IMG/VR virus record: IMGVR_UViG_3300009182_004229
Location: 1 to 60,769 of that record
Direction: 5' to 3' (one strand)
DNA length: 60,769 nucleotides
Source: a virus
Lineage: Duplodnaviria > Caudoviricetes
The position numbers and the translations under genes were made by a program. Position 1 is the stretch's first letter. Every line of letters starts with the position of its first letter. Below, piece after piece: positions 1-60,769 of the stretch. The notes below the pieces were generated by a model that saw only the letters and a program-made list of their open reading frames with translations, was not told where the DNA came from and did no database searches.

Positions 1-1053
1 CAGACTGGTCACACGGGCAACACTGGTGTGACTGGTCCCACTGGTTTCAACGGTACCACTGCCAGCTTGAATGTCACCGGCGTTGCGCTGGTCAACAGCT
101 TGGTCAGCAACACCAACGTGTTTGGCTCAACTGCACAGACCAGCGGCACAGCACTGTTTAATGCTGTGGTCAGCAACACCAACGTGACCGCGGGCACGCT
201 CAACACCACGGGCACAGCAGTGGCCAACGTGTTTGCCAGCAACGTCTACGGTTTGTTTGGTCAGAATGTCACCGTTAACAGCACCAATGCTGCTACCAGC
301 ACTGGAACGGGTGCGCTGCAGGTCAAGGGTGGCATAGGAGCCACTGGCAACGTCTGGGTAGGTAACCTCTTTGTGGCTGCTGGTACCACAGCCACTGCCA
401 GCATAAACTTCACCAGCGGCAGCTTGATGACCACGCCTACTGCAGGTGGCATGGAATATGATGGCAAGATCATCTACGCAACACCAAGCGATTCTCAGCG
501 CGGCGTAATGCCTGCGGAACAGTGGTATGAGCTGGCACAGCTGCGCACGCTGCCTCTGACTAACCAATCACCTGCATCTGCTGGTGCTGGCGCCAACGTG
601 TTCACGCTCAGTGCCAACGTGTCGGCCAACACTCGCTATGCTTACGAGATCTGGGCCAGCGTGCTCAGGACTCAAACTGGAGCTGGCACAGGCGGCCTTC
701 AATATGCTGTAGCTGGGACTGCCACGCTGACCGAACACAACTACGTGGCCTACACCAACACATCAGCCAGCAACGTAACCATAGCTGCCACCAACAGCAT
801 GTACAGCAACGTCACAGCAGGATTCAACACCTTTGTCAGCATCACGGCAAGTCCCGGTGCAGGATCGTTCAACCATGCGTTCAACATCAAGGGCGTGATA
901 GGCGTGAGCGGCAGCGGCACAGTTACGCCCCAGATCACAATCAGCGGTGGTGCCGATCCCACGGTGTTCCAGGTAGCACCAGGCAGCTGGATGAGGATAT
1001 ACCCCATAGGCAACACCACCAGTGGTAACCTAGCCGTGGGTAACTGGAGCTAG
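1..1053 (+). CDS. Tail fibre/collagen-like virion protein, C-terminal part (5' truncated by window edge)
   Basis: Frame is open from base 1 ([19 protein letters not shown] triplets), followed by T/G/N/A-rich fibre-like sequence including [14 protein letters not shown]. Confidence 0.7.
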
Positions 1054-1394
1054 TCTCCAGTACCTGGGAGCGGGCTGAAATACTTCTCAAACTTGTTGGG
1101 TTCACCATCATAGTCCCTGGCATGATCCTCATGCGGGCGAGCCTTGGTGACCTGAGGCCATGTCCTGCTGTACTCGTCGTTGAGATTGAGCCAACGTGTG
1201 AGATCCTGTCGCTTGTCAGTGTCTGGACGGATCGCATCGGCTGGACACTCTGGCTCGCAGACGCCGCAGTCTATGCACTCGTCTGGATTGATCACCAACA
1301 TGTTCTCGCCTTCGTAGAAACAGTCCACTGGGCATACCTGCACACAGTCCATGTATTTGCATTTGATGCAGTTGTCTACGACCACGTATGTCAT
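1050..1394 (-). CDS. fdxA: 7Fe ferredoxin, FdxA type
   Basis: [29 protein letters not shown]...[13 protein letters not shown]; C-terminus [14 protein letters not shown] is typical of alphaproteobacterial FdxA. Confidence 0.95.
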
Positions 1395-1427
1395 TGTTGA
1401 TCCTTGGCTTGATGTACAGTAATTATA

Positions 1428-2129
1428 TCAGCTGTTGCGCTGCGGGTCAAGCTGCCAAGCCACATAAGGTGGTGCTCGCCAGGGTATGTTTCGTTCGGTC
1501 ATCACAGTCTGCAGCACTGCTTCGGGCTTGTCAGCAGCTTCTATCCTCTGTCCCAGATCTCTGATGCTGCCATAGTTCCAAGCAGCATGCATCATGTCAG
1601 CCGGCGCTATGCCAAACTGATCGCAGATCCACAGATCCTCTGGGGCTATGTGTGGCGCATGCGGCGCCATAACTCCTGGCACATGAGGCGCTGTGTAGGC
1701 ACCCTGATCAAACCACTGAGGTATGTGAGGACCCAGCTGCATCACCAAGTCCGTGCGGGTGTGCACTATCCAATCATAGCTGTCTGCCATATAGATCAGG
1801 TCCAACGCAGTCTTGCTCTGGTAATACATGTTGAACACAGGGCGTATGTCTGCGCCATTGGGCAGCGTCTCGAGCGCAGTGGCACGAGCTATCTGTGCTT
1901 CTGTGGGTTCAGTCTGCATGATCACGTTGTCAAACAGATCCTGACTCAGCAGCTCAGTGGCGCGTTGGTCCTTCCATGACCGCCATGTGGCCAGATAGGT
2001 AGTGACGTCTGCGTTCTGCACTCCTTCAAACTGTGCCATGAACTCTCGCACGCGCTGTGCCGTGCTGGCCACGGTGGGACGCACTGGCCCCCTGAACAAT
2101 ACAGCTATCTTTGCCCTGCGCGGTTCCAT
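1428..2129 (-). CDS. Hypothetical protein, possible glycosyltransferase-like fold
   Basis: 233 aa; IAVLFRG start and YDWIVHTRTDL motif; resembles 24220..24966. Confidence 0.5.
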   Translation of the reverse strand: MEPRRAKIAVLFRGPVRPTVASTAQRVREFMAQFEGVQNADVTTYLATWRSWKDQRATELLSQDLFDNVIMQTEPTEAQIARATALETLPNGADIRPVFNMYYQSKTALDLIYMADSYDWIVHTRTDLVMQLGPHIPQWFDQGAYTAPHVPGVMAPHAPHIAPEDLWICDQFGIAPADMMHAAWNYGSIRDLGQRIEAADKPEAVLQTVMTERNIPWRAPPYVAWQLDPQRNS

Positions 2130-2178
2130 GTTTTTCTCCGAATATTGATCTATATTGCTGCCGTGCAGCCTAGATCAC

Positions 2179-2184
2179 TAAATA
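2179..2184 (+). promoter_or_regulatory. TAAATA late-promoter-like box
   Basis: Intergenic, upstream of the GNAT gene. Confidence 0.5.
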
Positions 2185-2239
2185 AATTCACTTTAGGACC
2201 TGGGTATACAAGTGATCCAGGAGCAGGGGGTTTCATGCA

Positions 2240-2770
2240 GTGTACAACCTACCTCTATCTGGCACAGAGCCAGCTCCATTCCGACGTGCCACCTTCGTTG
2301 ACATGCATCATGTGTGGCACATCGTGTACCATGCCTACTCAGCTTATATCCCGCTGCTAGGCCGCACACCACCAACGTTTCTCGAGGATTTTGACGGTCA
2401 CATAGCTGCCAAGAACCTGTGGCTCAGAGACAGCACAGATGGCGTGAATGCCATGGTTGTGTTGACTCCCGCTGATGATCATCTCATGATACAGGCACTG
2501 TGCGTGAATCCTGCCAGCCAAGGGCAGGGACTGGGCCAACAGACCCTGGCATTTGCCGAAAGCCGGGCTCGCACGCTGGGATTCTCAGAGCTGCGACTCT
2601 ACACCAACAGCAAGATGTCGCGCAATCTCAAGATTTATAGGCAGTGGGGCTTTCGCGAGACTCATCGCGAAAGCTATGACTGGGGCAAGCGTGTGCATCT
2701 GCGCAAGATGCTCAAGGCTGCGCGAGTGATCAGGATGCGTCGGCCAGCCTTGCTTCCAGTAGCAGCCTAA
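2240..2770 (+). CDS. GNAT family N-acetyltransferase
   Basis: Motif A VNPASQGQGLGQ and LYTNSKMSRNLKIYRQWGF. Confidence 0.85.
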   Translation: MYNLPLSGTEPAPFRRATFVDMHHVWHIVYHAYSAYIPLLGRTPPTFLEDFDGHIAAKNLWLRDSTDGVNAMVVLTPADDHLMIQALCVNPASQGQGLGQQTLAFAESRARTLGFSELRLYTNSKMSRNLKIYRQWGFRETHRESYDWGKRVHLRKMLKAARVIRMRRPALLPVAA

Positions 2771-3548
2771 CATTTTCTGCTAGATCGCGGTCATAGCCAG
2801 CGTCTGTGTCGTTGAGAGCGGGCAGGTTCTTCAGCGCCCAGACCCAGTAATCGTCTGGGATCTCAGTCAGTGCCACACCGCGATACTTGCCAAAGGGCCA
2901 AACTGCGATCTGGATCGTGCTCCAGCACAGTGCATGTAGCTGACTGCCAAGGTCGGCGTCGAGGCTTAGCAGGTCTTTCTCCACACCAATGCTGATCAAA
3001 CGTTCCAGCAGCAGCGCACACATCAGCGTATCGGCACCAGCCCTGTGGCTAACATGGCTATCTGGTACAGGCAGATCCAACAGATATCTGAGATAATTGA
3101 GACCGTATTCGATATCTCCAAAGTCGTGACCCAGGATCTGCTTGCTGAGCCGCCATGTGCAGATCCAATCTGATTGGTCACGCGAGCTAGCCACGTCTGC
3201 TGCGCTGCCACAGCGATCCCAAGCTGCAGCCAGCACTGCCTGGTCATAACTGCAGTTGTGTGCTACGAAGTACTTGGCTTTATCCCAAGCTAGCATGTCT
3301 TTGATTTCTTTGGTGCATTGATCCCAATATGGCTGATCTTGGATCATCCTGGGGCTAATGTTGTTCTTAGCGCTGGCAGCCGGAGGGATGCCCTGGCGTG
3401 CGTTGAACAGCCTGTCTCGGATAACCCAACCATTGCTATCGTCAAACCTGGCACTGGCCAGTTCCACGATCTCTGCTTGTTCGGCTATGAGATTGGTAGT
3501 TTCAGTGTCAAGTACCGTGACTTCAGTGAGGAATTTACGTGTGTTCAT
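2730..3548 (-). CDS. DEDDh 3'-5' exonuclease (ExoX/DnaQ-like) with C-terminal PFGKY domain
   Basis: LDTETT, AHNCSYD and HRAGAD motifs; WPFGKYRG tail. Confidence 0.88.
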   Translation of the reverse strand: MNTRKFLTEVTVLDTETTNLIAEQAEIVELASARFDDSNGWVIRDRLFNARQGIPPAASAKNNISPRMIQDQPYWDQCTKEIKDMLAWDKAKYFVAHNCSYDQAVLAAAWDRCGSAADVASSRDQSDWICTWRLSKQILGHDFGDIEYGLNYLRYLLDLPVPDSHVSHRAGADTLMCALLLERLISIGVEKDLLSLDADLGSQLHALCWSTIQIAVWPFGKYRGVALTEIPDDYWVWALKNLPALNDTDAGYDRDLAENVRLLLEARLADAS

Positions 3549-3554
3549 GCTGTG

Positions 3555-3583
3555 AATATAGCACGGTTATCCGGCACTGTCTA
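3555..3583 (-). promoter_or_regulatory. Sigma70-type promoter (TAGACA-17-TATATT, extended -10 TG)
   Basis: -10 ends 6 nt before the exonuclease ATG at 3548. Confidence 0.55.
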
Positions 3584-3586
3584 CCG

Positions 3587-4063
3587 TTATTGTATGAAGA
3601 ACGTGTATTGGTTGTAGTAGTGGAACTGCAGATAGTAAGCGTTCTGCATGTTGTCTATGTTCTGAACATTCAACCAGTAGGCAGGGATATCGCCCGTGCC
3701 CAGCTGATTCACGTTCAGAGGCATGTGTGCCTGCGCGGGCTTAGCTTGGTCCCTGTTCAGGGTATCTGCGTAGTAGCACACGGTGCAGCCAAGGCCGTTG
3801 AGATTGATGCGGTTGCCTGCCATGCCAGGTGGTATCACGTTGATACCGTTGGGATCTATGCTGAGCCACATCAGCATGGTACCCTGCTGCTGGCTCCAGA
3901 ACGTGCTTTGGTTGCCAGTGACCACGCACTGCTGCCAATCAGGCGCCAGCCTCATGGGCCAACAGTCAGTTTGGCTGGCTGGTATGGTATATTGGAATGT
4001 GGGGCTGTAGTCCTGTCGGATGTTCACGCCCGGCTGTGTGAGAGGTAAGGGATAGTAGACCAT
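3587..4063 (-). CDS. Hypothetical late (possibly virion) protein
   Basis: 158 aa ORF with TAAATATC box just upstream. Confidence 0.6.
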   Translation of the reverse strand: MVYYPLPLTQPGVNIRQDYSPTFQYTIPASQTDCWPMRLAPDWQQCVVTGNQSTFWSQQQGTMLMWLSIDPNGINVIPPGMAGNRINLNGLGCTVCYYADTLNRDQAKPAQAHMPLNVNQLGTGDIPAYWLNVQNIDNMQNAYYLQFHYYNQYTFFIQ

Positions 4064-4068
4064 GCTGA

Positions 4069-4085
4069 TATTTATGGGCTAAATA
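4069..4085. promoter_or_regulatory. Back-to-back divergent TAAATA late-promoter-like boxes
   Basis: TATTTA at 4069-4074 (minus) and TAAATA at 4080-4085 (plus) between divergent genes. Confidence 0.7.
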
Positions 4086-4110
4086 TCCAACATCAATCCT
4101 GCGAGTGCCC

Positions 4111-5064
4111 ATGAGCGTTTATTCATATCCCGTAGTTAACCAACAGGGTCCAACAGGCCCCACAGGTCCCCTTGGTGGTCCCACAGGTCCTGCTGGCGCG
4201 CCCGGCACGGCTGTGAACACTGGCGCTACTGGTCCCACAGGGCAGCAGGGTCCTCAGGGTGTGGCTGGCACGGCCACTAACACTGGCGCTACTGGAGCCA
4301 CAGGACCGCGAGGTGCCACGGGTGCACCTGGTACCGCAACCAACACAGGTGCCATGGGTCCAACTGGGGCAACAGGTGGTCCAGGACTGCGCGGACCTAC
4401 TGGCGCACCCGGATCAGCCACGCTGACCGGCGCTACTGGACCCACGGGTTATACTGGCTACACAGGTCACACAGGTCCACAGGGACCAGGCAGCACTGTG
4501 AGCGGCCCCACAGGGCATACAGGACCTACTGGACCAGCCAGCATCATCACGGGCCCCACTGGATGGACGGGCAACACCGGACCTACTGGACCAGCCAGCG
4601 CTGTCACGGGTCCAACCGGTCCAGGTGTGGGTTCTACTGGACCCACGGGTGCAACTGGCACCACGGGACCCACGGGCAGCAGCTTGCCCAGCATCACCAC
4701 TGCCAGCGTGACCACCAGCAGCTTGGCCAACGGAGCCAACGCTCACGTGTTTGCCAGCGGTTTCACAGCCTATGGCCTGTTGAGCATAGAGACCAGTGCA
4801 GCTGCCTGGATCAGGATCTATACCAGCAACGCGGCGGTCACGGCTGACCAATCAAGGACCCAGGGCACAGATCCCGCGCCGGGCAGTGGTCTCATAGCCG
4901 AAGTGATAAACACAGGAGCCAACACGCAGGTCATATCTCCTGGCAGCCTGGGTTTCAGCAGCGAGATCTCACCTGCTACCAACATACCGCTGTCAGTGAC
5001 CAACAACAGCGGCAGCACGGTGGCCATCACAGTCACTCTCCAGCTCATACAGTTGGCGTCGTGA
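4111..5064 (+). CDS. Collagen-like (G-X-T repeat) fibre protein
   Basis: Long GPT/GAT/GHT triplet tract followed by a globular C-terminal domain; alternative GTG start at 4105. Confidence 0.85.
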
Positions 5065-5093
5065 TAGACATGGTGAGCGCATTGGTATATAAT
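5065..5093 (+). promoter_or_regulatory. Sigma70-type promoter (TAGACA-17-TATAAT)
   Basis: Near-consensus hexamers with 17 nt spacer; GAGGAG RBS follows. Confidence 0.6.
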
Positions 5094-5113
5094 GTGGCGA
5101 GGAGCGCGATCAG

Positions 5114-5323
5114 ATGGTAACACCAATCCCAGCCACAGGCACGGCCATCAGGATGGGCGGTGTGTGGGCAGCATACACAGCGGGTGCGCTACCACCTGGG
5201 GGAACCAATGTGAGCCTCAATGCCATGCTGGGTGTCAGCAAGAGCGGGCTGAGAACAGCAGGCCAGATCACTCCTTTGAGCGCAACTTTTGGCGGCAGGA
5301 TAGGACCATTCAACTACGTCTGA
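5114..5323 (+). CDS. Small hypothetical protein
   Basis: 69 aa with GAGGAG RBS; fills the intergenic gap. Confidence 0.6.
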   Translation: MVTPIPATGTAIRMGGVWAAYTAGALPPGGTNVSLNAMLGVSKSGLRTAGQITPLSATFGGRIGPFNYV

Positions 5324-5327
5324 TATC

Positions 5328-5356
5328 TTGACTGTGACATGCTCAAGTCCTACACT
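5328..5356 (+). promoter_or_regulatory. Sigma70-type promoter (TTGACT-17-TACACT)
   Basis: Intergenic, 17 nt spacer. Confidence 0.5.
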
Positions 5357-5370
5357 ATGAGATAATCACA

Positions 5371-6039
5371 GTGGAGATCAGCATGGAAATCGCACGCGCA
5401 AGAGACTTGTTGGATCGCATAGCCAGCAGGTCTGACTATGAGTTCCGTAACTTTGAGATGGAAGCACAGGGCAGCTGGCATCGCCAAGTGCGTTATGCCC
5501 TACGGCAGAAGGAGCAGCTCACCGACAGCATAGAAACACTTAACTCTGAGATTGACAGCCTACAGGCTGAGCTGAGTGCGCAGCAGCGCAAGATCACCGC
5601 AGAGATCAACCAGCTGGCACGACAGCGCCGCGACGCGGAACAGCAGCTCAAGCAGGTGGATAGCTGGATCGATACCTACGATGACGCAGAATTTGAAGAT
5701 GCTGTCAGTGGGTTTGAAGGCAGCGAAGGTGACAACTGGAGCGAGGTGCTGGGACGTGAAGTTGGTGTTGAGCTGCTGAGCGACAAGCAGACCAGCAAGC
5801 AGAGCCTGGGACAGCTGAGCTTGTTGCCTCTGGCAGACTACAAGAAGAGCGTGATCATCACCAACCAGTTTGCTACCTTCCTCAAGAAGACCGCTGAACA
5901 GGCAGAGCACAGCGCTGGCATCAACAGGCCCAATACCCTGCCGACTGCTGCTCCTGTGGCAGAACCAGCAGACGACCCTGTGGTCGAGACCAAGGCAGCA
6001 CCAGCCAAGACCGTGGCCAAGAAGACCAAGCGCAGCTGA
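5371..6039 (+). CDS. Coiled-coil hypothetical protein
   Basis: 222 aa, Q/E-rich heptad middle, basic tail; start may be 5383. Confidence 0.7.
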   Translation: MEISMEIARARDLLDRIASRSDYEFRNFEMEAQGSWHRQVRYALRQKEQLTDSIETLNSEIDSLQAELSAQQRKITAEINQLARQRRDAEQQLKQVDSWIDTYDDAEFEDAVSGFEGSEGDNWSEVLGREVGVELLSDKQTSKQSLGQLSLLPLADYKKSVIITNQFATFLKKTAEQAEHSAGINRPNTLPTAAPVAEPADDPVVETKAAPAKTVAKKTKRS

Positions 6040-6041
6040 CG

Positions 6042-6701
6042 ATGAGCAGCATGATTCGCCGTGCTCGTGCTCGCACCAGCCAGGTCAGCATCTGTGTGCC
6101 CTGCCGTGACAGCGTGCACGCAGCCTTTGCCTTTGATCTGGCCAAGCTGCTGCAGCACTGTGCCATGGCAGGCCTGGAGGTGCTACCACATTTCCACATA
6201 GGCACGCTGATAGTGAACCAACGTGAGCAGCTGGTCAACATGGCCCTTGAAGCTGGCAGCAGCCACGTGCTGTGGCTAGACAGCGACATGATGTTCCCAC
6301 CTGACACTGTGCAGCGTCTGCTGGCACATGATCTAGCCTTGGTAGCGGGCAACTACGTGACCAGGCAGTATCCACACAAGACCGTGGCCTACACTCAGCT
6401 GAACGATTGGACCAGCTATGTGATCAACGATGGCACAGAACCAGACCTCACGGCAGTGCAGGGCGTGGGCATGGGCTGCATGCTGGTAACCACTGATCTG
6501 CTGCGTGAAATGGCTGCGCCCAGGTTCCAGACAGTCTGGGTCCCAGAGTCAAGTGACCACATGGGCGAGGACTTTTATTTCTGTTCACAGGCTCGCCAGC
6601 TAGGACACGAGATATGGATCGATAATCTGCTTAGCAGGGATCTGCAGCATCTGGGAACCGTGGCTTTCAATCACAGCATGGTGAGGTCAGGGCTGCTGTG
6701 A
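6042..6701 (+). CDS. GT-A fold glycosyltransferase (GT2-like)
   Basis: LWLDSDM (DXD), GVGMGCML and GEDFYFC motifs. Confidence 0.75.
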   Translation: MSSMIRRARARTSQVSICVPCRDSVHAAFAFDLAKLLQHCAMAGLEVLPHFHIGTLIVNQREQLVNMALEAGSSHVLWLDSDMMFPPDTVQRLLAHDLALVAGNYVTRQYPHKTVAYTQLNDWTSYVINDGTEPDLTAVQGVGMGCMLVTTDLLREMAAPRFQTVWVPESSDHMGEDFYFCSQARQLGHEIWIDNLLSRDLQHLGTVAFNHSMVRSGLL

Positions 6702-6705
6702 CCGT

Positions 6706-6711
6706 TAAATA
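6706..6711 (+). promoter_or_regulatory. TAAATA late-promoter-like box
   Basis: Intergenic, followed by AGGAG RBS and ATG at 6729. Confidence 0.65.
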
Positions 6712-6728
6712 GTGGCACAGGAGCACGC

Positions 6729-7094
6729 ATGACCTTCCAGATATTCTCAGAGCTGAAACCCACGCAGTATGTCACAGTGCTCATGTACACGGCTCCTGGT
6801 GGCAGCAACAGCGGTGCACAGGGCAGCTTGCTGATAGTGAACCAAGGCAATCCAGAAGTCAACAGTGGCAACATTGACTTGGATCTTGGCCGAGACAGTG
6901 ACTACATCAGGGTGGGAATTAGCAACAGCTTGGTGCTATCAGATGATGGATTCATAGCCTATGACACCATGGTCCCGCCAAATCACATGACACAGCTGCA
7001 GGGACTGTGTTTGTCCAGCGGCAGCTGTCTTTTCGTGTACAGCCAAAAGGGCCAAACCAGCTTTGTGTACACTGGTACTACTGTTCCTGCCTAG
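6729..7094 (+). CDS. Hypothetical late protein
   Basis: 121 aa with RBS and upstream TAAATA. Confidence 0.65.
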   Translation: MTFQIFSELKPTQYVTVLMYTAPGGSNSGAQGSLLIVNQGNPEVNSGNIDLDLGRDSDYIRVGISNSLVLSDDGFIAYDTMVPPNHMTQLQGLCLSSGSCLFVYSQKGQTSFVYTGTTVPA

Positions 7095-7309
7095 CTGACT
7101 TCCTTGCCATCGCTGTAGAACTCCAACAGGCCAAGGCGCAGCACGAATGGGCTGCGTTTATTTCGTCTCCTCATGTGCATCACGTAGCCAGTGGGCATCT
7201 CCACTTCCATCTCAGCGTCTTGCTTGCGTATGATCACACCCTTGACCCTGCGTTCCGTGTCGCTGCACTCTATGTAAACCCTGTTCTTTGGCGGTTTTTC
7301 CTTGAGCAT
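7091..7309 (-). CDS. Small hypothetical protein
   Basis: 72 aa with GAAGGGA RBS; fills the gap. Confidence 0.6.
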   Translation of the reverse strand: MLKEKPPKNRVYIECSDTERRVKGVIIRKQDAEMEVEMPTGYVMHMRRRNKRSPFVLRLGLLEFYSDGKEVS

Positions 7310-7347
7310 CTGTGATCCCTTCTGCGAGCAGTGTGTGATCTCTGTTA

Positions 7348-9405
7348 TCAGAACCGCAAGTTATATCGCAGCATAGCCACGCCCTGCGTGCCAGCCTTGG
7401 CATCACCGTCCGGCTGCAGCCTCAGTCCCGCAGCTACCGTGAGCTTGCTGCGCTCGCTGAAGCTGTTGGTCCAGTAGGCCTGTAGATCCGTTTCCGTGCC
7501 AGTACCCACCAAGCTTATCCGCTGTGGTTGATAGCTGATGTTGCCATCAAAGTCACGGCTCACTGGCAAGCTGAGATTGGCCGAACCACTGATGCTGTGG
7601 TTTGGCAAGCTGGCCACGAGACCCAGCCTGTCTGACTCTGCGAACACACCCACCTTGCTGATGCCCAGCGCAGCACTGGCCAGCACCACTGGTTCCGTGC
7701 CACTGACCAATTGGTTCACGCCCGCCAGCTTGCTGATGCCAAGGCTACCGCTGGCATCCAGCTGATAGCCTGATCCCAGCTGCCATGCATGGCCCAGGCT
7801 AGCAAATGCCGTGTCGGCACCAGTGGCCAAGCTGCTACCCACAGCAGCCTGCTGCCCATAGAGGCTGTTTTCTTCGTGCACCATGCCCAGCTGCAGATCT
7901 CGCCACTGATAGAACGCACCCATGATCCTGGGCTGTGACAGCTGTTGCGGCGTCAGCAGTGGATCTGTGCTGTCAGGTGTTTGGTGTTGGCTGTACCATA
8001 CCGTAACACCCTGGCTGCTGATCAGCAGCTTTTGGTCCTGACCCATGCTGAGGTAAGGGTTACCAAGGCCCGGCAATGGCGTGACTGGAGCCAATCCCTG
8101 CGCGGCATTGGCATCATCCACCAAGCCTACCTTGAAGCCTGCGGCTTCTTGGACCAGGCTTTCCTGTCCAAACCTGGACAGCTGCGCTGTGAGATCCACT
8201 GTGCTTCTGCTGCTGGTCATCACGCTGTTGAGACCTAGGCTATAGGCGCGTCCATAGTCGTCCAGCACCATCATGCCATTGCCCAGGGTGTCAACGTGAC
8301 CAAATGTCGAGGGCAGGCTGAGCCCGCCTAGGGCCAGAGGTATGCTGCTGCTTTTCACGTCCGAGCCAGTGGGTATGACCACGGCACCCTGCGGTGCGGT
8401 GGCAGCAGCAAGATTGATCATGCCCTGCCCGTATATGGCAGAGTTGGCATAGATTCCTGTCTTGTTGGCGGTGCGCAGCAGCAGGCTGGTGATCTGCTGT
8501 CCAGTGAGATAGGGCCACTGCTGAATCAGCAGCGCGATACCACCGCTGACGATCGGCGCAGCAAAGCTGGTGCCGCTGCCCAGGGCCAGCTGGTTACCAT
8601 AGAGGCCCACGATGTTTGAACCCGGGGCTGTGAGGCAATAGCTGGCTGCTATACCGCATCTGTTGCTCCAGCTGGCTATGGCGCCGTTGGTGTCAGCAGC
8701 TGCTACCACGATCCAGCTGCCCAACAGCTTGCTGTTGATGCTGGGCAGGGTAGCATAGTAGTCTGGGCTGCTGGTACCGTAGTTGCCTGCGGCAAACACG
8801 TTTACCACGCCTCGGGCCGAGGCTTTCTCGTAGGCACTGATGGTCGCTGCGTTCTCTTTGAGCACAGCAGCAGTGCTGACCTGGCTCATCATGAGGTTGG
8901 TGCCCCAGCTGTTGTTGAACACCCGGGCACCGTTGTTGGCAGCATAGTTGATGCCCGCTGCCAGCTGGCCATCTGTCCAGCTGCCCTGACCCGAGCTGTT
9001 CATGACCTGTATGGGCAGTATCTTGGCGCTGCTGGCCACGCCATACATGGTCATTGCAGTGCCCTGTGTTTGAGTGTTGGCAGCTATGAGGCTGCTGACG
9101 AAGGTGCCGTGACCATTGCCGTCAGTGGTAACGCTACCACCAGTGTAGATGTTGTAGCCTGGCCCTGCGATGTTGCCCGAGAACTTGTAGCTGCTGGCGT
9201 TGATGCCCGTGTCAAACACGCCCACGGTCACGCCGCGTCCCGTGAGACCTCGCCCAATAGCCGTCTGCAGGTTGATGAACGGGTAAGCCCAGCTCACATA
9301 GTTCTGTCCGATGGGCACATAGTAGGCACCGAGGGTCTGTGTGTCGGCCCAGCTCTGGACAGCGCTGAGAGCCAGAAATGCGCAGGATATCAGCATCTTC
9401 TTCAT
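7348..9405 (-). CDS. Secreted S8 (subtilisin-like) serine protease with C-terminal beta-barrel-like domain
   Basis: Signal peptide MKKMLISCAFLALSAVQSWA; triad motifs VFDTG, NGHGTFVS and GTSFAAP; ends RYNLRF; AAAGGAG RBS supports start at 9405. Confidence 0.88.
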   Translation of the reverse strand: MKKMLISCAFLALSAVQSWADTQTLGAYYVPIGQNYVSWAYPFINLQTAIGRGLTGRGVTVGVFDTGINASSYKFSGNIAGPGYNIYTGGSVTTDGNGHGTFVSSLIAANTQTQGTAMTMYGVASSAKILPIQVMNSSGQGSWTDGQLAAGINYAANNGARVFNNSWGTNLMMSQVSTAAVLKENAATISAYEKASARGVVNVFAAGNYGTSSPDYYATLPSINSKLLGSWIVVAAADTNGAIASWSNRCGIAASYCLTAPGSNIVGLYGNQLALGSGTSFAAPIVSGGIALLIQQWPYLTGQQITSLLLRTANKTGIYANSAIYGQGMINLAAATAPQGAVVIPTGSDVKSSSIPLALGGLSLPSTFGHVDTLGNGMMVLDDYGRAYSLGLNSVMTSSRSTVDLTAQLSRFGQESLVQEAAGFKVGLVDDANAAQGLAPVTPLPGLGNPYLSMGQDQKLLISSQGVTVWYSQHQTPDSTDPLLTPQQLSQPRIMGAFYQWRDLQLGMVHEENSLYGQQAAVGSSLATGADTAFASLGHAWQLGSGYQLDASGSLGISKLAGVNQLVSGTEPVVLASAALGISKVGVFAESDRLGLVASLPNHSISGSANLSLPVSRDFDGNISYQPQRISLVGTGTETDLQAYWTNSFSERSKLTVAAGLRLQPDGDAKAGTQGVAMLRYNLRF

Positions 9406-9472
9406 GGCAGGACTCCTTTCCATTACAGCAATACTAACACAGATCTGTGCTTTCACAAGCGAAAAGATCGGC

Positions 9473-9478
9473 TAAATA
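9473..9478 (+). promoter_or_regulatory. TAAATA late-promoter-like box
   Basis: 5 nt upstream of the SOD ATG. Confidence 0.65.
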
Positions 9479-9483
9479 AGCAC

Positions 9484-10026
9484 ATGAAACTCCAAGATCT
9501 CGCCGAATCCAAGCAAAAAGAACAGCTAGAGCTGATAAAATTGCCCTATGCCATGAGCGCACTTGAACCCATCATGGAGCGCAAGGTGGTGGAATTCCAC
9601 TACAGCGTGCTCAGCAAGGGCTATGTGGATCGCTACAACCGGGGCGAGGGCGATCCAGGATTCAACAGGGCAGGAGCGCTGCTGCACAACCTCTGGTGGC
9701 CACAGCTGATGGCACCCAAGCTCAACAACAGGCCTCGAGGCGCTGTCGCTGATCTCATGGAAAAGACACAGGGGGGCTGGGATGAGTTCAAGGAAACGTT
9801 TACCAAAACCGCGCTTGACCTTCAGGGCAGCGGTTGGTGCTACATGGCCAAGAATGGTGAGATCAAGACGCTGAAGAACCAAAGCTGGCGATCAGACGTG
9901 GTCATGCCCATTGACCTCTGGGAGCACAGCTACACTCCATTCACGCTGCGCAAGGACTATCTCAAGACCATATGGCGCATCATTGACTGGAACGTGATCA
10001 ATCATCGCCTGTCTGCCAGCACGTAG
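9484..10026 (+). CDS. Fe/Mn superoxide dismutase family protein
   Basis: LPYAMSALEP, EFHY, LHNLWW, QGSGW and DLWEHSY; all four metal ligands appear to be kept. Confidence 0.88.
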   Translation: MKLQDLAESKQKEQLELIKLPYAMSALEPIMERKVVEFHYSVLSKGYVDRYNRGEGDPGFNRAGALLHNLWWPQLMAPKLNNRPRGAVADLMEKTQGGWDEFKETFTKTALDLQGSGWCYMAKNGEIKTLKNQSWRSDVVMPIDLWEHSYTPFTLRKDYLKTIWRIIDWNVINHRLSAST

Positions 10027-10727
10027 TCCCTGCCCGACACAGTCATGGGCACTGGGGCTCTGTGAGATTCGAACCAATCCCAGCCACGCTTGAGCTCTAA
10101 CCAAAATGCCAGATTGTGATCATGTGTCAGACCCAGCATGCGCCAGTCAGTCATCCTGAAAGGGTAGATCTGCAGCTGCACTGACTGCTGTCCATAGCGT
10201 GCGCTATCACGCACAGCAGCATAGATCTCTTCCATGCTGGCATCTGTCATGGCATAGCAGCCTGCGCTGCTGCAGCCTCCGTGTATCATCACGTCACTGC
10301 CAGTGTAGCCCCAGTTGCGATCAAACTGGTTGGGATAACCAGTGTTGATGCTGAGATGCTCGCGGCTGTGTGGGTTCAAGCTGCTCACAGTGATGCTGTA
10401 GAAGCCTTCTGGTGCCTGTCGATCTCCCTGGCGCCGCTTGGGACCCAGACCACCGCTGAACCTGCAGATGGGATAGGTCTTGGCAAGTATCCATGCACCA
10501 TCTCGCTGCTGTCGCCACAGTTCCAGCTCGTGGTCTTCCTTGATTATGCGCAGCAGCACTGCCCCCTGTGCGTCCACGCCCTCGGGCTGAGTGTTGATGC
10601 TCTGCTGCACGGTTCCTCGCCGAGGATCATGCCGATCAAACTGCTGGACCTCGGGTACAGTGCTGAGGCTGGCACAGCCACCGAGCAGCGTGGTTAACAG
10701 GACCACCCCTGCCTGCCGCGCGTTCAT
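10002..10727 (-). CDS. L,D-transpeptidase family lipoprotein (YkuD, YafK/DpaA-like)
   Basis: Lipobox LLGGC; [16 protein letters not shown]; catalytic [12 protein letters not shown]. Confidence 0.88.
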
Positions 10728-12193
10728 TGGTCCAAGATCGCTGACAGGATGTCCTTGGCACGCTGTGGGTTCTTGAGACGCTCCAAGGCTTTGTTTTCAA
10801 TCTGGCGCACGCGCTCACGAGTGACGTTGAAGCGATTGCCGATCTCTTCCAAGGTATACTCTCGCATGGTACCGATGCCGAAGCGCATGCGCAGCACGCG
10901 CTCTTCTCTGCTGCTCAGTCCTTCCAACACACCGCCTATTACCTCGGTGATCTCTGCCTTGGCGATCTGCTCAAACGCATTCTCAGATTCCGTGTCTTGG
11001 ATGAGATTGCCCAGCTTGCCCTCTTCTTCGTCGCCCACGGGCGTCTCCAAGCTGATTGGATCCTTGGCCACTCGCAGCGTGCGATTGATCTTTTCCACGT
11101 CACAGTTCAGCATCTTGGCCAGCTCTTCCACGCTGGGTTCATGTCCCGTGACAAACAGATGTTCCTTGGTGGCTTTCTGTATCTTTTTCAGCGTGTCCAA
11201 CACGTGGCTGGGGATGCGGATGGTGCGATTGCTTTCAGTGGCTGCCTTGATGATGGCCTGTCGGATCCACCATGTGGCGTAAGTTGAGAACCTATAGCCC
11301 AGCTGCCACTTGAACTTCTCCACGGCCTTGAGCAGGCCGATATTGCCCTCTTGGATGAGGTCCAGCAGCTGCCCACCGTTATAGCTGTTTTGGTTGTACT
11401 TCTTGGCCACTGAGATCACCAAGCGCAGGTTGGCCTTGGCCATGGCTGCGATGGCATCGTCCTTGACCTTGCTCTGATGGCGCAGCACTCGCACTGCGGT
11501 GCGCAGCTCGCCCACTGGCAATCCAGCAGCGTCTGCCTGTTCCTGCATCATGCCCACCCAGTGTCCGATCTCGTTGGCTTTCTGCTTGAGCTTGTCCCAC
11601 TTCTTGCCCTTGGTATCCTGCAGCCATGTCATGTGCTCATGGCCCACATAGCGTTCCAAGAAGTCATTGCGATCGATGCCACAGTCCAGCGCTAGCCGCA
11701 TTAGCGCACCATCGCCCTCCAGCAGCTTTTTATTGGTTCCCTGCAGGCGCTCCATGATCATGCCGATGCTGGCAGGCAAGAGATTCAGCTCATTGAACGC
11801 GGCAATCAGCTCGTCCTTGGCAGCTTTCTTGCTGGTATCGCTGAGATAGCTGGCACAGAGATCGCGCACGCCGGTCAGCTGTGTGTTGAGCTCTTCGCTG
11901 AGCGCGCCATCTTCGTCGCCTTCAAGATCAAACACCGTGTCAACGGCTCTGGTGCCATGCTGTATGTCAGCGATCCAACCGTCGATGGTCTGCACAGTCA
12001 TGGGCACAGCAAACAGCGTGTCCATGATCAGCTGCTTGCTGCTTTCGATGGTCTTGCTGAACTCGATTTCCTTGGCATGGTTCAGCAGTGGTGTCTTGCC
12101 CACTTCCCTTAGATACAAGCGCACGGGATCGCTGCTGGTGCTCTCGCTGCTTTCTCGTGACTTAGCGACCTTCTTGCTGGGCTGTTTAACCAT
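10724..12193 (-). CDS. rpoD: RpoD-like sigma70 factor lacking region 1.1
   Basis: [11 protein letters not shown] (1.2), [40 protein letters not shown]...[10 protein letters not shown]. Confidence 0.92.
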
Positions 12194-12238
12194 GTGATGC
12201 CTGCTCCTGTGTGCGTGATGGTGGTCGTGCTAGCAACC

Positions 12239-12267
12239 AAGCTAGCATGATCTGTGTGGCCTGTCAA
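12239..12267 (-). promoter_or_regulatory. Promoter TTGACA-N12-CATGC-TAGCTT upstream of the sigma gene
   Basis: Same motif at 35192-35220, 38115-38142 and 41328-41355. Confidence 0.7.
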
Positions 12268-12279
12268 GTGGATTTGTGT

Positions 12280-12438
12280 CTAGCCGCCCCTGGGACCAGC
12301 TTTGCGGATGACGTTCTTGGGTGCGTTGTAGCTGTTTTGCTTGTGCGAGTTCTTGAAATCGCTGCGCAAATTCTTGGGATCTGGCTTGTTTATCTTGGGT
12401 AATATGATAGTGGTTTTTGGTTTTTTACCATCCGTCAT
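12280..12438 (-). CDS. Small basic hypothetical protein (52 aa)
   Basis: MTDGKKPK...GPRGG with GGAGAG RBS. Confidence 0.55.
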   Translation of the reverse strand: MTDGKKPKTTIILPKINKPDPKNLRSDFKNSHKQNSYNAPKNVIRKAGPRGG

Positions 12439-12542
12439 CTGTCTCTCCGCTGCACCGTTACCTCTATTATATAGCGGCGTGATCTGTGGTTTACAACGAG
12501 CCCAATCAAAAATATAATGGAATCTCCGCACTGGCCTAAGGT

Positions 12543-12548
12543 TAAATA
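12543..12548 (+). promoter_or_regulatory. TAAATA(TC) late-promoter-like box heading the radical SAM operon
   Basis: 4 nt upstream of ATG at 12553. Confidence 0.65.
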
Positions 12549-12552
12549 TCTG

Positions 12553-13977
12553 ATGTCTCAGCTCATATTATGGAACATGCCAGCCACATATGATAGCACA
12601 GCCAGTGCTGTGAGACCTCTTGGACCACACAAGCTGGCTAGCTGGTTGCGGCAGAATGGATATGCTGTCAAGGTGATAGATTTCGCAGGCTGCATGAGCC
12701 TGGCAGATCTGGTTGCCATCACGGAAAGATGGATCGATCACACCACCCTGGCCATAGGCGTCAGCACCACTTTCTTCCCCAACGAAGATCCTCAGGCTAG
12801 ATCGTCAGGCCAGGCCATAGAACAGGCATTGCCCATGCCAGATTGGGTCAGAGCAGGCCAAGCTGCTGTGGCGGCCAAATACCCTGGCCTGCGTTGGGTC
12901 ATGGGCGGAACTCGAGTCAACCAATTTCTACAGCCTGGCTGGACTGGTTTCACGGGTGCCGGCGAAGATCAGATGCTGGCATGGTTGGATGAGACCAGCC
13001 AAGCAGCTGGTCAGACCAGGCCACGGTTCGATATCACCACCAGCTGTGGTCCCGTGTTCACCGACGACGATCACATAGATCGCTGGGAAGTGATACCGAT
13101 CGAGCTGGGCCGTGGCTGCATGTTCCGCTGTAGGTTCTGCAGCTATGAATATCTGGGCAAGACTCCTGGCACCTATCTGCGCAGTGCTGACAGCATCAAA
13201 GCTGAGATCATGCACTACCATGAGCGCTGGGGCGTCACGAGGTTCTATTACATCGACGACACTGTTAATGAAACAGTGGAAAAGGTGCGCATGCTCAGGG
13301 ACATAGCTGCCAGCGTGCCCTTTAGACTGGAATGGATCGGCTACATCAGGGCTGACTTGGTATGGGCACGCCCCGAGACTGAACAGCTGTTGCTGGAAAG
13401 CGGCCTGCGCAGCACTTTCATAGGCATAGAAAGCTTTGAGTCCAACAGCAGCAAGATGATAGGCAAGGGTTGGTCAGGACTGCACGGCAAGGAATGGTTG
13501 CTGAAGATGCAGCAGCGGTGGGAAGGCAAGATCAACTGGGCGCTGGGACTGATAGTGGGTCTACCTGGACAGACAGAAGCACAGCTCGAAGCTGATGGCC
13601 AGTGGTTGATTGACAACAACATGAACAATTGGCGCTGGGCTGCGCTGTGGATCAGTCCAGGCATGTTTGAAAGCGAGTTCAGCCGCAACAGTCAGAAATA
13701 CGGTTTCAGCTTCCCTGATCCCACTCAGAGCTGGGAGTGGGCACACCAAGAAAGTGGCTGGAACCTGACCAAGGCACGCAAGCTGGTCATGAAATACACT
13801 CGCGCACATCGACCACTGATGAAGCAGGCTGCTTGGCCACTGGGGGATTGGGCTAGCCTGGGATTTGAACTGGATCTTCTCATGCAGGAAAACTGCAAGA
13901 CCAGCCCATACCTACCCATCCTAGCAGAGCGCAAGCTAGCGTTCGTGGAAAATTACGTTGCCCACAGCCTGGCTTGA
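12553..13977 (+). CDS. Radical SAM protein with B12-binding-like N-terminal domain
   Basis: ELGRGCMFRCRFC, YIDDT, IGIES, LIVGLPG. Confidence 0.88.
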   Translation: MSQLILWNMPATYDSTASAVRPLGPHKLASWLRQNGYAVKVIDFAGCMSLADLVAITERWIDHTTLAIGVSTTFFPNEDPQARSSGQAIEQALPMPDWVRAGQAAVAAKYPGLRWVMGGTRVNQFLQPGWTGFTGAGEDQMLAWLDETSQAAGQTRPRFDITTSCGPVFTDDDHIDRWEVIPIELGRGCMFRCRFCSYEYLGKTPGTYLRSADSIKAEIMHYHERWGVTRFYYIDDTVNETVEKVRMLRDIAASVPFRLEWIGYIRADLVWARPETEQLLLESGLRSTFIGIESFESNSSKMIGKGWSGLHGKEWLLKMQQRWEGKINWALGLIVGLPGQTEAQLEADGQWLIDNNMNNWRWAALWISPGMFESEFSRNSQKYGFSFPDPTQSWEWAHQESGWNLTKARKLVMKYTRAHRPLMKQAAWPLGDWASLGFELDLLMQENCKTSPYLPILAERKLAFVENYVAHSLA

Positions 13978-14030
13978 TAGATCAGCCCAACTTTATATGC
14001 TATAATAAATCACGACCTTGGAAACGATCA

Positions 14031-15413
14031 GTGGCAGACAAGCAACGCATAGATGAGCTGGCACCCCTGATGGACGCGATCAGTCCTACCTTCTGCTTGG
14101 CCAAATGGCATCATACCACCATATACCTCCACACCGGCGAGACCCACAGCTGCTATCATCCAGCTCCACATGCCATAGACGAAAAGCGCATTGGCTGGGA
14201 CCCTGGCGCCCTGCACAACACTCGCGAGAAAAAGGCAGAACGTCGCCAGATGCTGAACGGGGGCAAGCCCAAGGGCTGCGACTACTGCTGGAAGATCGAA
14301 GACATGGGCACAGGCTATGTCAGCGATAGGCACATACGCAACAGCACCATCTATCGCCCTGAACGCTTGGCAGAGATCACTGCACTGGGTGCCAACTTTG
14401 ATGTCAAGCCCGAGTACATAGAGATCAGCTTTGGCAACGAGTGCAACTTCAAGTGTGGCTACTGCCATCCCAAGGCCAGCAGCAAATACTACAACGAGAT
14501 ACGAGACCACGGTCCCTATGTCATGGTCAAGAACCATCGCTGCGACATAGATTGGCTGCACATACGCGAAGAAGATTCCAATCCCTTCGTGGATGCTTGG
14601 TGGCAGTGGTGGCCGCAGATCAGAGACACTGTGAACATCATGCGAGTCACTGGCGGCGAGCCTCTGTTACACAGCAGCACCTGGCTGCTGCTGGACGACC
14701 TGCTGGCCAATCCCATGCCCAATCTAGAGCTGAACATCAACAGCAATCTGGGAGTCAAGCCCATCCTGGTGGAGCGCATGAGCCGCAAGGTCAGACAGCT
14801 CATGGATCACGGCTGCATCAAGAGCTTCAGCCTTTATACCAGCATGGATACCTGGGGTCCACAGGCAGAATACATACGCACAGGCTTAGACTTGGCGACC
14901 TGGGAGCAGAACCTAGACACCTATATGACAGTGAGCGGCCAGATCGTCAGCTTTATGATCACCTTCAATGCGCTGAGCGTGCCCAACTTCCAGTCACTGC
15001 TGGTCAAGCTGTTGGAATGGCGTGCTCGATATGCTCCCACACATGATCCCAAGCCCAAGATACGCAACGTGCGGTTTGACACGCCCTATCTCAGAGAGCC
15101 ACTGCAGTATGACATCAACATACTGCCCAAGGCAGAATTCATGCCCTATATGCATGCTGCGTTGGCCTACATGGAAGCTCACGAGGATGACGAGAACAAG
15201 CAGGCCTTTGGCACCCTGGAGGTAGACAAGTTCCGACGAGTGGTGAGATACATGGAGACCACTGCGTACACAGAGGATAAAATAACAGAGGGCAGGCGAG
15301 ACTTCCATGCTTGGTTCACGGAGCATGATCGCCGACGGCACACGGATTTCACGGCCACTTTCCCAGAGCTGGTTGAATTTTACAGGGAGTGCGCTCAGAT
15401 CCATGAACACTGA
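14031..15413 (+). CDS. Radical SAM protein with N-terminal twitch/SPASM-like domain
   Basis: FCLAKW..SCYH..CDYC, then CNFKCGYC and TGGEP; GTG start after TGCTATAAT at 13998-14006. Confidence 0.88.
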   Translation: MADKQRIDELAPLMDAISPTFCLAKWHHTTIYLHTGETHSCYHPAPHAIDEKRIGWDPGALHNTREKKAERRQMLNGGKPKGCDYCWKIEDMGTGYVSDRHIRNSTIYRPERLAEITALGANFDVKPEYIEISFGNECNFKCGYCHPKASSKYYNEIRDHGPYVMVKNHRCDIDWLHIREEDSNPFVDAWWQWWPQIRDTVNIMRVTGGEPLLHSSTWLLLDDLLANPMPNLELNINSNLGVKPILVERMSRKVRQLMDHGCIKSFSLYTSMDTWGPQAEYIRTGLDLATWEQNLDTYMTVSGQIVSFMITFNALSVPNFQSLLVKLLEWRARYAPTHDPKPKIRNVRFDTPYLREPLQYDINILPKAEFMPYMHAALAYMEAHEDDENKQAFGTLEVDKFRRVVRYMETTAYTEDKITEGRRDFHAWFTEHDRRRHTDFTATFPELVEFYRECAQIHEH

Positions 15414-17649
15414 TGATCTCATAGACTCCAAGAAGAATGAAGTGTTCTGCATGCTGCCTTGGACGCACATGCACTTCTGGCCAGATGGCCGCACCATGCC
15501 CTGCTGCATCACGGACCCTAACACCAACGTGTTGGGCAACTTCAACGATCAGACCATAGCACAGCTGTGGAACAGCGAACTGATCCGCGACATGCGACGC
15601 AACATGCTGGCAGGTCGACGCAGCCATGCCTGCAGCAAGTGCTACGAGCAAGAGTCAGCTGGCGTGGAAACTCTGCGCATCAGCAGCAATGCTGAGCTCA
15701 AGCAGCATCTGCCCTTGGTCTCGGAGACTGCTGATGATGGTGCTCTGCCTCGCGTGAACCTGGCATACCTGGACATACGCTTCAGCAACATCTGCAACCT
15801 GCGCTGCAGGACCTGTGGCCACGGTCTCAGCAGTGGATGGTACGACGAGTACAAGGCTCGCTGGCCAGAATACAGCCAGCCCCGCATCATGAACATCAAC
15901 AAGTCCGGGGACTTCTGGGCTCAGCTGCTGCCGCATCTGGACCACACTGAGCATGTGCACTTCGCAGGCGGTGAGAGCCTCATGACTGACGAGCATTATC
16001 GCATGCTGGACCATTGGATCAGCCGAGGTCTCAAGTACGTGCTGCTGCGCTATACCACCAACTTCACGGTGCTGAACTACAAGAAGCGTGATCTGTTCGA
16101 ACTGTGGAAGAACTTCAACAACATCAGGGTGGCAGCTAGCTTGGATGGCAGCCATGCTCGCGGAGAGTATCTGCGCAAGAACATGGTGTGGAGCGAGGTA
16201 GTGGAGAACCGCCGCCGACTGATGCGAGAAGTGCCTAAGGTGGTGTTTGCGATCACGCCCACCGTGAGCCTCATGAACGTGCTGCACCTGCCTGACTTCC
16301 ACAGGGAATGGATAGAGCTGGGCCTGCTGGAACCCCAGCATGCACGGCTGAACATACTGACCTGGCCCAACCACAGCAGCGTGCGAGTGCTGCCCAGCCA
16401 TCTCAAGGACCAAGCGCGGCACAAGATACGCGAGCACCAGACCTGGCTGAGGTCACTGGGCACGCCAGACTGGTATGTCAGCAACTGGGACAGCGTGATC
16501 AACGTCATGGACAGCAGCGACGACAGCCACCTCATCCCTGACTTCCTCCGCGAGACCAAGCTGGTGGATGGCATGCGCAAGGAAAGCTTCTTTGACACGT
16601 TCCCCGAGCTGGCCAGCATGGATCCTGATGCCCGGCCCCGCTCAGTGCCCGCAGCGGCTGTGCCTTCAGCAGTGACTACTGGTGCTCAGCTGGACAGGAT
16701 AGACTGGAGCGGCGAGCCAGTGCTGTTCATCACCTGGCAGACCAGCGATGTCTGCAACCATCGCTGTGGCTACTGCAACCCTGGCAACTATGGCGGCACA
16801 CAGCCCAACACTGACATCAAGGCCTACCAGCGCAACATGGCCACCATGTTGGCTGCCATGCGCGACCGAGGCTTCAAGAGGATCAAGCTGTTCCTCAGCG
16901 GAGGCGAACCCACGCACTGGCAGGGGCTCATACCCATGCTGGACTGGTTCAAGTTCAGCAGCGACTATGACGTCACGGTGGCCATCAACACCAACCTCAG
17001 CAGGCCCACGGTGTGGTGGGAGAGGTTCCACAGTTACTTCGACGACGTGGTGGCCAGCTACCACCCCGAGTGGGTCAAGCACGAGCAGTTCATGGCCAAT
17101 GCCAAGTACTTGGAGACCAGAGTCAACTACTTGGCCATACGCATGATGATGGCCGAGGACCACTGGGATAGCCAGATGGCGCGTGCTGATGAGATCTTTG
17201 ATGCCATGGGTAACGTGCACATGGAATACGTACCCATACTGGCCGAGATGAGCACTGCGGCCGAGCCCTATGACTACAGCGACAAGAACAAGATAGACTG
17301 GCTGATGAACAACAACCTGCGCATCAAGCAGACGCTGACCAAGCCCAAGAACAGAGTGGGCAGCACAGCCACCATGGAGCATTGGAGCGACGGCACGGTG
17401 CAGCCAGTGAACAGCAACAGGTTGGCAGCAGAGCGCGTCAACTTCTTTGAGGGTTGGCAGTGCGATCTTGGTACCAGCATCAACATAGGCATCAATGGCG
17501 ACATAACCCTGGGCAGCTGTGGCGTCAGCGGAGTCATAGGCAACATCTCTGGGCAGCTGAACCTGGACAGCCTGCCCGTGACAGTGACCTGCAGCAAGCA
17601 CCACTGCCACTGCGGCACTGACATCTGCATCCCCAAGAGGCGCACATGA
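15403..17649 (+). CDS. Fusion of two radical SAM domains, each with an auxiliary Cys-rich domain
   Basis: CNLRCRTC/AGGES and CNHRCGYC/SGGEP, joined by a P/A-rich linker. Confidence 0.88.
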   Translation: MNTDDLIDSKKNEVFCMLPWTHMHFWPDGRTMPCCITDPNTNVLGNFNDQTIAQLWNSELIRDMRRNMLAGRRSHACSKCYEQESAGVETLRISSNAELKQHLPLVSETADDGALPRVNLAYLDIRFSNICNLRCRTCGHGLSSGWYDEYKARWPEYSQPRIMNINKSGDFWAQLLPHLDHTEHVHFAGGESLMTDEHYRMLDHWISRGLKYVLLRYTTNFTVLNYKKRDLFELWKNFNNIRVAASLDGSHARGEYLRKNMVWSEVVENRRRLMREVPKVVFAITPTVSLMNVLHLPDFHREWIELGLLEPQHARLNILTWPNHSSVRVLPSHLKDQARHKIREHQTWLRSLGTPDWYVSNWDSVINVMDSSDDSHLIPDFLRETKLVDGMRKESFFDTFPELASMDPDARPRSVPAAAVPSAVTTGAQLDRIDWSGEPVLFITWQTSDVCNHRCGYCNPGNYGGTQPNTDIKAYQRNMATMLAAMRDRGFKRIKLFLSGGEPTHWQGLIPMLDWFKFSSDYDVTVAINTNLSRPTVWWERFHSYFDDVVASYHPEWVKHEQFMANAKYLETRVNYLAIRMMMAEDHWDSQMARADEIFDAMGNVHMEYVPILAEMSTAAEPYDYSDKNKIDWLMNNNLRIKQTLTKPKNRVGSTATMEHWSDGTVQPVNSNRLAAERVNFFEGWQCDLGTSINIGINGDITLGSCGVSGVIGNISGQLNLDSLPVTVTCSKHHCHCGTDICIPKRRT

Positions 17650-18911
17650 CCACTGACAGCTTCTGCGTGATGCCATGGCGCAATCTCAACACCACTCCCA
17701 TGGGCCAGTGCAAGCTCTGCTGCAACATACAGGATTTCAAGGTCATACATGAGGTGGGCGGCACTCCCTTGAACTGGGGCACCAACAGCCTCACGCACAT
17801 CTGGAACGGTGAGCACATGCAGGGCGTGCGGCAGAAGATGCTGCAGGGTGAACAGGTCAGCGACTGTGGCATCTGTTATGGCATCGAAGCCAGCGGGGTA
17901 GCTAGCCCACGGCAACTGGCCAATCAAGCACAGCCCATGGATAGATCTCTGCTAGGTAGGATCAGCGACAGCTTGCCTGTGAGTTTTGAGCTGCGGCCCA
18001 GCACTCGCTGCAACCTAACCTGCGTCACTTGCTGGAGCGGCAGCAGCGACAGGGTGGCTGCACAGAGGCGTGAGCTTTTGGATGATGACAACACAGTGCT
18101 ACCGCCGTGGTTGGCCAAAGAATGGCACAAGGAGCTGCGCATCAACAAATCAGATGGCAGCGAAGAATGGAAAAGCGATGGTGATTACATAAGCAGGTCG
18201 CAGAGCCTTGACAACTTCAAACTCATGGCACCAACCCTGCAGCGTCTGTATATCACAGGCGGCGAGCCAACCATGGATGCCAATATCTATCAGTATCTGG
18301 ACATACTGCTGGAGGCAGGCAACACTGACTGCGAGGTCAGCTTCACCACCAACTGCACCCTGTGGAATCCCAAGCTGATACAGCAGCTGAGCCAGTTCAA
18401 GACAGAAGTGCAGATCAGCATAGACGGTTTTGGTGCGCAGGACGAATTCATACGGCAGGGCACAGTGTGGAGTGAAAAGGACCAAAACTTCCGTCGCTAT
18501 CTCAGCAGTGGCATGGCACAGAGCATCAAGATATTCACGGTGGTCAGCGCACTGAACTGCCTCAGCATGCGACCTCTGCTGCGGCACATCAGCTACACGG
18601 TACAAGAGATAGGGACCCCCTGCATATGGTTCCCCATAGTCTTGGATTTTCCGCCATATCTCAGCGTTGAAGCTGTGCCACTGGCAGCTCGGCAGTCTGC
18701 TTGGCGCGATCTAAAGCGCAGCATTCCTCAAGGCCCCTGTGACATGCATCATGGCATCGCGTATGCCCAGCAGGTGGTGACCAACAGGCCCTTTGACAGT
18801 GATCTCAGCCTGAGGCTGCAGCAGTGGTTGGTGTTCAAGCGCACAGCGCATGGCATAGACACTGCTGACATATTACCAGAGCTCACGGAGGCCCTTGTTG
18901 CCTGTGCCTGA
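17646..18911 (+). CDS. Twitch-domain radical SAM protein
   Basis: FCVMPW..CC..CGIC; CNLTCVTC; TGGEP. Confidence 0.88.
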   Translation: MTTDSFCVMPWRNLNTTPMGQCKLCCNIQDFKVIHEVGGTPLNWGTNSLTHIWNGEHMQGVRQKMLQGEQVSDCGICYGIEASGVASPRQLANQAQPMDRSLLGRISDSLPVSFELRPSTRCNLTCVTCWSGSSDRVAAQRRELLDDDNTVLPPWLAKEWHKELRINKSDGSEEWKSDGDYISRSQSLDNFKLMAPTLQRLYITGGEPTMDANIYQYLDILLEAGNTDCEVSFTTNCTLWNPKLIQQLSQFKTEVQISIDGFGAQDEFIRQGTVWSEKDQNFRRYLSSGMAQSIKIFTVVSALNCLSMRPLLRHISYTVQEIGTPCIWFPIVLDFPPYLSVEAVPLAARQSAWRDLKRSIPQGPCDMHHGIAYAQQVVTNRPFDSDLSLRLQQWLVFKRTAHGIDTADILPELTEALVACA

Positions 18912-20157
18912 ACATCCCAGCTTCTGCGTGCTAGCCTACAACAGCCTCAGCCTGGATGGTCCCGGCCGGCCACGTCTATGCTGCAACAACCACGGCCACT
19001 GGAAGGACTTCAGCAATCCATTCATCACTGACATCACTGAACCCTTGGAAGTGCTCAACAGCCCGCTGCACAAGGCCGTGAGGCAGAGCATCGCTAAGAG
19101 TGAGAGACATCCAAGCTGCAGCAAGTGCTGGCAGATCGAAGACACTGGTGGTGTCAGCTTCAGGCATATCTGGAACGGTGTCTACAGCGATCTGGGATAC
19201 AGCTGCCAGCCGCGTGCCACGGCCAGCGACGGCACGCTGCTGCCAGGCAGTGACATACAGTATCTGGACATAACCTTTGGCAATAAGTGCAACCTAGTGT
19301 GCCGCATGTGCAACTGGGCCAACAGCCACCTGTGGACCATAGACAACATCAAGCTGGGCAGGCATGACAGCTATGCTGATCAGCGTGCCTCACACCAGCA
19401 GTGGTTCGAGGATCCCAGGGCCATGGAGGTGATACTCAGCACGCTGCCCACGGTCACGCACATCAACTTCCTTGGCGGGGAACCGCTGATCATAAAGCAG
19501 CATCACGAGATCCTTGAAGCCTGCGTGGCGCAGCAAGTGGCACATCGCATCAGCATCAGCTACAACACCAATCTCACGCACATGCCCAGCCAGCTGCTGG
19601 AGCTGTGGCAGCAGTTTGGCCACATAACCATCAATGTCAGCCTCGAAGCAATCGGCAAGGCCAACGACTACATACGTCAGAACAGCAGCTGGGCAGACAT
19701 CATGCGTAACCTACGTGCGCTACTGAGCATAGCAAAGCACCAAGAGACCATGAAGATCGACATACACACCACGTTCGGTCTATACAACTGTTTCAGTGCT
19801 GCTGAGCTGATAACATGGTGCAGGCAAAGGCCTGGATTGGGTGGGCTGCCATTCGTGAACGTGGTCTATCATCCCAGCTACCAAGACGTGAGGCTGCTGC
19901 CAGACAGTGCCAAGCGCACGGTGCGTGATCAGATACTAGCCGCGCTGGAGGGCATGCAGCAGCATCAATATCACGCATCCTGGATAGCGGCACTGAACCA
20001 CATGGACCAAAGCAGTGACTCGGTGTCTGCTCATCGCAACCCCGGATGGCCCACTGACCTGTGGCTTCAGTTCTGGCATGACGCTGGCGAGATAGATCGG
20101 CTCAAGAACAGGGCCATGGCTGATCACTTACCCCAGCTCTGGGAGCTGCGACCATGA
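18895..20157 (+). CDS. Twitch-domain radical SAM protein
   Basis: FCVLAY..CC..CSKC; CNLVCRMC; LGGEP. Confidence 0.88.
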   Translation: MLPVPEHPSFCVLAYNSLSLDGPGRPRLCCNNHGHWKDFSNPFITDITEPLEVLNSPLHKAVRQSIAKSERHPSCSKCWQIEDTGGVSFRHIWNGVYSDLGYSCQPRATASDGTLLPGSDIQYLDITFGNKCNLVCRMCNWANSHLWTIDNIKLGRHDSYADQRASHQQWFEDPRAMEVILSTLPTVTHINFLGGEPLIIKQHHEILEACVAQQVAHRISISYNTNLTHMPSQLLELWQQFGHITINVSLEAIGKANDYIRQNSSWADIMRNLRALLSIAKHQETMKIDIHTTFGLYNCFSAAELITWCRQRPGLGGLPFVNVVYHPSYQDVRLLPDSAKRTVRDQILAALEGMQQHQYHASWIAALNHMDQSSDSVSAHRNPGWPTDLWLQFWHDAGEIDRLKNRAMADHLPQLWELRP

Positions 20158-21413
20158 CCGTGCACTGGGTGTTTGACGATCCCACAAGGTTCAGGACCAT
20201 GACGGCCTGCCCAGTGACCACCCTGGGTGTGAGAGATCACTTGGTAACTGGTAGGTTTCCCATTGCCAATTTCTTCCATTACTGGCGCAACAACTTTTGG
20301 AACCGATCCGACGTGGTATGGCAGCACAGCAGCGTCGCCGATCGTCCACGCAACTATGCCTACAACATAGGCACGTGGCAGGATGCGCAGTATTGGACCG
20401 GTTGGCAGGGCAACCAAGTTGGTTTCGACTGCTTTCTCAACCACGTGCCGCCAGAGGTCATGGCCGATGCTCAGCAGGGCCGCGCGCTGTTGGTCATAGA
20501 CAATCTCAACGAAGGTTTCTATGAACCGAGGCTCTATGAGTATCTGCATCAGTGCTGTGCAGAGTATGCGCTGCCTCCCAGCTCGCTGTGCTTTCTCACT
20601 GGCAATGATCTTGATCACAGAGGCTATGCTGAATGGTGCGACGGTCTTGGCATCAGGGCTCGCATCACCATCATTGGATTCCCGCACCTGCTGTACATGC
20701 AGCAGCTGAACCTACGAAACAGCACGCGACTAACCTGGGAAGATCAGATAGCTGCCAAGCGAGACGGCAGGCCAATCAGCCTTTACAACTGCCTCAACAG
20801 GGTCAGCAGGCAGCACCGCGAGCTCATGGTCATGAAGCTGATCGAGTCAGACCTACATCAGGAAGGCCTGGTCAGCCACAACCAGCTATGGTATCATGGC
20901 TGGCCAGACTGGGGCGTGCCGGAAGCTGTGATCAACAAGGCTCAGGCCACGCTGCCACTGATAGTGGATGACGCAGACTTTGGCAACAACAAGGCCATGC
21001 ACATCAATACCAGCATCTACACCAACAGCTGGTTCAGCGTGATCAACGAGACCCATGCCTTTGACGAGCCACACAATCTGTTCATCAGCGAAAAGCTGTG
21101 GAAACCAATCTGGGCGCTGCAGCCGTTCATGGTCTGGGGTCACCAGAACACGCTGGCACTGCTGCGCAGCTGGGGCTTCGAAACCTATGGCTGCCTCTGG
21201 GACGAGATCTATGACAGCCAAACCGATCTAGCCAGGTTGGAGCTGATACTGCAGAACCTGCGCGAAGCACGGTGGCACAGGGACAAGCTGCACTGGTGGA
21301 TGCGCTGCCGAGAAGTCTGCGAGCACAACCAACAGCTGTTCTGCGGCATGGATTGGTTCAACAGCAGCCACCATCAGCAGTTCCTTGCTGCCTATCGTGG
21401 ACTAAACAGCTGA
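20154..21413 (+). CDS. Hypothetical protein, possible GT-B glycosyltransferase-like
   Basis: LNRVSRQHR..FSVINET..FISEKLWKPI..QPF..GFETY; the SEK motif recalls GT10-like folds. Confidence 0.55.
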   Translation: MTVHWVFDDPTRFRTMTACPVTTLGVRDHLVTGRFPIANFFHYWRNNFWNRSDVVWQHSSVADRPRNYAYNIGTWQDAQYWTGWQGNQVGFDCFLNHVPPEVMADAQQGRALLVIDNLNEGFYEPRLYEYLHQCCAEYALPPSSLCFLTGNDLDHRGYAEWCDGLGIRARITIIGFPHLLYMQQLNLRNSTRLTWEDQIAAKRDGRPISLYNCLNRVSRQHRELMVMKLIESDLHQEGLVSHNQLWYHGWPDWGVPEAVINKAQATLPLIVDDADFGNNKAMHINTSIYTNSWFSVINETHAFDEPHNLFISEKLWKPIWALQPFMVWGHQNTLALLRSWGFETYGCLWDEIYDSQTDLARLELILQNLREARWHRDKLHWWMRCREVCEHNQQLFCGMDWFNSSHHQQFLAAYRGLNS

Positions 21414-23317
21414 TGAAGAAACTCTATCTCTCGCAGATCAACAACAGCTTTGGTGGGCAGGCCTTCCTGCCCTATTCAGTGGGCATGCTGTGGAGCTACG
21501 CAGCAAGCCAGCCTGACATCGCACACAGCTATGAGCTGGGCGGCCTGCTGTTCCTTCGCGAACCCTTGGACACTGCGGCTGATCGCATGGTGGACCCAGA
21601 CGTGCTGGCTCTCAGCTGCTATCTGTGGAACTGGAACTATAACATGGCACTGGCCAAGCTGGTGAAGCAGAGATATCCCAGCTGCGTGATAGTACTGGGT
21701 GGACCAGAAGTGCCCAGCAGTGGTTTTGATTCCGAGATCACGGTTGCTGACTATCTGGTGCATGACGAAGGCGAGATCACTTTCGTGGAACTGCTGCGAG
21801 TGATCAGAGATGGTGGTGATCCTGCTGGTGTGCAGGGCATCAGCTATCTGCGAGATGGTGTGGCTCACAAAACAGAATCTCGTGCGCGCCTAGCAGATCT
21901 CTCAGTGCTACCAAGCCCTTATCTCAGTGGGTTGTTCGCTAAGCTGATCCGAGAAAATCCGCAGATAGCTTGGCATGCCAGCCAAGAGACACATAGAGGC
22001 TGCCCCTACAGCTGTACCTTCTGCGACTGGGGATCAGCTGTGTACACCAAGATACGGCAGTTTGACACAGCTCGCTTGGTCAGCGAACTTTCTTGGTTTG
22101 GCACCAACCGTATCGATCTGCTCTACAACTGCGACGCCAACTATGGAATCTATGCTCGCGATCTGGACATCACTGCTGAGATGGTGAAAACCAAGCAGCA
22201 GTGGGGCTATCCTCAGAAGTTCCGTGCCAGCTATGCCAAGCGCAGCGATCAAAAGGTCTTTGACATAGCCAAGCTGCTGAACGATGCTGGCATGAGCAAG
22301 GGTGTGACGCTGAGCATGCAGAGCATGGATCCACACACATTGGGGATCATCAAGCGCAAGAACATAGCCATCGAAGACTTCCGACCCCTGGTTGATCGCT
22401 ATAGGCAGCAGAACATAGCAACCTACACAGAACTGATAATAGGCCTGCCGGGCGAGACGCTGCACAGCTATAAACAGGGCATCGAGACACTGTTACAGGG
22501 TGGGCAGCACGACAACCTAGTGATCTACACCTGCATGGTGCTGCGCAATTCAGAGATGGCAGATCCCAGACACATGGCTGAGCAGGGCATACGAAAGCAG
22601 CGTGTACCTCTGATGGACAATCACAGCAGCACTCGTCCAGATGAGATACCGGAATACAATGACATAGTGATCGCGACCAGCAGCATGCCTCATGACGATT
22701 GGCGAGCTGCCTATAGGATCAGCTGGATCGTGCAGGCACTGCATTGCCTTGGTCTCACTCAGTATCTGGCCATGGACTATTGGCGAGTGAACGGCAGCTA
22801 TACCGAGTTCTATGAGCGCTTGCTGCGAGCACACCGTGACCAACCCACACTGCTGGGCGCACAGATTGCTAGGATCGATCACACGCTGGATCGCATGCTG
22901 GATGGCGCCGAGGATCTGGGCCAGAGCGATAGCCGTTTCGGTGACATCAACTGGCCAGTTGAAGAGCTGACATTCCTGCAGCTGCGATCAGACAGCACTC
23001 GTTTCTATGCTGAGCTTGTGCCTTTCCTGCGTGATTGGATGACCGATGATCACATCGCAGACGCAGTGCACTTCCAGCAGCAGTGGATACTGGGACCCGA
23101 TCACGAGACAGATGAAGCACACAGCTATGGCCATGACATACCCAGCATGATCACTGCCGCGCTGCGCTGCACGCCAGGTCCAGTGCTACGGCAACCAGTA
23201 TCCGTGAGCTTTGAGTCCGCATCCTATCCCCGCAGCAGCCAAGACTGGGCGCGACAGATAGTTTGGTATGGCAGGAAACAGGTGTTACACAAGAGGAGGA
23301 TACATGAGATTGCTTGA
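21413..23317 (+). CDS. Cobalamin-dependent radical SAM protein
   Basis: LSCYLWN..VLGGPEV B12-binding-like domain; ETHRGCPYSCTFCDW; ELIIGLPGET. Confidence 0.9.
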   Translation: MKKLYLSQINNSFGGQAFLPYSVGMLWSYAASQPDIAHSYELGGLLFLREPLDTAADRMVDPDVLALSCYLWNWNYNMALAKLVKQRYPSCVIVLGGPEVPSSGFDSEITVADYLVHDEGEITFVELLRVIRDGGDPAGVQGISYLRDGVAHKTESRARLADLSVLPSPYLSGLFAKLIRENPQIAWHASQETHRGCPYSCTFCDWGSAVYTKIRQFDTARLVSELSWFGTNRIDLLYNCDANYGIYARDLDITAEMVKTKQQWGYPQKFRASYAKRSDQKVFDIAKLLNDAGMSKGVTLSMQSMDPHTLGIIKRKNIAIEDFRPLVDRYRQQNIATYTELIIGLPGETLHSYKQGIETLLQGGQHDNLVIYTCMVLRNSEMADPRHMAEQGIRKQRVPLMDNHSSTRPDEIPEYNDIVIATSSMPHDDWRAAYRISWIVQALHCLGLTQYLAMDYWRVNGSYTEFYERLLRAHRDQPTLLGAQIARIDHTLDRMLDGAEDLGQSDSRFGDINWPVEELTFLQLRSDSTRFYAELVPFLRDWMTDDHIADAVHFQQQWILGPDHETDEAHSYGHDIPSMITAALRCTPGPVLRQPVSVSFESASYPRSSQDWARQIVWYGRKQVLHKRRIHEIA

Positions 23318-23414
23318 TTGGCTTTTGTCCCCATACCGGCGCTGGCGTAGCTGGCGCAGATACCAACAGCGCATGTCTGAGCTGCGCAAGCGCGATCCGT
23401 TCATCTACAGATGA
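23304..23414 (+). CDS. 36-aa basic, aromatic-rich micro-protein (not in ORF track)
   Basis: MRLLDWLLSPYRRWRSWRRYQQRMSELRKRDPFIYR; GAGGAGGA upstream; ATGA overlap with the next gene. Confidence 0.75.
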   Translation: MRLLDWLLSPYRRWRSWRRYQQRMSELRKRDPFIYR

Positions 23415-24223
23415 GCACGGCCAGGCTCATAGCATTTGGCGACAGCTGGACCTGGGGCAGCGAGCTGCGAGACCCAAGCATACCAGGCTTGCGCGAGGAC
23501 TTTGACCATCGAGACAGTGGCTATAGGCTTGAGCATGTGTGGAGCAGCTGCCTCGGTCGTGCCATTGGCAGAGATGACGTGATAAATCTAGCTTGGCCTG
23601 GCTGCAGCAATGACACCATTCTGCGCAGTCTCACCGAGTGGCTGATCACACAGGGATATCTGCAGGGCCAGGACCCGAGCAGGGATCTAGTAGCCATAGG
23701 TTGGACCAGCCCTGAACGCAGAGATTTTTGGTTCCATGACGTGGATGATCCCAGCTGCGTCGATCGGGGGTGGTTGACCATGTATCCCATGTGGACTCAC
23801 ACCTACAAGCATGCTGCAATCAACAGGTTCAGCAGAGAATACGTGCGGTATTGGTGGCATGCTGCGGAATACATGCATCGCTATATCAACACCATACATC
23901 GTGCTCAGCAGCTGCTAGAGGCCGCAGGCGTTGAATACTTCATGTTTCAGGCCATATACCACCATCATCAGCAGCTGATCACCGAATGGAATGATCAGCA
24001 GTATCAGGTCCAGCACGAGCTGAAGATCAGCGACGCAGACAGGCAGATATGGCAGCTGATAGACGGTGATCGATTCATGCACAAGGATCAACCTCTGGCC
24101 ACGTTTCACAATCACATAATCGGAGACCGTGATCCCAGAGAAGTTCTGCTGATCAGCCATCCCAACGAGCTGGGCCATCGACTGTGGGCTGATCATATCT
24201 GTGATTGGTTGACGCAGCGATGA
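23411..24223 (+). CDS. SGNH/GDSL-like hydrolase or acyltransferase
   Basis: AFGDSWTWG, NLAWPGCSN and C-terminal HPNELGH. Confidence 0.75.
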   Translation: MSTARLIAFGDSWTWGSELRDPSIPGLREDFDHRDSGYRLEHVWSSCLGRAIGRDDVINLAWPGCSNDTILRSLTEWLITQGYLQGQDPSRDLVAIGWTSPERRDFWFHDVDDPSCVDRGWLTMYPMWTHTYKHAAINRFSREYVRYWWHAAEYMHRYINTIHRAQQLLEAAGVEYFMFQAIYHHHQQLITEWNDQQYQVQHELKISDADRQIWQLIDGDRFMHKDQPLATFHNHIIGDRDPREVLLISHPNELGHRLWADHICDWLTQR

Positions 24224-24966
24224 GAGCAGCTGTTTTTCTCAGAGGCCACAGGCGTACCTGGGATCAGACCCGCGACGCCATGACCCAGACCATGTCAGCC
24301 ATCTGTGACCAAACCCACTACTATATCTGCCAATGGCGCACAGACAGCTGCAGAGATTTCGATGCTTACAGAGACATGCAGATCATGCATGCGGAGCTAA
24401 CAGGTCCCGAGCATTGGGATATCGCAGACAACATCAACAGCGCTACTGCGCCTAGCTGGCAATCGCTGCGTTGTTATAAAGCTATGAAGGCCACTGGCAT
24501 TGACTATGACATGATCATCGATACCAGATCAGATATCTGGATATCGCCCACTGAGATCAAGATTAGCCTGCCTCGGCAGGGAGAGATCTACACCACCAAG
24601 CTGGAGAATCCCTGGTATGACAGTGTGATGCCTGGCATGGAGGATCACTTGTTTGCTGCCGAACCAACCACCATGGGTATATGGTGCCAAAGGCACCTGA
24701 GACCACGCAGTGACATCAGCTTCAATCACTGCATACTGTGGCAATACTGCGTGGATCTAGGGCTTGAACCAAGGCAGATACCGTGGTTATTGTCACGGTT
24801 CGTGCGTCCAAACGTGGGCCATGCACCGCAGCATGACAGCGGGTTGTTGAGTACCCTGCAGCATGAATGGACAGGCCTTTCGCAGCAAGCAAGGCTGGCC
24901 CACTGCTTGGCTATGGGCATCGATCCCAGAGAATATGCGGCAGAATATCACATAGGACCATGTTAA
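24220..24966 (+). CDS. Hypothetical protein, possible glycosyltransferase-like fold
   Basis: AAVFLRG start and YDMIIDTRSDI; resembles 1428..2129; ATGA coupled. Confidence 0.55.
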   Translation: MRAAVFLRGHRRTWDQTRDAMTQTMSAICDQTHYYICQWRTDSCRDFDAYRDMQIMHAELTGPEHWDIADNINSATAPSWQSLRCYKAMKATGIDYDMIIDTRSDIWISPTEIKISLPRQGEIYTTKLENPWYDSVMPGMEDHLFAAEPTTMGIWCQRHLRPRSDISFNHCILWQYCVDLGLEPRQIPWLLSRFVRPNVGHAPQHDSGLLSTLQHEWTGLSQQARLAHCLAMGIDPREYAAEYHIGPC

Positions 24967-25022
24967 CACTTGCTGAACTGGCCGCGCGAACCGCATAATT
25001 ATCTCATAGCCGGAGGACAGAC

Positions 25023-26183
25023 ATGCGCGTGGGTATGATAGGTTTGGGCAAGCTGGGCTTGCCTGTGGCAGAGGCCATGGCAAGAACACATGATGTCATG
25101 GGCACTGACATACGACCAGTGACCACTGAACGTGTCAAGCTGGGCACCTTGGCCGAAGTGGCTGCTCACAGCGAGATACTGTTCATAGCAGTGCCAACAC
25201 CGCACGACCCGGCCTACGATGGCAGTGCTCCCACCAGCCACTTGCCCAGCAAGGATTTTGATTACAGCACCGTGATCGCTGTGCTGCAGCAGCTAGAACA
25301 CTGTGACATCGAAAACACAACAGTGGTGCTGATCAGCACAGTGCTGCCAGGCACGCTACGCAGGCAGCTGGCTAGGCATATCAGCAAGACCAACTTGGTC
25401 TACAATCCCTATCTCATAGCCATGGGCACCGTGGCACACGACATGGTCCATCCAGAGATGATACTGATCGGCACGGCCACTGGCACAGAAGATGCTGCCG
25501 TGGAACAGCTCAGGGCATTCTATGCGCCCATGATGCAGAACGATCCCAGGGTGATCACAGGCACCTGGGAAGAGATGGAAGCCATCAAGATCTTCTACAA
25601 CACCTTCATCTCAGCCAAGATTGGCCTGGTCAACATGATACAGGACGTGGCCGAGAGAGTGGGTAACATGGACAGCGACTTGGTTGCCCGTGCGCTGGCA
25701 GACAGCACGCAGAGGATCATGGGTCCGGCCTACATGAAACCAGGCATGGGCGACGGTGGACCCTGCCATCCCAGAGACAACATAGCACTGCGCTGGTTGG
25801 CCCAGCGCTTGGACCTGGGCTATGATCTGTTTGACGGCATCATGCGTGCTCGCGAAGTGCAGGCCGACAACCTAGCACGCGAGCTGGTCAGCCACAACCT
25901 ACCCGTGGTCATACTGGGCAAGAGCTACAAGCAGGGCGTGGATCACACAGACGGCAGCTATAGCCTGCTGGTTGGACACTGCTGCGAGTCCAGAGGTGCT
26001 GTGGTCAGCTATGATGCGATCAGCCTGGCCCCAGCTGTGTATCTGCTGGCACATCAGCGCTATTACACAACAGAGATGGAACAGATTGCTCAGGGCAGCG
26101 TGGTGGTGGATCCATGGCGCAGTACCACAGTGCCAGATGGCATAGAGCTGATACCCTATGGTAACACGAGAAGCATCACATGA
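25023..26183 (+). CDS. UDP-glucose/GDP-mannose dehydrogenase family protein
   Basis: GLGKLG, FIAVPTP, ISTVLPG, KIFYN, GDGGPCHPRD. Confidence 0.92.
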   Translation: MRVGMIGLGKLGLPVAEAMARTHDVMGTDIRPVTTERVKLGTLAEVAAHSEILFIAVPTPHDPAYDGSAPTSHLPSKDFDYSTVIAVLQQLEHCDIENTTVVLISTVLPGTLRRQLARHISKTNLVYNPYLIAMGTVAHDMVHPEMILIGTATGTEDAAVEQLRAFYAPMMQNDPRVITGTWEEMEAIKIFYNTFISAKIGLVNMIQDVAERVGNMDSDLVARALADSTQRIMGPAYMKPGMGDGGPCHPRDNIALRWLAQRLDLGYDLFDGIMRAREVQADNLARELVSHNLPVVILGKSYKQGVDHTDGSYSLLVGHCCESRGAVVSYDAISLAPAVYLLAHQRYYTTEMEQIAQGSVVVDPWRSTTVPDGIELIPYGNTRSIT

Positions 26184-27157
26184 GCACAGACATACTGAAC
26201 GGCTACACTCGCCTGGAACATGCCAACACTGAGTTGGCCAAGATAATCAACGTAAACTGGTGCATGGGCAACACCTGTAACTTTGAGTGCAGCTACTGCC
26301 CCAAGAGCCTGCATGATGGCAGCCATGGTTGGTATGACTATGACAGCGTGCTGCAGTTCTGTGAACGCATCATAGATCACTACAAGAGCACCATATACTT
26401 TGAGTTCACCGGCGGCGAAGTCACGCTGTGGAAGCACTTCCCAGATCTCTGCCAGTGGCTCAAGGCTCGAGGCTGCAGGGTAGGTTTCATCAGCAACAGT
26501 TCTCGCACCCTGCGCTGGTGGGAAGACATCTTGGATCACGTGGACCACGTGTGCCTCAGCTTCCATCCCGAAGCAGGTGACAAGTCGCACTTCCTGCAGG
26601 TGGCAGCCATGACCAGCCAGCGCATACGCACGCACGTTAACCTCATGATGCTGCCGGATCGCTTTGATGAGCTCTATGACTTTGCGGTGCGGCTCACGGA
26701 GATTACCAACATCAGCATGGCGCTGCAGCCACTGCTGATCAACTTTGGTGAGGAAGTCTATCCCTATGCACCAGAGCAGCAGGAACGCATCGACAGGCAG
26801 TATGAGCTGGTCAGCAAGCACATCACTCATGATCGGCAGTTTGAAAACTACCGAGGTGCCATGGCCATGGTACGTCCAGATGGCAAGCGAGTGGTCATGG
26901 CCCCGCAGAAGTTCATCAGCCAGCAGGTCAACAGCTGGCAGGGCTGGCACTGCTGGGCAGGTCTAGAAAACATCATCGTGGACATGGACGGCAAGATATA
27001 CCGAGGATGGTGCCGCGAGGGTGGCAGCATAGGTCATGTGCTTGACCAAGATCTGAACCTACCTCTAGCTCCGGTGCTGTGCACCAAGAACCGCTGCCAC
27101 TGCAACTTTGACATAATGTGCACCAAGGAGAAGATCAATGGACTTCACGCCGGGTAA
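26180..27157 (+). CDS. Radical SAM protein with C-terminal Cys-rich domain
   Basis: CNFECSYC, TGGEV, WQGWHCWAG..C..CHC. Confidence 0.88.
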   Translation: MSTDILNGYTRLEHANTELAKIINVNWCMGNTCNFECSYCPKSLHDGSHGWYDYDSVLQFCERIIDHYKSTIYFEFTGGEVTLWKHFPDLCQWLKARGCRVGFISNSSRTLRWWEDILDHVDHVCLSFHPEAGDKSHFLQVAAMTSQRIRTHVNLMMLPDRFDELYDFAVRLTEITNISMALQPLLINFGEEVYPYAPEQQERIDRQYELVSKHITHDRQFENYRGAMAMVRPDGKRVVMAPQKFISQQVNSWQGWHCWAGLENIIVDMDGKIYRGWCREGGSIGHVLDQDLNLPLAPVLCTKNRCHCNFDIMCTKEKINGLHAG

Positions 27158-28160
27158 ACCACTGCGAGCCTATGCTGCTGACGGCACGTGGCGCGACTTC
27201 AGCACTGACGAGATAGTGGGACAGAGGCTCAACTACTATAAAGGTTGGCACTGTGGCGTAGGTGTGGAGAACCTGTTCATCGACTCAGACGGCATGGTGC
27301 ATGGTGCTAACTGCAGGGTAGGTGGCAAGCTTGGCAACGTTTTTGACGATTTTGCCATACCCACACACTGGTCTACCTGTGACCTACCAACTTGCTCGTG
27401 CGGCAGCGATCTTTTCATTCCCAAGAGCCGCACTCCCGATTTGGCCAAGCTGCTGCGCAGGACGCAGGACTTGGCAACCGAAGTAGGCAAGCGAGACTCC
27501 CAGCTGCGAGACATAGCCGCGCTGGAGCGCACCCATGCCAGCAGCGTGAAGCAGGTGTTCTGGGAGATAGGCAGGCGCTGCAACTTTGACTGCAGCTACT
27601 GTTCTCCTAAGATACACAATAACTTCGAAGCTCACAAGAGCTTGGACGAGCTGATGTCAGCTACCCAGAGGATACAGGACAAGTTCATAGGACAAGGGCG
27701 CTGCAACTTCATAATCAGCGGCGGAGAGCCAACAGCTAACTCGGCTTTCCTGGACTGGTGCAGATACATCAACAGCTGCGGCTATCATCTCAGCATGCAC
27801 AGCAACGGTAGCAGGCGACCGGAATACTACAGCGAGCTGATCAACTACGGTGATCTCAATCTCAGCGCTCACTATGAGTTCTGGAACCAAGATAGGTTCC
27901 TTGAAGTGGTAAATGCTGTCACACAGCAGAAGTTCAGCAAGCACAACCGAGGCGTGGGACATCTCGAGATAAAGCTGATGATGAAACCCGGAACCACTGA
28001 CGACACGCTGGCATTCGAAGATAGGCTCAAGGCCATACCAAACTTTACCAACTACTGCACCTGGGCCATAGTGCCAGTGCGAGACAATGAAGATCGCCAT
28101 CTGTTAGATGGCTACAGCAACAGCGACTTTGAGCTGTTTGGAGACCGTAATGGCAAGTAA
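27138..28160 (+). CDS. Radical SAM protein with N-terminal Cys-rich domain
   Basis: YKGWHCGVG..C..CSC, then CNFDCSYC and SGGEP. Confidence 0.88.
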   Translation: MDFTPGKPLRAYAADGTWRDFSTDEIVGQRLNYYKGWHCGVGVENLFIDSDGMVHGANCRVGGKLGNVFDDFAIPTHWSTCDLPTCSCGSDLFIPKSRTPDLAKLLRRTQDLATEVGKRDSQLRDIAALERTHASSVKQVFWEIGRRCNFDCSYCSPKIHNNFEAHKSLDELMSATQRIQDKFIGQGRCNFIISGGEPTANSAFLDWCRYINSCGYHLSMHSNGSRRPEYYSELINYGDLNLSAHYEFWNQDRFLEVVNAVTQQKFSKHNRGVGHLEIKLMMKPGTTDDTLAFEDRLKAIPNFTNYCTWAIVPVRDNEDRHLLDGYSNSDFELFGDRNGK

Positions 28161-29520
28161 CATACGCAACACAGCCTGCAGCTTTGCCTGGGACTATCCC
28201 AACATCATGTTCAGTGGCAGCAAGATCAAGAACTGCTGCCGCGGACCTTGGTCCAAGCCATCACATGCTGACATGGACAGGCAGGGCGTGGATCTGTTCA
28301 GCAACCACGAACCCATGCTGGAGGTGAAGTCAGCGCTGCTGCGAGGCCAGAAACACAGGTTCTGCAGCAAGTGCTATGAGGCCGAGCAGGCCGGCGTGGG
28401 CAGCCCGCGCAATGGTCTGGGTGGGCTGGCCAGCTACGTGGAAAGGACCAACTACTTCCCAGGCAAGTCAGCCACGGAGATAGAACAGCTGCTGCTGTCA
28501 CTGACACCGCAGCAGCAGGCAGAGATAGCACGCCTGCGATCGCCCAACCTCATCGAGATATCGCTGGACAGCACCTGCGATCTCAAGTGCATGTACTGCA
28601 ACCTCTACTACAGCACCCAGTGGGCTTCAGAAGCGCTGCAGCATGGCGACGTCACGCCAGACGTGCTGCGCCGCGAGCTGCCGGACACTGATCCGCGGTT
28701 CGAGCAGCTGTTCTGGGAATGGTTCGAGAGCTATGCCTATGAGCAGGCAGAATGCATCAACTTCATAGGTGGAGAGCCCTTGATCATTGACCGCTACTAC
28801 CAGTACATGGAGAGGATCACTGCCAAGTATCTCAGCGCGGGGCGCACGCGGCCACTGTACATGTCAGCAGTGACCAATCTCAACACGCCTCCTCGCTACA
28901 TGGATCGCTGGCTGGACTGCATCGGCAAGCTGTTGGACTGCAGCAGCCAGACCCGCATGGTGATCAAGATCAGCCAAGAGAGCCTGGGCGCACGCGCAGA
29001 GTTCATACGCACCGGCCTCAGCTGGACGCGCTTCGAGTCAAACTTCAATCGCCTGCTGCGTTTCAAGCAGGAGCATGCTGAAGCATGGCGCATCAGGATC
29101 GACATCATTGCTAGCCACAATGCGCTGTCGGTCAGCGATTCACCTGCGTTCTTTGCCTGGGTGGCCGATCTGGTTGATGCGCATAGCACGGAGATAGGCA
29201 TCAACCCACAGCAGATACAGTATCCTCAGTGGTTAAACGTGTCAGTGCTGCCTGCCAGCTACGGCAGCTATCTGCAGCGCAGCGCCGATCTGCTGCGATC
29301 ACGCCGAAGGCACCAGATCGACGATGTGCACAGGGACTGGCTGCCCTACGCTGATTGGCTTGACGGGCTGGCCAAGAGCATCAGAGATCCACACAAGCCG
29401 CGCGAGCACCAGCAGGCTTTCGTGCGAGAGCTGGACAAGCTGTGCCATCGGCGTGGTCTGGACTTTGCTGCCACCTTCCCTGAGATGATGGAATTCTATC
29501 AGACATGCAAGGCCCTATGA
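28150..29520 (+). CDS. Twitch-domain radical SAM protein
   Basis: CSFAW..CC..CSKC; CDLKCMYC; IGGEP. Confidence 0.88.
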   Translation: MASNIRNTACSFAWDYPNIMFSGSKIKNCCRGPWSKPSHADMDRQGVDLFSNHEPMLEVKSALLRGQKHRFCSKCYEAEQAGVGSPRNGLGGLASYVERTNYFPGKSATEIEQLLLSLTPQQQAEIARLRSPNLIEISLDSTCDLKCMYCNLYYSTQWASEALQHGDVTPDVLRRELPDTDPRFEQLFWEWFESYAYEQAECINFIGGEPLIIDRYYQYMERITAKYLSAGRTRPLYMSAVTNLNTPPRYMDRWLDCIGKLLDCSSQTRMVIKISQESLGARAEFIRTGLSWTRFESNFNRLLRFKQEHAEAWRIRIDIIASHNALSVSDSPAFFAWVADLVDAHSTEIGINPQQIQYPQWLNVSVLPASYGSYLQRSADLLRSRRRHQIDDVHRDWLPYADWLDGLAKSIRDPHKPREHQQAFVRELDKLCHRRGLDFAATFPEMMEFYQTCKAL

Positions 29521-30992
29521 TAACCTGGGGCATATCAGCTGGTGGACATGACGCGGCCATCGCTGTGCTCAAGCAGGGCGAGATAGCATTTGCCGCACAT
29601 GCGGAGCGCTATAGCAGGCACAAGAACGATCCGCATATCTGTTGGCCGCTCATACGCCAAGCATTCGCACACGGTGAACCAGACCAGATCATATGGCATG
29701 AAAAACCATGGTTGCTGCACACTCGTGCCATATACGCTGGACAATGGTCAGAAGCATTTAGCGCCAGTCCGCGCCAGCAGCTGCGTGGTAACTTCTTGGA
29801 GCACACACCTATCCGCACAGTAAGCCATCATCACAGCCATGCTGCTGGCGGATACTACACCAGTGGTTTCAGGGACGCTGCTATCGTTGTGGTAGATGCT
29901 GTGGGTGAATGGGACACTCTCAGCATCTGGGAAGGCCACTGGGACCAGCTGCGCAAGCGTGCCAGCATCAGATATCCCAACAGCCTCGGACTGTTCTACT
30001 CAGCCATGACACAGCGCTGTGGGTTCAAACCCAACGAAGAGGAATACATCATGATGGGCCTAGCGGCGCTGGGTGATCCTCAGAGGCTAGAGCAGCAGAT
30101 CTGTGATGACATAATAGAAGTCACCACTGACTGGCCCTTCTTCAGATTGCGACGCAATCTGCACAGAGGTTGCCAATGGTGGTTGCCCGGAGAAAACAAT
30201 ACAGCAGACATAGCCGCTGCGGCGCAGAACATATTCACCAAGATCATGATCAGTATCTGTGCGCATGCTCGCGACCTAGTGGGCAGCAACAATCTAGTGT
30301 TCAGCGGGGGCAGTGCCCTGAACTGCGTGACCAACAGTGCGTTGACCCACAGCAATATCTGGGACCGCATCTGGATCATGCCCAATCCCGGCGATGCTGG
30401 TAACAGCATTGGTGCTGCTCTAGCATACCACGGTGAGCACATCAAGTGGCAGGGTCCCTATCTTGGACATGACATACCAGGTGACTATCCTGTGCATAGG
30501 ACGCTGGCAGTGCTGGGACTGGGACAGATAGTGGGTGTGGCCAATGGTCGCGCAGAGTTTGGACCAAGAGCGCTGGGCAATCGCAGCCTCTTTGGTGATC
30601 CCAGAGATCCTGACATCAAGGACAAGATGAACACGGCCAAGCAGCGCGAAGCATTCAGACCGTTCGCTCCTGTGATACTGGAAGAACTGGCTGGCAGCTA
30701 TTTTGACGTGCTGGGCCAGGATCACAGCTACATGCAGTACACTGTGCGCTGCAAGGACCCTGACATCTATCCTGGTATAGTGCATGTGGATGGTACCAGC
30801 AGGCTACAGACGGTGGGAAGAGCGCAGCATCCAAGTCTCTGGGAGCTGTTGGTGCGTTGGTACAACAGCACAGGATGTCCCATGCTGGTCAACACTAGCC
30901 TCAACATCAAGGGGCAGCCCTTGGTTAACACCGAAGCTGATGCTGAAGCTTTCACGGCTGCTTATGGAATCCCTGTGTTCTGCAGGGACTAG
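29517..30992 (+). CDS. Carbamoyltransferase (NodU/CmcH family)
   Basis: HDAA, ERYSRHK, HHHSHAA, EFGPRALGNRS, FRPFAP, NTSLN. Confidence 0.93.
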   Translation: MITWGISAGGHDAAIAVLKQGEIAFAAHAERYSRHKNDPHICWPLIRQAFAHGEPDQIIWHEKPWLLHTRAIYAGQWSEAFSASPRQQLRGNFLEHTPIRTVSHHHSHAAGGYYTSGFRDAAIVVVDAVGEWDTLSIWEGHWDQLRKRASIRYPNSLGLFYSAMTQRCGFKPNEEEYIMMGLAALGDPQRLEQQICDDIIEVTTDWPFFRLRRNLHRGCQWWLPGENNTADIAAAAQNIFTKIMISICAHARDLVGSNNLVFSGGSALNCVTNSALTHSNIWDRIWIMPNPGDAGNSIGAALAYHGEHIKWQGPYLGHDIPGDYPVHRTLAVLGLGQIVGVANGRAEFGPRALGNRSLFGDPRDPDIKDKMNTAKQREAFRPFAPVILEELAGSYFDVLGQDHSYMQYTVRCKDPDIYPGIVHVDGTSRLQTVGRAQHPSLWELLVRWYNSTGCPMLVNTSLNIKGQPLVNTEADAEAFTAAYGIPVFCRD

Positions 30993-31723
30993 CCCATCTT
31001 GGCTATCTTTTCCTGGCCTCTGGTCCAGGCTGTGATGCCCAGTATGGCGCCAAATGCCAGATGAATCAATCCACCGTTGGCCAGCGTGAGGCTCTGCCAC
31101 TGTGTGTAGGTTATGGCGGTGGCACCGAGATTCTTGAGAAACACGGGCATTGCCATGGTCAGCATGGGTGCTATCACGAAATCAAAGGCACAGATCAGCA
31201 TGTAGAGCCAACCCATGGCAGGACGCCAATAGCTCTTCATCCAATGTTCGCCTTCCTTTTGGCTATTGCGCTCTTCTTCTTCTCTGAGCTGTTGTTCACG
31301 GAAGTCCTCTTTGCGGATCTCCATGTACATGCTATGCTTGGCACGGTCGCTGTCCAGCTGGAACTTGGCTTCTTCCAAAGACATCTTGCGTGATACGATG
31401 TCACTGTTGATGTCGCTGATGGCAGAAAGGTCAGCACCTGTGCTGCTCATGGGAGGAGCAGGTGTTGCGCTGTAGCTGTTGCTGGGTGTCATGGTTATCG
31501 TGGTCGAACCGTTGGGTTCGGTGGTCACGCTGGCAGAGGCGGCCGCAGTTGTTTGGTTAGTGTCTGATGGCACCGTGGTTGCTGCTGCGGGCTGCTGAGC
31601 TGCTGGTTGGCTGGCTGGCACATGCAGCGAATCATCATTGGCACTGTCTATGACAACACCATCCACTGCCTTGGGAGGTGGTGCAGCATCTGCGTTTTGT
31701 TTAGGATCCAGCCTCTTGATCAT
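30989..31723 (-). CDS. Putative holin (3TM/GTA-holin-like C-terminus) with long low-complexity N-terminus
   Basis: WRPAMGWLY..FDFVIAP..HLAFGAILGITAWTRGQEK; downstream of the spanin pair. Confidence 0.65.
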   Translation of the reverse strand: MIKRLDPKQNADAAPPPKAVDGVVIDSANDDSLHVPASQPAAQQPAAATTVPSDTNQTTAAASASVTTEPNGSTTITMTPSNSYSATPAPPMSSTGADLSAISDINSDIVSRKMSLEEAKFQLDSDRAKHSMYMEIRKEDFREQQLREEEERNSQKEGEHWMKSYWRPAMGWLYMLICAFDFVIAPMLTMAMPVFLKNLGATAITYTQWQSLTLANGGLIHLAFGAILGITAWTRGQEKIAKMG

Positions 31724-31724
31724 G

Positions 31725-31753
31725 AAATACCCCTGGTTCGTCAGGGGTATTTA
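31725..31753 (-). promoter_or_regulatory. TAAATA box overlapping an 11-bp hairpin that covers the holin RBS
   Basis: Minus strand reads T-AAATACCCCTG-ACGAAC-CAGGGGTATTT-C-ATG. Confidence 0.75.
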
Positions 31754-31763
31754 TTTTGTCAGG

Positions 31764-32141
31764 TCATTGTTGCGTCTGCGTTACATCTCTGGGCGCAGTG
31801 GCCTTCTTGTAGTAGGCTATGATCCTCTGCTGCTGCACGATATAGCGCTTGAGCTCCTGTATGTTGAGGCTCAGGGATTCATAGTCGCGGGTGCTCAAGG
31901 CAATGAACACTGGATTGTCAGTGCCTTGGTCCTTCTTGGCCTGCTTGATGAAGTCGTCTATGTTGCTGGCAGTGAGAACCTTGCTGGTGACCTTGAGCAT
32001 GTCCACCGGCTGTGGATCGATTGGCTGTATGATGCCGATCTCCACAGGCTTGGCAGTGACCTGCAGTGTCTGTGGCATGCTGGAGCATGCGGCCAATGGC
32101 AGCACCAATGCTGCCATGGCCAGCTTGATCTTACTTGGCAT
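31764..32141 (-). CDS. o-spanin-like lipoprotein
   Basis: Lipobox LPLAAC; overlaps the end of the upstream TM/coiled-coil gene. Confidence 0.7.
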   Translation of the reverse strand: MPSKIKLAMAALVLPLAACSSMPQTLQVTAKPVEIGIIQPIDPQPVDMLKVTSKVLTASNIDDFIKQAKKDQGTDNPVFIALSTRDYESLSLNIQELKRYIVQQQRIIAYYKKATAPRDVTQTQQ

Positions 32142-32553
32142 TCTTGGCTCCTGTGTTTGTTGGCAGCTGTTCTGTGAGTCCTGTGGTCTTTTCTAGATCA
32201 TCAAAGGCACGCTGCGTGGCCCTGTTGATCTTTTCTTCCAGCAGCTTGGCATCCTTGCGGCCCATGCCTGCTATGTCCTTGTTGCGGAACTTAGATTCCA
32301 GATCCATGCGGTCCTGCGTGGCCTTGTTGAGACCGTCCTGCAGCTCGTTGATCTGTTTGGCCTGCTGCTCATCATGGTCCTTCATGACCTTGATGGTCTC
32401 TTCGTTGGTCTGCACTGCCACCGTGAGCTTGGCGTTGTTTTCCTGCAGTATGGCCATGCGTGCCTGCTGATCTTCATAATACCAATAGCCTAAACCACAT
32501 ACCACGGCCAATATCAGGGCCATGACTGCTGCTAATTTCATCCCGATACCCAT
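32131..32553 (-). CDS. i-spanin-like protein
   Basis: Single N-terminal TM helix followed by a long coiled coil. Confidence 0.7.
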   Translation of the reverse strand: MGIGMKLAAVMALILAVVCGLGYWYYEDQQARMAILQENNAKLTVAVQTNEETIKVMKDHDEQQAKQINELQDGLNKATQDRMDLESKFRNKDIAGMGRKDAKLLEEKINRATQRAFDDLEKTTGLTEQLPTNTGAKNAK

Positions 32554-32562
32554 GATCTTCTC

Positions 32563-32676
32563 CTAAAGCATGTCTTGGACCAACAGCAGCATCAGCCGCA
32601 CCTGCTCAGCAGCGGTCATGTCTTCCACGTCCACGCTGCTGGTCTGCACCATTGTGTTGCTGTCTTGCTGTTCCAT
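32563..32676 (-). CDS. 37-aa hypothetical protein
   Basis: MEQQDSNT...VQDML; TAAATA box 5 nt upstream. Confidence 0.5.
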   Translation of the reverse strand: MEQQDSNTMVQTSSVDVEDMTAAEQVRLMLLLVQDML

Positions 32677-32681
32677 CACAC

Positions 32682-32687
32682 TATTTA
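32682..32687 (-). promoter_or_regulatory. TAAATA late-promoter-like box heading the lysis cassette
   Basis: TATTTA on the plus strand, intergenic. Confidence 0.6.
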
Positions 32688-32743
32688 ATTGTTTGATCAT
32701 GGCACTGCGATGACATAATTTGCGCAGAGGATAGGAGATTAAC

Positions 32744-33322
32744 GTGACGCTAGATGACATGTTTGCGCTGCTGGACAAGCGACGCCCGGGTTTTGAGCTG
32801 CTGTACCACAAGGTCAAGAACACCAAGAACCCACTGATAGTGGAGACTGGCTGCACTCGCCAGCCTGACAACTGGTTCGGCGATGGCCAGAGCACGCAGG
32901 TGTTCAATACCATGTGTGAGCTCCACGAAGGCACGCTGAATAGCGTGGACATAGACGACAAAGCAGCTGGCTTTGCTCGCACCCTGGTAGGCGCGAGAGC
33001 TCACATCTACTGTGGTGACAGCGTGGCGTGGCTCCAGGAAGCCGAGACCATGTATGGCAAGATAGGTCGCAAGATAGACGTGCTCTATCTGGACAGCTAT
33101 GACTTGGACATCGCAAACTGGGCGCCCAGCGCACTGCATCACATCTTTGAGCTGCTGGCCATCAAGAACGCCCTGCAGCCAGGATCGCTGGTAGCAGTGG
33201 ACGATAACCTCATCATGGAAGATGGTAACCACGTGGGCAAGGGCACGTTCGTGGCCAATTGGATGGCTCGCACAGGCAAGAAACAGATCTACCAAGGGTA
33301 CCAGTGGATCTGGGAATGGTGA
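32744..33322 (+). CDS. Class I SAM-dependent methyltransferase
   Basis: IVETG, SVDID, GDSV, IDVLYLDS, AVDD; AGGAG RBS. Confidence 0.75.
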   Translation: MTLDDMFALLDKRRPGFELLYHKVKNTKNPLIVETGCTRQPDNWFGDGQSTQVFNTMCELHEGTLNSVDIDDKAAGFARTLVGARAHIYCGDSVAWLQEAETMYGKIGRKIDVLYLDSYDLDIANWAPSALHHIFELLAIKNALQPGSLVAVDDNLIMEDGNHVGKGTFVANWMARTGKKQIYQGYQWIWEW

Positions 33323-33323
33323 A

Positions 33324-33545
33324 CTAGACCGCAGCAGTCTCAAAATCCACGTCTATGTGGCGTGGATAGGGGCTGCGATCGTTGTAGATGTCACCGGCCA
33401 TGGCCTGTAGATCCAACACCAAGTTATCGATCAAAACATGATCCTGCTTATCTGCAGGCGTGTCGTATTTGAGCCTGTGCAGTCTCAGCGACAGATCATA
33501 CATCGCACTGACCTTGCGCGTCAGGTCGCTAATCTTATGGTACAT
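33324..33545 (-). CDS. Hypothetical protein
   Basis: 73 aa, AGGAG RBS, TAAATA at 33580-33585 (minus). Confidence 0.65.
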   Translation of the reverse strand: MYHKISDLTRKVSAMYDLSLRLHRLKYDTPADKQDHVLIDNLVLDLQAMAGDIYNDRSPYPRHIDVDFETAAV

Positions 33546-33612
33546 GCTATTCTCCTAATATGAACAGTATATTAACAACTATTTAAGCTGCCAATATGTT
33601 CCAGAGAATATA

Positions 33613-34500
33613 TCACTCGTAGCTGAACAGCTTCTCCGGGAGATACTTGAGGTGTTCCTTGATGCGCTGTTCTGCGATGTCGCAGTAGTGCTGGCTCATG
33701 TCGATGCCCATGAACACTCGACCTTCCTGCAGCGCGCCTATGCCGGTGCTGCCTGAACCGTTGAAGGGATCCAGCACCAGGCCACCCTCGGGGCTATAGA
33801 TCCTGCAGAGATAGCGCATGAGATCGATGGGCTTGGGCGTGGGATGATCGTTGTATTCCCCACGCTCCTTGCGGTTCACACGCGGTGCGTAGAAGTATTT
33901 CTGATGCGAGGGGTCATCAAAGTGGCCCACGATGTTGCTGGGATAGCGACCGTTTGGATTGGCATCTTCTGTTTCAATCACTGCCTGATCAGCTGCCTTG
34001 GCCACGTCCCCGCCAAAGGCCCTGCGCTTGCTACCACCCTTGACCCAGCCAGTGGGAGGCTTGCCGTCCCAGGGCACACGAGCGTTCGCTGTGTTTATGC
34101 GGCCGCAACCCCACTTCTCCATGTTCTTGTCAATGGAGCCTTCCAAGGGTTTTTGTGCCACGAAGATGGGTTCATGTGCGGGCTTGAGCCTGTTGGTCTT
34201 GGCCATCTTGGTAGTGACCATCCAAAAGATCATGTCTAATGGACGGAAGCCTGCATCTTCCACGTTCACTGCCATCCTGTGATAGAACTCCGGAGCACAG
34301 AAGCTGAGCACGAACGCACCAGGCTTGAGCACGCGATACACAGCATCCCAGGTCTCGCGAGGCGGCACGTTGTGATCCCAGCCAACACCAGCGATGTCCA
34401 TGCCATAGGGCGGATCAGTGATGCAGGCATCAAACGTGTTGGGTTCCATGGCGTTCATGGCAGTGATGTTGTTGTCGCAGATGATCTTATATGGCTGCAT
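33613..34500 (-). CDS. N4-C/N6-A DNA methyltransferase (beta class)
   Basis: TDPPY precedes HPTPKP and DPFNGSGSTG. Confidence 0.92.
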   Translation of the reverse strand: MQPYKIICDNNITAMNAMEPNTFDACITDPPYGMDIAGVGWDHNVPPRETWDAVYRVLKPGAFVLSFCAPEFYHRMAVNVEDAGFRPLDMIFWMVTTKMAKTNRLKPAHEPIFVAQKPLEGSIDKNMEKWGCGRINTANARVPWDGKPPTGWVKGGSKRRAFGGDVAKAADQAVIETEDANPNGRYPSNIVGHFDDPSHQKYFYAPRVNRKERGEYNDHPTPKPIDLMRYLCRIYSPEGGLVLDPFNGSGSTGIGALQEGRVFMGIDMSQHYCDIAEQRIKEHLKYLPEKLFSYE

Positions 34501-35170
34501 ATGCTAACACGTTGCTTTCGCAACGCTCCCTGTCTGCGTGTGTGAAATAATTGTTGAATTTCTCGCCGCCGTCTTGGAAGAATTGTTGTCTTACTTTAAC
34601 CACGAATCCTCGTTTGTACAAGTCAACAGCTGCGCGATCTTTGGCAGATTCGGACATGACCTGTCTGGCGGCGGCCACCGCATTGTGCAGGATATCTCGA
34701 GTAGCCTGAGTGATCACATCTCGGCCCATGAACACCGTGGTTTCATCCCTGTCTCCACTGCTGAGCACGTAGATAGCATCAGCCTTGGGCAAGCTGTCAT
34801 TCCACATGGGACAGGTTCCTTCTTTGCCGCTCTTGCATTCTATCACTACCAATCTGCCATTGGTATCTCGCAGCACGATGTCTGGAAAGCTTTGGCTACC
34901 AGCTGGCTGCAACACAAATTCACAGGGAGCCAGGCCACTGAGTTTTGATTCCACATCTGAAATATCGTCTTGATCCAGCCATAGCTTGAAGTGCTTCTTG
35001 GCCAATCCTTGGAAAGCTTTCACAGATCTCTCTGTGAATCCACAGGCCACTAGCACGTCTGCCACGGCTCGTTCATGCCCATAGCTGGCGCCGCCGCTGC
35101 GAGCATGTTGGTTTTTGAAGTATTTCATAGCCAATATCTGTGCCATGGCATTGCCAAATCGAGCGCACAT
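34487..35170 (-). CDS. PD-(D/E)xK endonuclease, restriction-enzyme-like
   Basis: QPAGSQSFPDIVL...VIECKS; overlaps the MTase start; GAGGA RBS. Confidence 0.65.
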   Translation of the reverse strand: MCARFGNAMAQILAMKYFKNQHARSGGASYGHERAVADVLVACGFTERSVKAFQGLAKKHFKLWLDQDDISDVESKLSGLAPCEFVLQPAGSQSFPDIVLRDTNGRLVVIECKSGKEGTCPMWNDSLPKADAIYVLSSGDRDETTVFMGRDVITQATRDILHNAVAAARQVMSESAKDRAAVDLYKRGFVVKVRQQFFQDGGEKFNNYFTHADRERCESNVLAYAAI

Positions 35171-35191
35171 GTAAAATCCTCAGTTTCACTA

Positions 35192-35220
35192 AAGCTAGCA
35201 TGATTAGAATGATCTGTCAA
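35192..35220 (-). promoter_or_regulatory. Promoter TTGACA-N12-CATGC-TAGCTT
   Basis: Recurrent motif upstream of the nuclease-MTase pair. Confidence 0.7.
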
Positions 35221-35225
35221 CACCA

Positions 35226-35231
35226 TAAATA
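35226..35231 (+). promoter_or_regulatory. TAAATA(TC) late-promoter-like box
   Basis: 4 nt before ATG at 35236. Confidence 0.65.
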
Positions 35232-35235
35232 TCGC

Positions 35236-35811
35236 ATGCGTCACACAGCCAAGCACAGTATAGAGGTCAAGACCCAGGAAAAGCTACCACAGGGGGTGGC
35301 TGGACTATGGGCAAGAACCGTGCGAGATCACGGGCCTCCGGGCATCATCGCAGCAGCTCAGCTGATGAACGGACGCGACAGTGTGTGGAGCAGGCTATGG
35401 TGCGAACAGGGCAACACCGGCTATCACTACATAGTGCCACTGGGACGTGACCTCGAAGAAAGCGAAGCAGATGCCATAGCCCAGGGCTGGAGTGATGCCT
35501 ATCCAGACGGTGATTTCGTGATAAACTGGACGCAACGAGCTGTGGCAGAAAACAGGGTCTTGGAACAACAGACAGATCTGCTCGCCGAGATAGCAGAAGC
35601 AGCTGCCAAGCAATACCACAACACATGGCATGCTGCCAAGGTCAACGAGGGCTGGAGCTTTGCTCACAAGCTGGATGGCAAGAACCGCAGGCATCCCATG
35701 CTGCAGCCCTGGGAAAACCTCCCAGAATCATACAGAGTGACAGAACGCGAAAGATTCCATACACTGTTGAAGGTGCTGGAAGGGTTGGACCTCCAGATCA
35801 CCAGGAGGTAG
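35236..35811 (+). CDS. RyR-domain-containing protein
   Basis: AKQYHNTW..KVNEGW..HPMLQPWENLP matches the RyR repeat pattern. Confidence 0.7.
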   Translation: MRHTAKHSIEVKTQEKLPQGVAGLWARTVRDHGPPGIIAAAQLMNGRDSVWSRLWCEQGNTGYHYIVPLGRDLEESEADAIAQGWSDAYPDGDFVINWTQRAVAENRVLEQQTDLLAEIAEAAAKQYHNTWHAAKVNEGWSFAHKLDGKNRRHPMLQPWENLPESYRVTERERFHTLLKVLEGLDLQITRR

Positions 35812-35813
35812 GC

Positions 35814-36323
35814 ATGGATCTCAGGGAAGCAGTCAAAGACATACATCACGCTGCGGAGCGTACCAAATGGTCACAGATGATGATCAGCGGCGACATGCGC
35901 TTGGAACAGTACGCAGCCATGCTTTATAACATGCACCCTATCTACACCGAGTTAGAGTGCACAGGTCTGATCACCAAACCCCAGGTGCTGCGTGCTGACA
36001 GGGTACAGGCTGATCTGGATTCTGTTGGTGGCACCAACCATGGTCTCTGTCTCAGCACGGTATACTACGTGAGGCACTTGGAAACGCTAGACGACCGTGA
36101 TCGCTGGGCACACATCTATGTGCACTATCTAGGCAACATGTACGGTGGGCAGATGATCGGCCGCCGCTTGCCGGGTCAGCACAGCCACTTGCTGTTCGAA
36201 GATCTGGATGGCTGCATTGCCTATGTGCGCAGCAACCTACAGGACGTTCGCACAGACACAGCCGTGAGCGCGTTTGAATGGACCATCAAGGTGTATGATG
36301 AACTGCATAACCTATTTGGATGA
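35814..36323 (+). CDS. hemO: Heme oxygenase (HemO-like)
   Basis: LREAVKDIHHAAE (proximal His) and AHIYVHYLGNMYGGQMI; AGGAGG RBS. Confidence 0.88.
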   Translation: MDLREAVKDIHHAAERTKWSQMMISGDMRLEQYAAMLYNMHPIYTELECTGLITKPQVLRADRVQADLDSVGGTNHGLCLSTVYYVRHLETLDDRDRWAHIYVHYLGNMYGGQMIGRRLPGQHSHLLFEDLDGCIAYVRSNLQDVRTDTAVSAFEWTIKVYDELHNLFG

Positions 36324-36933
36324 GCTGGCACAGCGATTCTGCGAGGTCATAGCAGCGCAGCCCAGAGCACAGTCGGTGACAACCAAGGACTATGGTTGGG
36401 CCAACCATCGATGGACCAGCCCACAGTTCCGCATGGCACACGTAGAAATCTTCAACAGAGACCGCTTCATGGTTGTACACTGCTGCGTGTTCCCCCACTA
36501 CAGCGACACCAGTCCCATATTTGGTTTTGATGCCATCGCAGGTGAATCCAAGATCACCGGACTGTTCTGGGACCTCAGTCCCACGGTGAGACCAACTAAA
36601 CCATTCAATCCCATTGAAGGCTTGGTCAACAGAGAACGACCTGAATGGGGTAACATCTTCAGTGAGCACTGGGTAGCATGCAGGCCAACTCTGGCTCAGC
36701 TCACAGAGATAGGCGCAGCTGCTGTGGCCTGCTTGGCTGACTATCTTCCCAGTCTTGGACAGCTGAGGCATGTCAGAGAACCAATCATCGCAGCACAGGA
36801 TATGTACTGCTTGCAGCAGAGAAAGAACGAACACACCATGAGAGCCATCACCAACCTGCTGGGTCCAGATCTGGCCCAAGAGTTCGTGACCACGGTGCTG
36901 TTCCCAACTTCAGAGGACCAACCACATGGTTAG
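36295..36933 (+). CDS. pcyX: Ferredoxin-dependent bilin reductase (PcyX/PcyA-like)
   Basis: FRMAHVE, HCCVFP, PIFGFD, DLSP, RPEWGNIFS, YCLQQRKNEHT; follows heme oxygenase. Confidence 0.8.
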   Translation: MMNCITYLDELAQRFCEVIAAQPRAQSVTTKDYGWANHRWTSPQFRMAHVEIFNRDRFMVVHCCVFPHYSDTSPIFGFDAIAGESKITGLFWDLSPTVRPTKPFNPIEGLVNRERPEWGNIFSEHWVACRPTLAQLTEIGAAAVACLADYLPSLGQLRHVREPIIAAQDMYCLQQRKNEHTMRAITNLLGPDLAQEFVTTVLFPTSEDQPHG

Positions 36934-38107
36934 CTTGAGAGAGCAGTATCCCGCATACATGAACAACACGGACATCACAGCCCTGATAGACCTTGCTCGT
37001 CTCATACCGTCGGGCGGCACTGCCGTGGAGATAGGCAGCCGATTTGGTGGCAGCGCCAAGGCAATGCTGGATCATGCCAAGGATCTCCAGGCCCTGTGGT
37101 GCTTTGAGCCCGAATGGAAGGGTCAGGTCACGCCAGACCTCGGCACGCCAGTCAACTATCTGCTGCACAAATCATGGCATGCTGAGATCATGCGCAGCCA
37201 CAGCGTGCATGACTACGCTGCGCAGCTGCTGGCCCCTTATCCCAACGTGCATCTGATCAGCCAGAGCAGCCCCCAAGAGACTGGTTGGTGGCAGTCACCC
37301 ATCGATCTGTTGTTCGAGGACAGCACGCACCAGGACCCACAGCTGCGGCAGTGCTTGGACTTCTGGGAACCATTCGTCAAGCCTGGTGGCATCATAGCAG
37401 GGCATGACTATCATCCAGGTTGGCCTGACGTGCAGAAGCAGGCTGATGCGCTGGCCCGGAGGCTGGGCAACCCGTTGTACGTGCAGGGCACGGTATGGTG
37501 GGTGCAGAAACCATGGCCGCCTCGGCCCTACAGCGCTTACATGGGCGCTGGCGGTGTGGAGGCCATGAAGCAGCTGGCAAGCCTGCTGCCCGCTGATGCC
37601 ATCTGCGCGGAGATAGGCAGCAAGTTCGGTGGCAGCGCCCTGATCATGCTCACGCATGCCCAGAGCATCAAGCGCTTCTACTGCATCGATCAGAGCTGGG
37701 TCAATCCCAGGCTCAGGGACGACAAGAAGCGCCACCTTGCAGGCGACAATCGCTACAGCAGGGACTGGTTCCACCAGGTGGAGAAACGCATCACAGCGTT
37801 TGACTATGCCAAGGGTTTGCTGGCAGCGCATGCCAACGCGCGGCTGCTACCAGGCGCCAGCCCAGACGATTTCACCTGGTGGCAGGAGCCACTGGACTTC
37901 GTGTTCGAGGACGCTTGGCACCGCAATCCAAACCTGCGAGAAAACTTGGACTTTTGGTCCGCCAGGGTCAAGAGCGGCGGCATCATAGCGGGCCATGACC
38001 ACGACAGCGACAACCCAGACGTGCTGGCCGAGACGGCTGCGCTAGCGGACTGGCTGGGTGCTGAGCTGCGCAGCAGCAGCGGTGTTTGGTGGATGATCAA
38101 GCCCTAG
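36926..38107 (+). CDS. Tandem two-domain class I methyltransferase
   Basis: EIGS[RK]FGGSA..D[LF][LV]FED..VK[PS]GGIIAGHD..WW occurs twice. Confidence 0.8.
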   Translation: MVSLREQYPAYMNNTDITALIDLARLIPSGGTAVEIGSRFGGSAKAMLDHAKDLQALWCFEPEWKGQVTPDLGTPVNYLLHKSWHAEIMRSHSVHDYAAQLLAPYPNVHLISQSSPQETGWWQSPIDLLFEDSTHQDPQLRQCLDFWEPFVKPGGIIAGHDYHPGWPDVQKQADALARRLGNPLYVQGTVWWVQKPWPPRPYSAYMGAGGVEAMKQLASLLPADAICAEIGSKFGGSALIMLTHAQSIKRFYCIDQSWVNPRLRDDKKRHLAGDNRYSRDWFHQVEKRITAFDYAKGLLAAHANARLLPGASPDDFTWWQEPLDFVFEDAWHRNPNLRENLDFWSARVKSGGIIAGHDHDSDNPDVLAETAALADWLGAELRSSSGVWWMIKP

Positions 38108-38114
38108 ATTTCGG

Positions 38115-38142
38115 TTGACAAGCAGCCAAAGCATGCTAGTGT
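38115..38142 (+). promoter_or_regulatory. Promoter TTGACA-N11-CATGC-TAGTGT
   Basis: Recurrent motif upstream of the ligase. Confidence 0.7.
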
Positions 38143-38166
38143 AGGCTATCACAGAGGAGATCCCGC

Positions 38167-39516
38167 ATGAAACCAGCAGAGGTGGTGGCACAGCTAGAAG
38201 CACACAGCGCTCGCGGAGACAAGGAACGCATACTGCGTGCCGCATGGGATGCAGGCTGTGTGGAGTTCTTCCAGGGTGCCAAGCTGGCCTATGATGCCAT
38301 GGTGGTCTTCAACATCAACAGGGCGCCTCTGTTCGAGGACACCACGGATCCGCAAGGCTTCGTGGCGCAGCTGACCTGGAGCAAGTTTGCTGAGCTGCTG
38401 ATCAAGCTGCAGCGCCGAGAGCTCACGGGCAACAGCGCCAGAGACGCTGTGCGCGCCATCAGCGACACTGCGTCAGCGGCAGATTGGAACGGTTGGTATC
38501 GCCGCATACTGCTGAAAGATCTCAAGTGTGGCATCACGGAAAGCACCATCAACAAGGTTCTGGCAGACTGCGGTGGTGCTGCGCTGGACTATCAGATTGC
38601 TGTGTTCAGCTGCCAGCTGGCCAAGAACGGCGACGACCACCCCAAGAAAATGGTGGGCTACAAGTACTTGGACGTCAAGCTGGACGGTGTGAGGATCCTC
38701 ACCATCATTGACATCGAAAACAAGACCGTGACGCAATACAGCCGAGACGGCAGGCGCAACGACAGGTTTGGCCCAATCACCGGTGACCTGGCCAAGCTGA
38801 TACCTGATCTCAAGCAGAGCATAGTGCTGGACGGCGAGATGATCAGCCGCAGCTTCCAAGACCTCATGAAGCAGCTGAACCGCAAGGAAGACGTGGACAC
38901 GTCTGATGCCAAGCTGGCGCTGTTTGACATTGTCCCGCTGGCAGACTTCCGTGCCGGCGAGAGCCAGCTCACGCAGGTTGACAGGCATGAGGTGTTGGTG
39001 GGCATGATGAGCATGATCTCTGCTGCCTGCGGTGACAGGGTCTATGTGATCCCCAAGATGATGGTCAACTTGGACACTGATGAAGGACAGGTACAGTTCC
39101 GTGAGTTCAACAACGACACTGTGGCTGCAGGCTACGAAGGCATCATGATCAAGGATCCTCTAGCAACCTATCGCACCAAGCGCACAGATGCGTGGATGAA
39201 GATCAAACCGTGGATCACCGTGGATCTAGAGGTAGTCGGAGTGGAATCTGGCAAGCCCGAGAGCAAGTACAAGAGCACGCTGGGTGGGCTGCTGTGCCGA
39301 GGCGTGGACCAAGGCAAGGCCATAGAAGTCATGGTAGGCGGAGGCTATAGCGACGAGCTGCGCAACGAGATCTGGGACAACAGGGACTCGGTCATAGGCC
39401 GCACCGTGGAGGTCAAGGGCGATGCGCTGACTAAGAGCCAAGATGGTGATACGTGGAGCCTACGCTTCCCTGTGTTCATGGGATTCAGAGACGACAAGCA
39501 AGCGGAACAACTATGA
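38167..39516 (+). CDS. ATP-dependent DNA ligase
   Basis: KLDGVR, LDGE, FDIV, EGIMIK, WMKIK, SLRFP. Confidence 0.95.
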   Translation: MKPAEVVAQLEAHSARGDKERILRAAWDAGCVEFFQGAKLAYDAMVVFNINRAPLFEDTTDPQGFVAQLTWSKFAELLIKLQRRELTGNSARDAVRAISDTASAADWNGWYRRILLKDLKCGITESTINKVLADCGGAALDYQIAVFSCQLAKNGDDHPKKMVGYKYLDVKLDGVRILTIIDIENKTVTQYSRDGRRNDRFGPITGDLAKLIPDLKQSIVLDGEMISRSFQDLMKQLNRKEDVDTSDAKLALFDIVPLADFRAGESQLTQVDRHEVLVGMMSMISAACGDRVYVIPKMMVNLDTDEGQVQFREFNNDTVAAGYEGIMIKDPLATYRTKRTDAWMKIKPWITVDLEVVGVESGKPESKYKSTLGGLLCRGVDQGKAIEVMVGGGYSDELRNEIWDNRDSVIGRTVEVKGDALTKSQDGDTWSLRFPVFMGFRDDKQAEQL

Positions 39517-39767
39517 AGCTGGACTTCTTTGGCCACGAACTAGCAGTGGACGACTACGTGGTGCTGCGCAGCCCTGGTTCCAGCAGCAGCCACCGACTGA
39601 TCTTGGGCCGCATAGCAAGGTTCACTGACAAATTCGTGACAGTATCACACGCACCCGTGAAGGTGTGGGACCGCGGTACAAGCGTGGTCAACGCCAGCAA
39701 CGTCAGCAGCAGGCACTGTGTAAAGGTATCTTCAGAGCAGGCCTTGGTCAGGGTGTTAGGTGACTAG
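39513..39767 (+). CDS. Hypothetical protein
   Basis: ATGA-coupled to the ligase; MKLDFFGHELAVDDYV. Confidence 0.65.
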   Translation: MKLDFFGHELAVDDYVVLRSPGSSSSHRLILGRIARFTDKFVTVSHAPVKVWDRGTSVVNASNVSSRHCVKVSSEQALVRVLGD

Positions 39768-39801
39768 GCATTTTTGCTAAGATCACTGCTCAGCAGCACG
39801 G

Positions 39802-39807
39802 TAAATA
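39802..39807 (+). promoter_or_regulatory. TAAATA(TC) late-promoter-like box
   Basis: Intergenic, upstream of a radical SAM gene. Confidence 0.65.
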
Positions 39808-39830
39808 TCAGCGCCTAGCGGAGCATACAC

Positions 39831-40973
39831 ATGAGCGATACACCATTCTGCCTACTGCCCTGGTTCCACCAGAAGGTAAACACAGACGGCAGCGTCAAGC
39901 CCTGCTGCGCGTGGTCCAGCACTGGCGAGATGCAGCCCGACAGGCGCTATACCCACGAGGACTTCTTCCATGGTGAGTTCATGCAGGAGCTGAGGCAGCG
40001 CTTCAGGGAAGGTAGCGTGCCCAGCAACTGCTCCAAGTGCGTTTACCTGGACAAGATAGGCTACAGGAACGGTCAGCGGGACTGGGGCATGGCAACAGCG
40101 GATGAGCTGGGCGTGGACACCCAGGATCCACAGCTGATGAGCCAGGAGGTTGACATCAGCAATCTCTGCAATCTCAAATGCCGCATGTGCTCCCAGACCC
40201 GCAGCACCAAGTGGATCCCCGACAGCGTGGCCCTGGGCAAGAAGCCAGCAGGGCTCATAGAAAGCAACTGGGCGCTGACCGATGAGCAGGCCAGCCGCAC
40301 CAAGCTGTTGGTGTTCCTGGGTGGCGAACCCACGCTGCATCAGGACAGGATCGCTGCGGCGCTGGAACAGATCGACAGGGTTGGTCGTCTTGACCAGCTC
40401 ACGCTGCGCTTCATCAGCAACCTCACCGTGCCATTGGAATGGCGCATGATAGAGCTCATGCGCAGGACCAAGAGCAACCGCATACTCTGCAGCATCGACG
40501 GCTATGGCGAGCTCAATAACTACATCAGATCTGACAGCCAGTGGTCTGAGATCGAGCGCAACGTGGAGCAGCTGGTGGACCTCAGCCGCGTGCAACCCAA
40601 CTTCAGCGTGGGTCAGAGCTTCACGCTCAGCGTGTACAACGCCGCTGGCTTCCACGAGTTCGCCCAGTGGTGGAGCAGATATGACCTCACCATCGCACCC
40701 ACGCTGGTGCTGGGACTGCTTGATGCTCGCAACCTACCTCGCGATGAAAGGCAAAGGCTCAGGACACACTATCAGCAGATCCTGGACGATCCCTGCACGG
40801 TGAGATACAAGAACGTGTACAGGATGATCATCGAGCATCTGAGCCAGGATTCCACCATGGACCAAGAGCAGTGGCGCCGGGAGATGCGCGACTACAACAG
40901 CCTGTTGGACCAACGCAGGCACACCAGCTTGGCTACTGTGTATCCTCAGCTGGCCGAGATCCTGGATCGCTAG
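39831..40973 (+). CDS. Twitch-domain radical SAM protein
   Basis: FCLLPW..PCC..CSKC; CNLKCRMC; LGGEP. Confidence 0.88.
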   Translation: MSDTPFCLLPWFHQKVNTDGSVKPCCAWSSTGEMQPDRRYTHEDFFHGEFMQELRQRFREGSVPSNCSKCVYLDKIGYRNGQRDWGMATADELGVDTQDPQLMSQEVDISNLCNLKCRMCSQTRSTKWIPDSVALGKKPAGLIESNWALTDEQASRTKLLVFLGGEPTLHQDRIAAALEQIDRVGRLDQLTLRFISNLTVPLEWRMIELMRRTKSNRILCSIDGYGELNNYIRSDSQWSEIERNVEQLVDLSRVQPNFSVGQSFTLSVYNAAGFHEFAQWWSRYDLTIAPTLVLGLLDARNLPRDERQRLRTHYQQILDDPCTVRYKNVYRMIIEHLSQDSTMDQEQWRREMRDYNSLLDQRRHTSLATVYPQLAEILDR

Positions 40974-40978
40974 GCACC

Positions 40979-41323
40979 ATGGCACGCTGGATCGATCTGG
41001 ACAGCTTGGATGCCAACACCGCGCTGTGGATCATGCCCGATGATCTCATAGCCTTTGACCAGCGAGACCCGCCTTGGCCCAACAGCCTGTGGCCCTGGGC
41101 CTATTGGTTCGACACCAAGCATCCAGACTTCACTAGACGCAACATGATAGCCATGCGGCGTTGGTTTGAACGTGCGCTGCGGGGGGATGTGGTGGTGCGC
41201 TTTGCCAGCGAAACCAGCTACAATGACTTCGTGGTGATCTACGTGGACAATGCCGAGGATGCGCAGGCAGTCTGGGACGAGTGGGCAGACTGGATCGTGC
41301 GAGTGGAAGAGCCGTTGCCATAA
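40979..41323 (+). CDS. Hypothetical protein
   Basis: Trp-rich 114 aa ORF right after the radical SAM stop. Confidence 0.6.
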   Translation: MARWIDLDSLDANTALWIMPDDLIAFDQRDPPWPNSLWPWAYWFDTKHPDFTRRNMIAMRRWFERALRGDVVVRFASETSYNDFVVIYVDNAEDAQAVWDEWADWIVRVEEPLP

Positions 41324-41327
41324 GTGG

Positions 41328-41355
41328 TTGACAGATTTTTATACCATGCTAGGAT
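41328..41355 (+). promoter_or_regulatory. Promoter TTGACA-N11-CATGC-TAGGAT
   Basis: Recurrent motif; 6 nt before ATG at 41362. Confidence 0.7.
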
Positions 41356-41361
41356 ATACAC

Positions 41362-41511
41362 ATGAACCGATTGGCAAACCTCATATTGCTGTTTACCTGG
41401 ATCGCAGGCATCGTGATTGCTCAGGGTTTCTGGAGCACGTTCTTTGCCATCATCATACCATTCTGGAGCTACTACTTGGTGATTGCTCGCATAGTTGAGC
41501 GCTACCTATGA
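41362..41511 (+). CDS. 49-aa membrane protein (not in ORF track)
   Basis: MNRLANLILLFTWIAGIVIAQGFWSTFFAIIIPFWSYYLVIARIVERYL; ATGA overlap with the next gene. Confidence 0.7.
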   Translation: MNRLANLILLFTWIAGIVIAQGFWSTFFAIIIPFWSYYLVIARIVERYL

Positions 41512-42128
41512 GCATCGTGCACCCAGACGATCGCAGCATCATAGACTACCTCTATCAGCTGATCTACTACGAGGACCACTGCTGGATAGGTGGTGGTACG
41601 CCGCTTAACTGGTATCTGGGACAGCCCTGCGACAGCGACATAGACCTGTTCTTCCGTGGGGAGAGAGTGTTCCACACGCTCAGCCACAAGCTGAACTCAC
41701 ACTACGAAGAAAACCACAACAGCTGGATCTACAGACAAAACCAAAAGTGGTCAGTGACCGAGCGCCACATCACGGACAATGCTGTGACCTACCTGCTGGT
41801 GAGGCAGATCAGCAAGGCTGACACTGGCCCTAGCTACAAGGTGCAGCTGATCAAGCGGCAGTTCTATGACACTCCGCAGGCGATACTAGATGACTTTGAC
41901 ATCACTGTGTGCCAGATAGTCACGGACAGCAAGCGTGTGTGGACCGGCGATCATTTTGCCAGGGACGTGGCAGAAGGCCGACTGCGCTTCCACAAGCTGA
42001 GCCCAGGATCAGCCAAGCGCCTGGTCAAGTACTGGATCTATGGTTATCAACCCACAGACACAGAGATTGAGCAGATCAATTCAGCACCTGATCTCAACTG
42101 GAAGGCTGCGCTAGATGACTACGCATGA
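41508..42128 (+). CDS. Pol-beta-superfamily nucleotidyltransferase-like protein
   Basis: WIGGG..SDIDLFF..VQLI..FDITVCQ. Confidence 0.65.
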   Translation: MSIVHPDDRSIIDYLYQLIYYEDHCWIGGGTPLNWYLGQPCDSDIDLFFRGERVFHTLSHKLNSHYEENHNSWIYRQNQKWSVTERHITDNAVTYLLVRQISKADTGPSYKVQLIKRQFYDTPQAILDDFDITVCQIVTDSKRVWTGDHFARDVAEGRLRFHKLSPGSAKRLVKYWIYGYQPTDTEIEQINSAPDLNWKAALDDYA

Positions 42129-42522
42129 CAGCTTGATCACTTGGAGCAAGCTCAGCACGGTGCCTGCGGTGGCTTACCATCCGCGCAGCCACAGCACCAT
42201 AGTCTATTGGGGTGGTGTGGGCATGGTGCGTGAGAGCGCACTGTTGCTGGTCAGCTCGCAGTGGGGCATGCTGTGGCCCAGCCCCAAGATGAAGCTCATG
42301 GCCTATGCCGAGTTCTTGCGGGCCTACAGCCTTGGGGCGTTTGGCTCAGCGGATTGGAGCAACTACATAGACAACCGCAGCGACGCACTCTATCACAGCT
42401 ATCTGGTCAAGTGGATGACTCGAGACAACAAAGAACTGATGACAGATCTAGTGAATACCTATACAATAAAAGAAGCACTGAGCTGGTTTGGTGCAGACAA
42501 CACGCAGGTGATTGATGGTTGA
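42115..42522 (+). CDS. Hypothetical protein
   Basis: 135 aa, overlapping both neighbours in the operon. Confidence 0.6.
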   Translation: MTTHDSLITWSKLSTVPAVAYHPRSHSTIVYWGGVGMVRESALLLVSSQWGMLWPSPKMKLMAYAEFLRAYSLGAFGSADWSNYIDNRSDALYHSYLVKWMTRDNKELMTDLVNTYTIKEALSWFGADNTQVIDG

Positions 42523-43531
42523 ACGCCTGGGCTTCGCATGCAAATGGTTGGACGATCCCAGCGAGACTGCCAACATGAAGATCAACGCTAGAAACCGTGA
42601 GCTCAACACCAGCACCACCACAGTGGCATGGTTAAATAGGCAACCAGTTGATGTTGCGGAGCAGAGGCTCTGGGACCTCATGGTGCACAACATCGAAGCT
42701 GCCAGGCTGTTAGTGCAGCGCGTGGGAGGACTGGATGAGCGTCTTAGAATGGTTCGTCTTGGTAGCGATATTCTGGCTGTCTTTACTGAGCCTACTTGGT
42801 CTCGTTTCTATGATAGACCAGACGTCAAAGCGTATTGTGAACGGGCGTTTGCCGCAGTTGGGCAGGCTGCTAGGGATCTTGGTGTACGTCTCAGTTTTCA
42901 TCCTGGCCAGTTCTGTGTCTTGGCCAGCGATAGGCCGGATGTTGTGGAGCGTTCTATAGATGAGTTTGAGTATCACGCCAGCATGGCGCGCTGGATGGGC
43001 TACGGCCAGACCTGGCAGGATTTCAAGATCAACGTGCATATCGCAGGTAGAGCCGGTCCAGCCGGTATCAAAGCTGCCTATGCCAGGCTATCACCAGAGG
43101 CCCGCAACGCCATCACCATCGAGAACGACGAGAACAGCTGGGGGTTAGATGCTTGCCTTGAGCTTGTTGATACTGTGCCCATCGTGCTTGATATCCATCA
43201 CCACTGGGTACGTGAGGGGGAATATATCTCGGCTAGCGATGATAGGGTCACTCGTGTGCGCCATAGCTGGCGAGACGTTCGCCCTGTGTTACACTATTCA
43301 GTCAGTCGAGAAGACTGTCTCACAGATCATATCACCACCGTAATGCCCGACATGTCTGCGCTACTTTCTCAGGGTTACAAGAAAGGCAAGCTCAGAGCAC
43401 ACAGCGATTTCTACTGGAACTCAGCTGTGAACAGCTGGGCTCTATCATTCCTTAAGGACTTTGACATCATGTGCGAGAGCAAGGCCAAGAACCTTGCCAG
43501 CAAGCTGCTTTTTGAACAGCACAGGGCCTAG
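42515..43531 (+). CDS. uvsE: UV damage endonuclease (UvsE/UVDE)
   Basis: RLSFHPGQF, IENDE, LDIHHH, HYS, AHSD, MCESKAK. Confidence 0.92.
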   Translation: MVERLGFACKWLDDPSETANMKINARNRELNTSTTTVAWLNRQPVDVAEQRLWDLMVHNIEAARLLVQRVGGLDERLRMVRLGSDILAVFTEPTWSRFYDRPDVKAYCERAFAAVGQAARDLGVRLSFHPGQFCVLASDRPDVVERSIDEFEYHASMARWMGYGQTWQDFKINVHIAGRAGPAGIKAAYARLSPEARNAITIENDENSWGLDACLELVDTVPIVLDIHHHWVREGEYISASDDRVTRVRHSWRDVRPVLHYSVSREDCLTDHITTVMPDMSALLSQGYKKGKLRAHSDFYWNSAVNSWALSFLKDFDIMCESKAKNLASKLLFEQHRA

Positions 43532-43540
43532 CTGAACCGC

Positions 43541-43565
43541 TAAATATCGCGACCCACTCGCGATA
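43541..43565 (+). promoter_or_regulatory. TAAATA(TC) box overlapping an 8-bp hairpin
   Basis: TATCGCGA-CCCAC-TCGCGATA, abutting AGGA. Confidence 0.6.
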
Positions 43566-43578
43566 GGACAGCACAGCC

Positions 43579-46488
43579 ATGAAGATCAACGACGTACTAC
43601 CTTCCAAGATCCACGAGCAATGGACAAGCCAGATAGACGTGCCCAGTCTCTGGGACACCATAAGACGTAATCCAGGCAAGCGCGACGACCTAGACCAGTT
43701 CAGGCTGCTGGGTCACTTGGACAAGACCTATGATCAGCTGGGACAGGTGCAGAAAGACCTGTTTAAGATGATGCTGGCCAAGCACCTTTGGCGCATCATG
43801 AAGAGCGGCGGCCTGCCAAACAAGCTCACAGATATACACAGGGAAGTGGAAGCACTGAATCGCCGCATAGGCGTCAGCGAGGGCATCAGCAGAGAAGATC
43901 TCAGCGACGCCATCACACAGAGGATGATGAGCTCTGGACTGGCCAACAAGCTGCTGCGTGCGCATGGCCTGGACAGGGTCATCGACGCCATCAGCAGCGT
44001 GACTGAACAGCACCAAGGTGCTGAAGAACTGGGCAGCAGCGACATCAGCATCATGATCAAGCAGGTGCAGGATGAGCTGAACAGCGTCAGCGAGAACACA
44101 GGCAATCCCGCGCAGGCACCTCAGGTGGGCAATCCCGCACAGGCAGGCAACACGGTCAAGGCAGGTCAGACAGCGACCACTGTGGGCAAGCCCAGCAACA
44201 CAGCCAAGGCAGCAGACAGTAACACACAGCGCATAGCAGCAAACGCTACCGGACAGACAGCCGCAGCACAGCAGGCATTGGCAGCTGCCAAGGAAACGGT
44301 ACCAGTGCTGCCCAGCGATCGTACCAAGGCACAGCAGGCTAAGCTGGACAAGGCCAAGGCTGGTGTGGCAGGTCTGCCCATGGACAACGTTCTGGACGAG
44401 AGCTGGAAGACCGATCTCGCTGCCATGGCAGCAGCTGCTGGCATCATGGCAGGCGGCATGCAGATGGTGGCACCCGCAGGCAAGGACACCAGGATCATCA
44501 ACGGCATGGAAGCCACGCATTACACAGCCACTGCCGGCGACATCACGCCAAACAGGGCCACCATGACCAAGATCGACGGCAAGCCTGCCTGGGTATGGTG
44601 GGGCAAGGGCCGCCACGGCATGCAGGAGCTGTACTGGAACTATGCCGATGATCCACAGATGCGCCAAGCAGCTATGCGCGACGTCACAGCAGCATCAGTG
44701 CCACTCCCTCCCCGACGTCCCAGCGTGCCATTACCACCAAGGCGCGACACAGCTCAAAAGGCACAGGGCAGCATACCTCTGCCTCCGCAACGTCCTAGCG
44801 TGCCGTTACCACCAAGGCGCGACACAGAATACAAGGCACATGCACAGGATCTTGCCGCGCGCCGCGCGGCTGTGAATGAATCACCTGGTATGGGTGATAG
44901 GATCGTGTTTGAACTGGCAGATGGTCGAGCATTTGAAGCATCTGTGGCAGAAGTCAGAGGCAACAGCGTGGTGGTTGATCTGGATGAAACAGCACATCAA
45001 TGGTTAGAGGAATCACCAGATCACAGCCATCTCAAGATCCAGGGTGCCAGCATGATCAGCCCAGTGGCCAAGGCATGGAATGACATGATAGATGATCTAG
45101 ACAGTGACACTCCGCAGGGCTGGGCACAGCTGTTCCGTGCTAAGCAACAGGGCACAGAAGCCGCACGCAAGTGGGGCAGGCTGTGGAGGCAGCAGCACAC
45201 CGCACTGGGAGACACAGTTAGCCACGACGAGCAGCGGGACTGGGAACAGAAAGTGTCTGACTATCTCTCAGAAGACATCAACGAAGATATCAGCGAGCAG
45301 GAGCACATGATACGCAAGACTCTGAACAGCAAGGATCGTGTGCTGACCAAGATCTACATGGATGCTCGCCGCAACGGCGTGCCACTCAGGCAGTATGCAC
45401 AGGACTTGGCAGTGAAAGCTGGCATGCCCAGGGATCACTACTGGCAAAAGATCAAGCCTCTGGTCAACGAGCAGCTGCTCAGCGAATCAGACGCTCACGC
45501 CATGCTATGGCCTATCATCACCAAGGTGCTGGGACGCAAGCTCTACACTGGCAAGAACGCAGCTGATGTGTATGCATCGCACACTGACGATGGCTTGGAG
45601 CTGCACGGTGCGGTCACTCGCGGCCTGCATGGCAACGAAGAGCTAGAGCTAGAGCAGGCTTTCCACGATGCTGGCATACCCATAGAAAAGGTCAAGATAG
45701 AACCTGACATGATACGCATCAGCCTGCGTGGCGAGATCCACGAAAACACTGCTGATCCCTATTCGCGACAGACCAAGTACTACATCGTGCGCAAGAACGC
45801 TGGGCTCAACACCATACCCGGCAAGGCAGGCAGCCACACCATGGCAGCAGCACGCAAGCAGCTGGACAAGATGCCAGATGCTGAACACTACGAGATACGT
45901 GCGATAAACACTACCAAGATACCGCAGCAATCGCAGGTGGACGAAGGTCTCATGGACACTCTGAAGATCCTGGCTCTGCTGGGGCTGGGCGCCTATGGCA
46001 TCAATGCTACCCTGGACTCCATGAACGCACCCAGCAAGACGCCTTTGGGCCGTGCGCTGGCAGCAGCAGCACAGCAGGGGGACAAGAGCGCAGCCAAGTA
46101 CTTGGCCAACCTCGACACTTACATAGAAGCCAACGATGGCAACACCCTGGCCATGCTCAAGGACACCTACCTGGACGGCCCAAAGAGCGGCGTCAAGGAA
46201 GCCAAGTACCATGGGCGCGAGGTCAAGCTAGGCAAACCCATACGCACCAACACCGGCAGCGGCGGCAAGTTCAAGGTCTATGTCAGGGATCCCAAGACTG
46301 GCAACATCAAGATGGTGAGATTCGGTGACACCACAGGGCTCAGCATCAAGAGAGATGATCCCAAGCGCCGCAAGAGCTTCCGAGCTCGCCACCACTGCGA
46401 CAGCCCCGGTCCAAGGACCAAAGCTCGTTACTGGAGCTGCAGGATGTGGACTCGCAAACCTGTGGGCAAGATACTCAAGGGCAAATAA
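43579..46488 (+). CDS. Large modular late protein (putative head polyprotein)
   Basis: 969 aa; MKINDV start; segments bounded by IHE, VSE, LDE, VNE, LSE, VDE and VKE; basic C-terminal module ..KSFRARHHC..ARYWSC. Confidence 0.75.
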   Translation: MKINDVLPSKIHEQWTSQIDVPSLWDTIRRNPGKRDDLDQFRLLGHLDKTYDQLGQVQKDLFKMMLAKHLWRIMKSGGLPNKLTDIHREVEALNRRIGVSEGISREDLSDAITQRMMSSGLANKLLRAHGLDRVIDAISSVTEQHQGAEELGSSDISIMIKQVQDELNSVSENTGNPAQAPQVGNPAQAGNTVKAGQTATTVGKPSNTAKAADSNTQRIAANATGQTAAAQQALAAAKETVPVLPSDRTKAQQAKLDKAKAGVAGLPMDNVLDESWKTDLAAMAAAAGIMAGGMQMVAPAGKDTRIINGMEATHYTATAGDITPNRATMTKIDGKPAWVWWGKGRHGMQELYWNYADDPQMRQAAMRDVTAASVPLPPRRPSVPLPPRRDTAQKAQGSIPLPPQRPSVPLPPRRDTEYKAHAQDLAARRAAVNESPGMGDRIVFELADGRAFEASVAEVRGNSVVVDLDETAHQWLEESPDHSHLKIQGASMISPVAKAWNDMIDDLDSDTPQGWAQLFRAKQQGTEAARKWGRLWRQQHTALGDTVSHDEQRDWEQKVSDYLSEDINEDISEQEHMIRKTLNSKDRVLTKIYMDARRNGVPLRQYAQDLAVKAGMPRDHYWQKIKPLVNEQLLSESDAHAMLWPIITKVLGRKLYTGKNAADVYASHTDDGLELHGAVTRGLHGNEELELEQAFHDAGIPIEKVKIEPDMIRISLRGEIHENTADPYSRQTKYYIVRKNAGLNTIPGKAGSHTMAAARKQLDKMPDAEHYEIRAINTTKIPQQSQVDEGLMDTLKILALLGLGAYGINATLDSMNAPSKTPLGRALAAAAQQGDKSAAKYLANLDTYIEANDGNTLAMLKDTYLDGPKSGVKEAKYHGREVKLGKPIRTNTGSGGKFKVYVRDPKTGNIKMVRFGDTTGLSIKRDDPKRRKSFRARHHCDSPGPRTKARYWSCRMWTRKPVGKILKGK
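44695..44827 (+). repeat. In-frame tandem duplication encoding four S[VI]PLPP[RQ]R units
   Basis: agcgtgccRttaccaccaaggcgcgacacag at 44722 and 44797 (75 nt period). Confidence 0.85.
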
Positions 46489-46492
46489 GCCA

Positions 46493-46498
46493 TAAATA
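46493..46498 (+). promoter_or_regulatory. TAAATA late-promoter-like box
   Basis: Intergenic, upstream of 46516. Confidence 0.65.
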
Positions 46499-46515
46499 CC
46501 TGTGGGGAACTGCTG

Positions 46516-46953
46516 ATGCGAATCCATGATCTATACGGCGACCTGTTTGAAAGCGCACCCAGCGTTAGCAAGGTAGTGGCCGGATTGCCTCCCAGCTTCC
46601 AACACAGCATGCCTGCCACACATTCATTCCCAGACATAGATAACTACTACGGTTTTTACAGATTCGTCATAGCCATGGCCGGCGAACCAGATGATTCTAA
46701 TATACCGCTGCAGAGCAACATGCGCGACATACCACTGGCTGTGGCCTATACCAAACAAGAACATGATATGATACATAAGACGGCTAGGCGCATGGGATCA
46801 AAAGCCATAGAGCTAGCTTATCAAGGTAGCCACGAGCTGCCAGATACCTATACTAAAAGTCCTGTGATGAAGTTCAAGATGGATGAAAATCAACAGCACA
46901 AGCTAGCAGGTCTCATCAAGCTCAGCGAGGCCATGACGCATGAAGCTGAGTGA
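46516..46953 (+). CDS. Hypothetical protein, single copy of the module repeated in the next gene
   Basis: MRIHDL start; YYGFYRF..SHELPD..SPVMKFKM. Confidence 0.7.
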   Translation: MRIHDLYGDLFESAPSVSKVVAGLPPSFQHSMPATHSFPDIDNYYGFYRFVIAMAGEPDDSNIPLQSNMRDIPLAVAYTKQEHDMIHKTARRMGSKAIELAYQGSHELPDTYTKSPVMKFKMDENQQHKLAGLIKLSEAMTHEAE

Positions 46954-49363
46954 TCTCTTCGAAGGTTTTCCCACCGGCAAGATCCGCCGCAGCGTCAAGG
47001 ACACGCTGCCCATGATAGGGGTGATACCAGAGATCGACAACGGCAACCTCTACCTAAACTACAGATTTGGCACCACGCTGGCTTCAGCACTGGCTGTGGC
47101 CAATGGCGAGCATCCCTACAACAAGCAGATACCTTGGCACACCATGCAGACCGTGGCACCTTACACTCAGCAGGAGCTGGACATAGTCAAGCTGGCCTGC
47201 GCTCAGAGTGGTTTCACGCTGGACATGCTGCATGACGATGCCAGCCACGAACCAGACTGGGTCAATACCAAGAGCCCAGTGGCGCATCTGCCCATGCTGG
47301 AGAGCCGCAGGCTGTTGGAAGCATTTGGCAAGCAGAAGCTGAGCACTGACATACAGGACACGCTACCACCCGTGATAGTGATACCTGAGCTGAACAGCGG
47401 CAACAACTATCCGCAGTATCGTTTCATGACCGTGATGGCCAGCATCAGAGCCATCAAGGACGGTGACGTGCCCTATCGCAAGCTGCAGCCATGGAGCAAC
47501 AGCCTAGCCGTGGTTGGTTACACTCCCGAGGACATCGAAACCATACGCATGGCAGCTGCTGAGGCAGGTTTTGCCATAGATGAGATCAACAGCAGCATCA
47601 GCCACGAACCAGACTGGGTCAACACTGTTAGCCCAGTGATGAAGTTCAAGATGCTGGAAGCCGCAGGCGACGGCATGCTACATGTGCCCAAGAGCCCACT
47701 GATACACAATCTCAGCAGCGCCGATGATGATGCGCAGAGCTATCAAGACACGCCCACCAGAGGCAAGCCGCAGATCTTGGTGGTGTACCCAGGTCGTTTC
47801 CAGCCTCTGCATCGAGGCCACAAGGCAGTGTATGACGATCTGGTCAAGCAGTTTGGTCCCAACGTGTACATAGCCACCAGCAACAAGACCGACCCCGACA
47901 AGAGCCCGTTTGATTTCGCTGACAAGCAGAGCATGGCCCGTGCAGCAGGCGTACCCAGCGACAAGGTGGTGCAGGTCAAGAACCCTTACAACCCCGCGGA
48001 GATCACTGGCCTTTTTGAGCCCAGCAACACAGTGCTGCTCATGGCTGTGGGTGCCAAGGACATGGACACAGACCCTAGGTTCAAGCTGCCTGACCAGGGC
48101 CTGGCCAAGAAGAAGGACGGCAGCCCTGCTTATCTGCAGAAGTGGCCAGAGCTGCACAGGGCCAAGACCATGGACCAGCATGGCTACATCGTGGCTGCGC
48201 CAACCAAGGAATTTGAAGTGCTGGGTGAACCAGCCACCAGCGCCACTGAGATACGTGCGCAGTATCGTGACTCAGATCCCAGCCAGCGTGACCAGATCAT
48301 CACAGATCTCTATGGCAAAACCAACAAAGACCTACGACGCCTGTTCGATGCCAAGCTAGCGGCAATGAGCGAGGACCAAAAGGCCTATCTGCAGAACCCT
48401 TTGGATCCGGAAGGTGACACCAACGGACCAGGCAAGACTGGTGATCAGTGGGTAGAGTCCAGTTCCCATGCAAGAAACACACCAAAACTCACAAAAATCT
48501 CCAAGCATATCAGCGAGAAAGCAGGGACTAAATCAGCCAAACGCACCAACGAAGCTGCTAGCAGGATCAACGACGATTGGTTCCGCAACGGGTCGTTCAA
48601 GACTTGGAAGAATCCCACACCTGTGAAGTATGAGATCGCAGACACAGCTGGCACCGTGGACACGCTGGAAGGTCCCATGCGTCACGATGCTGGTCACTAC
48701 ATCATGACTGGTCCCAAGGGTGAGCGCTATCCCATCACTGCTGACAAGTTCAAGACATTGTATGACGACAATGGCAACGGCACTGCCACTCCCAAGCGCG
48801 TGGAAAAACTGGCCAAGGTGGCTGACCACGACGGTGTGCTGCACACCAGCTGGGGCGATCTGGCCTATACCACTGGCAACGACTACATAGTGCGACACGG
48901 CCCCGGTGACTACGGTGCTGTTAAAGCAGACATCTTTGCCAAGACCTATCACATGCCAACGCAGCTGTCAGAATCAGCCGGCGTCAGTGAGAACGATTTG
49001 TTAGATGCCATGCGCAAGTTTTTGATCATTGCCAAGGAAGAGATCGGTCTTGAGGCTTTGCCCAAGATCAATTGGAGCTGGGATGACAAGGTCGCTCCAG
49101 ACAGCCCCAGCTTTGGCCGCTTTACCAACACAGACAAGAGCATCAAGATCATCATGCGCAATCGCCATCCCATAGACATCATGCGCACGCTAGCACACGA
49201 ACTGGTGCATTACAAGCAGGATGTTGAACACAGGATCGGCCCGGACAGCGGTGAGACTGGCAGCCCCATTGAAAATGAAGCCAACGCTCTGGCTGGTCAG
49301 ATCATGAGGCGCTTTGACCATGAGAATCCCCAACTGTTTGCTCTTTCTGCTGTTACACCTTAA
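46940..49363 (+). CDS. Modular protein: two repeat modules, HIGH-type nucleotidyltransferase, PGDYG domain, HEXXH domain
   Basis: YPGRFQPLHRGH..SATEIR; TLEG..GPGDYGAVKADIFAKTY; RTLAHELVHYKQ..ENEAN. Confidence 0.8.
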   Translation: MKLSDLFEGFPTGKIRRSVKDTLPMIGVIPEIDNGNLYLNYRFGTTLASALAVANGEHPYNKQIPWHTMQTVAPYTQQELDIVKLACAQSGFTLDMLHDDASHEPDWVNTKSPVAHLPMLESRRLLEAFGKQKLSTDIQDTLPPVIVIPELNSGNNYPQYRFMTVMASIRAIKDGDVPYRKLQPWSNSLAVVGYTPEDIETIRMAAAEAGFAIDEINSSISHEPDWVNTVSPVMKFKMLEAAGDGMLHVPKSPLIHNLSSADDDAQSYQDTPTRGKPQILVVYPGRFQPLHRGHKAVYDDLVKQFGPNVYIATSNKTDPDKSPFDFADKQSMARAAGVPSDKVVQVKNPYNPAEITGLFEPSNTVLLMAVGAKDMDTDPRFKLPDQGLAKKKDGSPAYLQKWPELHRAKTMDQHGYIVAAPTKEFEVLGEPATSATEIRAQYRDSDPSQRDQIITDLYGKTNKDLRRLFDAKLAAMSEDQKAYLQNPLDPEGDTNGPGKTGDQWVESSSHARNTPKLTKISKHISEKAGTKSAKRTNEAASRINDDWFRNGSFKTWKNPTPVKYEIADTAGTVDTLEGPMRHDAGHYIMTGPKGERYPITADKFKTLYDDNGNGTATPKRVEKLAKVADHDGVLHTSWGDLAYTTGNDYIVRHGPGDYGAVKADIFAKTYHMPTQLSESAGVSENDLLDAMRKFLIIAKEEIGLEALPKINWSWDDKVAPDSPSFGRFTNTDKSIKIIMRNRHPIDIMRTLAHELVHYKQDVEHRIGPDSGETGSPIENEANALAGQIMRRFDHENPQLFALSAVTP

Positions 49364-49389
49364 GCTGTCATAGAGCCTATCTGAGAGAT

Positions 49390-49575
49390 GTGGATATGTT
49401 GTTTCTACTACTGTTCCTGCTGATCATAGCTGTAATCTGTCGGCAATCGGTGCTGGTAGAGACTCTGGCAGCAGTGACTCTGCTGCTGTTCATAATACCA
49501 ATGCTGTTGGTATTCCTGCCATTCTGGGTGCTGTTCCTGTTCATCATACTGGGCAGCAGCGTGGGGTTAGATTGA
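49390..49575 (+). CDS. Small hydrophobic membrane protein
   Basis: Almost wholly hydrophobic 61 aa ORF filling the gap; start uncertain. Confidence 0.45.
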   Translation: MDMLFLLLFLLIIAVICRQSVLVETLAAVTLLLFIIPMLLVFLPFWVLFLFIILGSSVGLD

Positions 49576-50405
49576 AGATCGTCTATGCCTGCGGCGACAG
49601 CCACACAGCAGGAGGCGAGACTGCCGACCATCTGCTGTGGCCCGATCAGCATCCTGGATTCTACGGCTTAGATGACCTAGCGCTCAGAGACCCGAGGCAG
49701 CTGCAGAGATGGCGAGAATTCAGGGAACGCAGGCTGCGTGCAGCTGATCCAGTAAACAATGATGCTTGGCAGGTAGCTGAGAATGCTCATGCCTGGCCCA
49801 CCAAGCTTGGGCGCGAGCTCAGCGACAGCCAAGTGATCAATGCTGCTGTGATAGGTCAGAGCATGGACTGGGTAGCCAGGCAGACTATCACCGACATTGG
49901 CGATCTCATAGACAAACACGCTGCTCGCGACATCACAGCTGTGATACAGCCACCCACTCACGTGCGCATGCAGACCTATGATTCAGCCAACGCCCGATGG
50001 CGCAGCTTCCAGCTGGGCATAGTCGGTGACATGGATCCGCATGTGCATGGCTGGTTCGTGGCCAACGAGGACGAGTGCAGCCTGCTGACCAGATGGATGC
50101 TGAACCTCATAGGGCTCTGTGGTACCATGGACTATCTGCATGTGAGGATCATACTGATCAGCGCAGGCATGCCAGACATGGCAGATGTGCTGGAACAACA
50201 CAGGGTAGCATCGGCTCTGCGCGGCGACACCAGCTCAGCTGGTGTGAGACGCATCTATGACAGCCTTTGTGGCCACAGATGGCATCCGCGCAGCATGAGG
50301 GACATGGCCAAGCTGGTCAACAAGCCGCACTGTCCCGATCTGCACTGGCGCAGCGAAGTTCACACTGTGCTGGCACAGGATCTAGCCGATAGCTACGACC
50401 TGTAA
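49572..50405 (+). CDS. SGNH/GDSL-like protein
   Basis: YACGDSHTAG, INAAVIGQS and C-terminal HW..H; resembles 23411..24223. Confidence 0.65.
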   Translation: MKIVYACGDSHTAGGETADHLLWPDQHPGFYGLDDLALRDPRQLQRWREFRERRLRAADPVNNDAWQVAENAHAWPTKLGRELSDSQVINAAVIGQSMDWVARQTITDIGDLIDKHAARDITAVIQPPTHVRMQTYDSANARWRSFQLGIVGDMDPHVHGWFVANEDECSLLTRWMLNLIGLCGTMDYLHVRIILISAGMPDMADVLEQHRVASALRGDTSSAGVRRIYDSLCGHRWHPRSMRDMAKLVNKPHCPDLHWRSEVHTVLAQDLADSYDL

Positions 50406-51512
50406 GGGTGGGAATCCATTGAAAGCTATGGTGCTGTAGGTGCTGGTATAAGCACCACAGGTCCATATGATCACTCTGTCACCAGACGTGAGGCTCACAG
50501 GGAAGTCTACCTTGTTGCGCTCGTAGAGCACGTCAGCGCTGTCACAGGTTGGACCTGCCACGATGCAGGGCGAGGTTGGCTCTGACTCCTTGTCTAGCAC
50601 CGTGAACTGATACTTGATGCTCTCACCTTCTGCTTCTGCCAGACCGCTGAAGCGACCCACGTTGAGATAGACCCAGCGCACGGGATCACCCGGGGTCTTG
50701 CGGCTGACCAACACGCATTCTGCTGCGATAGCACCAGCCGAACCTGTCATGCCTCGGCCTGGCTCAGCCATGATGTATTCCACGCCTTCAAAACGCCGTT
50801 CAACTTCTGCCATGAGGGTGGCACCATAGGTCTGGCTGTCCGTGATGTCCACGCCGTAGTAGGCTGGGAACCCTCCGCCGATGTTCAACAACCACAACCT
50901 GTGACCCTCTGCTCGGGCGTCATGCCATATGGCTGACACGGTGTCCAAGCAGTCATACCACATGTAGGGATGCTTGGTCTGGCTGCCCACGTGGAAGCTG
51001 AGACCCACTGGTGCCAAACCCAGTGTCCTGGCCAGATCCAACAGCGGGATGGCATAGCTGGTGCTGCAGCCAAACTTGCGGCTCAGTGGCCATTCGGCTT
51101 CGGCGCTGCTGACCAACAGGCGTATGAACACTTCACAGCCCGGCGCATGCTCAGCCAGCTTGTGCAGCTCTTCCTCGGAGTCTGCGCTGAACAGAGTGAT
51201 GCCCTGCGCATGTGCCCAGGCTATGTCCTGTGATCGCTTGATGGTGTTGCCATAGCTGATGTGCCCAGGCTTGGCTCCTGCAGCAAAGCACATTTCGATC
51301 TCTTGAGTGCTAGCAGCATCAAATCTGCAGCCCAGCTTGACCAAGCGAGCCAGTATGGCAGGATGAGGATTGGCTTTCACAGCATAGTGTATGTGTGCTG
51401 TGGGCATACCTGACTTGAGCTCTGCATAGTTTGATTCGACCTTGTCGATGTCTAGGACCAGCGTGGGCACGTCAAAGGTATTGGAGCGGATGTAGTCTTC
51501 TAGCTTGTTCAT
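50382..51512 (-). CDS. Ornithine/lysine decarboxylase (fold type III PLP)
   Basis: HYAVKANP, FHVGSQ, NIGGG, EPGR, GPTCDS, GAY; start at 51512 or 51524. Confidence 0.93.
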   Translation of the reverse strand: MNKLEDYIRSNTFDVPTLVLDIDKVESNYAELKSGMPTAHIHYAVKANPHPAILARLVKLGCRFDAASTQEIEMCFAAGAKPGHISYGNTIKRSQDIAWAHAQGITLFSADSEEELHKLAEHAPGCEVFIRLLVSSAEAEWPLSRKFGCSTSYAIPLLDLARTLGLAPVGLSFHVGSQTKHPYMWYDCLDTVSAIWHDARAEGHRLWLLNIGGGFPAYYGVDITDSQTYGATLMAEVERRFEGVEYIMAEPGRGMTGSAGAIAAECVLVSRKTPGDPVRWVYLNVGRFSGLAEAEGESIKYQFTVLDKESEPTSPCIVAGPTCDSADVLYERNKVDFPVSLTSGDRVIIWTCGAYTSTYSTIAFNGFPPLQVVAIG

Positions 51513-51514
51513 GT

Positions 51515-51546
51515 CAACCCCCATAAATTCACGTGCATGGGGGTTG
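51515..51546 (-). promoter_or_regulatory. Perfect 10-bp hairpin covering the decarboxylase initiation region
   Basis: CAACCCCCAT-N12-ATGGGGGTTG, ending 2 nt before ATG at 51512. Confidence 0.6.
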
Positions 51547-51613
51547 TGGCCCTTGCGCTCGGAGGTTTTATTTATATTATAGATCTAGGAGAAAAGCAAC
51601 CGTAAAATGCGGT

Positions 51614-52270
51614 ATGAACATAGCATTCATAGGTGATAGTTTCTGTGCCAGCAAGAACTCCAAGGCATGGACCGAGCTGGTAGCCGCGCAGCTGGGAGCT
51701 ACAGTGTTGTGCCAAGGTCAGGGAGGCGTCAGCATATGGCACAGCTACCAACAGCTGCTGGCACACATGGACCACCTGCAGCTGGCTGTGCTCTGCTACA
51801 CTGATGAGTATAGGCTACCAAATCCCAGTGGCTATCCCATCAACCTGGGCAGCGTCAAGTACCATATCAGCGGCCAGCAGGACCAGTATTATCAGACCAG
51901 CTTTCCCCACAAGCAGGTCTGGGAAGCTGCTGCTGCCTACTACGATCATCTCTTGGTACCAGAGTATCATCAGCTGACACACAGGCTGATCATACAGCAC
52001 ATGGACGGCCTGCTGGCAGCACGACGTATAAGAGCCGTGCACTTCTTCAGCTTTGAGCATCAGCCGCTGAGCTTTGCCAGCGGTCCCTGCTGCGATCAAG
52101 GTCTCTGGGAATGGCTGCAGAGCTGTGGCAAGACCAGCATCGCGCACGACAGCGACGAGAACCACATGAGCTGGCCACAGAACCAACACGTGGCCGACGT
52201 GGTTAGCAGGCTGCTGGCCAGTGATAGCAGGGAGAGTTTTGCGCTGGACCGCGTGCGCTATCACCGATAA
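51614..52270 (+). CDS. SGNH/GDSL-like protein
   Basis: AFIGDSFCA, GQGGVS and C-terminal NHMS; TAGATC-17-TAAAAT just upstream. Confidence 0.65.
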   Translation: MNIAFIGDSFCASKNSKAWTELVAAQLGATVLCQGQGGVSIWHSYQQLLAHMDHLQLAVLCYTDEYRLPNPSGYPINLGSVKYHISGQQDQYYQTSFPHKQVWEAAAAYYDHLLVPEYHQLTHRLIIQHMDGLLAARRIRAVHFFSFEHQPLSFASGPCCDQGLWEWLQSCGKTSIAHDSDENHMSWPQNQHVADVVSRLLASDSRESFALDRVRYHR

Positions 52271-52273
52271 ATA
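52268..52273 (+). promoter_or_regulatory. TAAATA(TC) late-promoter-like box
   Basis: 5 nt before ATG at 52279. Confidence 0.65.
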
Positions 52274-52278
52274 TCGCC

Positions 52279-55200
52279 ATGCGCATAGATGATGTAAACA
52301 CTGAAGCCATACAGCTCACACCTCGCAGCGAGAAAGCTCGAGCGTGGATAGACAGAGTATATGCGCTGTATCCGCAGACTTGGCAGCACAACCACGTGAT
52401 GGTGCTGGGTGGTGAGGGTGATGATCAGCAGTTTGCCATGTTTGAGCTGGAGCCCAGCCTGAGCAAGCGCGATGCCGTGGAAGTCAAGTGGTTCCAAGCC
52501 TATCCTCTGCGACAGGGTGTTGGCAGCCGCGCCATGCGCACCCTGCAGGATCTAGCACAGCAAGATGGCATCACACTCACGCTCTATCCCTGGAACAAGG
52601 GACAGGTCAGCCAAGGCAATCTGGTCAAGTTCTATCGCAGGTCAGGGTTCCGACCCACTGCCAAGGGTGCCAAGACCATGGCCTGGGAGCCCAGCGTGAT
52701 GGAAGCCAAGCTAACCAACCGAGATCCCGTGGAGCGTTGGATCGCAGTGTTCAAGGCCAGCACACATCCCAAGTTCAAGGGCAAGAGCTCAGCAGAACGC
52801 GAGAAGATGGCACGCATGGCACAGTATCGCGCCGTGCAGAACAAGAAGACATTTGAAAACATGGACCACAGCAAGGACTCACAGGCAGTGCCAGAGCTCA
52901 AGGCAGCACTGCTGAGCCGCAAGCGACTGATCAAGAGCAAGTCCGGCGACAAGGATGCTGTGTATGACATCATCAACGGGCTCATGACCAGCATAGCCAA
53001 GGCACACGGCATCAGCGGACAGAAGCTGCATGACATGTGGGTTGACCAATATGATGAGATACCAGACACTTGGATACTGCATGAACACCGCGGTGTGCCA
53101 GCGGAAGCAATGCTAGCCAAGCAGCACGGCGTGGGAGTGGCCAAGATCAAGCAGCTGCTGGCCCAGGGCATCAAACATGAGCTGGCTCAGGCCACGGATC
53201 GCGCGGCGGCCCGAGAGATGGCTCTTGAAAAGCTGCAGCATGATCTGGGCCACTACGACCTCCTGGAAGAAGCAGCCAACATGACCACTGCTGCGCTGAG
53301 AAACCGGCTCAACAAGCTGATGGCGGAAGATCAGGCCTACGCTGATGCCACACAGCGAGCACCGTGGCAAGAAGGCGTGTGGCGCTTCATCACTGCCAAC
53401 AAGGCACAGATATTCTCAGATCTCGGTGACAGTGGCAACGGTGACTATCCCAGCGCACCGTTCGCTGCTTGGTTGCTGGTACAGCACATGGATGCGCATC
53501 CTGAACGCCAGGCAGCTTTCTACAAGCTGCTGAAGAGTGCCATACCAAACCATCCCAAGCTGCAGTTCCTGCGTGACAGAGCAGCTGTGAACCAATGGAT
53601 CATGCAGCACTATCAAGAGCCCCAATTCCACAGGGACGGCAAGCCCTTGGCCAATCCGACCTCAGACGTGCGTGATCACAGATTATTCAAGGATGCTGGC
53701 ATCAAGGCTGCTAGCAGGCAAGAGGCGCTAGACAATGCTGTGGCAGCTGGCAACAAGCTGTTGGTGGCAGCAGTAGAAGCCACAGGTGCCAAGACGCAGC
53801 CCAGCTACACTCAACAGACCAAGGAAAGCATGGAAGAAGCTGCGATCGATACCACGGAATACGGTGGTTGGATCACACCTGACAAGCAGATAGAATACGT
53901 GGACACGCATGACCACGCCGCTCACGTGGCACGCCATCACAACTTGGACTATAACGAAGCCTTCCTCGATGGCTTCCTGAGATTCGCTAACCACAGCCGC
54001 ACCAACACATTCTCGGTGGAAGGCATGCTGCCTGTGTTGCGCAAGACCTACCGCATGTGGGCTCCCACTGCGCTGGCAGCTGACAGGGTCTACGTGGACA
54101 TCTACAAGTGGCAGGACCACATGGCGAACCAAGGATTGACACCGCACATGATGTTCAGGCCCCAGGATGGCGACAAGCCACAGATCATCAACAGCTTTGG
54201 ACCTCAATCAGCCCAGTTGTCAGAAGGTACCAAGCGCAAGGCCAAGACTCTGATAGATGGCATGATCAAGAGCCTGATCAAGCAGGGCCGCACTCGCGAT
54301 GAAGCCATAAGCGATCTCAAGAAGCAGGTTGACAGCAGATTCTACGAGGCAATTGATCTGCTGGCCAACGGTGACATACTTGAAGAGAATCTCAGAGATT
54401 GGTTCAAGCAGAAGTGGGTGCGCTTTGGACCAGACGGCAAGATCAAAGGAGACTGTGCTCGCGGCAGCAGCAAAGAAGGCAAGCCCAAGTGCCTGCCACA
54501 GGCCAAGGCACATGCCCTGGGCAAGAAGAAGCGTGCTACCGCAGCACGCCGCAAGCGCAGGGAAGATCCCAACGCCAATCGCAAGGGCAAGGCTAAGAAC
54601 GTGAGGACCAAGGAAAGCATCGCAGAAAACTCAGCACTGAGGTCAGCCACCATGCGAGTGCAGCGCATGCTCAACGACAGATTTGGCGCCAACTTGGACA
54701 TAGATGGCATCCTTGGTCCTCTCACGCTGGCCAGCATCAACCAGTTCATGCCCGCAGCGGGCTTTGGTCCCGCTGACGATCCCAGCCGCACCACTGCGGT
54801 GCAGGGCGGGGAACTCAAGACCGAAAGCTGCCCACACTGCGGCGGTGTGATGTATGAAGCCAGCCAGATGATGGAAAAGAAAGACGCCTGCTACTACAAG
54901 GTCAAGAGCAGGTACAAGGTATGGCCCAGCGCCTATGCCAGCGGTGCGCTGGTGCAGTGCCGCAAGAAGGGTGCCAAGAACTGGGGCAAGCACAAGGCCG
55001 AGGAAGCACTGCGCGAGGATGAAGACTACCACAGCGAGATCAAGATGAACCAGCTGATTGACAACGTGACGCACATGCTGGATCACGGTCAGGCCTATGA
55101 TGCCCTAGAGACCATGGAGAGCTGGGACGCTACGGTTGACAGCGATCCGCGCCTCAGCGCACTCTGGGATCAAAACATGGATCAACTGGCCAACATGTTC

Positions 55201-57654
55201 ATCCAGGAGCTCAAGGATGGCAGCGGTGATCCCCATGCGCTGGGACAGATAGCTGAGATGATCGCACGCATCGGCATACCCATGCCCAATCACAAGATAT
55301 CTGCTATCCTAGACAGCAAGAGCCTGTTGATCAACAGGCTGGTCAGCAAGGACCTTCGGTATTCGTCTCTGCTGCAGGTGGTGCAGTCACTGGGGGCCAT
55401 GGAACATTGGGGACTGCACTATTATCTGGAAGATTTCGTTGACGTGGAAGATGACAAGGCAGAAGTGATACGCAGCCTGCTCAAGCTCTACAAGAGTGGG
55501 CGGGGCAGCGACGTGTCAGAGATAATCGATAGGCTGCGGCGCGAGGGCCACGAATGGCCAGAGTTTGCCAGCTTTGACAAGAGCATGGGTGCTGGCAAGC
55601 TCACCGAGACTCGTGATGCTGCTTTGAAATGGCTCAAGAGCTATCTGCCTGCATGGCCCGATTATGTGGTGCGTGATTGGATGTACAATCATTTCAGAGG
55701 CGAGTGGGCTGCCAGCGGCGATGATCCCAAGACTGTGATACAACGCACCCTGGATGGTGAGGGCATGACTCCACAGACGCGTTGGAAGTTCGTGCCAGAT
55801 TTCCATTTCACGTTTGATAGCCTGGATCCAGACACGGTGCGCCGCATCAAGGAGAGACAAGGCGGCACTGTAAATCCCTATGGTATTCCCAAGGATGCTG
55901 AACGCCATGCCACTCAAGCCACGCTGGCAGCACAGCAAGGCGGTGTCAGGGATGAACCCGTGATACTCAAGAAGGTAGGCGATCAGTATGAGCTGATAGA
56001 AGGCTGGCACAGGACCATACAGCACTTCAAGCAGTTCCCAGATGGTTACAAGGGTCCTGCGTGGATCGCGCTGGATGCCAAACCAGTCAATGAAGAAGAA
56101 CAAGACAAGCAAATCACATGGACCAAACCAAACCTTGATTTTGAGTGGGAAGAGATACCGTTCCAATCCAAGGCTGCCGGCGTGCCTAACGAAGTACGGC
56201 AGTATCTACAGCAGCATTTCCCTGACAAGGCTACTTGGCTACGCACAGCACAACAGGGAAGGGTGGTCACGATTCCCGCAGATCACTCACTTGACATAGA
56301 GAACTCTCCACATGATGAAGCATCATTGATGCATGCTCTGAGATCAGACCAAGACCCAGGCGGACCTGGCAAGGCGGCCAGAGCTGAACAAGCCTTCCGT
56401 GAACGATCCGTGGAGATGCCAATCATCCTCAACACAGGCGATAGGCTGTGGTTGATCGGTGGCAAGACACGCTTGGGATATGCCAATTACATCCTCAAGA
56501 TTCCAGCCAAGGTATGGATGATAGGTGACAACCTCAGCGAAAACTTCGCAGATGGCAAAGGCAAGATAACTCTCTACACAGATCCAAATTACTATGGTGC
56601 CGAGGTAGACGATTCAGCGGGCAAAGGCAAGCCGGTTATACAGGTACCATTGTCAAAACTCGTGGGATTTGAACCAGACGAGAAGATGAAAAGCGCCAAG
56701 AGCAGTGCTAACATGGAAAAAATGGTCAAGCTGATCAAGTCAGGCAAAGGCAGCGACCTGCCTCCAATATTGGTCAGGCGATATGAGGGCGGTTATCAAG
56801 TGCTTGACGGGCATCACAGATATCACGCTTACACCGCAGCCGGTGCCAAGACTATCCCTGCCAAGCTGATACCAGCTGATGAGATCAAGATCATAGACAA
56901 AGCTACAATCAACGAAAACTTCGCAGACGGCAAGGGTCCGGGTCGCAAGGGTGACAGTGGTCGTCACGGTATTCCAAAGCATGCTACCATAGCACAGCTG
57001 GAAAAAGCCGCAAAGGCATCAGGTCGCAAAGGCCAGCTAGCACGCTGGCAGTTAAACATGCGCCGTGGTCGTGCCAAGGCACACGAGTCTGAAGAACCAA
57101 TGACTGCTGATCAATGGCAGGCTCTGCGCAAGGAAGATCCTCGCAGCTATCTGGGTATCAAGGACTATCGCAATCGCAAGTGGTGGGAGAGCCATTTCAA
57201 GGCAGCCATGGCACAGGCCAGGGTCAAGGGAGAACCACGCTTTGAGTTCCCTCCTGGCACCAACATGTGGTACATGGTCACCAAGAACCCGCTGGAAGAA
57301 GGCAGTCCCCCGCATGGCACGCCTGAGAACGAGCTGGCCATGATGAAGGCACGCACCAAGCCTGCTGTGACCTTCCTCGACATGGGCCAGTACGAAGAGA
57401 TGTACGAACCCAACATGGAACTCTATGGTTGGATCAAGCAGAAATGGCGCTTGCCCAACATGGATGTCGGCTACTATGTGATAGGACAGCCTGGGCAGGA
57501 AGCCAGAGTCAAGCGCATAGGCCAGCTGATCTATGACATGAACAAGAATGGCCAGAACCCCACCGCAGACTATCACCGAGAGCTGGGACGACTGCTGGGC
57601 TACAGCGAAGCAGACATCAACGGTTTCCTCAAGGATCTCGAGCAGCAGAATTGA
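52279..57654 (+). CDS. 1791-aa modular late protein (putative head polyprotein) with GNAT-like, peptidoglycan-binding-like and ParB/Srx-like modules
   Basis: RQGVGS..LVKFYRRSGF; LDIDGILGPLT; LIEGWHR, LIGGKTR, VLDGHHR; junctions VME, LHE, LEE, LSE, LTE, VNE, INE. Confidence 0.8.
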   Translation: MRIDDVNTEAIQLTPRSEKARAWIDRVYALYPQTWQHNHVMVLGGEGDDQQFAMFELEPSLSKRDAVEVKWFQAYPLRQGVGSRAMRTLQDLAQQDGITLTLYPWNKGQVSQGNLVKFYRRSGFRPTAKGAKTMAWEPSVMEAKLTNRDPVERWIAVFKASTHPKFKGKSSAEREKMARMAQYRAVQNKKTFENMDHSKDSQAVPELKAALLSRKRLIKSKSGDKDAVYDIINGLMTSIAKAHGISGQKLHDMWVDQYDEIPDTWILHEHRGVPAEAMLAKQHGVGVAKIKQLLAQGIKHELAQATDRAAAREMALEKLQHDLGHYDLLEEAANMTTAALRNRLNKLMAEDQAYADATQRAPWQEGVWRFITANKAQIFSDLGDSGNGDYPSAPFAAWLLVQHMDAHPERQAAFYKLLKSAIPNHPKLQFLRDRAAVNQWIMQHYQEPQFHRDGKPLANPTSDVRDHRLFKDAGIKAASRQEALDNAVAAGNKLLVAAVEATGAKTQPSYTQQTKESMEEAAIDTTEYGGWITPDKQIEYVDTHDHAAHVARHHNLDYNEAFLDGFLRFANHSRTNTFSVEGMLPVLRKTYRMWAPTALAADRVYVDIYKWQDHMANQGLTPHMMFRPQDGDKPQIINSFGPQSAQLSEGTKRKAKTLIDGMIKSLIKQGRTRDEAISDLKKQVDSRFYEAIDLLANGDILEENLRDWFKQKWVRFGPDGKIKGDCARGSSKEGKPKCLPQAKAHALGKKKRATAARRKRREDPNANRKGKAKNVRTKESIAENSALRSATMRVQRMLNDRFGANLDIDGILGPLTLASINQFMPAAGFGPADDPSRTTAVQGGELKTESCPHCGGVMYEASQMMEKKDACYYKVKSRYKVWPSAYASGALVQCRKKGAKNWGKHKAEEALREDEDYHSEIKMNQLIDNVTHMLDHGQAYDALETMESWDATVDSDPRLSALWDQNMDQLANMFIQELKDGSGDPHALGQIAEMIARIGIPMPNHKISAILDSKSLLINRLVSKDLRYSSLLQVVQSLGAMEHWGLHYYLEDFVDVEDDKAEVIRSLLKLYKSGRGSDVSEIIDRLRREGHEWPEFASFDKSMGAGKLTETRDAALKWLKSYLPAWPDYVVRDWMYNHFRGEWAASGDDPKTVIQRTLDGEGMTPQTRWKFVPDFHFTFDSLDPDTVRRIKERQGGTVNPYGIPKDAERHATQATLAAQQGGVRDEPVILKKVGDQYELIEGWHRTIQHFKQFPDGYKGPAWIALDAKPVNEEEQDKQITWTKPNLDFEWEEIPFQSKAAGVPNEVRQYLQQHFPDKATWLRTAQQGRVVTIPADHSLDIENSPHDEASLMHALRSDQDPGGPGKAARAEQAFRERSVEMPIILNTGDRLWLIGGKTRLGYANYILKIPAKVWMIGDNLSENFADGKGKITLYTDPNYYGAEVDDSAGKGKPVIQVPLSKLVGFEPDEKMKSAKSSANMEKMVKLIKSGKGSDLPPILVRRYEGGYQVLDGHHRYHAYTAAGAKTIPAKLIPADEIKIIDKATINENFADGKGPGRKGDSGRHGIPKHATIAQLEKAAKASGRKGQLARWQLNMRRGRAKAHESEEPMTADQWQALRKEDPRSYLGIKDYRNRKWWESHFKAAMAQARVKGEPRFEFPPGTNMWYMVTKNPLEEGSPPHGTPENELAMMKARTKPAVTFLDMGQYEEMYEPNMELYGWIKQKWRLPNMDVGYYVIGQPGQEARVKRIGQLIYDMNKNGQNPTADYHRELGRLLGYSEADINGFLKDLEQQN

Positions 57655-57679
57655 TCTAATCTTGCTTGCGTGTTAAACT
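57651..57679 (+). promoter_or_regulatory. Sigma70-type promoter (TTGATC-17-TAAACT, extended -10 TG)
   Basis: 5 nt before ATG at 57685. Confidence 0.5.
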
Positions 57680-57684
57680 GCGCC

Positions 57685-58497
57685 ATGACCACAGTGTTAT
57701 TCAGCATACCCGTGCATGAGAGCAACGATACCATACGTGACACCATAGTCAACGTGCGGCGGTTCGCGGGCCAAGAACATCCAATCATGCTGCATGTCAG
57801 TGCCAGCTGGGCTGGGTTTGATGCTAGCATAGGCCAGTTGCCCAACGTCTACGTCAATCCACAGAGATGGTCCACGGCACACGCGCACAGCCAAGTGCCC
57901 ACGCATGTGAGCAGCTTCCTGCAGGCAGAAGGGCTTGGTCTTCGCTTTGATAGGATGGCTATCATGCACACCAGCGAGCTGCTGATACGCCAAGGCATGC
58001 CAGATCACATCAGCGCCTATGACCACAGCGCATGGTTCACGCCAGACACGCAGCCAGTGGATCCACTGTGGCCGCCCATGAACCACGTGCGTCAGCTGGC
58101 ACCGGGATTCCGCAGCTATCTAGGCAACCTCTTGGAAGGCAGCTGGTACAGCCGCAGTCTGTTCCACGACATGTGCGCATGGATCATGCGGCGCTGGAGC
58201 CTAGCTGATCTCATGCTGCCTGTGGCTCTGGAAGAGAGCCTGTTTCCCACGCTGGCCTGGGACCTCACCCAGGGTAGCCCATACAGCCATCCCTACTGTG
58301 CGTTCAAGCATGATCAGCACTTCCTGGCCGATCGCAGCTTCATAGAGGACATATGTGCTGGACGGCCCGTGACCTTCTGGCAGCCACACAACTTCGTCTA
58401 TGACTATGCTCCGTTTCCCAGCCAAGGCATCTTCAGCGTGAAGCGCATCGACCGCCGCTTGGAAGATCCCATGAGGATGATGGTGCGACAGCTGTGA
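57685..58497 (+). CDS. Hypothetical protein, possibly glycosyltransferase-related
   Basis: 270 aa; SIPVHES..IMLHVS..EESLFPT; weak resemblance only. Confidence 0.5.
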   Translation: MTTVLFSIPVHESNDTIRDTIVNVRRFAGQEHPIMLHVSASWAGFDASIGQLPNVYVNPQRWSTAHAHSQVPTHVSSFLQAEGLGLRFDRMAIMHTSELLIRQGMPDHISAYDHSAWFTPDTQPVDPLWPPMNHVRQLAPGFRSYLGNLLEGSWYSRSLFHDMCAWIMRRWSLADLMLPVALEESLFPTLAWDLTQGSPYSHPYCAFKHDQHFLADRSFIEDICAGRPVTFWQPHNFVYDYAPFPSQGIFSVKRIDRRLEDPMRMMVRQL

Positions 58498-58502
58498 TCA
58501 GT

Positions 58503-58508
58503 TAAATA
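58503..58508 (+). promoter_or_regulatory. TAAATA late-promoter-like box
   Basis: 5 nt before ATG at 58514. Confidence 0.65.
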
Positions 58509-58513
58509 TTCAT

Positions 58514-59092
58514 ATGATCACAGAAAGCGCTCCCCTCACACTGGATGGCAGCTTCGCTCGCAGCCTCATGCTCAGCAAGCTATGGCTCTGCAGGCAGCTC
58601 AAGCAGCTGATGCAGGACCAGGACATCTCACGTTTCAACAAGGTATACAATCTGGGCAGCTGGTACGGCAACATGGCTCTGTTCATGTTGGTCAAGCACG
58701 TGCCGTTCAGGGTCATGGTTGATGTTGATCTAGACAGCAGCTATCTGCGCACCAGCCAAAGGCTGCTACCCCGCCTCTACCACAGCGGCAGATTGATCAG
58801 CTTGGCCTGCGATGCCAATCGCTTGGTCTATGACCTACAGCCGCCCAGCTGCGTGATAAACTGCAGCACCAACAACATGCGCAACGCAGGATGGCTGGCA
58901 AACATAGCCACGGGAACCTTGGTGGCGCTGCAGGGACGCAGCCACGAACCACAGAACAGGTTCAACACCGTGCGCAGCCTCAGAGAGTTTGATCAAGAAT
59001 ATCCGCTGTCAGAAACTCTGTTCCTGGGTGAGATACCTCTGCGCGATCCCGATGACAGCTACACGCGGTGGATGAAGATCGGTATAAAGTGA
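58514..59092 (+). CDS. Class I methyltransferase-like protein
   Basis: SKLWL..NLGSWYG..VDVDLD..VINCS..LQG..RWMKIGIK. Confidence 0.65.
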   Translation: MITESAPLTLDGSFARSLMLSKLWLCRQLKQLMQDQDISRFNKVYNLGSWYGNMALFMLVKHVPFRVMVDVDLDSSYLRTSQRLLPRLYHSGRLISLACDANRLVYDLQPPSCVINCSTNNMRNAGWLANIATGTLVALQGRSHEPQNRFNTVRSLREFDQEYPLSETLFLGEIPLRDPDDSYTRWMKIGIK

Positions 59093-59096
59093 CCCA

Positions 59097-59102
59097 TAAA
59101 TA
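59097..59102 (+). promoter_or_regulatory. TAAATA(TC) late-promoter-like box
   Basis: Intergenic, followed by AGGGAG RBS. Confidence 0.65.
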
Positions 59103-59120
59103 TCCGCAGGGAGCTGACTC

Positions 59121-60386
59121 ATGGCGTTGCTGATTGGTGCTGGACAGAGATATGACAGAGTGATAGGCGTGGGCGGTGTCACTACCAGCACCGATGGTTA
59201 TCTCTGGAGCAGTTCAAGCCAGATCACTCAGCCATTCCCACCAAACATGCGAGCCCAGGGTGTGGCAGGCAACAGCACTGGCACGGCATTCGTGGCCATC
59301 AGCAACACTGGTTGGAGCGCCACAAGCACAGATCTGTTAACATGGCAGGCCAACAGGCTGTTGGCGGGCAACTTCTCACCGCTGGGCATCAGCTGGGGCG
59401 AGAACGGCAGCGGTGCGCGGCCACTGTTTGTGCTAGCTGGTTCGCGGATCTACAACGATGACAACACTCTGCCAGGCGAGTACGAGCTGGGCGATCAGAT
59501 CGCACAGATACTGATCAACGAGACTGGCAGCCCCTATGGCTGGGACCAAGCATTTACACATCCATTTGCCAACAGCTGGTTCCACAACGTTCGCTATTTT
59601 GAAAACATCATGGTCGACAGCGTGCCCTGCACCGTGTGGGTAGCAGTAGGACAGGTAAACGGTCAGCCGGACATATGGTTCACTCAAAACGTCAACTGGG
59701 ACGTGAACACAGGTGCTCCTGATATCAACACATGGCAGAGAGTGGCCATCCCTAGTGGCTTGGTTAACCGACCATTGTATGACGTGACTGACTACCAAGG
59801 CACGCTATACTTCAGTGGCCGGGGTGTGGTCATAAACACCTCAGATCTTGGCACACCTGTGTGGCAGAGCAGCCCATTCTTCAGCGCTGTGAGTGATCTC
59901 ATCAATCCAACCAGCAGCATGCTGCTGGGCAGCGTCTATGACAGCAACACCAACACAGTGCTGGGAACCAACTTCTATTACAGCGCCGATCTGCCCGTGA
60001 GCCAGGGCAACCACAGCCTCAGTGATTTCCTTAGCATAGCCAGCAACCCTGACGGCCAACTGGCAGCAGCCAGCAGTGGCGGCTTGATCTACAGCAATGA
60101 TCGCATCGGCTGGACAGCCACAGTGATATCTGGCTATTGGTTCCAGAGCATGATCTGGTTCCAGGACCACTGGGTGGCCGGAGCCTACAGCGATCTCACG
60201 CAATACACCTATTGGACCAGCACGGACGGTGTCACTTGGTTGCCATGGAACAACGGCGTGCAGATCTATGGTCTCTGGGGCAGCGACACCGTGACAGTGA
60301 CTAGCACTGGCAGCAATCTCTTGCTGAGCCAGAGCTCCACGGTGGTCAAGAGCTCACAGCTTGACAACAGTGACCTAGCAGCTTAA
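59121..60386 (+). CDS. Probable virion protein with BNR/beta-propeller-like repeats
   Basis: STDGYLW, STDLLTW, SNDRIGW and STDGVTW repeats. Confidence 0.6.
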   Translation: MALLIGAGQRYDRVIGVGGVTTSTDGYLWSSSSQITQPFPPNMRAQGVAGNSTGTAFVAISNTGWSATSTDLLTWQANRLLAGNFSPLGISWGENGSGARPLFVLAGSRIYNDDNTLPGEYELGDQIAQILINETGSPYGWDQAFTHPFANSWFHNVRYFENIMVDSVPCTVWVAVGQVNGQPDIWFTQNVNWDVNTGAPDINTWQRVAIPSGLVNRPLYDVTDYQGTLYFSGRGVVINTSDLGTPVWQSSPFFSAVSDLINPTSSMLLGSVYDSNTNTVLGTNFYYSADLPVSQGNHSLSDFLSIASNPDGQLAAASSGGLIYSNDRIGWTATVISGYWFQSMIWFQDHWVAGAYSDLTQYTYWTSTDGVTWLPWNNGVQIYGLWGSDTVTVTSTGSNLLLSQSSTVVKSSQLDNSDLAA

Positions 60387-60418
60387 CATAGCTTGACATC
60401 AACCATTTGGAGCAAGAC

Positions 60419-60691
60419 ATGAGCATCGGAACCCTGAGCGAGAGCGACAAGGCCAAGATCAAGGAATTGATTAATCAAGGCGTGGCCATCACGCGCGACG
60501 TGGAAACGCTGAAGGAAGGCCTCCGTGACACGGTAGATGCCGTGGCACAGGAGCTAGAGATCAAGAAGACCACGCTCAACAAGGCCATACGCACTGCCTA
60601 CAAGATGCAGGAAAACCGCGATGCGCTGGCAGAAGGCCGCGAAGAGCTGGACGAAGTCGAAGAGATCCTGCTGATCGCTAACCGCAGCTGA
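60419..60691 (+). CDS. T4 DsbA-like double-stranded DNA-binding protein
   Basis: 90 aa helical; ..LKEGLRDTVDAVAQELEIKKTTLNKAIRTAYK.. Confidence 0.6.
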   Translation: MSIGTLSESDKAKIKELINQGVAITRDVETLKEGLRDTVDAVAQELEIKKTTLNKAIRTAYKMQENRDALAEGREELDEVEEILLIANRS

Positions 60692-60692
60692 C

Positions 60693-60769
60693 ATGAGCAG
60701 CTGGATAGCCATAACCGGTGGATGCGGCTATGTGGGCAGCCACATAGCTGCGGAAATCAGGCGCACCAC
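60693..60769 (+). CDS. NAD-dependent epimerase/dehydratase (GalE-like), 3' truncated
   Basis: MSSWIAITGGCGYVGSHIAAE (TGxxGxxG). Confidence 0.75.
   Translation, partial: MSSWIAITGGCGYVGSHIAAEIRRT

Follow-up and report, generated by a model that had tools for sequence, protein, structure and literature searches.

Introduction

The internal proteins IPII and IPIII of phage T4 begin with the same leader, MKTYQEFIAE/A (NC_000866; here and below, a slash marks the end of a leader or a junction between modules). The first 10 residues of IPIII are reported to be enough for head targeting, with residues 4 and 7 serving targeting and residues 8 and 10 serving processing (PMC9026906). Head-internal proteins of the phiKZ gp175 and SPN3US gp245 type are described as substrates of a gp21-related protease that cleaves after Glu, with several cuts in some phiKZ-like propeptides (PMC10052503, PMC9026906). 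Polyvalent proteins, known from phages and conjugative elements, are described as very large chains of 2-15 unrelated domains, ParB-like and zincin-like domains among them; the prediction is that they accompany the DNA and are split into units by processing (Iyer et al. 2017, PMC5512222). Among open-access papers and preprints, we found no description of cargo polyproteins delimited by head-protease sites in T4-like phages.

Here, we analyzed a 60,769 nt stretch of phage DNA (the window), a fragment at 6% completeness that is best explained as a piece of a very large T4-superfamily phage genome. A preliminary description had proposed that it encodes packaged polyproteins that are cut during head maturation. 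The observation behind that proposal is real: three giant genes appear to encode strings of small unrelated proteins joined at hydrophobic-x-Glu sites (Table 1). Its interpretation is partly supported. We give a probability of about 60% to the reading that these are late polyproteins, targeted to the prohead and cut into modules by a gp21-type protease, in which cleavage, packaging, and injection are steps that we infer.

Table 1. Positions of the tagged genes, their upstream boxes, and selected modules in the window
Feature	Position	Strand	Remark
Fe/Mn superoxide dismutase, leader MKLQDLAE/	9484..10026	+	Pfam; TAAATA box at 9473
TAAATA box of P0001	43541..43546	+	late-promoter-like; kept upstream of L008 and L009 homologs
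P0001, mosaic protein, 969 aa	43579..46488	+	leader and at least 8 modules
P0001 leader MKINDVLPSKIHE/, 13 aa	43579..43617	+	
P0001 window-only module, aa 275-434	44401..44880	+	bounded by VLDE/ and AVNE/
P0001 C-terminal basic module, aa 875-969, phrog_7595	46201..46485	+	starts after GVKE/
TAAATA box of the 145 aa gene	46493..46498	+	
145 aa protein	46516..46953	+	leader MRIHDLYGDLFE/ and a single copy of the module doubled in P0002
P0002, mosaic protein, 807 aa	46940..49363	+	at least 6 modules
P0002 tandem module pair, aa 9-121 and 128-240	46964..47659	+	each copy ends in MLE/
P0002 nucleotidyltransferase module	47660..48373	+	Pfam CTP_transf_like, aa 282-347
P0002 PGDYG module, aa 539-678	48554..48973	+	starts after RTNE/
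P0002 small HExxH (zincin-like) module, aa 685-807	48992..49360	+	starts after LSE/SAGVSE/
TAAATA box of P0003	52268..52273	+	5 nt upstream
P0003, mosaic protein, 1791 aa	52279..57654	+	leader and at least 15 modules
P0003 GNAT acetyltransferase module, aa 10-142	52306..52704	+	nearest to anti-CRISPR AcrVA5
P0003 'NMDH...DTWILHE' module, aa 194-269	52858..53085	+	between TFE/ and LHE/
P0003 basic Cys-containing modules, aa 704 to ~913	54388..55017	+	phrog_727 and others
P0003 module pair, aa 1111-1272 and 1273-1421	55609..56541	+	
P0003 ParB-N-like module, aa 1422-1546	56542..56916	+	window only
P0003 'NFADG' basic module, aa 1547-1603	56917..57087	+	

Results

Tagged genes and TAAATA boxes

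Four genes had been said to share an N-terminal tag, and a six-frame scan bore this out: 43579 (MKINDV; P0001), 46516 (MRIHDL; the 145 aa protein), 46940 (MKLSDL; P0002), and 52279 (MRIDDV; P0003) all start with M[KR][IL]xD[VL]. The slightly wider pattern M[KR][ILV]xD[VLI] gave only five matches in all frames of the whole window, every one at a gene start. The fifth tagged gene (9484, MKLQDL), outside the region first described, encodes a superoxide dismutase, a candidate for further cargo. Homologs at syntenic loci of relatives (L008, L009, L010, L013, and L014) keep the tags. Four leaders, MKINDVLPSKIHE/, MRIHDLYGDLFE/, MKLSDLFE/, and MKLQDLAE/, have the T4-type shape of ~10 residues ending in hydrophobic-x-Glu; the leader of P0003, MRIDDVNTE/, has N at P3, so it fits the [LI]-x-E leader pattern loosely. 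The proposed likeness to the T4 capsid-targeting sequence is also seen when MKTYQEFIAE/ is set beside the leaders of relatives, which lie behind TAAATA boxes in G007 (MKTFKQYLAE/S), G004 (MKSFTEYLME/S), and G006 (MKSFTEYLAE/S); MRAHEFITE/ is another leader seen in related contigs. A loose leader regular expression matched 27 of 1238 first-ATG ORFs and 15 of 3298 later ATGs, a ~5-fold difference in which many of the counted ORFs are not genes and MKLSDLFE and MRIDDVNTE are missed.

Two observations on the tags run the other way. In L008 and L010, the PGDYG-zincin part of P0002 is a separate gene that begins MT[YH]EPE, without the M[KR][IL]xD[LV] tag, which is thus not universal. In L037 and at 174970 of G007, the nucleotidyltransferase module is N-terminal and has no leader before it, which counts against the polyprotein reading.

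A TAAATA box had been claimed for all four genes. The 40 nt before the start do contain one for 43579, 46516, and 52279, and likewise for 9484; 46940 has no box, and its start overlaps the end of 46516-46953, with which it is probably co-transcribed. TAAATA occurs 18 times in the window versus 3.74 expected (sd 1.63; top of 100 shuffles, 8), an enrichment of ~5-fold, and the boxes sit directly 5′ of gene starts. The late promoter consensus of T4 is TATAAATA. TAAATA would be a late-promoter-like box, from which we infer late expression of the tagged genes.

Hydrophobic-x-Glu sites at module borders

All the hydrophobic-x-Glu sites listed in the preliminary description for the three big proteins are present. 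The number of [LIVM]xE motifs compared with composition was 19 versus 9.8 in P0001 (z 3.5), 13 versus 8.6 in P0002 (z 1.8, marginal), and 26 versus 22.5 in P0003 (z 0.8, not significant); being weakly above composition, the count alone is insufficient, and it is the position of the sites that carries the claim. That claim, a change of sequence character right after the Glu, holds for most sites: comparison with relatives places an indel, a break in homology, or the border of a gene within ~3 residues of 19 of the 25 listed, a tally in which the leader site IHE at residue 13 of P0001 is outside the reach of the indel test. LSE and INE (565-573) of P0001, MSE/DQ (478) of P0002, and MME/KK (866) of P0003 are without border support in relatives, and VDE/GL (789, P0001) has weak border support only.

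A first junction test, with no flank filter and one common shift for both ends, put 16 of 181 gap blocks near a site (null mean 4.7, maximum 13); it was replaced since most gap blocks were alignment noise in non-homologous stretches. The filtered test kept indels and replacements that were 15 aa or longer and well flanked; these 37 blocks yielded 78 junctions, reduced by merging to 59, which amount to about 12 independent events. Fifty-five of these 59 junctions fell within 2 aa of [LIVMFTA]-x-E/, whereas the null of 2000 permutations had a mean of 7.5 (sd 2.5) and a maximum of 18, an enrichment at module borders that favors the proposal. One clear junction, KPF/AAKP of L014, is without Glu. 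Across 43 unique junction contexts, P3 was V (13), L (6), T (5), I (4), A (4), or M (4) in 36, P2 was variable, and P1′ was mostly S, N, or A. Judged by residue preference, this profile is the pattern that would be expected of a protease site.

The big proteins also gain, lose, and swap modules in syntenic relatives, and the modules start just after the Glu, as had been suggested. The window-only module of P0001 is missing from the L008 and L009 homologs, and aa 1273-1421 of P0003 is missing in L013. Each tandem copy in P0002 has L-x-E before it and MLE/ at its end, and the L009 homolog has the second copy only, fused straight to the leader, so that MRLSDLFE/NF aligns with RRLLE/AF of the window. 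The start of the PGDYG module is the start of the separate gene in L008 and L010. The phrog_7595 module is preceded by LDE/, ITE/, or MSE/ in other phage contigs. The NMDH module comes last in small leader-bearing proteins of L019-L022, where it ends at the junction point of the window, and L017 has the order leader/basic/NMDH module/NFADG module, which differs from the window order.

Leader Glu and internal junction Glu are equivalent. The L009 leader in MKIDDVLGADE/GISRDD equates to the internal IGVSE/GISRED of the window, and MRVTEIIAE/NFADG, the start of a 63 aa gene in G004/L019, equates to both LSE/NFADG and INE/NFADG of the window. In more distant jumbo-phage contigs, the same modules form small genes directly after 9-10-residue leaders, with MKSFTEYLAE/S as a further example; the likeness of these leaders to that of the T4 internal proteins is close. 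L020 (MKVTEILTE/) and Synechococcus phage B23 gp332 have the HExxH module by itself with a leader.

Fusion of tagged genes would also yield an interchangeable leader and junction Glu, and the junctions might be scars of such fusion or of short-sequence recombination in proteins that act at full length, packaged or not. The ParB-N-like module, flanked by [LSE/INE]/NFADGKG, lies between 28 nt direct repeats (56534-56561 and 56909-56936, 89% identical), so recombination at junction sequences does occur. This ParB case aside, however, the junctions have no common sequence beyond three residues. Among contigs whose GC content ranges from 38 to 55%, P2 and the flanks change, but Glu stays at P1 and an aliphatic residue at P3, which points to selection on the site itself, and we consider it unlikely that the junctions are scars only.

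Identity of the modules

P0001 holds, in addition to its modules, PAQ-rich and proline-rich low-complexity stretches and a hydrophobic stretch, followed at the C terminus by the basic module. P0002 runs from the leader MKLSDLFE/ through two repeat modules, the nucleotidyltransferase, a linker, and PGDYG to the zincin. A PDB search with phmmer returned nothing for either protein, and the repeated module of P0002 had no usable match in the Atlas search. An AlphaFold model of whole P0002 (12-row alignment) had a mean pLDDT of 44.5 and was discarded as unfit for linker mapping; in Foldseek it gave no match at E 0.001 or better. PGDYG, CTP_transf_like, and a borderline ParB_N are the only Pfam matches in the big proteins. 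Pfam identifies PGDYG. The names given earlier fared unevenly: Pfam supports the nucleotidyltransferase, which also has weak fold matches to NadD/NadM, while the HExxH peptidase label goes back to the motif and weak matches (Peptidase_M78, E 0.25; minigluzincins, Wss1, and IrrE in Foldseek, E 0.03-0.2, TM by target 0.5-0.57, with a poor model). The ParB-like label is borderline, at 25.7 bits versus a Pfam cut-off of 26.3 and E 2e-4 to a PDB ParB.

The GNAT label of P0003 is well founded. Its best PDB match is AcrVA5 by both sequence (E 5.5e-5) and fold (E 3.4e-5), and the alignment to PDB 6IUF has a TM of 0.71 by target and 23% identity. PDB 6IUF is listed as AcrVA5 (PMC11021501). The aligned part is the acetyl-CoA-binding core common to GNATs; neither a target nor anti-CRISPR activity follows for the module. 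AlphaFold modeled this first module of P0003 with a pLDDT of 79.3 and left both ends without structure, namely residues 1-14, which form the leader, and the final 4 residues; as modeled, the leader and the C-terminal VME/ junction fall outside the GNAT fold.

The basic Cys-containing modules of P0003 are shared with a 355 aa basic protein of Kyanoviridae. Two Kyanoviridae records label this homolog a 'structural protein'; the annotation comes with no evidence note, and we discounted it as proof of packaging. By eye, hydrophobic P3 is not regular before the module Glu in the Kyanoviridae S-RIM2 protein, which counts against the proposal. Some basic modules are also present in podovirus records (Pelagibacter and Prochlorococcus phages, 35-38 kb), and the modules as such would therefore not depend on the proposed mechanism. 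The pair at aa 1111-1421 comes closest to Atlas clusters of small ParB/sulfiredoxin-like proteins from viruses, which we take as no more than a lead.

Many disparate domains in one phage polypeptide, with an HExxH module at the end of P0002, are also what polyvalent proteins would look like: delivered with the DNA and either left uncut or cut by the embedded zincin-like peptidase, since release of domains by an embedded MPTase is predicted for that class (PMC5512222). Yet P0001 and P0003 have no peptidase module, and relatives encode the zincin apart, in a small gene or a leader-bearing protein of its own. The P1 Glu, the aliphatic P3, and the leader agree instead with described T4 gp21 substrates. 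Hallmark domains of polyvalent proteins, such as LPD families, MuF, and MPTase-PolyVal, had no Pfam match at E up to 5. Processing by an embedded zincin, or delivery uncut, seems quite unlikely to us.

Prohead protease and head genes

Megablast of the region against phage records gave 0 matches. G001, G002, and G003 are the three contigs of the window's own lineage. The related contig G007 was matched by 15 window ORF queries in tblastn; these include a shadow frame that lies opposite UvdE, and the UvdE proteins of the window and G007 are 66% identical. The search for a gp21-like protease, which the preliminary description had called for, succeeded in G007 (Peptidase_S77, 96.6 bits, gene at 7720-8346) and not in the window. 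Neither Peptidase_S77 nor gp23 had a match in the window, G001, G002, or G003; with each of these a fragment at 4-17% completeness, the result does not show that the lineage lacks them. G007 has a T4-type head module comprising portal, Peptidase_S77 protease, scaffold, and gp23 capsid protein, and the N terminus of its gp23 is rich in hydrophobic-x-Glu. LR756508 (484 kb) is the one complete genome that encodes gp21, gp23, and a P0002-like protein (915 aa); we rejected it as a whole-genome stand-in because only 3 of 94 window ORFs matched, a count that weighs against the polyprotein reading.

The head module of G007 further contains an acidic protein whose leader, MSNFEQLIE/, is of a similar kind, and much of P0001 consists of low-complexity sequence and of stretches rich in PAQ or proline. 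Propeptides are described as being cleared from heads by multiple cuts (PMC10052503, PMC9026906), and the big proteins might be prohead core or scaffold-like material, chopped like T4 gp22, gp67, and gp68 and mostly expelled, rather than cargo. Against this, they include recognizable enzyme and DNA-binding modules (GNAT, nucleotidyltransferase, ParB-like, and basic), and the big genes are distant from any head gene in the window; we judge a core or scaffold role very unlikely. The neighbors of the cargo-candidate genes in the window are not virion genes, which counts against the polyprotein reading as well.

Discussion

In the polyprotein reading that we prefer, 43579, 46516, 46940, and 52279, and probably the superoxide dismutase gene 9484, would be late genes, and each product, like a T4 internal protein, would open with a short capsid-targeting leader ending in hydrophobic-x-Glu. 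P0001, P0002, and P0003 would be polyproteins of small autonomous modules, each bounded by hydrophobic-x-Glu. The leader would bring the precursor into the prohead core, and a putative gp21-family (Peptidase_S77) prohead protease would cleave after every Glu, taking off the leader and freeing the modules. These may remain with the DNA in the head and would likely be ejected into the host, where effector roles can be imagined for them. The phage head would probably be stocked in this way with many finished proteins, and the module set would change by gain, loss, and exchange of cassettes at the junctions.

A broader and more tentative idea, to which we give less than even odds, is that T4-superfamily jumbo phages share a loading grammar, in which any module flanked by hydrophobic-x-Glu and placed behind a leader enters the prohead, is cut, and is injected, giving each phage its own junction-shuffled 'ejectome'. 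Because cut sites would double as recombination joints, a module could pass without hindrance from a single-module gene into a polyprotein (up to 2000 residues) and back. If so, the ejectome would be pre-made and active before phage gene transcription; that of the window would comprise an AcrVA5-like acetyltransferase, ParB-like nucleases, a nucleotidyltransferase, a small metallopeptidase, DNA-binding basic modules, and superoxide dismutase, and counter-defense enzymes such as the acetyltransferase could be pre-loaded ahead of transcription. If the polyprotein reading is right, leaders and junctions would offer a sequence-only readout of packaged and injected proteins in uncultured jumbo phages, and giant 'hypothetical' proteins could be parsed into functional units. 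The capsid-targeting principle of T4 is in use for packaging foreign proteins; it would here extend to natural multi-cargo polyproteins and provide an alternative to the embedded-peptidase model of polyvalent protein processing.

Compared with known systems, the window proteins resemble polyvalent proteins in being very large phage polypeptides with many disparate domains, and the module counts of P0002 and P0003, delimited by comparison with relatives, fit the polyvalent range. However, at 60-160 aa the majority of the window modules are far shorter and have no Pfam family match, two of the three proteins are without a peptidase, and the sites resemble prohead-protease sites, in contrast to the embedded-MPTase processing predicted for polyvalent proteins in PMC5512222. 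The phiKZ-like inner-body and ejection proteins are described with a small P3 ([SAG]-x-E; A-x-E in SPN3US, PMC10052503), whereas P3 here is mostly V, L, I, M, or T; their cuts remove N-terminal propeptides, whereas the proposed cuts would separate a chain of independent modules. T4 IPI, IPII, IPIII, and Alt, all cut by gp21, differ in that one leader here serves up to 15 or more modules with sites between them, in that the window leaders (8-13 aa) are more diverged than those of G004-G007, and in that the window fragment has no protease match. What the locus has in common with the T4 internal proteins is the short leader ending in hydrophobic-x-Glu, a putative late-promoter-like box upstream of most of the genes, and a conserved leader with diverse, fast-changing cargo behind it (as described for T4 in PMC3012670 and PMC9026906).

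Differences among relatives fall at hydrophobic-x-Glu sites

We compared the large proteins P0001 (gene 43579, 969 residues), P0002 (gene 46940, 807 residues) and P0003 (gene 52279, 1791 residues) with homologs at loci L008, L009, L010 and L012-L014, and observed that they differ mainly by whole modules gained, missing or swapped. Junctions were taken from gap blocks of at least 15 residues that were flanked on either side by ten aligned residues, at least 50% of them identical; 37 blocks gave 78 junctions, or 59 after near-identical positions were merged. An [LIVMFTA]-x-E/ site (slash, presumed cut) lay within two residues in 55 of these 59, which are non-independent and have about a dozen separate events behind them, against an average of 7.5 (sd 2.5) and at most 18 when positions were drawn at random from the same proteins 2000 times. 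The rule held in every one of these events, save for KPF/AAKP at one end in L014. A first test, run without filtering, was much noisier (16/181 versus a null of 4.7). The shuffling of modules with borders at these sites, as proposed in the preliminary description, is thus borne out. All the sites listed there are present in the sequence, and their raw abundance is significant for P0001 but not for the other two big proteins. The T4 prohead protease gp21 favours Leu or Ile at P3. Of 43 distinct junction contexts, 36 had V, L, T, I, A or M at P3; P2 varied, and P1' was mostly S, N or A.

Leaders end where modules are joined

In L009, the P0001 homolog is without the first module, and its leader MKIDDVLGADE/ leads into GISRDD..., the window equivalent of which follows IGVSE/. 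The P0002 homolog at the same locus has one repeat module, and its leader MRLSDLFE/ aligned to the internal RRLLE/ of the window. A 63-residue gene in G004, a more distant jumbo-phage contig, starts MRVTEIIAE/NFADG..., a module that comes after LSE/ and INE/ in the window. The mini-polyprotein of L017 (234 residues) runs from a leader through a basic module and the NMDH module to the NFADG module, so bringing together modules that 1,300 residues separate in the window. In L019-L022 a stop codon closes the NMDH module exactly at the point of the window's LHE/. On these alignments, the leader Glu and the internal junction Glu are evidently the same thing.

P0003 carries its ParB-like module as a cassette that only the window has, with ...E/NFADGKG on either side, and the direct repeat around it (see table) suggests that cassettes may be gained or lost via recombination across junction codons. 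Such recombination, like leaders that end in the same Glu, would also suit junctions that are mere scars left by gene fusion and recombination, a reading that we consider unlikely. Separately, a 915-residue protein from a 484-kb phage starts MKLGSFSKKLTINLIEE/G and carries a ParB-like N-terminus together with the nucleotidyltransferase module of P0002; here the modules stand in yet another order, and the genome has gp21 and gp23.

Coordinates of features (window positions unless stated)
Feature	Position	Strand	Details
Collagen triple-helix repeat protein	4105-5064	+	TAAATA box at 4080 before gene
Subtilase	7348-9456	-	702 residues; Peptidase_S8, E 8e-45; adjoins tagged SOD
Fe/Mn SOD	9484-10026	+	TAAATA 9473-9478; N-terminal extension ~15 residues
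RpoD-like sigma-70	10724-12193	-	Full-length; regions 1.2, 2, 3, 4 and non-essential region; 90% identity to G001 counterpart
Radical-SAM-like genes (at least seven)	13974-21413, 28108-29520, 39831-40973	+	
UDP-glucose dehydrogenase	25023-26183		
Carbamoyltransferase	29505-30992		
Heme oxygenase	35625-36323	+	Pfam E 1.7e-11
Genes between polyprotein genes	49572-50405, 51533-52270	+	Starts ...YACGDSHTAGGE and ...IAFIGDSFC
Their L008 counterparts	14344-15180, 16416-17075, 17082-17744 (L008)		
28-nt direct repeat	56534-56561, 56909-56936	+	89% identical; around 375-nt ParB-like cassette
915-residue protein	5974-8721 (L003); 135866-138613 (LR756508)		

A shared tag and a promoter class

A six-frame scan of the window for M[KR][ILV]xD[VLI] gave five matches, every one at a gene start. 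Four are the genes to which a shared N-terminal tag had been ascribed (43579, the 145-residue 46516, 46940 and 52279), confirming the tag; the fifth is the SOD. TAAATA boxes, claimed for all four, precede 43579, 46516 and 52279, and also the SOD gene, by no more than 40 nt; there is none at 46940, which overlaps the preceding gene. TAAATA occurs 18 times in the window versus 3.74 expected (~5-fold enriched), and it also precedes unrelated genes (e.g., 39831 and 59121), so the box marks a promoter class, not cargo as such. The start of the SOD, MKLQDLAE/, resembles the cargo leaders, and its homolog in the same-lineage contig G001 starts MKLTQLNETKE/KLTLEPLPY; it may be a head-packaged SOD.

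Identity of the modules

Most modules of the big proteins were without any match. The GNAT label holds for the very start of P0003 (model pLDDT 79.3, leader and last four residues unstructured), with AcrVA5 ranking first in the PDB in both sequence and fold comparisons; PMC11021501 identifies the entry. The nucleotidyltransferase label holds for a cytidylyltransferase-like module of P0002; P0002 also has a PGDYG domain. One ParB_N module was found, but the match is borderline, and two further modules have small viral ParB/sulfiredoxin-like proteins as nearest Atlas clusters, a lead only. For the HEXXH peptidase there is a small HExxH module, but zincin matches are weak. A polyvalent-protein model, in which an embedded peptidase such as this does the processing, seems distinctly improbable. 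Several modules are very basic and Cys-containing; these are widespread in Kyanoviridae and shared with a 355-residue protein of Synechococcus phage S-RIM2, the gene of which has the small terminase subunit on one side and a virion protein on the other.

The fragment and its relatives

The window is an entire IMG/VR virus record (60,769 nt) without end repeats (CheckV completeness 6%, GC ~55%). No head genes were found in it, and the PF03420 and PF07068 profiles were without match. It encodes an RpoD-like sigma-70, a subtilase (a second protease, from a class that is not Glu-specific), Fe/Mn SOD, a collagen-repeat protein, GNAT, heme oxygenase, DNA ligase, UvdE, DNA methylase and a holin-like protein. 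A long series of genes for radical-SAM proteins, UDP-glucose dehydrogenase and carbamoyltransferase, grouped with methyltransferases, makes up a large cluster for modification or biosynthesis in a phage. The heme oxygenase and the gene after it, common to G005, hint at a cyanobacterial host, as do the numerous matches of the modules to phages of Synechococcus and Prochlorococcus. The two genes between the polyprotein genes had no PHROG match and vary in copy number among relatives; their starts resemble the GDS motif known from SGNH hydrolases.

Three syntenic contigs belong to the same lineage (G001, 87 kb; G002, 37 kb; G003, 19 kb; completeness 17, 7 and 4%). G004-G007 form a looser jumbo-phage set (GC 38-42%, 14-52% complete) with single modules and some genes common to the window. 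Fifteen window ORF queries matched G007 by tblastn, including one shadow frame opposite UvdE, itself 66% identical. G007 has a T4-type head module with portal, an acidic protein (start MSNFEQLIE/), a 208-residue Peptidase_S77, scaffold protein and a gp23 with four hydrophobic-x-Glu sites within its first 60 residues; gp23 is also in G004.

A packaging model and its T4 counterpart

The most economical reading remains that of the preliminary description: late polyproteins would enter the prohead via a leader resembling the T4 capsid-targeting sequence (CTS), and a gp21-type protease would then cleave them behind each junction Glu. We hold this at a probability of about 0.6, since none of its steps was observed and the window fragment lacks the protease. 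It is weakened by a tag-less PGDYG-zincin gene in relatives, nucleotidyltransferase genes without leader, the non-structural gene neighbourhood, irregular P3 residues in the S-RIM2 protein and the presence of basic modules in podovirus records. Alternatively, the proteins would be scaffold-like material that is chopped up and then expelled; beside modules such as GNAT and nucleotidyltransferase, we rate this as very improbable.

Polyvalent proteins, the CTS, gp21-type cleavage and multiple cuts in giant-phage head proteins are all published (PMC5512222, PMC3012670, PMC10052503, PMC9026906). Our literature search of open-access papers and preprints found no description of a chain of independent cargo modules split by head-protease-type sites behind one CTS, or of modules that recur from one T4-like jumbo phage to another, either as tagged genes of one module or as parts of polyproteins.

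The packaging reading has a close counterpart in T4, where IPII and IPIII start MKTYQEFIAE/A (NC_000866). T4-like leaders stand behind TAAATA boxes in G007 (MKTFKQYLAE/S), G004 (MKSFTEYLME/S) and G006 (MKSFTEYLAE/S), and many others start M[KR][VA]x[ED][IF][IL]xE/. According to PMC9026906, incorporation of IPIII into the head needs no more than the first ten residues, with residues 4 and 7 serving targeting and residues 8 and 10 processing, which Asp at position 10 blocks. The same source places cleavage after glutamyl residues ("LIE-9 conforms with its cleavage logo") and regards the CTS as possibly a general route by which phages of the T4 type load a variety of proteins.
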